A stretch of 32,000 nt of DNA. It comes from Chlamydiales bacterium. GTDB taxonomy: Bacteria; Chlamydiota; Chlamydiia; Chlamydiales; SM23-39. The DNA is taken from the NCBI GenBank assembly GCA_965261025.1, contig OZ253438.1:1260001-1292000 (forward strand), in the 5' to 3' direction. Positions 1 to 32,000 of this stretch are shown here, piece by piece. Numbering within the stretch: the first letter of the stretch is position 1; each line of letters starts with the position of its first letter. The position numbers and the translations under genes were made by a program. The notes beneath the pieces were generated by a model. The model had not been told where the DNA came from, searched no databases, and saw only the letters and a list, made by a program, of their open reading frames with translations.

Positions 1-413
1 GTCTTTTGAATGCCCACCCTATAAAGGACCGCAGCTCTAATGCAAAAGTTTTTCAGCTTGTTATAGATCTTCTTAGGCAAGGGGAAAAAGTTCTTTTATT
101 TCCAGAAGGAGCCCGTTCTTGGAAAGGAAATTTACAGGAGCTACAGTCTGGAGTAGGGCTTTTAGCCTTTCGCACGCAGGCAACCATTGTCCCTGTATAC
201 GTAAAAGGAACTTATGAGGTTTGGAAAAGGGGACAAAAACTCCCCAAATTTTTGGGAAAAGTTTTTTGTGTATTCGGGACTCCCTTGGTATGGAATTTTT
301 CTGAAAAAGAGGAGAAAAAGCAACAGATAGAGTCTTGTATGCTTCAACTAGAGAAGTCTTTAAGAAAACTGGAGAAATGGGGAAAAGGAGATAAAAAAAC
401 ACCCCCTCCCTAG
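1..413 (+). CDS. PlsC-family lysophospholipid acyltransferase, C-terminal part (5' end outside window)
   Basis: The frame is open from the window edge (phase 3) to TAG at 411-413. 'LLFPEGARSWKG' matches the FPEGTRS acyltransferase block, and 'IVPVYVKG' matches the following conserved block. Confidence 0.7.
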   Translation, partial: LLNAHPIKDRSSNAKVFQLVIDLLRQGEKVLLFPEGARSWKGNLQELQSGVGLLAFRTQATIVPVYVKGTYEVWKRGQKLPKFLGKVFCVFGTPLVWNFSEKEEKKQQIESCMLQLEKSLRKLEKWGKGDKKTPPP

Positions 414-466
414 GAAAAAAAGAGAGAAGGATATAGACTGGGGAGGTTTTTAGTAAAAAAGCTTAT

Positions 467-793
467 ATGAGGAAAGATATGCTTCAACTAACCGAGGAAA
501 CTTTTTCTTCTTCTATTCAAGAAGGAACTACCTTAGTCGATTTTTATGCAGACTGGTGTGGTCCTTGTAGGATGATGGCCCCTATTTTAGAGGAGCTTTC
601 TGAGGAGATGAAACAGGAAGCGAAAATAGCAAAGCTAGATATAGATGCTAACCAAAAAGTGGCATCGCAATTTAAGATAACTTCCATTCCCACATTGGTT
701 TTATTTAAACAAGGAAAAGAAGTGGGGAGAGTGGTAGGACTAAAGGATAGAGAAGCTATCGTAGAGTTTATCCAAAAAGGAAAAACCGCATGA
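467..793 (+). CDS. trxA: Thioredoxin
   Basis: 108 aa with the canonical 'DFYADWCGPCRMMAP' active site (WCGPC) and 'SIPTLVLFKQGKEV'. Length is typical. A purine-rich stretch lies upstream. An alternative ATG at 479 is possible. Confidence 0.93.
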   Translation: MRKDMLQLTEETFSSSIQEGTTLVDFYADWCGPCRMMAPILEELSEEMKQEAKIAKLDIDANQKVASQFKITSIPTLVLFKQGKEVGRVVGLKDREAIVEFIQKGKTA

Positions 794-1008
794 AGTTTTT
801 GCGGAGAGTTTTCTTTTGGGGAGTTCTTCTTACTATTTTGGGTAGTGTTTTTCTTCATTATCATTATCAGATCCCCTGGATTAGTTCTTGGTTTGGCTCT
901 TTGCCAGGAGACGTAGTCGTCATGAAGGGGACAGTAGCCATTTCTTTGCCCGTGGTTTCTGCCTTTGTTTTAAGTTTTTTCTTTGTTCTTTTGCTTTTTT
1001 TATTTTAG
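790..1008 (+). CDS. Small two-TM membrane protein, DUF2905-like
   Basis: 72 aa with two hydrophobic segments around 'GSLPGDVVVMKG', which resembles the LPGDI motif of DUF2905 proteins. The start overlaps the trxA stop (ATGA at 790-793), suggesting translational coupling. Confidence 0.5.
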   Translation: MKFLRRVFFWGVLLTILGSVFLHYHYQIPWISSWFGSLPGDVVVMKGTVAISLPVVSAFVLSFFFVLLLFLF

Positions 1009-1458
1009 CTGAAAGGAACCAAAAAGCTGTCTGGCCATTTCATAGGCGCCAATTGCTACGCTGTTGGCTAGGTTTAGACAGCGGATATTTTCTTTCATCG
1101 GAATTTTTACAAATTGGGAAGGCCATCTTAAATGAAAATCTGGGAGAAGGCCTGTTTCTTCGTTACCAAAAATTAAAGCACTATCTTTTGGATAGGAAAC
1201 GGAGAAGAAGTTTTGGCAAGCTTTAGAAGAAAAAAAATAGAAAGGAAAAGTTGCCTTTTCTAAATAACAAGAAAGATCTTCGATTTCTTCTATTTTTATC
1301 TTATCTCGGTAATCTAATTGCGCTCTTCTAAGTCTTCTTTCGCAGAGAGAAAATCCGAGAGGATGGACTAAAATAAGCTTCGCCCCCAGAGCAGCGCAAG
1401 TTCTTATGATATTTCCTGTATTTTGGGGTATTAAGGGTCTAAAAAGGATAATCTTCAT
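1000..1458 (-). CDS. trmL: tRNA (cytidine/uridine-2'-O)-methyltransferase, SpoU/TrmL (YibK) family
   Basis: 152 aa. 'MKIILFRPLIPQNTGNIIRTCAALGAKLILVHPLGF' and 'ALIFGNEETGL...IPM...RCLNLANSVAI' match the SpoU-TrmH knot motifs. The start overlaps the aspS stop by 4 nt. Confidence 0.85.
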   Translation of the reverse strand: MKIILFRPLIPQNTGNIIRTCAALGAKLILVHPLGFSLCERRLRRAQLDYRDKIKIEEIEDLSCYLEKATFPFYFFSSKACQNFFSVSYPKDSALIFGNEETGLLPDFHLRWPSQFVKIPMKENIRCLNLANSVAIGAYEMARQLFGSFQLK

Positions 1459-3218
1459 TTATCTTGTAACAAATGGAGTTCTTTAAGAAGACCCTGATCT
1501 GCTTGAGAAGGAGCTTGCAGCATTAGATCACTTGCTTTTTGCGTTTTAGGAAAAGCCACTACATCGCGAATATTTTCCGTAGCAGAAAGGATCATAATCA
1601 ATCTTTCTACTCCCAAGGCAATTCCCAAATGAGGAGGGGTTCCAAACTTTAAAGCATCTAAAAAAAAGCCAAACTTTTTCCTTATCTCCTCTTCACAGAG
1701 CCCTAAAAGGGAGAAGATTTTCTTTTGAACAGTGCTGTCGTGAATTCTTTGGGAACCTGAAGCAATTTCATATCCATTCAGAACCAAATCATAGGCGTGG
1801 GACCGCACTTTTAAAGGGTTTTGAAAAAGAAGGTCTTTATCTTCTTCGTGAGGAGAAGTAAAGGGGTGGTGTTCTGTTTGTAACATTCCTTCTTCCTCTT
1901 TGAATAAAGGAAAATCAGTGACCCAGGTAAAGGCATAGGTATTAGGATCTACTAGTCCTTGTTCTTTAGCAATTTTTCTTCTAAGCTGATCTAAAGCAAG
2001 ATGTAAAATGGGCTCTTGTCCTCCCCCTATTAAAACTAAATCACCCTGCTTTGCCTGCATTTTTCTCTCTATTTGCTGTAGTCCTTTTTCATCAAAGAAT
2101 TTTGTTATATTAGACTGCCAACCTTCTGCAGTTTTCTTCATCCAAGCAAGTCCTTTTAGGCCAAGAGGAGCTACAAAACGGGCGAATTCTTCTATTTGTT
2201 TTCGAGAAAGATCTCCTGCCTTTGAAACAAGAAGGGCTTTTATGCTTCCCTGATTTTCTAAGATTTCTTTCAAAAGGGAAAACTGCGACTGTTTTACCAC
2301 CTCATCTAGTCTTACAAGGGGCATGCCAAAGCGAAGATCTGGTTTATCAGTGCCATATTTTTCTATCACTTCATGGTAGCCAAGGCGCGAGAAGGGAACC
2401 TCTATTTTTATTCCAAGGCAAGTGAGAAATATTTTTTGTATTAGGTTTTCTACGAGAAAAAAGAGATCCTCTAAAGGGGTAAAACTCATTTCTATGTCGA
2501 TCTGAGAAAATTCAGGTTGTCTATCTGCTCTTAAGTCTTCATCACGAAAGCACGAGGCTATTTGGAAATACCGATCCATCCCTGCAATCATTAAAAGCTG
2601 TTTAAAAAGCTGAGGAGATTGAGGTAAAGCGTAAAAAGTTCCCGGATAAATACGAGAAGGAACCAAATAATCCCTTGCTCCTTCTGGAGTAGTTTTTGCT
2701 AAGATAGGAGTAGAAATTTCTAAAAACTGCCGATCACTTAGGAAATTTCTTACACAAAGAAGGGCTTGATGTCTTATTTGTAGGGTTTGCTGTAACTTCT
2801 TTCTCCTAAGATCTAGAAACCGGTACTTTAAACGGAGCTCTTCACTTGCTAAAGGATCTTTTTCGGTTAGGGAAAAAGGAGGTGTTTCAGAACAAGAAAG
2901 GACATAAAGGGTTTCTACCTCTACTTCAATCTCTCCTGTTTTTAGTTCCTTGTTTTCTAACCCCTTTCCACGAGACTTTACTATTCCATGTACAGAGATA
3001 ACCCATTCAGAACGGAGTTTTTCTGCTTCTTCATGCGCTTTTTTTGCTATCTTGGGATCAAAAAGTACTTGGGTCACTCCATAGCGATCTCTTAAATCTA
3101 CAAAAATGAGTCCACCATGATCTCTTCTTTTATGGACCCAGCCAGATAAGACAACTCTTTTTTGGATATGCTCTTTTCGAAGATCTCCACAAGTGTGTGT
3201 TCTCTTATATTCCCTCAT
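1455..3218 (-). CDS. aspS: Aspartyl-tRNA synthetase (class IIb)
   Basis: 587 aa. Includes the OB-fold N-terminus 'VVLSGWVHKRRDHGGLIFVDLRDRYG', 'FYALPQSPQLFKQLLM', motif 2 'YFQIASCFRDEDLRADRQPEFSQID' and motif 3 'PPHLGIALGVERL'. Confidence 0.97.
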   Translation of the reverse strand: MREYKRTHTCGDLRKEHIQKRVVLSGWVHKRRDHGGLIFVDLRDRYGVTQVLFDPKIAKKAHEEAEKLRSEWVISVHGIVKSRGKGLENKELKTGEIEVEVETLYVLSCSETPPFSLTEKDPLASEELRLKYRFLDLRRKKLQQTLQIRHQALLCVRNFLSDRQFLEISTPILAKTTPEGARDYLVPSRIYPGTFYALPQSPQLFKQLLMIAGMDRYFQIASCFRDEDLRADRQPEFSQIDIEMSFTPLEDLFFLVENLIQKIFLTCLGIKIEVPFSRLGYHEVIEKYGTDKPDLRFGMPLVRLDEVVKQSQFSLLKEILENQGSIKALLVSKAGDLSRKQIEEFARFVAPLGLKGLAWMKKTAEGWQSNITKFFDEKGLQQIERKMQAKQGDLVLIGGGQEPILHLALDQLRRKIAKEQGLVDPNTYAFTWVTDFPLFKEEEGMLQTEHHPFTSPHEEDKDLLFQNPLKVRSHAYDLVLNGYEIASGSQRIHDSTVQKKIFSLLGLCEEEIRKKFGFFLDALKFGTPPHLGIALGVERLIMILSATENIRDVVAFPKTQKASDLMLQAPSQADQGLLKELHLLQDK

Positions 3219-4501
3219 GATGAGTCCCTAGAAAAAAAGGTTAAGAAATCAAGCTGGGAAAGCTCTTTTTCTTGATTTTGCAGCATGTCCTTTAGTTGAA
3301 CTGTCTTTTGAGAAAGTTCTTTTTCTCCCAAAATAGCTACATAAGGGATCTTTTGAGAACTAGCGTAGGAGAGGGCTTGTTTTAACTTTTGAAAGCTAAA
3401 GTCCAAAGAACAAGAGATTTTTTTCCTGCGAAGCTGAGCAGCTAAACAGAGAGCCTGCCCCTTTGCCTTTTCTCCGAGGGGGACAAAAAATAGCGAGCAG
3501 GGAGGCTTTTGTTTGGGAAGGAGATCTTCTTGAACCAGTAGGGCCTGTAAAACCCTTTCTAGCCCGGTTCCAAAACCAATTCCTGGTAAAGATTCCCCCC
3601 CAAAAGAAGCGGTAAATCCATCATATCTTCCTCCTCCTCCTAAAGCATTCTGAGCGCCCAATTCTTTAGAGGTAACTTCAAAAACTGTATGGTTATAGTA
3701 GTCTAGCCCCCGCACAATTTTCGGGTTCACCGTATAGGCAATTCCCAGGGCATCTAACAGAGAAAGAAGCGTGTTAAAACGGCTTTTAGAAGGGTAATTT
3801 AAAAAGTCCAGAAAGGAGGGTGCCTTTTTCAGAAGGTGTTTATCTTCTTCTTCTTTAGAATCCAAAATCCGCAAAGGATTTTTTTCAAAACGGATTTTAC
3901 TTTGAGCAGAAAGACTAGTAAGATGAGGTCTTAGAAAATCTTGCAGAGCCTGTTTATAGGCCTGTTTAGAAGGAAGGTCTCCCACTGAATTCAGGTTCAC
4001 TTGGATATCTCGTAGCTGGAGTCTAGTGTAAAACTGTACCATCATATCGATAATTTCTGCATCTTGCTCTACTTCAAAAGTTCCCAAAACTTCTACTCCA
4101 AACTGGTGGTGTTGTCTATACCGACCTGCTTGAGGTCTTTCGTAGCGAAACATAGGTGCTATATAAAATAGTTTGTGAATCTTTTTCAGCGGGGCTAAAT
4201 TTTTTTCTACAAAGGCCCTCAATACAGAAGAAGTTCCTTCAGGTCTTAAAGCAAGAAGCCTTTTTTTGCGATCTTCAAAAAGGTACATCTCCTTACTGAC
4301 AATATCAGAGGTAGCTCCTACTCCTTTGAAGAACACTTCTGCCTTTTCAAAGACAGGGGTTCTAATCTCTTGAAATCCATAACCATAAGCAACAGAGCGA
4401 ATCACCTCTTCCAAATAAAGCCAGTAATTCATGCTTTGCCATTTCAAGGGATAGCCATAAGGGAGGATATCAAATAGTCCTTTAGGAATCGATTCTTTCA
4501 T
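3215..4501 (-). CDS. hisS: Histidyl-tRNA synthetase
   Basis: 428 aa. 'LRPEGTSSVLRAF', 'YIAPMFRYERPQAGRYRQHHQFGVEVLG', 'GGGRYDG' and 'GFGTGLERV' are the class IIa HisRS motifs. A 4-nt overlap couples it to aspS. Confidence 0.96.
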   Translation of the reverse strand: MKESIPKGLFDILPYGYPLKWQSMNYWLYLEEVIRSVAYGYGFQEIRTPVFEKAEVFFKGVGATSDIVSKEMYLFEDRKKRLLALRPEGTSSVLRAFVEKNLAPLKKIHKLFYIAPMFRYERPQAGRYRQHHQFGVEVLGTFEVEQDAEIIDMMVQFYTRLQLRDIQVNLNSVGDLPSKQAYKQALQDFLRPHLTSLSAQSKIRFEKNPLRILDSKEEEDKHLLKKAPSFLDFLNYPSKSRFNTLLSLLDALGIAYTVNPKIVRGLDYYNHTVFEVTSKELGAQNALGGGGRYDGFTASFGGESLPGIGFGTGLERVLQALLVQEDLLPKQKPPCSLFFVPLGEKAKGQALCLAAQLRRKKISCSLDFSFQKLKQALSYASSQKIPYVAILGEKELSQKTVQLKDMLQNQEKELSQLDFLTFFSRDSS

Positions 4502-4575
4502 AGTCTTTTTTCAAAAAAGCAGTGACGGGTTTATTTTGGCAGAACAGAAGAGGAAAGGGAAGGAGATTTTTCTTT

Positions 4576-5205
4576 CTAAGGGGTTTCTTGTTGTTTTAAA
4601 GTGGAAAAGAAAGAAAGAAAATCTCGTACTTGGGAAGACCAGTTTTCCAAGTGGCTTCCTTCTGGGTTTTTTACATATTCCTGGTGAAGCTTTTGTAAAA
4701 GGGCGATAAAGGGAAAAGGAAGCCATTTTTCTCCTGTGTATTCAGAAAGATAATAACCTAAAGGGTGCTCTTCTTCCTTAGGAAAGAGGTGAACCTGTTC
4801 AATAAAAGAGGTTAGCTTTTCATAAAGAATAGGAAATTTTTTAAAGTAAGGAACGTCTTCTAAAAATTGACGCCAAAGAAAAGAAAAATTTTGTAAAAGA
4901 GAGGAATCTTCATAGGTTTCTTCCCTTTTCATTTTCTGAAAACAGGCAAGGAGCTTTTGTAGGTTTTCTATTTTACTTTCCATAAGAAGATCTACGGAAG
5001 GTTTTTTGGGAGGAAAAAGAGAGCGAAACATTTTGGTAAAAAAGAGAAAAAAAGCGTTTTGAAAAAAAGTTTTCTCTCTTTGTTTTTTGGAAGAAGGAGC
5101 GGAAGATCTTTTAGGATCAAATCGTTCTGCCTCTATTTTTTCTACCCGGTAGTTTTCATAAGGATCTTTCGGTTTATTTCCTCCTGTTCCTGAGATGTTA
5201 GACAT
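4576..5205 (-). CDS. Hypothetical protein (no recognisable domain)
   Basis: 209-aa ORF occupying the gap between hisS and uhpC. It has a polar Gly/Lys/Pro-rich N-terminus, one Phe-rich hydrophobic stretch ('FFQNAFFLFFTKMF') and a helical-looking C-terminal half. The other frames here give only a 71-aa low-complexity ORF. Confidence 0.5.
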   Translation of the reverse strand: MSNISGTGGNKPKDPYENYRVEKIEAERFDPKRSSAPSSKKQREKTFFQNAFFLFFTKMFRSLFPPKKPSVDLLMESKIENLQKLLACFQKMKREETYEDSSLLQNFSFLWRQFLEDVPYFKKFPILYEKLTSFIEQVHLFPKEEEHPLGYYLSEYTGEKWLPFPFIALLQKLHQEYVKNPEGSHLENWSSQVRDFLSFFSTLKQQETP

Positions 5206-5399
5206 AAACGACTCTTTTTTTGTATAAAAGAACTATGTTTTGAGGTTAGGCTCCCTTTCTTTTTCTTGTAAGCAAAGGGAAGAAAAAACTCTAGAGAATC
5301 TCTCTTTTTTTCCAAAAATGCGGGATAATGGAAAGGAGTGAGTGGGATCTGTCAACTTAAGAACAAGAGCCTTTTTAAGAAGTAATTGGGGAAGTTTTT

Positions 5400-6743
5400 G
5401 TGAGGAAATTGTTTTGGCCGAATTTTTTAAAGCCTGCTCCTTTTCGTAAGGAAATACAAGATCCTGAAGTAGTAAAAAAATCCTACCGCTATTGGAGATT
5501 TCGGATTTTTTATGGGATGTACATCGGCTACGCCCTGTACTATTTTACTAGGAAGAGTTTTACTTTTGCTATTGCTTCTATGAGTCTTGATCTGGGTTTT
5601 TCAAAAGCTCAACTGGGAATCATTGCAAGTATTCTTTCTTTAACCTATGGGGTTAGTAAATTTATTAGTGGAATTTTAGGGGATAAATCAAATCCGCGTT
5701 ACTTTATGTCAATAGGTTTGATTTTGACAGGTATGTTTAATATTTTATTCGGATTTTCCTCTTCTCTTTACTGGTTTGCTCTATTTTGGGGGTTAAATGG
5801 TTGGTTTCAAGGATGGGGTTGGCCTGGTTGTGCTAAGCTTTTGACTCACTGGTATTCTCATTCAGAAAGAGGTACTTGGTGGGGTCTTTGGAATACCTCT
5901 CATAATCTGGGAGGGGCTTTAATTATTCTTTTAGCCACTTGGTGTACTCAAAAGTATGGGTGGCGCTATGCTATGTATGTTCCCGGAACGCTTTGTATCG
6001 GAGCCGGCTTTTTTTTGATGAATCGTCTTAGGGATACTCCTCAATCCTTAGGACTCCCTATTATTGAAAAATTTCGAGACGATTATCTCAACAAGGAAGA
6101 TAAAGAAAGCAAAGAAAGGTCTCAGCTTTCTGTGAAGAGGATATTGTGGGATTACGTTCTTTCCAATCGCTATATTTGGATTTTGGCTTTTTCTTACTTT
6201 TTTGTTTATGTGATTCGCACGGCATTAAATGATTGGAGCCTTCTTTTCTTTGTTGAAGCAAAAGGATATACGCAGTTTGAGGCGGGAAAATGTATCACTT
6301 TCTTCGAAATAGGCGGATTTTGTGGGGGGCTTGCTGCGGGGTGGTCTTCGGATAGAATTTTTCGAAGTAAGAGGAACCCCATCAACGTCTTATTTATTTT
6401 GGGTTCTTTAGCTTCTATTTTAGCGGTCTGGTTTGCAACAGGATTTCACTGGGCTTTGGATTATTTTTTCGTGTTTTCAGCCGGATTTTTTATCTTTGGG
6501 CCTCAGATGTTAATTGGAGTTGCTTGCGCGGAACTTTCCCATAAAAAAGCAGCGGCAACAGCTACAGGATTTGCGGGGACTTTTGGTTATCTAGGAGCGG
6601 CAGCAGCAGGGTATCCTTTAGGATATCTTACCACGCGGTTGGGTTGGGAAGGGTATTACATGGTTCTAGCCTTTTGTGCTGTTTGTGCTACTTTACTTTT
6701 AGTCCCTCTTTGGTCGGTAAAAACGCATCCTAGAAATCAGTAA
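5400..6743 (+). CDS. uhpC: Hexose-phosphate transporter/sensor UhpC-type MFS protein
   Basis: 447 aa with about 12 hydrophobic segments. 'YRYWRFRIFYGMYIGYALYYFTRKSF', 'GDKSNPRYFM' and 'GWFQGWGWPGCAKLLTHWYSHSERGTWWGLWNTSHNLGG' are typical of the organophosphate:Pi antiporter (UhpT/UhpC/GlpT) family. GTG start. Confidence 0.9.
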   Translation: MRKLFWPNFLKPAPFRKEIQDPEVVKKSYRYWRFRIFYGMYIGYALYYFTRKSFTFAIASMSLDLGFSKAQLGIIASILSLTYGVSKFISGILGDKSNPRYFMSIGLILTGMFNILFGFSSSLYWFALFWGLNGWFQGWGWPGCAKLLTHWYSHSERGTWWGLWNTSHNLGGALIILLATWCTQKYGWRYAMYVPGTLCIGAGFFLMNRLRDTPQSLGLPIIEKFRDDYLNKEDKESKERSQLSVKRILWDYVLSNRYIWILAFSYFFVYVIRTALNDWSLLFFVEAKGYTQFEAGKCITFFEIGGFCGGLAAGWSSDRIFRSKRNPINVLFILGSLASILAVWFATGFHWALDYFFVFSAGFFIFGPQMLIGVACAELSHKKAAATATGFAGTFGYLGAAAAGYPLGYLTTRLGWEGYYMVLAFCAVCATLLLVPLWSVKTHPRNQ

Positions 6744-6754
6744 AATCCGTTTGG

Positions 6755-6790
6755 CTCCTTCCTCGGAAGGGGAAAAATCGGTTGATTTTT
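6755..6790 (+). terminator. Candidate hairpins after uhpC
   Basis: GC-rich stem CTCCTTC/GAAGGGG (6755-6772, CTCG loop), then an AAAAATC-GGTT-GATTTTT hairpin ending in a T run (6773-6790). The geometry is not canonical, because the T run is separated from the GC stem. Confidence 0.3.
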
Positions 6791-6818
6791 TGCTTTGCTT
6801 GTCTCATCCTTGGCTCAA

Positions 6819-9800
6819 ATGGCTTGCTACGTTCCTTTACATGTTCACTCCCAGTATTCGATTTTAGACTCTACCGCCTCCATCGAAAAATTGATAAAGA
6901 AAGCAAAACAGTTTGATATCTCTTCGTTGGCTCTTACAGATAAAGGCAACTTATTTGGAGCTGTGGAGTTTTTCAAGACAGCAAAAAAAGAGAAGATCAG
7001 GCCTATCTTAGGCTGTGAGTTATGGGTTGCCTCTGAGGGAAGACATAAAAAAAAGAAAGAACCAGGGATTCCAGTGGCTTTTCCTCTTCTTTTTTTAGCC
7101 ATGAATGAAATAGGGTACCATAATCTTTGTAAGCTTTCTTCCTTGGGCTATTTAGAAGGGTTTTACTACTATCCTAGGGTAGATAAGGAGCTTTTACAAA
7201 AATATCAAGAAGGGCTTTTGTGTCTTACAGGATCAATGCTTTCTCCTTTTTCTTACTACATTCGGAGAAATAAGGAAGATCTTTTTGAAAAAGAGATGGC
7301 TTGGTATGAGGAGGTGTTTCAAGATAGGCTTTATCTTCTTCTTCAAAGGAGCTCTTTTGATACGGAAGAATTTTCGCAAGAAAGCTGGCTTTTGCAAAAA
7401 GCACAAGAATACAGAGCTGATTTAAAAAAGGTGGAAGCTACCCTCACAGCTTATGCAAAGAAAAAAAAGCTTCCCCTGGCAGCTAGTAATGAGATTCATT
7501 ATCTAGAAAAGCAGGATTGGAAAGCTCATGAGATTTTATTGAATGTCTCTTCTGGGGAAACGGTAGAAATCTGGGAAAGGGATTCTAAGGGAAATATCAA
7601 AAGCAGGTCTCCCAATCCTAAAAGGAAGGTACTTGCTTCTAAAGAATTTTACTTTAAAAGCCCGGAAGAAATGAGGGCTATTTTCCCCGACCTTCCTGAG
7701 GCTTTAGAAAACACCCAAAAAATAGCACAAAGATGTGAGTTAGAACTCGATTTTCAGACAAAGCACTATCCGGTTTTTTTGCCACCTTCTTTACAAAAAA
7801 GGGAGTACACCAAAGAGGAAAAGGAAGAAGAGACAGCTCAATATTTATATCAGCTTTGTAAAGAGGGAATTTCCGAAAGGTATACAAAAGAGCGCTTAGA
7901 AAAGGTAGCAGAAAAATATCCTGAAAAAGATCCCTTAACAGTAGTAGAAGAAAGGCTTGAGTTGGAGTTTTCTATTATTGCTTCTAAGGGAATGTGCGAC
8001 TATATCCTCATCGTATATGATTTTATCTTTTGGGCGAAAAGTCACCACATTCCTGTAGGACCAGGGAGAGGATCGGCTGCAGGATCCATTGTTGCCTATC
8101 TTTTGGGGATTACAGATATAGAACCTTTGCGATTTCATCTGTTTTTTGAGCGTTTTATTAATCCAGAAAGGATTTCTTATCCTGACATTGACGTAGATAT
8201 TTGTATGGAAAGACGTCTTGAAGTGATTGAGTATACCATAAGAAAGTATGGGAAGGAAAAAGTGGCTCAGATCATTACTTTTGGAAAAATGAAAGCAAAA
8301 ATGGCGATTAAAGATGTAGGTAGAGTGCTCAATGTTGCTTTATCCAAGGTAAACCAAATAGCCAAGCTGGTTCCGGATGACTTACATATCACCTTAGAAA
8401 AAGCATTGGAAGTAGATCCAGAGCTCAAAAATCTTTATGAGACAGATGAAGAAGCTCACAAAGTTATTGACATGGCAAAAAAAACAGAAGGATCCATCCG
8501 AAATACCAGTACGCATGCTGCTGGATTGATTATCTCTGAAAAACCCATTGTGGAACATATCCCTGTTTGTATTGCGAAAGATGCGGATATGATTGTTACT
8601 CAGTATTCCATGAAACCGGTAGAAGCAGTAGGGATGCTAAAAATTGATTTTCTTGGGTTAAAGACATTGAGTTGTATACAAAAGTGCGTCGATCAAATAG
8701 AGAAGAAAAGGCAGGAAAAAATCGATATTTCCAATCTATCCTTGGAAGATCCTAACGCTTTTGCTCTTTTGACAGAAGGAAAAACCCTCGGAGTCTTCCA
8801 GGTAGAGTCGGCTGGAATGCAAGATCTTTTAACTCATCTAAGAATTGATTCTTTCGAAGAAATTATCGCGGTAGGGGCTTTATATCGCCCCGGACCTATG
8901 GATATGATTCCTTCTTTTATCAATCGAAAACACAAAAAAGAAGAAATTCAAATAGATCATCCTTGGATGAAAGAGATCTTAGAAGAGACCTATGGGGTTA
9001 TGGTCTATCAAGAGCAAGTAATGCAAATAGCTAACAAATTGGCAGGATATTCCCTAGGAGAAGGGGATGTGTTAAGAAAAGCAATGGGAAAAAAAGACAG
9101 AGAAGAGATGATCCGCCAAAGAAAGAAATTTATAGCGGGGTGTTTAGGGAAAGGGATTGAGGAGAAAACCGCCGAGTTGATTTTTGAAAAGATTGAGAAA
9201 TTTGCCTCCTATGGCTTTAACAAGTCTCACGCGGCAGCATATGCTTATCTCACCTATATAACGGCCTACTTAAAAGCAAACTATCCCAGCGAATGGATGG
9301 CTGCCTTAATGACCTGTGATGTAGACGATCTTTCTAAAATAGCTAAATTTATCGGAGAAGCAAAAAGCCTAGGGATCGCTATTTTGCCGCCTGATGTAAA
9401 TGAGTCAGGTAAAGATTTTGTAGCGACGGAGAAAGGGATTCGTTTTGCGATGGCAGGGATCAAGGGAGTAGGGTTATCTGTAGTAGAGGCTATTTTAGAG
9501 GAGAGAAAAAAAAGGGGAGCTTTTTCTTCTTTAGAAGATTTTATAAAAAGGGTGGACTCTTCTAAGATAGGCAAAAAATCCATAGAGGTTTTAATTAGAG
9601 CTGGATCCTTTGATTTTATGAGTTGGAACCGGGATGAGATTCGAGTTTTTCTAGAAGAAAATTATGAGAGAGGAATCCAGCAAAGAAGAGAAGAAGAGGA
9701 AGGAGTTTTGCATCTGTTTTCTCTTTTAGAAGAAAAAAAAGAGGAAAAAATGACTCCTCCTGAAGTAAGAGAAAAAACTTCTTCTATAGACATTTTACAC

Positions 9801-10505
9801 CAAGAAAGGGAACTTATTGGTTTTTACCTTACTTCTCATCCTTTGAGTTTATATAAAGAGAAAATAGAAGAATTAGGATGCCTTTCCTTAAAAGATTTAG
9901 AAAAAAGAAAGAATCAATGGGTGAAAATAGCCTTTATTTTAGAAGAAGTACAATTTAAAATTAGCACAAAGAGTCAGAAGAAATTTGCTGTTTTAACGAT
10001 TAGTGATGGATTAGAAAAATATGAAGTACCTGTTTTTAGTGAGGTTTATGAAAATTCACTTCCCCTTTTGCAAGAGAATCAAATCCTAGTTGGACTTTTT
10101 TCTTTAGAAGAAAAAGAGCAGAAGAGGCGTCTTTCTTGCCGCTTCTTACAAAGTTTACAAGAGGGGGAAAAACAAAAGTTAGAAGAAGAGCTAAAAAGGC
10201 TTTCTTTTTTTCAAAAGGGAGGAAGAAATAAAGTGGAACGAAAAGAAAAAAAAGAGGATAAGTTATTGCGCCTTTTTCTGAATCTTTCCTCCATTCGGTT
10301 TTCTGACGTCTTAAACATGAAGGAACTTTTTCGAAAGTACGCGGGGAAGACTCCCTTAAAACTAGAATTTGAGGCAGAAAAAAAAGTAGTAGCTTTTCTC
10401 CATATTCAACCTGCTTGGGGAGTCGATTTAAGTCAGGAGTTTTTGTACGCCTTGCAGACCCTTCCTCATCTTCTGAGATACGAGCTCACGGCTTTGGAGA
10501 ACTAA
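6819..10505 (+). CDS. dnaE: DNA polymerase III alpha subunit
   Basis: Includes the PHP domain 'YVPLHVHSQYSILDS', 'GPGRGSAAGSIVAYLLGIT', 'ISYPDIDVDI', 'STHAAGLII', 'LKIDFLGLKTL' and 'FNKSHAAAYAYLTYITAYLK'. The ORF track starts at TTG 6795. ATG 6819 ('MACYVPLHVHS') fits the usual N-terminus better. Confidence 0.96.
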   Translation: MACYVPLHVHSQYSILDSTASIEKLIKKAKQFDISSLALTDKGNLFGAVEFFKTAKKEKIRPILGCELWVASEGRHKKKKEPGIPVAFPLLFLAMNEIGYHNLCKLSSLGYLEGFYYYPRVDKELLQKYQEGLLCLTGSMLSPFSYYIRRNKEDLFEKEMAWYEEVFQDRLYLLLQRSSFDTEEFSQESWLLQKAQEYRADLKKVEATLTAYAKKKKLPLAASNEIHYLEKQDWKAHEILLNVSSGETVEIWERDSKGNIKSRSPNPKRKVLASKEFYFKSPEEMRAIFPDLPEALENTQKIAQRCELELDFQTKHYPVFLPPSLQKREYTKEEKEEETAQYLYQLCKEGISERYTKERLEKVAEKYPEKDPLTVVEERLELEFSIIASKGMCDYILIVYDFIFWAKSHHIPVGPGRGSAAGSIVAYLLGITDIEPLRFHLFFERFINPERISYPDIDVDICMERRLEVIEYTIRKYGKEKVAQIITFGKMKAKMAIKDVGRVLNVALSKVNQIAKLVPDDLHITLEKALEVDPELKNLYETDEEAHKVIDMAKKTEGSIRNTSTHAAGLIISEKPIVEHIPVCIAKDADMIVTQYSMKPVEAVGMLKIDFLGLKTLSCIQKCVDQIEKKRQEKIDISNLSLEDPNAFALLTEGKTLGVFQVESAGMQDLLTHLRIDSFEEIIAVGALYRPGPMDMIPSFINRKHKKEEIQIDHPWMKEILEETYGVMVYQEQVMQIANKLAGYSLGEGDVLRKAMGKKDREEMIRQRKKFIAGCLGKGIEEKTAELIFEKIEKFASYGFNKSHAAAYAYLTYITAYLKANYPSEWMAALMTCDVDDLSKIAKFIGEAKSLGIAILPPDVNESGKDFVATEKGIRFAMAGIKGVGLSVVEAILEERKKRGAFSSLEDFIKRVDSSKIGKKSIEVLIRAGSFDFMSWNRDEIRVFLEENYERGIQQRREEEEGVLHLFSLLEEKKEEKMTPPEVREKTSSIDILHQERELIGFYLTSHPLSLYKEKIEELGCLSLKDLEKRKNQWVKIAFILEEVQFKISTKSQKKFAVLTISDGLEKYEVPVFSEVYENSLPLLQENQILVGLFSLEEKEQKRRLSCRFLQSLQEGEKQKLEEELKRLSFFQKGGRNKVERKEKKEDKLLRLFLNLSSIRFSDVLNMKELFRKYAGKTPLKLEFEAEKKVVAFLHIQPAWGVDLSQEFLYALQTLPHLLRYELTALEN

Positions 10506-10569
10506 CCTTAATTTTGTGTTTTTGAAGAGAACTTGACATTTTCCCTCCAATAAGGGGATCATAGGAGCC

Positions 10570-11478
10570 ATGAGAAGACTTTTTTGTATCTGGGTTTTTT
10601 TTCTCTCCTTCGTCTCTCTTTCAGCCTTTGAAAGGCTGAGGCATTTACAAGAGAGCTATAATGTGATGCTCTCTTTTTTCCACGATCAGCAGTGGCAGAA
10701 GGTAATCGAGGAAGGAAAGATCCTTCTGGAAGATTATCCAGAGGCTACTTTATCTGCCGAGGCCCACTATTATCTGGGGGTTGCTTTTTTTTCTTTACAA
10801 GATTTTGATTTAGCAGATCGCTATTTTTCTAAGTATCTGAGAGAGAATTTAAATCCTGGTTTTTTTGAAGAGACCTTAAATTACAAGTTTCTTATCGCGG
10901 AGGGGTTTCGGAAAGGGGCTAAGAGGCATTTGACAAGATGGGAAAAAAGCCCAAGATGGCTCTCTGCAGAAGACGAAGCCCTGCAGATTTATGAAGAGAT
11001 TATCCATACCTATCCTTATGAGGATTTGGGGGCTAGAGCGCTTTATGGCAAGGCGCAAATTCAAAGAAAGAAGAGGGAGTATACCCAAAGTATAGAGTCT
11101 TTACAGACGTTAATTACCCGATTTTCTTCCCATGAGCTTGCCTTAGAAAGTTTTATAGAAATTGCGCAAATCTATGTAGAAAGAGCTAAGTTTGAGATTT
11201 TAGATCCTGATTGGCTGGATCTTGCTAAAATTAATCTTGCCCGATTTTTAGAAGCTTTTCCTGGAGAAAAAAGGGTAGAAGAGGTAAGCCTTTCTTTGCA
11301 TAAGGTAGAGGAAAATTTTGCGCAGGACCTATATGATGTAGGGAATTTTTATGAAAGAACCAAAAAGCCAAAGGCTGCAGTTATTTACTATGAAAGAATC
11401 CTTTCTAAGTTTCCTCAAACCTGTGTTGCAAAAAAAGCAGAAATTTCTTGGCAAAAGCTACAGAAGCGCTCTTCTTAG
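10570..11478 (+). CDS. TPR-repeat BamD/YfiO-like outer-membrane assembly protein
   Basis: 302 aa with an N-terminal signal-like segment ('LFCIWVFFLSFVSLSA'). It has repeated TPR-like units with the '...YP...A.eA.Y.lg.a..' pattern ('LLEDYPEATLSAEAHYYLGVAFF', 'IIHTYPYEDLGARALYGKAQI', 'ILSKFPQTCVAKKAE'). Confidence 0.55.
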   Translation: MRRLFCIWVFFLSFVSLSAFERLRHLQESYNVMLSFFHDQQWQKVIEEGKILLEDYPEATLSAEAHYYLGVAFFSLQDFDLADRYFSKYLRENLNPGFFEETLNYKFLIAEGFRKGAKRHLTRWEKSPRWLSAEDEALQIYEEIIHTYPYEDLGARALYGKAQIQRKKREYTQSIESLQTLITRFSSHELALESFIEIAQIYVERAKFEILDPDWLDLAKINLARFLEAFPGEKRVEEVSLSLHKVEENFAQDLYDVGNFYERTKKPKAAVIYYERILSKFPQTCVAKKAEISWQKLQKRSS

Positions 11479-12052
11479 TTTTTTCTTCTTTTTCTCTTGT
11501 CAGTATCACTGCCTACAGTCTAGACCGGTTTCCGTCAGGGTTCCTTTTGTAGAGGGAGATCAGAAGGGGCTTTTGACCGCGCAACTGGTTCATAAGATTT
11601 ATCAAAATCCTTTTTTATCCTATAGAGAAGAAGAGGGGAATTTTTGTTTAAAGGTCTCTATAATAGATTTTTCTCAAAAACAAATCGGATATCAAAGAGA
11701 AAGAGAGAAAATAGATGGCTCTTTAAAAAGAGCGATTCGTCCCATTGAAGGCAGGCTTTTTGCCACCGCCTCTGTACAATTGATAGAAAGCACCTCTGAT
11801 AAGGTAGTATGGGGTCCTGTGGTTTTCTCTTCTGAAGTAGATTTTGATTACGTAGAAGGGGACTCTTTTTCTGATTTAAGTTTTATAAATAGGAGAGGAA
11901 AAAGGGAAACAGTACTGGATTTTTCCCTAGGACAGCTAGAGCCTATAGAAAGTGCTACTGAGGCAGCCTTAACACCTTTATTTCATAAATTATCCCAAAA
12001 AATTGTAGACCAAGTAGTAGGGCATTTAGCTAGCCTTGAGGATAAATTGTGA
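11390..12052 (+). CDS. Putative lipoprotein, possibly LptE-like
   Basis: The ORF continues from 11351. A hydrophobic run ends in 'FFFFFSC'. The mature part has alternating beta-like segments and a C-terminal helix, reminiscent of LptE. The only in-frame ATGs (11351, 11390) overlap the bamD-like gene, so the start is uncertain. Confidence 0.45.
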   Translation: MKESFLSFLKPVLQKKQKFLGKSYRSALLSFFFFFSCQYHCLQSRPVSVRVPFVEGDQKGLLTAQLVHKIYQNPFLSYREEEGNFCLKVSIIDFSQKQIGYQREREKIDGSLKRAIRPIEGRLFATASVQLIESTSDKVVWGPVVFSSEVDFDYVEGDSFSDLSFINRRGKRETVLDFSLGQLEPIESATEAALTPLFHKLSQKIVDQVVGHLASLEDKL

Positions 12053-12429
12053 AACAAGCTTCTTTTTTTGCCGATTTAGGTGAGTTATACCAGATCTTAC
12101 GGTGGGTGGTAAAACAACTTTCTCCTCCTTCTGATACATGGGTTCGTGAAATAGAACTTGCTTTGGAAGAGGCTGTTACCAATATCATAAAGTACGCTTA
12201 TCCTTCTGAAAAAAAAGGCAAGATAGAAATTTTTTTAGAGGAGGAAAAAAATGTGGTAACTGTCATAGTAAAAGACTACGGAATTCCTTTTAACCCCTTA
12301 GAACAAAGCTTTTCTGGTTCTTGTGAAAAAGAAGGGGGGTTTGGGATCTTTTTCCTAAAAGAGATGGTAGATGAAATACAATATTCGTATGAGAAAGGAA
12401 ATGTTTTGAAGCTGATGAAAAAACTCTAG
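12049..12429 (+). CDS. rsbW: RsbW/SpoIIAB-type anti-sigma factor serine kinase (GHKL ATPase)
   Basis: 126 aa. N-box 'LALEEAVTNIIKYAY', G1 'VKDYGIPFNP' and G2 'GGFGIFFLKEMVDEIQY'. GTG start overlaps the upstream stop (GTGA). Confidence 0.8.
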   Translation: MKQASFFADLGELYQILRWVVKQLSPPSDTWVREIELALEEAVTNIIKYAYPSEKKGKIEIFLEEEKNVVTVIVKDYGIPFNPLEQSFSGSCEKEGGFGIFFLKEMVDEIQYSYEKGNVLKLMKKL

Positions 12430-12860
12430 TTAGGATTTTTCTTATAAGAGGTCAAGGTTGCCTCTGTTTCTAGCATATCTACTAGGAAGTTCTGTAGAAC
12501 CTTCAATACATATTTTGGTGTGTTATATACCCCAGAGGTACTAAAAACGATCTCAAGCTGGGGAGCCTCGTTGTGGTTTAAAGCAATCAGAACATAGGTA
12601 ATAGGATCTTCTCCTTCCATTTTAGGCACAATCCAGATGGCAAATTGTTCATTAAAAAGAGTTACTTTTTCTAAGCTCTCTATAACATGGAAGTACTGGG
12701 TAAGCTCGTTGGTTGCATCTTCTTCCTCATGAATATTTTCTAAGATATGCATTTCTTGTAGTAAGGCAAGATCTACGCAGATAACCCCATCATGGGCCCA
12801 GTCTTGAAGGTTTTTTGTAAATGATTGATACACCTCTTCCAGCTGTAAGGGATTTAGCAT
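12426..12860 (-). CDS. Hypothetical small acidic protein
   Basis: 144 aa, Glu/Asp-rich, with no hydrophobic segment. It converges on rsbW with a 4-nt stop overlap and has no recognisable motif. Confidence 0.5.
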   Translation of the reverse strand: MLNPLQLEEVYQSFTKNLQDWAHDGVICVDLALLQEMHILENIHEEEDATNELTQYFHVIESLEKVTLFNEQFAIWIVPKMEGEDPITYVLIALNHNEAPQLEIVFSTSGVYNTPKYVLKVLQNFLVDMLETEATLTSYKKNPN

Positions 12861-13057
12861 ATTCTCTCCTCTTTGCGGCCCCTAGCTAGATGGTAACTAA
12901 AAAAAAACAAGAATGTCAAGTTTCTTTTTGTTTTATAATAATAAGAAGGATTTTATTTACTTTTTATAAAAGTTTATTTCTATCCTTTATCAAGGAGATA
13001 TTCAAGCTGACAAGGGGGTCTTGTATTTTAACAGAAAAAGGGGCACCCTTTGCGGAT

Positions 13058-14227
13058 ATGAAAAGGGTACTTTTTCCTCTTTTTTTATTTTCTCTTTGTT
13101 CCCTTTTCTCTTTTGAGAAGAAGGTATCTGCTGAGTCAGCTATTGTCATCAATGCAGATACGGGTGCCATTCTTTTTCAGAAAAAAGCCTATGATCCCAT
13201 TTTTCCAGCAAGTCTTACTAAATTAATTACAGCCACTTACGTTTTAGATAAGAAGGAAGTGGATTTTTTCTCTTTCTCTGCTGCTTCTAAAGAGGCTTTA
13301 GCAATTATGTCAGATGAGCAAAGAGAAAAAGATTTTTATGCCTATCCTCCTCACATTTTGGAGTATGGAGGAATAAATATGGGGATACTAAGAGGAGAGG
13401 AGCTTCCTCTTTGGGCTTTGCTCTATGGAACTTTCATTTCTTCTTTTAATGATACTTCGAATGTTTTGGCAGAAGTGGTTTCGGGCTCTATCCCTCAGTT
13501 TATGGAGGAGTTAAATGCTTATGCTTTTTCTTTAGGATGCAAGGCTACTCATTTAAAGAATCCTCATGGTTTGCATCATCCGGAGCATGTAAGCACAGTT
13601 TATGATCTTGCTATAATAGCTCAAGCAGCTACGAAAAACCCCCATGTTTTGGAGATGGCCAAGATGGGTTCTTTTACCCTTCCGGCTACCAATAGAAGGA
13701 AGGCCCAAACATTTTCTCAAACCAACCGTCTTGTAAAGCCTGGGACAAAATATTACTATCCTTACGCCATAGGATTAAAAACGGGATATACTTCTAGAGC
13801 CCAGAAAAATTTGATTGCTGCAGCGACAAAAAAGGGAAGAACCTTGATTGCTGTCTTAGTTGGATGTCCTACTAGGGAGATTAGATATGAAGAGGCTATA
13901 GCTCTTTTTGAAACGGCTTTTTCCGAGGAAAAACGGGAAAAAAAGCTCTTTTCCTTGGGAAGCACTTTTACTAGACAAATAGAGGGAGCCTCTACTGTTT
14001 TAGAGGCTTTTTTGAAGGAAGAGGTGAAAATTTCTTATTATCCTTCTGAAAAACCTAATTTAAAGATCTATCTGTCTTGGGAAAATCTTAAGCTACCCAT
14101 TCAACAAGGAACAAAAGTAGCTACCTTATCAGTAGAAGATAGGGGGAAAAAACTCTGCGAGGAACCACTTTTTTCTAAGAAAAAAGTGGGTTATACCTTT
14201 TGGGGTTATCTCACCCATCTTTTTTAA
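13058..14227 (+). CDS. D-alanyl-D-alanine carboxypeptidase (PBP5/6, peptidase S11)
   Basis: Signal peptide 'MKRVLFPLFLFSLCSLFSF', SxxK 'PASLTKLI', SxN 'SSFNDTSN' and KTG 'LKTGYT'. The ORF-track start at 12890 adds 56 residues upstream of the signal peptide, so ATG 13058 is preferred. Confidence 0.88.
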   Translation: MKRVLFPLFLFSLCSLFSFEKKVSAESAIVINADTGAILFQKKAYDPIFPASLTKLITATYVLDKKEVDFFSFSAASKEALAIMSDEQREKDFYAYPPHILEYGGINMGILRGEELPLWALLYGTFISSFNDTSNVLAEVVSGSIPQFMEELNAYAFSLGCKATHLKNPHGLHHPEHVSTVYDLAIIAQAATKNPHVLEMAKMGSFTLPATNRRKAQTFSQTNRLVKPGTKYYYPYAIGLKTGYTSRAQKNLIAAATKKGRTLIAVLVGCPTREIRYEEAIALFETAFSEEKREKKLFSLGSTFTRQIEGASTVLEAFLKEEVKISYYPSEKPNLKIYLSWENLKLPIQQGTKVATLSVEDRGKKLCEEPLFSKKKVGYTFWGYLTHLF

Positions 14228-14963
14228 AAAAAGTAAGAAATAAAGAAGTAAGCTCTTCAGTAGAACAGTGTTCTACTCTTTTTTGCAGAAGGGGATTTTG
14301 CTTTGAAAGAGAAGAAAATTCTTTAGGAAAATGGTTTTTTAAAGAAGAGGAAAGGAGTTTTCTCTTACTCTGATAAAGTTTTTGAAGAAAGAGAAAAAAG
14401 GAGTTTTTTTCTATAGGCAGATGAGAGAAAAAAGAGAGCTTAAAAGCCAGGGAATCTACCTTTGGTCGAGGAGAAAAAGCATTTTTAGAAATCACAAAAA
14501 GAGGTTGCACATCAGCGCAGAAAGAAAGAAAAGCTCCTAAAAGGGTTTTTCGCTTTATCAGTTTTTCTACTAATTCTTTTTGAAGTACGAAAAGAGCTTG
14601 GGTAAAGTAGGCGCTATTTCCCAACACATAATATAAAATCTCTTGGCTTAAGTGATAGGGGAGGTTTCCTAGTAATTGGGTGGATGTTTTGGGAAGAAAA
14701 GAAAAGTCAAAATGGAGAATATCGCCGGAAAAAATGGAGAGAAGAGGATATTTTTTTTGGAGGGATTTACAGAGCGCTTCATCTTTTTCTACTACCCAAA
14801 ACTGGGAAAAAGGGCCTTTGTATACTTCTTTTGTAAGTGCGCCTGTTCCAGGGCCTATTTCTAGAAAAAGAGAGGCTTTTTTGAAAGAAAGAAACGAGAC
14901 AATTCTTTCTATAACAGAAGGATCTTGTAAGAAAAATTGAGAGAGGCTTTTTTTAGCCTTCAT
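14211..14963 (-). CDS. rsmA: 16S rRNA (adenine1518/1519-N6)-dimethyltransferase
   Basis: 250 aa. 'KKSLSQFFLQDPSVIERIV', SAM motif 'LEIGPGTGALT' and 'LLGNLPYHLSQEIL'. The 3' end overlaps the convergent carboxypeptidase gene by 17 nt. Confidence 0.9.
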   Translation of the reverse strand: MKAKKSLSQFFLQDPSVIERIVSFLSFKKASLFLEIGPGTGALTKEVYKGPFSQFWVVEKDEALCKSLQKKYPLLSIFSGDILHFDFSFLPKTSTQLLGNLPYHLSQEILYYVLGNSAYFTQALFVLQKELVEKLIKRKTLLGAFLSFCADVQPLFVISKNAFSPRPKVDSLAFKLSFFSHLPIEKNSFFLFLQKLYQSKRKLLSSSLKNHFPKEFSSLSKQNPLLQKRVEHCSTEELTSLFLTFFKKDG

Positions 14964-16018
14964 TGCAAAACAAAAGGCTCAAAATCTTTGGAAGGATAGG
15001 AACGTATATCGTGTTTGTAAATTCTTTTTAATTTTTCTAAATAGGTTGAGCTAGCTTCTTCTGCTTTTTTTTGAAAAACTTCCTCCCGAAGAGGGGCAGA
15101 TAATTCTCTGTAACCAGCGCCTTGTTTCTCTTTTATTTGTTGAAGATAAAAGATTCGATAAAAAGAAGAATCATTTTGAGAAAATTCTATAGGCGAAGAA
15201 AACATTTTTTCTTGGAGAGGCTCTAAAGCCTTCAAAAAAGGAGCCGAGAGATCTTCCCTTGTTTTACTATATAAAGGGGATATTTGGATATTTGCTTTAG
15301 TATAAAATCTCTTGATTTCATCTAAGTAGACTTTAGAACTATCCAAATCAGAAGTATAATCTACGAGGGAACAAGCAGCTTTTTCGGCTAACTCTTTTGC
15401 TTCTTCCTTAGAAGAAGCTTTTACAGAGATGACTCGGTAAGAAAACTCTTTAGTAGGAGGATTTTTCTGCAGGTGAGCTTGGTAAGCAGACCAAATCGTC
15501 TCAGGAGTCACTCTCTGCTGAGCACGGTAATGGACAAAAAAACCAAGCATTTTTTGCACGATTAATTCTTTGCGAAGCATCTCCCAAGCCTGTTCAAAGG
15601 TAAGATTTAGCTTTTCTAAAGTGAGAAGGGAATTGGGGCCAAATCGATTTTCAAATTCCTCTCGAATTTCTCCTTCTGAGATCTTTACTTCTTTCTTAGT
15701 AGCATCTAAAAGAATTAACTCTGTATGAATCAAATCTTGTAAAATATATTTCCAGCTACCTTTGTAGAATTGGTAGCGGGCCATAGTTTTTTCTTTCAAG
15801 TCGGGATACATCCGGTAAAATTGTACGTCTAACTTTTTTACCACATCCATGACAGTAATGGGAGTGTCGTGAACTTTGGCTAAAATCGCATTTTGTATAA
15901 GTAAAGAAGGCTCTTTTTCCTCTAAAGGGAAAGAGGAAGATCCAGGGAAGGAATCTGCCAGTAACGAATGTAGGAAGAAAAAAGAAATAAAAAGAAAACG
16001 CACAGCTGCTCCCTGCAT
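14960..16018 (-). CDS. Exported SurA-N/PpiD-like chaperone-domain protein (no obvious parvulin domain)
   Basis: 352 aa with a signal peptide ('VRFLFISFFFLHSLLA'). 'ILAKVHDTPITVMDVVKKLD...ELILLDATKKEVKISEGEIREEFENRFG' resembles the SurA N-terminal chaperone module. ATGA overlap with the rsmA start. Confidence 0.4.
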   Translation of the reverse strand: MQGAAVRFLFISFFFLHSLLADSFPGSSSFPLEEKEPSLLIQNAILAKVHDTPITVMDVVKKLDVQFYRMYPDLKEKTMARYQFYKGSWKYILQDLIHTELILLDATKKEVKISEGEIREEFENRFGPNSLLTLEKLNLTFEQAWEMLRKELIVQKMLGFFVHYRAQQRVTPETIWSAYQAHLQKNPPTKEFSYRVISVKASSKEEAKELAEKAACSLVDYTSDLDSSKVYLDEIKRFYTKANIQISPLYSKTREDLSAPFLKALEPLQEKMFSSPIEFSQNDSSFYRIFYLQQIKEKQGAGYRELSAPLREEVFQKKAEEASSTYLEKLKRIYKHDIRSYPSKDFEPFVLQ

Positions 16019-16051
16019 AGGAACCTGAGGATAGCAAAGAGGTTTTTTTTT

Positions 16052-17161
16052 CTAAAGCTTTTCAAAAGAGGCTAAGAAAAAACCATCTCCTCCTTTTTCT
16101 TGAGGAAGGTATTTTTCTGAGGGCCTAATCTCTTTTAAAGGGAATTTCGCACGGAAAAAAGAGACTTGGGCTTCATTTTCTTCCTGCAATATAGAACAGG
16201 TCATATAGAAGATTTTCCCACCTGGTTTTACATAAAGGAGAGCTTTTTCAAAAATTTTTCTTTGCTTTTCTATAAGGGATAAGAAGAGGCTTTCCGTTAT
16301 GGTATATTTTCTTGCTGGATTTCTTCTGAGAGAACCTGTTCCAGAGCAAGGAGCATCCACCAGTACAATATCCACTTTTTCTTTCCAAGGGCAAAGTTGT
16401 TTTTCACTAAAAAAGAGTGCAAAAGAAGAAACTCCTGCTCTTTTTAGGCGCATTTTTGCCTGTTGTAGACTTTCTTTTCTGACATCATACAGCAGAAGAT
16501 GGGGGCTTTTCATGAAAGGAGCCAAAGCTAAAGATTTCCCTCCTGATCCGGCGCAGAAATCAAGAACAGATTCTCCCTGCTTTGGAGAGATACAAAAACA
16601 TGCCCTTTGGCTTGATTCATCCTGGATTTCAAAGAGTCCCTTTTTAAACTCAGGCCAAGAAGTAAAAGGTAGATTTTTCTCAAAAAACAGAGAAAAGGGA
16701 GAAAAATTGCCCTTCCAAAGAGGGTAGGTATTTTCCCACTTTTTGAAGAGGGCTTCTCTCGTAGTTTTTAAAGCATTAACCCGAATTATTGGATGAGCTT
16801 TTTGATTAAGGATTTCACAAAGCTCTCTTGCCTTTTCTTTTCCATATTCTTCCTGAATTTTTTTCCATAAAAAGAGCGGAAAACTCACTTGAAGGTTAAC
16901 AGGAAGAGAAGAATAAGAAGCCTTTTTTTTAGGATCTCTTTGTAAAGCTTCCCACTTTCCTTCCCAGGAAGAAGAAAAAGTTGTTAAAAGTAGATTAAAA
17001 CGAACTAAGTAGTAGACTGCTTCGGATATAACTCTTCTATCTCTAGCTCCTAAAAATTTATGTTTCAAAAAATATCTTCTTACAACAAGATCCAGAGGGG
17101 TGCTTGTGCTTTCCCAGAGTTGTAGAAGAGAGAAAAGATGTTTTTTTTGAAAAGAATTCAT
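16052..17161 (-). CDS. RsmB/Sun-family rRNA (cytosine-C5)-methyltransferase
   Basis: 369 aa. NusB-like N-terminus ('GARDRRVISEAVYYLVRF'), SAM motif 'VLDFCAGSGGKSLAL', and catalytic motifs 'VLVDAPCSGTGSLRRNP' and 'IFYMTCSILQEEN'. Confidence 0.85.
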   Translation of the reverse strand: MNSFQKKHLFSLLQLWESTSTPLDLVVRRYFLKHKFLGARDRRVISEAVYYLVRFNLLLTTFSSSWEGKWEALQRDPKKKASYSSLPVNLQVSFPLFLWKKIQEEYGKEKARELCEILNQKAHPIIRVNALKTTREALFKKWENTYPLWKGNFSPFSLFFEKNLPFTSWPEFKKGLFEIQDESSQRACFCISPKQGESVLDFCAGSGGKSLALAPFMKSPHLLLYDVRKESLQQAKMRLKRAGVSSFALFFSEKQLCPWKEKVDIVLVDAPCSGTGSLRRNPARKYTITESLFLSLIEKQRKIFEKALLYVKPGGKIFYMTCSILQEENEAQVSFFRAKFPLKEIRPSEKYLPQEKGGDGFFLASFEKL

Positions 17162-17327
17162 AGTTTTTTTAAATAAAAGTAATTATATAAAAACTAACAA
17201 AAATATACTATTTCAATTAATAATTTTTTACTTAAATATTTCAGGGTTATATTTAATCAAACAAAAAGCAGGCTAGGTGCAAATGTGCTTGGTTATTTAG
17301 GGCAAAGAATCTAGGTATTTTAGCTAG

Positions 17328-17357
17328 TTGACTAAATCTTTTATATAGCATTAAAGT
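17328..17357 (+). promoter_or_regulatory. Candidate sigma-70-type promoter for the 17398-18934 cassette
   Basis: TTGACT (17328-17333), an 18-nt spacer, then TAAAGT (17352-17357). It lies about 40 nt upstream of ATG 17398, at the end of a very AT-rich spacer. Pattern match only. Confidence 0.25.
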
Positions 17358-17397
17358 GGTTTTTTTAAAGCAGTAAACCCATAGGGTAGGCGTATTC

Positions 17398-17769
17398 ATG
17401 AAGAGGTTATTTTTTGTTTTTGTTTGTTTAGTGCTCTGTATCTTTGCAAGTGAGGAAAGTCTGACTAAAGAAGGGAATTTCTTTTCTGATGTCTATGTTT
17501 CAGAAAAAAAGGAAACGGGTATCTGCAAGGAGAAAAACCTTTACCTAGCTAGAAGAGGGTATAGAGGAGGAAGAAGGGGAAAAAGAATGGGTCCTAGTTC
17601 TAAAAGGAAGGACTTAAGCCAACTAAATGAGGGAAATAAAAGAGGGTCAGAACAGAAGAAAAACCAAAACCAAAGTAACGAAGAAAAGCATCAAAGAGGG
17701 GGAGATAGAAAGAACGATCAGAATAGGCGGGCGGACGAAAAGAATAATGAACGGCATAGGAAAAATTAG
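17398..17769 (+). CDS. Exported, highly basic low-complexity protein (hypothetical)
   Basis: 123 aa with a Sec-type signal peptide 'MKRLFFVFVCLVLCIFA|SEE'. The remainder is Arg/Lys/Asn/Gln/Glu-rich ('RRGYRGGRRGKRMGPSSKRKD...QKKNQNQSNEEKHQRGGDRKNDQNRRADEKNNERHRKN'). It ends 5 nt before the next start. Low-complexity sequence makes the coding call less secure. Confidence 0.5.
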   Translation: MKRLFFVFVCLVLCIFASEESLTKEGNFFSDVYVSEKKETGICKEKNLYLARRGYRGGRRGKRMGPSSKRKDLSQLNEGNKRGSEQKKNQNQSNEEKHQRGGDRKNDQNRRADEKNNERHRKN

Positions 17770-17774
17770 GCCTT

Positions 17775-18356
17775 ATGGAAGTTGGGGTAGTTCTAGGTGT
17801 CAAAAAAAATAAGCGAATTTGTATTATAGCAGATTCTCTGACAATATCGGGAGGATCTAGAAAACAAACGGCAGATCATGTGGTTAATCATGATAAAATC
17901 ATTCGGTGTGGTTCTTCTTATATAGCGACAGCAGGTTGTAGCTCTTGGCATTCCGCTCTCAGGAGCTACTTTTCTCAGAAAAAAAACAAAAATTTTTCCC
18001 TAACAACTAAAGAAGAGATTTTTGGGGAGCTTCTTAAAATGCATTATGTTCTGAAAAAAGAATATTTTTTGGTTCCTTATGAAAAAGAAGAAGATGAATT
18101 TGAGTCTTCCCGATTTGAATCGTTAATTGTTAATCCTTATGGTATTTTCAAAACTTATAAGTTGAGATCTGTACAGCAATTTATCCATTTTGCAGCAATC
18201 GGGAGAGGGGCTGCTTATGCCTTGGGAGCGTTGCATGTTCTATATGATCAGTTAGATTCAGCAGAGGAGATTGCCAAAAAAGCTTTGGATATAGTTGTTG
18301 AGTTTGATGACTCTTCCTCTCTTCCTGCGACATTTCACGTAGTAGAGGAAAAATGA
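17775..18356 (+). CDS. HslV/proteasome-beta-like Ntn-hydrolase fold protein, predicted catalytically inactive paralogue
   Basis: 193 aa. It aligns by eye to E. coli HslV at 'KRICIIADS' (vs 'HVVIAGDG'), 'FAAIGRGAAYALGAL' (vs 'IAIGSGGPYAQAAARAL') and 'SAEEIAKKALDIVVEFDDSSSLPATFHVVE' (vs '[29 protein letters not shown]'). The N-terminus is MEVGVV with no Thr. The GSG serine is replaced (GRG, nt 18195-18209). Confidence 0.7.
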   Translation: MEVGVVLGVKKNKRICIIADSLTISGGSRKQTADHVVNHDKIIRCGSSYIATAGCSSWHSALRSYFSQKKNKNFSLTTKEEIFGELLKMHYVLKKEYFLVPYEKEEDEFESSRFESLIVNPYGIFKTYKLRSVQQFIHFAAIGRGAAYALGALHVLYDQLDSAEEIAKKALDIVVEFDDSSSLPATFHVVEEK

Positions 18357-18934
18357 CAACGATAGCTGCCGTAAAGAAAGGCAAACGGTTGTGTATTGCC
18401 TCTGATTCATTGACGCTATTTGGGTCTAGAAAAGAACTGAGTGGACAACATGTTTATGGGGAAGGAAAATTTATTCGGGTGGGCTCAAACTACATTGGGA
18501 TGGCAGGGCATCCCTCTTGGGAGTTGATTTTAAAGCACTATTTTGCCAGACAAAAGAGGGTTTTTCCATGGAAGACAGCGGAGCAGATTTTTGAGATTTT
18601 TCGTAAAATGCATAGTGATTTGAAGCGTATTTATTATCTTAGCTCTGACAGATCTGATTTCTCTCCTTTTGAAGACTCTGCTTTTGAGTTATTGATTGTG
18701 AATCCCTACGGTATCTTCGAAGTGGAATATTCAAGATTAGTGAGGCAATATTCAAAATTTTCTGCAATCGGTTCAGGGGAATACTACGCCTTAGGAGCTA
18801 TGAAAGCCGTTTATGATGAGCTGAATAATCCTGGCGAAATTGTTGGGTTAGGAATAAAAGCAGCAGCCCAGTTCGATCGAGGGACGGAGCTTCCCTTGCA
18901 TATTTGCTGGATTGATTCAAAAGCGTACAGTTAG
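18353..18934 (+). CDS. HslV/proteasome-beta-like Ntn hydrolase, predicted active paralogue
   Basis: 193 aa. The N-terminus 'MTTIAAVKKGKRLCIASDS' parallels HslV 'MTTIVSVRRNGHVVIAGDG': Thr directly after Met, and Asp at mature position 17. It has the candidate catalytic Lys in 'GEGKFIRVG' and 'FSAIGSGEYYALGAMKAV' (GSG, nt 18764-18778). ATGA overlap with the upstream paralogue. Confidence 0.75.
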   Translation: MTTIAAVKKGKRLCIASDSLTLFGSRKELSGQHVYGEGKFIRVGSNYIGMAGHPSWELILKHYFARQKRVFPWKTAEQIFEIFRKMHSDLKRIYYLSSDRSDFSPFEDSAFELLIVNPYGIFEVEYSRLVRQYSKFSAIGSGEYYALGAMKAVYDELNNPGEIVGLGIKAAAQFDRGTELPLHICWIDSKAYS

Positions 18935-18969
18935 CCCCAAGGGAAAAGGAGCCTTTAAGGCGTTACAAT

Positions 18970-19803
18970 TCAATTAACCCCGTCTTTGTCTTGGCAAATC
19001 AGATCCTCTTGGTAGATCCATCGGGCAATGGAATCGAGCGTAATGGCAGCTGTGTTAGGATAGCAGTTTGGGTCTATCCCTTGGCCTGCAAGATCAAAGA
19101 GGAACTCTTCGGGCAGAGTAGCTTTTATGATAGTAAATTGGTAAGCGCAGAAAGGTTGATCTGAGATAAAAAGTGCCTTACAAGGCTTACAGGAAAGTTC
19201 AAGCCAGGCATTAAGAGTATCTTCCGTATTAGGGCGTTTTAAGGAAGAGTCTTTTATTTTCATGGGCGCCACAACAAAAACAACGGGTAAAGAACGCATT
19301 TCTTCGGGGATTTGCGTATCCTTCCAGAGGATGAAAGCCGCTTCTGATTCCTTGCTGCAGCGATCTGTCAATGTATCTACACGCTCATCCAAGGGTCTAT
19401 CACCTGTTAGCCATACGATTTCCTTAAAGCGTACCCCTTCGTTCCAAAGTTGTTTTAGATAGTCAAGCCGCACTTGCATCCGAGAAGTAGTGGCTCCAAG
19501 AATCAGAGCTTTGTCGTAGACCTTAGAAACAGGTTTCCAAGGAGTGTATAATCCTTGCCTGGTAGCCCAGTCTATTACAAAAGCTTTTTGATCTAGGGAA
19601 AGCTCGGCAATTTCCCATCGCTCTTGATTCGATTTGCGTAGCCAGCGTTTTTGTGTTTCGAGGATAACATCAGCTTCTGGGGGGATATCCAAGGCCAGGC
19701 TAAGTTCAGAAAGAGCTGCTGGATCCATTTTCCGATCTTGAAGGGGTAGGGCAAAGGATGAACTACAAAAAAAGGCAGTAAATAGAAAAAGCCACCGTTT
19801 CAT
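18970..19803 (-). CDS. Exported DUF218 (YdcF/ElyC/SanA-like) domain protein
   Basis: Signal peptide 'MKRWLFLFTAFFCSSSFA|LP' (ATG 19803 preferred over 19845). 'ALILGATTSRMQVRLDYLKQLWNEGVRFKEIVWLTGDRPL', 'SEAAFI', 'RPNTEDTLNAW' and 'ALFISDQPFCAYQ' follow the order of the DUF218 pattern (VLGg..R...a..L.....ii.sGg / sEA / s.nT.eNa / lVTs.fH..Ra). GC is visibly higher than in the neighbouring genes. Confidence 0.45.
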   Translation of the reverse strand: MKRWLFLFTAFFCSSSFALPLQDRKMDPAALSELSLALDIPPEADVILETQKRWLRKSNQERWEIAELSLDQKAFVIDWATRQGLYTPWKPVSKVYDKALILGATTSRMQVRLDYLKQLWNEGVRFKEIVWLTGDRPLDERVDTLTDRCSKESEAAFILWKDTQIPEEMRSLPVVFVVAPMKIKDSSLKRPNTEDTLNAWLELSCKPCKALFISDQPFCAYQFTIIKATLPEEFLFDLAGQGIDPNCYPNTAAITLDSIARWIYQEDLICQDKDGVN

Positions 19804-20020
19804 AAAAACCCCAAGATAAAACATGCAAAAGCAGCACCTTACCATAGTTTTCTATAAATTACCTATAGATATTTTTTCAAAATGCTAGAGATTATAGATC
19901 CGGATCAGCTGTTAGCATCACCTGAATTTTTGAAAAATCCTCTTTTTCCTTTCCTTATTCTATAGGTTATTGAAGTTTAAGGGTTCTTGTGTAAACTGGG
20001 GGTAGATGGATGGTTACATT

Positions 20021-20491
20021 ATGAAGAGAGTATGGGTTTTTTTAGGACGCTTTTTTTTGAGTCTTATTTTTCTAACAGCGGCAATTCAAAAAGGGATAGA
20101 TTGGCATAGGACAGAATCAGAGGTGGTTCAGGCTCTTTCAAGATGGCATACCCACTTTTCTGAGGGAGCTTTTTTTAAAGAAACCGCTACCTGGGCTCCT
20201 TTTTTATTAGTAATAGCTATTTTTTTAGAGTTCGTAGGAGCTCTTCTTGTTTTATTGAATATCCGAATGAAGCTGGGAGCTTTTTTCTTAGTGATTTTTT
20301 TTATTCCTACTACGTTACTTTTTTACCCATTTTGGTTTTTTGAAGGGGCAGAAAGAGATGAGCAGATTGTGATGTTTTTAAAAAATCTTGCTATATTGGG
20401 AGGGCTATTTCTTCTTTTAGGTAAGGAGGCTTTTAAGAACAAAACAGGGATCTCTAACGGGGAAAGTTCTGATTTACCAGGGAATGATTGA
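20021..20491 (+). CDS. DoxX-family integral membrane protein
   Basis: About 156 aa with four hydrophobic segments. 'LGRFFLSLIFLTAAIQKG' and 'FLKNLAILGGLFLLLG' are typical DoxX N- and C-terminal signatures. ATG 20021 ('MKRVWVF') is preferred to 20006. Confidence 0.6.
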   Translation: MKRVWVFLGRFFLSLIFLTAAIQKGIDWHRTESEVVQALSRWHTHFSEGAFFKETATWAPFLLVIAIFLEFVGALLVLLNIRMKLGAFFLVIFFIPTTLLFYPFWFFEGAERDEQIVMFLKNLAILGGLFLLLGKEAFKNKTGISNGESSDLPGND

Positions 20492-22194
20492 AGCTTTTGG
20501 AAATTTTTTTTTTTCTTGTCTCTCTCCTTCTGATTTCTTTAGGGCAGCCCCTTTTTTCCAATATTTGTAGTTTCTTGGCAAGTTTTTTGGGCTATGCTCT
20601 TTTCTGGCGTTCCCTTTTTTCTTTTTCTCCCAAAAAAGCTTTTTGGGTAGCTACTTTTTGGTTTTTTCTTGTACAGCTTGTACAGCTTTCTTGGATGATC
20701 TCCTTTGAGTACCAAGGCTTTTATATTCTTTTCGTCTATTTTTTCGTCTCTTTTGCTATAGGATTGCAGTTTGGTTTTTTGAGTTTTTTTATTAGAAGGT
20801 TTTTTACAGAACAGGGAAAAAGGCCCCTTCTTTTTTTTCTAGCTACCGCTTCTCTTTGGGTTTTTTTAGAACTAATGCGTCTTTTTATAGTTTGTGGATT
20901 TTCCTGGAATCCGGTAGGGATTTCTTTGGCTTTTCACCCTATTGGGATGCAAGCGGCTGCTTTGTGGGGGGTATATGGGCTAAGTTTTTGGGTAATTTTT
21001 ACCAACTTGTGGGGATTAAAAGCTCTTTTTCACAGAGAAAGAAGAACCTGTATTTTTTGGGGAATTTGTCTTGTATTCCCTTATCTATTTGGATTTTTTC
21101 ATATAGCTTTTCATGAGCAAAAAGCAAAGAAAGAAAAAGCTTTTTCCGCTCTTTTGATACAAACTGCCTTAAGACCTGAGGAAAAATCCCCTCACTTTTC
21201 TTGGGAAAGTTTTGTTTCTCCTTATGAACAATGGAGAAGGATTTTTAAAGAGGTAGGAAAACAAGAACAAAAAGCTGATTTGGTAGTTCTTCCGGAAGTA
21301 GCACTTCCCTTTGGAGCATCTCGTGCTGTGTACCCTTTAGAGGAGATAGAGGTTCTCTGGAGGGAAGTTTTTCCCTTTGAAATGAAAACGGCTTTCCCAG
21401 AAAACCTTTTTGCCTATACAGAAGAAAGGGAAGGAAAAATTTTTGTAAGTAATGTTTTTATTTTACAAGTTCTAGCCAATGCTTTTCAGCAGCAGTGGGT
21501 AGCGGGGCTAGAGACCTATGATCCTTCTCTGAAAAAAGGGTTTAATGCGGCTTTTTACTTCAGGCCAGGTCAGGCAAGCTATGCCAGATATGAAAAAAGG
21601 GTGTTAGTTCCCATAGGAGAGTATATTCCCTATAACTGGCTTAAAAGCTGGGCAAAGATATTTGGAATTCATACCTCTTTTTCCGTTGGGAAAGAAGCGA
21701 AGGTTTTTTCTGAAAAAAATCCTTTTTCTATTTCTATTTGCTATGAAGAGACCTTCCCTTATCTGATCCGAGAAGGAAGAAAAAAAGGGGCAAAGCTTTT
21801 TATAAATCTTTCCAATGATGTGTGGTTTCCTAAAACTACTCTAGCTTTACAACACTATTTGCATGGAATGTTAAGAGCTATAGAAAATGGAGCTTCTTGC
21901 CTAAGAGCTACCAATACAGGAATTACAGCAGCAGTAGATCCTTTAGGAAGAGAGGTTGCCTCTTTCTTAAAAGAAAACTCTCAAAGAGAAGAGACGTTTG
22001 GGGGTCTTTTTGTTTCTTTTCCTCTGTATTCTTTTTCTACTTTGTATACTCTCTGGGGAGAGCTTCCCCTGCTTTTAGGAGGGGTTTTTTTTCTGGGTCA
22101 ATTCGTCTTTAGATTGAGAAATAGGGCTTGCTCAAAAAAAGGAAATTGGCTTACCTTCTCTAGAGATTTAAAAGAGGGAAATGGCCTGTTTTGA
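20488..22194 (+). CDS. lnt: Apolipoprotein N-acyltransferase
   Basis: 568 aa with a polytopic N-terminal half followed by a CN-hydrolase domain. The catalytic triad context is present: 'LVVLPEVALP' (Glu), 'YEKRVLVPIGEYIP' (Lys) and 'SISICYEETF' (Cys). TTG start overlaps the DoxX stop (TTGA). Confidence 0.88.
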   Translation: MKLLEIFFFLVSLLLISLGQPLFSNICSFLASFLGYALFWRSLFSFSPKKAFWVATFWFFLVQLVQLSWMISFEYQGFYILFVYFFVSFAIGLQFGFLSFFIRRFFTEQGKRPLLFFLATASLWVFLELMRLFIVCGFSWNPVGISLAFHPIGMQAAALWGVYGLSFWVIFTNLWGLKALFHRERRTCIFWGICLVFPYLFGFFHIAFHEQKAKKEKAFSALLIQTALRPEEKSPHFSWESFVSPYEQWRRIFKEVGKQEQKADLVVLPEVALPFGASRAVYPLEEIEVLWREVFPFEMKTAFPENLFAYTEEREGKIFVSNVFILQVLANAFQQQWVAGLETYDPSLKKGFNAAFYFRPGQASYARYEKRVLVPIGEYIPYNWLKSWAKIFGIHTSFSVGKEAKVFSEKNPFSISICYEETFPYLIREGRKKGAKLFINLSNDVWFPKTTLALQHYLHGMLRAIENGASCLRATNTGITAAVDPLGREVASFLKENSQREETFGGLFVSFPLYSFSTLYTLWGELPLLLGGVFFLGQFVFRLRNRACSKKGNWLTFSRDLKEGNGLF

Positions 22195-23111
22195 CGGTTC
22201 TTCCGAATAACAGAAAAGTACAAGAGAAGTGTCTTTCTACTTCTACGAGAAAAGGAAGAGCTCCTTCGTTTTATTCCACATTGAGTAAAGAGGTGTTTCA
22301 TGAAGGAGAAGGGCTTTTTACTGGCATCAAAGTACAGATGAGGCTTTTGCCTGCTCCTTTGGGGACAGGGATCGTTTTTCAAAGGCTTGATTTACCCAAG
22401 GCGCCTTTGATTCCGGCCCGTCTTGCCTATGTGCAGAAGACTCCAAGGTGTACCATTTTGGGAAAAGAGGGTTTTTTTGTGCAAACAGTGGAACATCTCC
22501 TTTCTGCTTTATATTCCTTAGAAATAGATAATGTGATCATCCAGTTAGATGCTCCTGAAGTTCCTATTGATGACGGAAGTTCAAAGGTTTTTGTGGATTT
22601 GATCGAGGAGGCGAAAGTCTCTTTTTTCTCTGAAGAAAAAAAGCTTTTTTCTTTGAAGGAGATGGTCAGTTTTTCTTCAGGAGATACTCACTTGATTGCT
22701 TTGCCGGATGAAACATTTCGAATTAGCTATACCATGGACTACCCGCAGTCTTCTTTTATAGGTTCTCAGTACTTATCTTTGCCTATTAGCAAGGAAAGTT
22801 ATAAAAAAGAGGTGGCTTCTTCTCGCACTTTTTCTTTGTATGAGGAGCTACAGGAAATGTTAGAAAAGGGGCTGTTACAAGGGGCTGGGTTAAAAAATGG
22901 GGTGGTAATAAAGGAAGATGCTGTTTTAAATCCTGAAGGACTTCGTTACAAAAATGAAATGGTTCGGCATAAAATTTTAGATCTTTTAGGGGATTTATCC
23001 TTGCTGGGAATCTCTTTTGTAGCGCATATTATCGCTATCCGTTCAGGTCACTTTTCCAACGTTGCTTTTGCTAGGGCTCTAGAGCGTTATTTGCAAGGAG
23101 GAATTTCCTAA
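22191..23111 (+). CDS. lpxC: UDP-3-O-acyl-N-acetylglucosamine deacetylase
   Basis: 'TVEHLLSAL', 'VRHKILDLLGDLSLLG' and 'IRSGHFSNVAFARAL' match the LpxC zinc-binding and catalytic His/Asp motifs. The exact start is uncertain: TTG 22191 is the only plausible in-frame initiator upstream of the conserved core. Confidence 0.9.
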   Translation: MTVLPNNRKVQEKCLSTSTRKGRAPSFYSTLSKEVFHEGEGLFTGIKVQMRLLPAPLGTGIVFQRLDLPKAPLIPARLAYVQKTPRCTILGKEGFFVQTVEHLLSALYSLEIDNVIIQLDAPEVPIDDGSSKVFVDLIEEAKVSFFSEEKKLFSLKEMVSFSSGDTHLIALPDETFRISYTMDYPQSSFIGSQYLSLPISKESYKKEVASSRTFSLYEELQEMLEKGLLQGAGLKNGVVIKEDAVLNPEGLRYKNEMVRHKILDLLGDLSLLGISFVAHIIAIRSGHFSNVAFARALERYLQGGIS

Positions 23112-23114
23112 AAG

Positions 23115-23579
23115 ATGGGACAAGAAAAGAAGCAATCTTTGGTTTTTGGTCCTAGGGAATTGTCTGATATTCTTCCCCATCGCTATCCTTTTTTATTAGT
23201 AGATAAGATTATCCATCTTGATTTAGAAAAAGAGAGGATTATAGGGCAGAAAAACGTGACGATGAATGAAGCGTTTTTTCAGGGGCATTTCCCGGGAGCA
23301 CCTATTATGCCAGGAGTTCTTATTATAGAGGCTTTAGCGCAAACAGGGGGAGTGTTAGTTCACCAGAAAGGGTACAAAACAAAGATAGCAGTGCTTCTTA
23401 ACATAGCAAGAGCTAAGTTTCGCAGGCCTGTTCATCCTGGTGACACTCTACATCTTCATGCAGAAGCATTGCATGTAAGTAAGATGGGAGGGAAAATGAA
23501 AGCGAGTGCTTTGGTAGAAGAGAGATTAGTAGTAGAAGCAGAAATGAGTTTTGCTTTAGTAGAAAAGAGTCAATTATAG
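23115..23579 (+). CDS. fabZ: 3-hydroxyacyl-ACP dehydratase
   Basis: 154 aa. 'LPHRYPFLLVDKI' and 'FFQGHFPGAPIMPGVLIIEALAQTGG' are hot-dog fold FabZ signatures. Confidence 0.95.
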   Translation: MGQEKKQSLVFGPRELSDILPHRYPFLLVDKIIHLDLEKERIIGQKNVTMNEAFFQGHFPGAPIMPGVLIIEALAQTGGVLVHQKGYKTKIAVLLNIARAKFRRPVHPGDTLHLHAEALHVSKMGGKMKASALVEERLVVEAEMSFALVEKSQL

Positions 23580-23602
23580 AAAATTTAAAAAGCGGTTTTT
23601 TC

Positions 23603-24442
23603 ATGTCTTACATAGATCCAAAGGCATTTGTAGAAGAGGGAGCAGAAATAGGTATTGGTGTAACCATAGAGGCGTTTGCTGTGGTAAAAAAGCATGTTGT
23701 TCTCAAAGATGGAGTAACTATCAAATCGCATGCATATATTGATGGATATACGACGATAGGAGAAAACACTACAATTTGGCCTGGGGCAAGTGTGGGAACT
23801 AAGACACAAGATCTTAAATTTCGGGGGGAAAAAACTTACGTAATCATAGGGAAAAACTGTGAAATCCGGGAGTTTGTTACCATCAATTCTTCTTGTCATG
23901 AAGGCTCTGAAGTTCATGTAGGGGATGGGTGTCTTATCATGGCTTATTGTCATATAGCACATAACTGCCATTTGGGTAAAAAAGTGATTATGTCCAATGG
24001 AGCCATGTTAGCAGGTCACGTTACCATTGAAGATTATGCTATTATTGGTGGAATGACTCCTATTCATCAACATTGTAAGGTGGGCTCTTATGCCATGGTA
24101 GGTGGTTTTAGTAGGATCTCCAAAGATATCCCTCCCTATACCTTAGGAACGGGGGTTCCTTATAAGTTGGGTGGATTGAATCTGGTGGGTTTAAAAAGGC
24201 ATAACTTTTCTCTTTCGGTAAGGCAGAAGTTAAGTAAGGCGTTTCGTTTTACCTATAGAAAGGGGCTTCATTTACAAGAGGCTATTTCTTACATAGAGTC
24301 GGAAGTGGATCTGATTCCCGAGGTAAAGCATTGGATAGATTTTTGTAGATCTACTAAGAGGGGTTTAATCTGCTTAGAAGGCGTGACAAGGCAAGGGGTT
24401 TCTCCTGATTTTGAGGAGCTTTTAGAAGAAGAAATGGTGTAG
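23603..24442 (+). CDS. lpxA: Acyl-ACP--UDP-N-acetylglucosamine O-acyltransferase
   Basis: 279 aa with left-handed beta-helix hexapeptide repeats throughout ('IGIGVTIEAFAVV', 'IGENTTIWPGASVG', 'VGDGCLIMAYCHIAHNCHLG'). The C-terminal helical domain includes 'GLNLVGLKRHNFS'. Confidence 0.93.
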   Translation: MSYIDPKAFVEEGAEIGIGVTIEAFAVVKKHVVLKDGVTIKSHAYIDGYTTIGENTTIWPGASVGTKTQDLKFRGEKTYVIIGKNCEIREFVTINSSCHEGSEVHVGDGCLIMAYCHIAHNCHLGKKVIMSNGAMLAGHVTIEDYAIIGGMTPIHQHCKVGSYAMVGGFSRISKDIPPYTLGTGVPYKLGGLNLVGLKRHNFSLSVRQKLSKAFRFTYRKGLHLQEAISYIESEVDLIPEVKHWIDFCRSTKRGLICLEGVTRQGVSPDFEELLEEEMV

Positions 24443-24450
24443 CTTTTTTT

Positions 24451-25383
24451 ATGAAGCTGGTTTTTTTTGGGACTCCTTATTTTGCTTCTCGTACGCTGCG
24501 GTATCTTCTCTCTTCTCCTTGCCAAGTAATTGCTGTAGTAACTAGGCCCGATAAACCGAAGGGGCGGTTTTTAAAAGAACGCTTTCCCCCTGTGAAAGCG
24601 TTTTGTCAAGAAAGTTTTTCCTCTGTTCCGGTTTTTCAGCCTCAGAAGGCCTCTGATCCTATTTTTCTAGACCAATTGAGAAAATTAAAAGCCGATTATT
24701 TTGTAGTGGTAGGCTATGGGCAAATCCTTCGAAAGGAACTCTTAAAAATCCCGCTAAAGGGCTGTATCAATGTACATGCTTCTCTTCTTCCTAAGTATCG
24801 GGGAGCAGATCCTATGAGGAGAGCCCTTTTAGAGGGAGAAAAAAAAACAGGGATTACCATCATGGATATGGTAGAGGAGTTAGATGCAGGGGATATGTAT
24901 GCTCAAGAAGAAATAAAAATTCCTTTAGAGATGAACTTTTCTTGTCTTCAAGAAAAACTTCTAGATATAGGGGCCCCTCTTTTAGTAAAAACCCTTCTAA
25001 AAATACAAAAAGGCAAGGGTGTTGCGAAAAAGCAAGATAGCGCCTTTTCTAGTTATGCCAAGAAGATTGCTCCTCAAGAAAGGGAGATTTCTTGGAATTT
25101 TCCCGCGGAGAAAATTCATAATCAAATTCGCGCTTTCTCTTCTTCTCCTGGGGCCTGGGTTTGGACTTTCTTCGGGGGAGAGAAGAAAAAGGTGAAGATC
25201 TTGGCTTCTAGGGTCTCACAACAGGAGGGAGTGCCTTCCCAAATTTTAGAAAAATCGAAAAAAAACTTACGAGTAGCTTGTCAAAAAAAATCTATAGAGA
25301 TCTTAACGATTCAGCTAGAGGGAAAAAAAGAAATGCCTATAGCTTCCTTCTTAGCAGGGGTAAAAAAAGAATTTTATTTTTAA
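24451..25383 (+). CDS. fmt: Methionyl-tRNA formyltransferase
   Basis: 310 aa. 'MKLVFFGTPYFA', 'VVTRPDKPKGR', 'INVHASLLPKYRGADP' and 'TGITIMDMVEELDAGDM'. Confidence 0.93.
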   Translation: MKLVFFGTPYFASRTLRYLLSSPCQVIAVVTRPDKPKGRFLKERFPPVKAFCQESFSSVPVFQPQKASDPIFLDQLRKLKADYFVVVGYGQILRKELLKIPLKGCINVHASLLPKYRGADPMRRALLEGEKKTGITIMDMVEELDAGDMYAQEEIKIPLEMNFSCLQEKLLDIGAPLLVKTLLKIQKGKGVAKKQDSAFSSYAKKIAPQEREISWNFPAEKIHNQIRAFSSSPGAWVWTFFGGEKKKVKILASRVSQQEGVPSQILEKSKKNLRVACQKKSIEILTIQLEGKKEMPIASFLAGVKKEFYF

Positions 25384-25446
25384 CTGCTTGCCTGTAAAGA
25401 AAGAGTGCTTTAAACTGTCTCTTTATTCTTTCAAAAAGGAGACTTT

Positions 25447-32000: not shown

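Follow-up and report, generated by a model that had tools for sequence, protein, structure and literature searches.

A stretch of 32,000 nucleotides from a Chlamydiales bacterium, hereafter the window, encodes two proteasome-like proteins of equal length in tandem, which raises the questions of which protease family they belong to, why a copy with no nucleophile is kept beside a complete one, and on what the pair might act. The first, BPH-A (193 aa, beginning MEVGVVLGVKK), lies at 17775-18356 on the + strand and the second, BPH-B (193 aa, beginning MTTIAAVKK), at 18353-18934 on the same strand; we call them A and B. Their genes share an ATGA overlap at 18353-18356 (+), where the ATG of B (18353-18355) lies over the TGA of A (18354-18356), an arrangement that suggests translational coupling. 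The first-pass annotation had described two coupled 193-aa ORFs, paralogous and about one third or more identical. The ORF list and the raw sequence agree on the layout, and BLASTP gave 77 identities over 180 positions (43%, E 4e-49), a similarity far above chance level.

Assignment to the BPH family

Sequence and predicted structure together place both proteins in the BPH family (beta-proteobacteria or bacterial proteasome homologue), ATP-independent, self-compartmentalising double rings related to HslV and the proteasome that have received little study (Valas & Bourne 2008; Fuchs et al. 2018; structures PDB 5OVS, 5OVT and 5OVU). In phmmer searches against the PDB, A matched BPH over its full length (5ovs, E 2e-34; 5ovu, E 1e-29), as did B (5ovs, E 3e-32; 5ovu, E 1e-26), with ~35-40% identity. 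The AF2 models of A (pLDDT 83) and B (pLDDT 81) had BPH chains as their best Foldseek matches, at TM 0.78-0.88 and 0.79-0.89, respectively; the first six matches for each model were BPH, with HslV next at TM ~0.55-0.73. The proteasome-family Ntn-hydrolase fold proposed earlier was thus recovered by both methods, with BPH as the family. As further points of likeness to published BPH, B has no propeptide, the pore loop is long in both proteins and acidic in A, and no unfoldase gene is nearby.

A closer relationship to HslV, as first proposed, did not hold. The reported alignment to E. coli HslV is weak: A reached HslV entries in the PDB only through its C-terminal third at E ~0.09, and B had no HslV match in the PDB by phmmer, compared to E 1e-26 to 2e-34 for BPH. 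Against the HslV equivalog models TIGR03692 and NF003964, whose cut-offs are 157.75 and 137 bits, A and B scored 16-18.5 bits, more than 100 bits under the cut-off, and HslV identity was rejected. The slight C-terminal likeness and the label "HslV" on homologues in some source annotations would fit an ordinary duplicated hslV whose partner HslU is encoded elsewhere. We consider that reading very improbable and effectively refuted, since BPH matches are 25-30 orders of magnitude stronger than HslV ones, the models have TM ~0.85 with BPH and ~0.65 with HslV, the long pore loop is typical of BPH and lacking in HslV, and hslU was not seen in any of 13 loci. HslV, which the literature regards as the evolutionary parent of BPH, shares with the proteins described here the proteasome-like Ntn-hydrolase character, Thr1 after Met and the double ring, whereas hexameric rings, a short basic pore region and dependence on HslU set it apart.

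Anbu was considered as well. No Anbu chain was among the PDB sequence matches of A and B by phmmer, and neither protein is longer than the BPH core, so that the Anbu-type C-terminal H5 extension is lacking. A Pfam scan of the 32-kb window found none of the ATP-grasp, alpha-E or transglutaminase genes of the Anbu operon, in agreement with the annotation, which had noted neighbours of another type.

The annotation had also reported that no unfoldase is encoded nearby, and this was confirmed: a Pfam scan of the window's 29 larger ORFs turned up neither AAA+ nor HslU domains, and in the other loci no AAA+ unfoldase gene was seen beside the pair. It had treated this absence as an anomaly and the pair as orphaned. 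Because the proteins are BPH, the absence is normal here; published BPH has no unfoldase, is inert on standard substrates and has no known physiological substrate, and the authors of that work named substrate identification as an open problem (PMC5777263).

A predicted active and a nucleophile-less paralogue

In B, Thr follows directly after Met, and this residue together with Asp18, Lys39, Gly52 and the G140-S-G142 motif (precursor numbering) aligns to Thr1, Asp17, Lys37, Gly50 and Ser139 of T. denitrificans BPH. The 54 tips of the B clade all start with MTT, and Gly50 is 100% conserved among them. The pore loop of the window B is long and not acidic (SSDRSDFSPFE). By this alignment the catalytic set of B is complete and its acidic loop is lost. 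At what we take to be position 45 of the 20S S1 pocket, B has Met, which suggests a hydrophobic S1 pocket like that of other BPH.

Aligned to BPH, the window A has Gly4 at the Thr1 position, preceded by a 3-residue MEV extension, and Thr, Ser and Cys are all absent from its first 15 residues. Of the other active-site residues it keeps the Asp, Lys and Gly, and G-R-G replaces G-S-G, which puts Arg at Ser139; the retention of Asp and Lys and the GRG substitution had been read correctly from the sequence at the outset. After Met removal A would expose no N-terminal Thr or Ser nucleophile, while B would expose one (MTT...). A different, Thr-exposing start for A was rejected: the ORF opens at the first start after a stop, its codons 1-11 encode none of Thr, Ser and Cys, and no other in-frame start would expose Thr. 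The initial description of one active-looking and one dead copy is therefore retained, and A is best classed as a predicted pseudo-enzyme of the BPH family rather than a canonical BPH, because Gly occupies position 1 and the nucleophile is absent.

The same features recur among relatives. Gly is at position 1 in 54/54 full-length tips of the 56-tip A clade, and A-type N-termini outside the window nearly all read MG[IV][IV]LAVKK; a few read MGT..., which places Thr one register off, and the majority have MGI or MGV. The oxyanion residue Gly50 has been replaced in most members of the A clade, where Asp is commonest (48%) and the remainder have Ser, Ala, Thr or the original Gly. The pore loop, about 11 residues long in both A and B, is acidic in the window A (VPYEKEEDEFE), and A-type loops are hyper-acidic, at a net -5.6 against -3.5 in other BPH and -0.6 in B. 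In published BPH an acidic pore loop has been proposed to serve substrate recognition (PMC5777263). One of the fixed differences between A and B is a swap of charge at a position where other BPH most often have Gly: A has K126 there and B has E123.

The loss of Thr1 and the release of Gly50 from constraint, together with the GRG substitution and N-terminal extension of the window copy, could be taken to mean that A is a decaying, functionless duplicate headed for loss and that B alone matters. The pattern of conservation makes this extremely improbable. Averaged over pairs, identity reaches 0.683 among A sequences and 0.595 among B sequences, with A above B in 35/36 genome pairs, and 26 columns are invariant among 29 A sequences; by these measures A is under stronger purifying selection than B. 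The position-1 Gly is itself 96% conserved, A is intact in every locus, and three loci (L010-L012) retain A where no B adjoins. On these data the classification of A as a pseudogene was rejected.

The tandem A-then-B arrangement is present in 11 distinct loci from environmental Chlamydiota and related metagenomes. Besides the window, the pair was found in L001, L002, L003, L004/5, L006 and L007 and also in L008/9, L013/14, L015/16, L017/18 and L022, and the 4-nt ATGA overlap is kept in 10/11 of the A/B pairs from other loci. In L010-L012, a tail ORF (described below) and A occur with no B downstream, and A may therefore work without B. Wherever a homologue has a named source, that source is an environmental Chlamydiota-type MAG, and Chlamydiaceae are not represented among these named homologues. 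Longer BPH homologues offered no informative fusions: they proved to carry basic extensions of low complexity or to be probable artefacts of gene calling. A plasmid search for BPH recovered nothing beyond the one already known from the Ralstonia megaplasmid.

The sister group of the Gly1 clade consists of A-like proteins with Thr1 retained, which in L003 and L006 are paired in tandem with a B-like protein. Since this sister lineage keeps Thr1 in both copies, the duplication is, by this branching, older than the inactivation.

Several differences from published BPH follow from these comparisons. First, published BPH is encoded by a single gene and forms a homo-14-mer with a 7+7 double ring, whereas the loci here have two obligately paired paralogues, one without a nucleophile. 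Second, the acidic loop and the active site lie on separate subunits. Third, the BPH active-site residues have been reported as universally conserved, with one exception in the 2008 survey, and Fuchs et al. state that every non-betaproteobacterial BPH has Ser1, whereas chlamydial B has Thr1. Lastly, Chlamydiota are not among the taxa of the published BPH surveys consulted. The literature searched contained no two-subunit pair of an active and a dead BPH, in line with the annotation, which knew of no described two-subunit HslV-like system in chlamydiae, and the conserved active-plus-dead BPH pair appears to be new.

The upstream ORF and its polybasic tail

Directly ahead of A lies an ORF of 123 aa (17398-17769, +) whose stop is 5 nt before A. 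It begins with a signal-peptide-like segment (MKRLFFVFVCLVLCIFA) and ends in a hydrophilic, strongly basic C-terminal tail of 47 residues at about 17626-17766 (...NEGNKRGSEQKKNQNQSNEEKHQRGGDRKNDQNRRADEKNNERHRKN); the canonical form of the tail in related loci reads GGHxKNxRxSNxEKHExGDARRQKEQ.... Its closest relative, with a near-identical tail, is at 971-1348 of L001. Of 13 distinct loci, 8 have a conserved polybasic-tail ORF directly upstream of A and a further one has a remnant of it; the end of the ORF is separated from A by 3-23 nt. The tail is carried either by small signal-peptide proteins (in the window and five other loci) or by RHS toxins (L002 and L007), where it sits at the C-terminal toxin position with A 3 nt on. 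Four loci (L008/9, L015/16, L017/18 and L022) have the pair with no tail ORF. The exported basic protein had at first been passed over as an unrelated neighbour; in the related loci it turned out to be the most consistently linked gene.

To follow the tail beyond these neighbourhoods, an HMM built without the window and L001 sequences was searched against 3,987 six-frame ORFs. It matched only ORFs directly upstream of A, at E 2e-20 to 3e-17 in nine loci, at 1.4e-3 in L001 and weakly, at 0.37, in the window, whose copy is therefore the most diverged member. The motif was absent elsewhere in about 408,000 six-frame residues. Searched against 5.8 billion proteins, the tail profile gave only 7 matches; one was the L011 tail protein, and for two further matches the longest contig is equal in size to contigs of A/B-type proteins. 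The tail had no match in Pfam, NCBIfam, the PDB or PADLOC. Among non-chlamydial BPH representatives, 19/134 carry a basic C-terminal extension of their own. A readthrough fusion of the tail ORF with A was considered and rejected, as they share a reading frame in L002 and L007 but in none of the remaining six loci. We propose the tail ORF, on the basis of this linkage, as a third member of the module, either partner or substrate, and the polybasic tail as a candidate client of the BPH pair.

A sigma-70-like match, TTGACT-18-TAAAGT, at 17328-17357 (+) lies within the 236-nt gap ahead of the tail ORF and is a possible operon promoter; promoter and terminator scans of the region gave nothing over shuffled expectation, so it stands as a consensus match only. 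Rfam found no RNA families in the window. The downstream 291-aa protein (18970-19845, - strand), labelled DUF218 in the annotation, had no Pfam match at E <= 0.01 that would bear out this label. Around the window copy lie housekeeping genes, and RHS is absent throughout the 32 kb. The contexts published for BPH are argG, pyruvate dehydrogenase genes or hsp33, whereas the loci here have the polybasic-tail ORF or RHS.

The RHS-linked loci bring up another explanation, in which the module is a polymorphic-toxin cassette: the tail would be the toxin domain and the BPH pair its cognate immunity, acting by proteolysis and not by binding. In L002 and L007, RHS/YD proteins end in the tail, which comes after their DPxGL core, and A starts 3 nt past the RHS stop, and P0288 is another case of the same C-terminal type. 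RHS genes lie <=10 kb away in 5/13 loci, and in L017/18 an RHS gene and two small genes precede the pair in the manner of an orphan-immunity array. Such a layout resembles RHS polymorphic toxin/immunity loci (Zhang et al. 2012, PMC3482391), with the tail as the RHS C-terminal module in some of our loci and the pair directly downstream; known immunity proteins are small binders, however, and not two-subunit protease barrels. A disordered basic peptide of 45-60 residues is moreover no recognised toxin domain, none being found in Pfam or NCBIfam, most loci including the window have a signal-peptide protein, the window copy keeps its housekeeping surroundings, and the RHS-fused examples may share one clade. 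Weighing these points, we think it unlikely, at about one chance in five, that the module is such a cassette. A hydrophobic segment precedes the tail in the RHS versions. The cassette, under this explanation, shifts between RHS loci and stand-alone secreted forms.

A proposed heteromeric barrel and its client

Our preferred reading, to which we give a probability of roughly one half, is that the tail protein, A and B form a three-gene operon for a heteromeric, ATP-independent BPH barrel acting on the tail. A and B would co-assemble in one barrel, most naturally as a stack of one A7 and one B7 ring, by analogy with ClpP1P2 or with the alpha7-beta7 half of the proteasome; seven-fold rings cannot alternate A and B, and this stoichiometry is therefore a guess. 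The acidic entrance would belong to A, together with a site that binds without cleaving, and the Thr1 sites to B. As client we propose the disordered polybasic tail of the upstream protein, which would be captured electrostatically with no unfoldase and then cleaved. The role might be the disposal or neutralising of exported protein or toxin left in the cytoplasm, that is, immunity or quality control. Several points speak against this reading. The tail proteins carry signal peptides and A and B do not, so that they could meet only before export. A occurs with no B downstream in L010-L012, four loci have the pair with no tail ORF, and the window tail is the most diverged copy. The tails are almost free of hydrophobic residues and the S1 pocket of B is probably hydrophobic, so that cleavage within the tail is not obviously favoured.

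Strict pairing, the kept overlap, the stronger constraint on A and the complementary specialisation of the two paralogues are observations that support an A/B heteromer indirectly.

A and B might also not co-assemble, with B as an ordinary homo-tetradecameric protease and A as a non-catalytic acidic cage of its own, or a decoy, that sequesters the basic tail. This is consistent with L010-L012, where the tail ORF and A occur with B not adjacent, with the homo-oligomeric BPH complexes in publications, and with A having Asp17, Lys37 and an acidic loop, as a non-cleaving binding site might; in L002 and L007, A is also exactly at the place of an RHS immunity gene. Set against this are the 4-nt start/stop overlap in 10/11 pairs, which implies equimolar co-production of A and B, and the K126/E123 charge swap, which is fixed in both paralogues. 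B also lacks the acidic loop thought to be used by the family in substrate recognition, a loss that makes most sense if A supplies that loop. Separate assembly is in our estimate a minority reading, to be expected in somewhat more than one case in five. Under it, the toxin or secreted protein encoded upstream would have A as its immunity protein or chaperone.

The co-assembly that we favour has parallels in other self-compartmentalising proteases. In ClpP1P2 of Mycobacterium, Listeria and Chlamydia, two paralogues form one 7+7 barrel, in which each makes up a homo-heptameric ring of its own. The fold of ClpP, a serine protease, is unrelated, its two rings usually both have catalytic triads, and it works with AAA+ partners. 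Among 20S subunits, the inactive eukaryotic beta3, 4, 6 and 7 have lost the nucleophile and are essential to the complex, and labour is likewise split between gating or entrance subunits and catalytic ones. The duplication described here is in contrast independent, far more recent and within the BPH branch; an alpha-type N-terminal H0 helix is lacking in A, which retains Asp17 and Lys37, and its co-assembly with B is a proposal. It is a tentative idea, which we hold to be rather less likely than its converse, that Chlamydiota have independently re-invented the alpha/beta logic of the proteasome within BPH, with a dead, hyper-acidic entrance subunit and a catalytic subunit in one ATP-independent barrel, and with the tail, as a C-terminal degron or toxin tail on secreted proteins or RHS toxins, for its dedicated client.

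For BPH a crystal structure has been published, whereas no substrate, partner or function is known and all published assays found it inert; these loci make the question testable. In the polybasic tail they offer a candidate client with genomic linkage, and in their two polypeptides a natural split of the acidic loop from the active site. The existence of a locus with an extant intermediate, in which both copies have Thr1, would give a snapshot of a homomeric ring turning heteromeric with a non-catalytic subunit, a route that parallels the origin of the alpha/beta and inactive beta subunits of the proteasome. For the chlamydiae, whose usual list of proteases comprises ClpP, Lon, FtsH, HtrA, CPAF and Tsp, the pair adds a self-compartmentalising protease family. 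If the proposed working is true, the tail would be the first natural substrate of any BPH and the family would gain its first biological role; the module would also be the first immunity or quality-control system that acts through a proteasome-like cage.

A BPH-type gene pair with one inactive member

The two genes, A (BPH-A, the upstream copy; 17775..18356) and B (BPH-B, the downstream copy; 18353..18934), are both read from the forward strand, both encode 193 aa in the ORF listing, and share an ATGA at 18353-18356 on the same strand in which the start of B lies on the stop of A. Pairwise comparison of their products gave 43% identity over 180 residues (E 4e-49). B begins with MTT, while A begins with MEVGVVLGVKK, lacks Thr, Ser and Cys throughout residues 1-15 and reads GRG at the GSG of B; inspection of the ORF and raw sequence found no in-frame alternative start in A that would expose a Thr. 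The first-pass annotation had described the pair, its overlap and its apparently dead and active residues accurately, but its assignment to HslV did not hold. The pair scored 16-18.5 bits against curated HslV models with cut-offs of 137 and 157.75, a shortfall of more than 100 bits that also contradicts a plain hslV duplication, and was marginal against Pfam PF00227 (21 and 17.5 bits, cut-off 22.4). Searched against all PDB sequences, both proteins gave full-length matches to the two BPH proteins of solved structure (Thiobacillus denitrificans 5OVS/5OVT and Cupriavidus metallidurans 5OVU; E 1e-26 to 2e-34), and HslV was matched by A only, in its C-terminal third (E ~0.09). AlphaFold2 models from family alignments (pLDDT 83 and 81) superposed best on BPH chains (TM 0.78-0.89), then on HslV (TM ~0.55-0.73) and then on 20S beta subunits. 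Based on the sequence matches, the superpositions and the failed HslV models, A and B are BPH-family proteins, and the proposed proteasome-type family was borne out through BPH, with PF00227 itself falling just below cut-off.

BPH was defined by bioinformatics in 2008 (PMC3235984) and its structure, solved in 2018, is a 7+7 double ring, a homo-tetradecamer whose pore loop is long and very acidic (PMC5777263). Neither genomes nor pull-downs yielded an unfoldase partner; the active site reacts with epoxomicin, standard substrates revealed no activity, and the authors explicitly left the physiological substrate spectrum open (PMC5777263). The orphan state emphasized in the first-pass annotation is therefore the family norm and not an anomaly, though the observation itself stood: a Pfam scan of the 29 larger ORFs of the 32-kb window detected no AAA+ domain.

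Among these 29 ORFs, the scan recognized housekeeping genes only. The module is preceded by, in order, aspS, hisS, an MFS transporter, dnaE, a TPR/YfiO-type lipoprotein, a PBP5-type carboxypeptidase, ksgA, a SurA-like gene and rsmB, and is followed by doxX, lnt, lpxC, fabZ, lpxA, fmt and ribosomal protein genes. We take aspS-hisS-MFS transporter-dnaE (1455..10505) to resemble the CT542-545 region of Chlamydia trachomatis and lnt-lpxC-fabZ-lpxA-fmt (20488..25383) its CT530-534 region, a presumed likeness in gene order which suggests a small-genome chlamydial lineage and fits the contig size of 1.42 Mb. The convergent neighbor of the pair (18970..19845, reverse strand; 291 aa with a signal-peptide-like N-terminus), previously labeled DUF218, had no Pfam match at E <= 0.01; it is not kept beside the pair in other loci.

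Constraint on the inactive subunit and the order of events

Searches of 5.8 billion proteins provided a homologue collection in which all B-type proteins start with MTT and almost all A-type proteins with MG[IV][IV]LAVKK; named sources were MAGs of Chlamydiales, Parachlamydiales, Waddliaceae and Rhabdochlamydiaceae, plus one labeled Verrucomicrobia. Across 13 distinct chlamydia-type loci including the window (L numbers; slashed numbers denote one locus), the A-then-B tandem was found in the window, L001, L002, L003, L004/5, L006, L007, L008/9, L013/14, L015/16, L017/18 and L022, with the same 4-nt overlap in 10 of the 11 A/B pairs tested. The exception to the tandem was L010/11/12, where a Gly1, dead A (L010 6001..6573; L011 491..1063; L012 421..993) follows the upstream tail ORF described below and has no B downstream, an arrangement that favors one of the main rivals to the mechanism proposed below, in which A would form a binding cage on its own. 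A PNPOx-family gene comes next after A in L010-L012. Flanking genes past the immediate upstream ORF were not conserved among loci.

The alignment comprised 258 full-length family members and, as an outgroup that served only to root the tree, E. coli HslV (residues in T. denitrificans BPH numbering). The A clade has 56 tips, 54 of them full-length; the Thr1 position was Gly in all of these 54 and Thr in 54/54 tips of the B clade, and both clades retained Asp17 and Lys37. The oxyanion-hole residue Gly50 was invariant in B, while A had Asp there in 48% of cases and Ser, Ala, Thr, Gly or another residue in the rest, as loss of catalysis predicts. A was nonetheless the better conserved protein, with a mean identity of 68.3% vs 59.5% for B across nine genomes, a higher identity in 35 of 36 comparisons, which contradicts a functionless duplicate, and 96% conservation of its position 1 Gly. 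As judged from these alignments, strong selection acts on A, which is a pseudo-enzyme and not a duplicate in decay.

The two paralogues also differ at the barrel entrance, which in BPH is lined by a pore loop of 11 residues. Mean net charge of this loop was -5.6 in A, -4.3 in A-like proteins that keep Thr1, -3.5 in other BPH, -2.0 in the B-like partners of the Thr1 lineage and -0.6 in B; thus, the dead subunit has kept and heightened the acidic entrance that is a hallmark of BPH, and the active subunit no longer has it. One structural position carries a fixed charge swap, K126 in A vs E123 in B (most often Gly in other BPH), and a second fixed difference is Q134 in A vs R131 in B. These residues could be the signature of a hetero-interface or a substrate channel.

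Both differences were already present in a lineage with Thr1 in both copies. In a tree built by neighbor-joining, a simple distance method, five A-like proteins starting with MTT were sister to the Gly1 clade and eight B-like proteins were sister to the B clade, and the corresponding genes occur in the same tandem order in L003 (205..1337) and L006 (1240..2398), with the tail ORF already present. Duplication and tandem order are therefore older than nucleophile loss, and this lineage looks like an extant intermediate preceding inactivation of A. L019, a close non-chlamydial relative with Ser1, has a single gene and no paralogue.

An upstream gene with a polybasic tail

In 8 of the 13 loci, the ORF ending 3-23 nt before A has a conserved basic C-terminal tail of 42-58 residues, with a net charge of +5 to +14, almost no hydrophobic residues and the consensus GGHxKNxRxS[NT]x[ED]KH[EDQ]xG[DR]ARRQKEQ followed by a K-rich end. 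The tail is carried by small signal-peptide proteins in the window (17398..17769), L001 (971..1348), L006 (839..1225), L010-12 (L011 195..467) and L013/14 (L013 4660..4995), and by a partial ORF in L003 (3..191). In L002 (427..3933) and L007 (2872..5997) it forms the extreme C-terminus of RHS/YD proteins of 1,000-1,200 aa. There it lies beyond both the DPxGL core and a hydrophobic segment, at the site where a polymorphic toxin has its toxin domain; A begins 3 nt past the RHS stop. L004/5 has a tail remnant, and the tail ORF was absent from L008/9, L015/16, L017/18 and L022. These RHS loci favor another main rival, under which the module would be a genuine toxin-immunity cassette, and so does L017/18, where the pair is preceded by two small immunity-like genes and an RHS gene; by raw count, 5 of 13 loci (L002, L004/5, L007, L013/14, L017/18) have RHS/YD-repeat toxin genes no more than 10 kb from the pair.

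A tail HMM from which the window and L001 copies had been left out matched, among 3,987 six-frame ORFs from all loci, solely ORFs directly upstream of A: E was 2e-20 to 3e-17 in L002, L003, L006, L007 and L010-14, 3e-6 for the L004/5 remnant, 1.4e-3 in L001 and 0.37 in the window. The window tail is accordingly the most diverged member, tied to the family by the near-identical L001 tail, its position and its architecture. This upstream gene, previously taken for an unrelated neighbor with an exported basic product, is a proposed member of the module. Window A is itself slightly atypical, with three extra residues ahead of Gly (MEV-G, 17775..17786, forward strand; MDM-G in L001, 1354..1365; usually MG) and Arg for the Ser139 equivalent; together with the diverged tail, this extension and the GRG suggest that constraint on the module is relaxed in the window lineage. 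The second ATG of L001 A could give back an MG start, the matching window codon being GTT, and the family has GSG or GTG where window A reads GRG.

Against the 5.8-billion-protein collection, the tail profile matched only 7 proteins at E <= 0.01, among them the tail protein of L011 and two others whose longest contigs equal in length those of A/B-type proteins. No match to the tail was found in Pfam, NCBIfam, PDB or PADLOC. Basic C-terminal extensions (at least 12 residues, net charge of at least +4) were present in 19 of 134 non-chlamydial BPH representatives, including P0237, P0249, P0207, P0137, P0181, P0205 and P0212, and in no chlamydial A or B. These extensions are rich in Lys and Arg (MRRTSKTKSKKKKRTTRKKQKLS is an example) and resemble a basic tail placed in cis on single-copy BPH. 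Basic tails thus accompany BPH barrels repeatedly, being encoded in trans in the chlamydial loci and in cis in other BPH. One of the 19 had a sub-threshold match to the chlamydial histone-like HC2 family.

A proposed two-subunit barrel

We propose that the coupled message would yield A and B in equal amounts for one BPH-type barrel, in its simplest form with an A7 ring stacked onto a B7 ring, since strict alternation of two subunits is impossible in a ring of seven. A, with its strongly negative entrance and pseudo-active site, would bind but not cut, and B would supply the Thr1 sites. Without an unfoldase the barrel would admit disordered chains only, and the upstream polybasic tail would be such a chain. 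Because the tail is carried by exported proteins and RHS toxins, a plausible role would be to remove or neutralize copies of the tail protein left in the cytoplasm of the producer. Weak points of this mechanism are that the tails are nearly free of hydrophobic residues while the S1 pocket of B is probably hydrophobic, that the window tail is diverged, that four loci have no tail ORF, and that one locus type combines tail and A without B.

The literature searched on chlamydial or heteromeric BPH mentions no Chlamydiota, no paralogous BPH pairs, no nucleophile-less BPH and no linked basic-tail gene, consistent with the earlier impression that a two-subunit chlamydial system was undescribed. The 2008 survey found active-site residues universally conserved with one exception only (PMC3235984), and the structural work reported all of them conserved in BPH proteins, Ser1 in all BPH outside Betaproteobacteria, and complexes that are homo-oligomeric (PMC5777263). 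The chlamydial module differs in having an A/B pair, an A without nucleophile and a B with Thr1. Thus, the BPH family was already known and the chlamydial A/B variant appears to be new; its main value lies in a testable partner for BPH and in a parallel to alpha/beta proteasome evolution.
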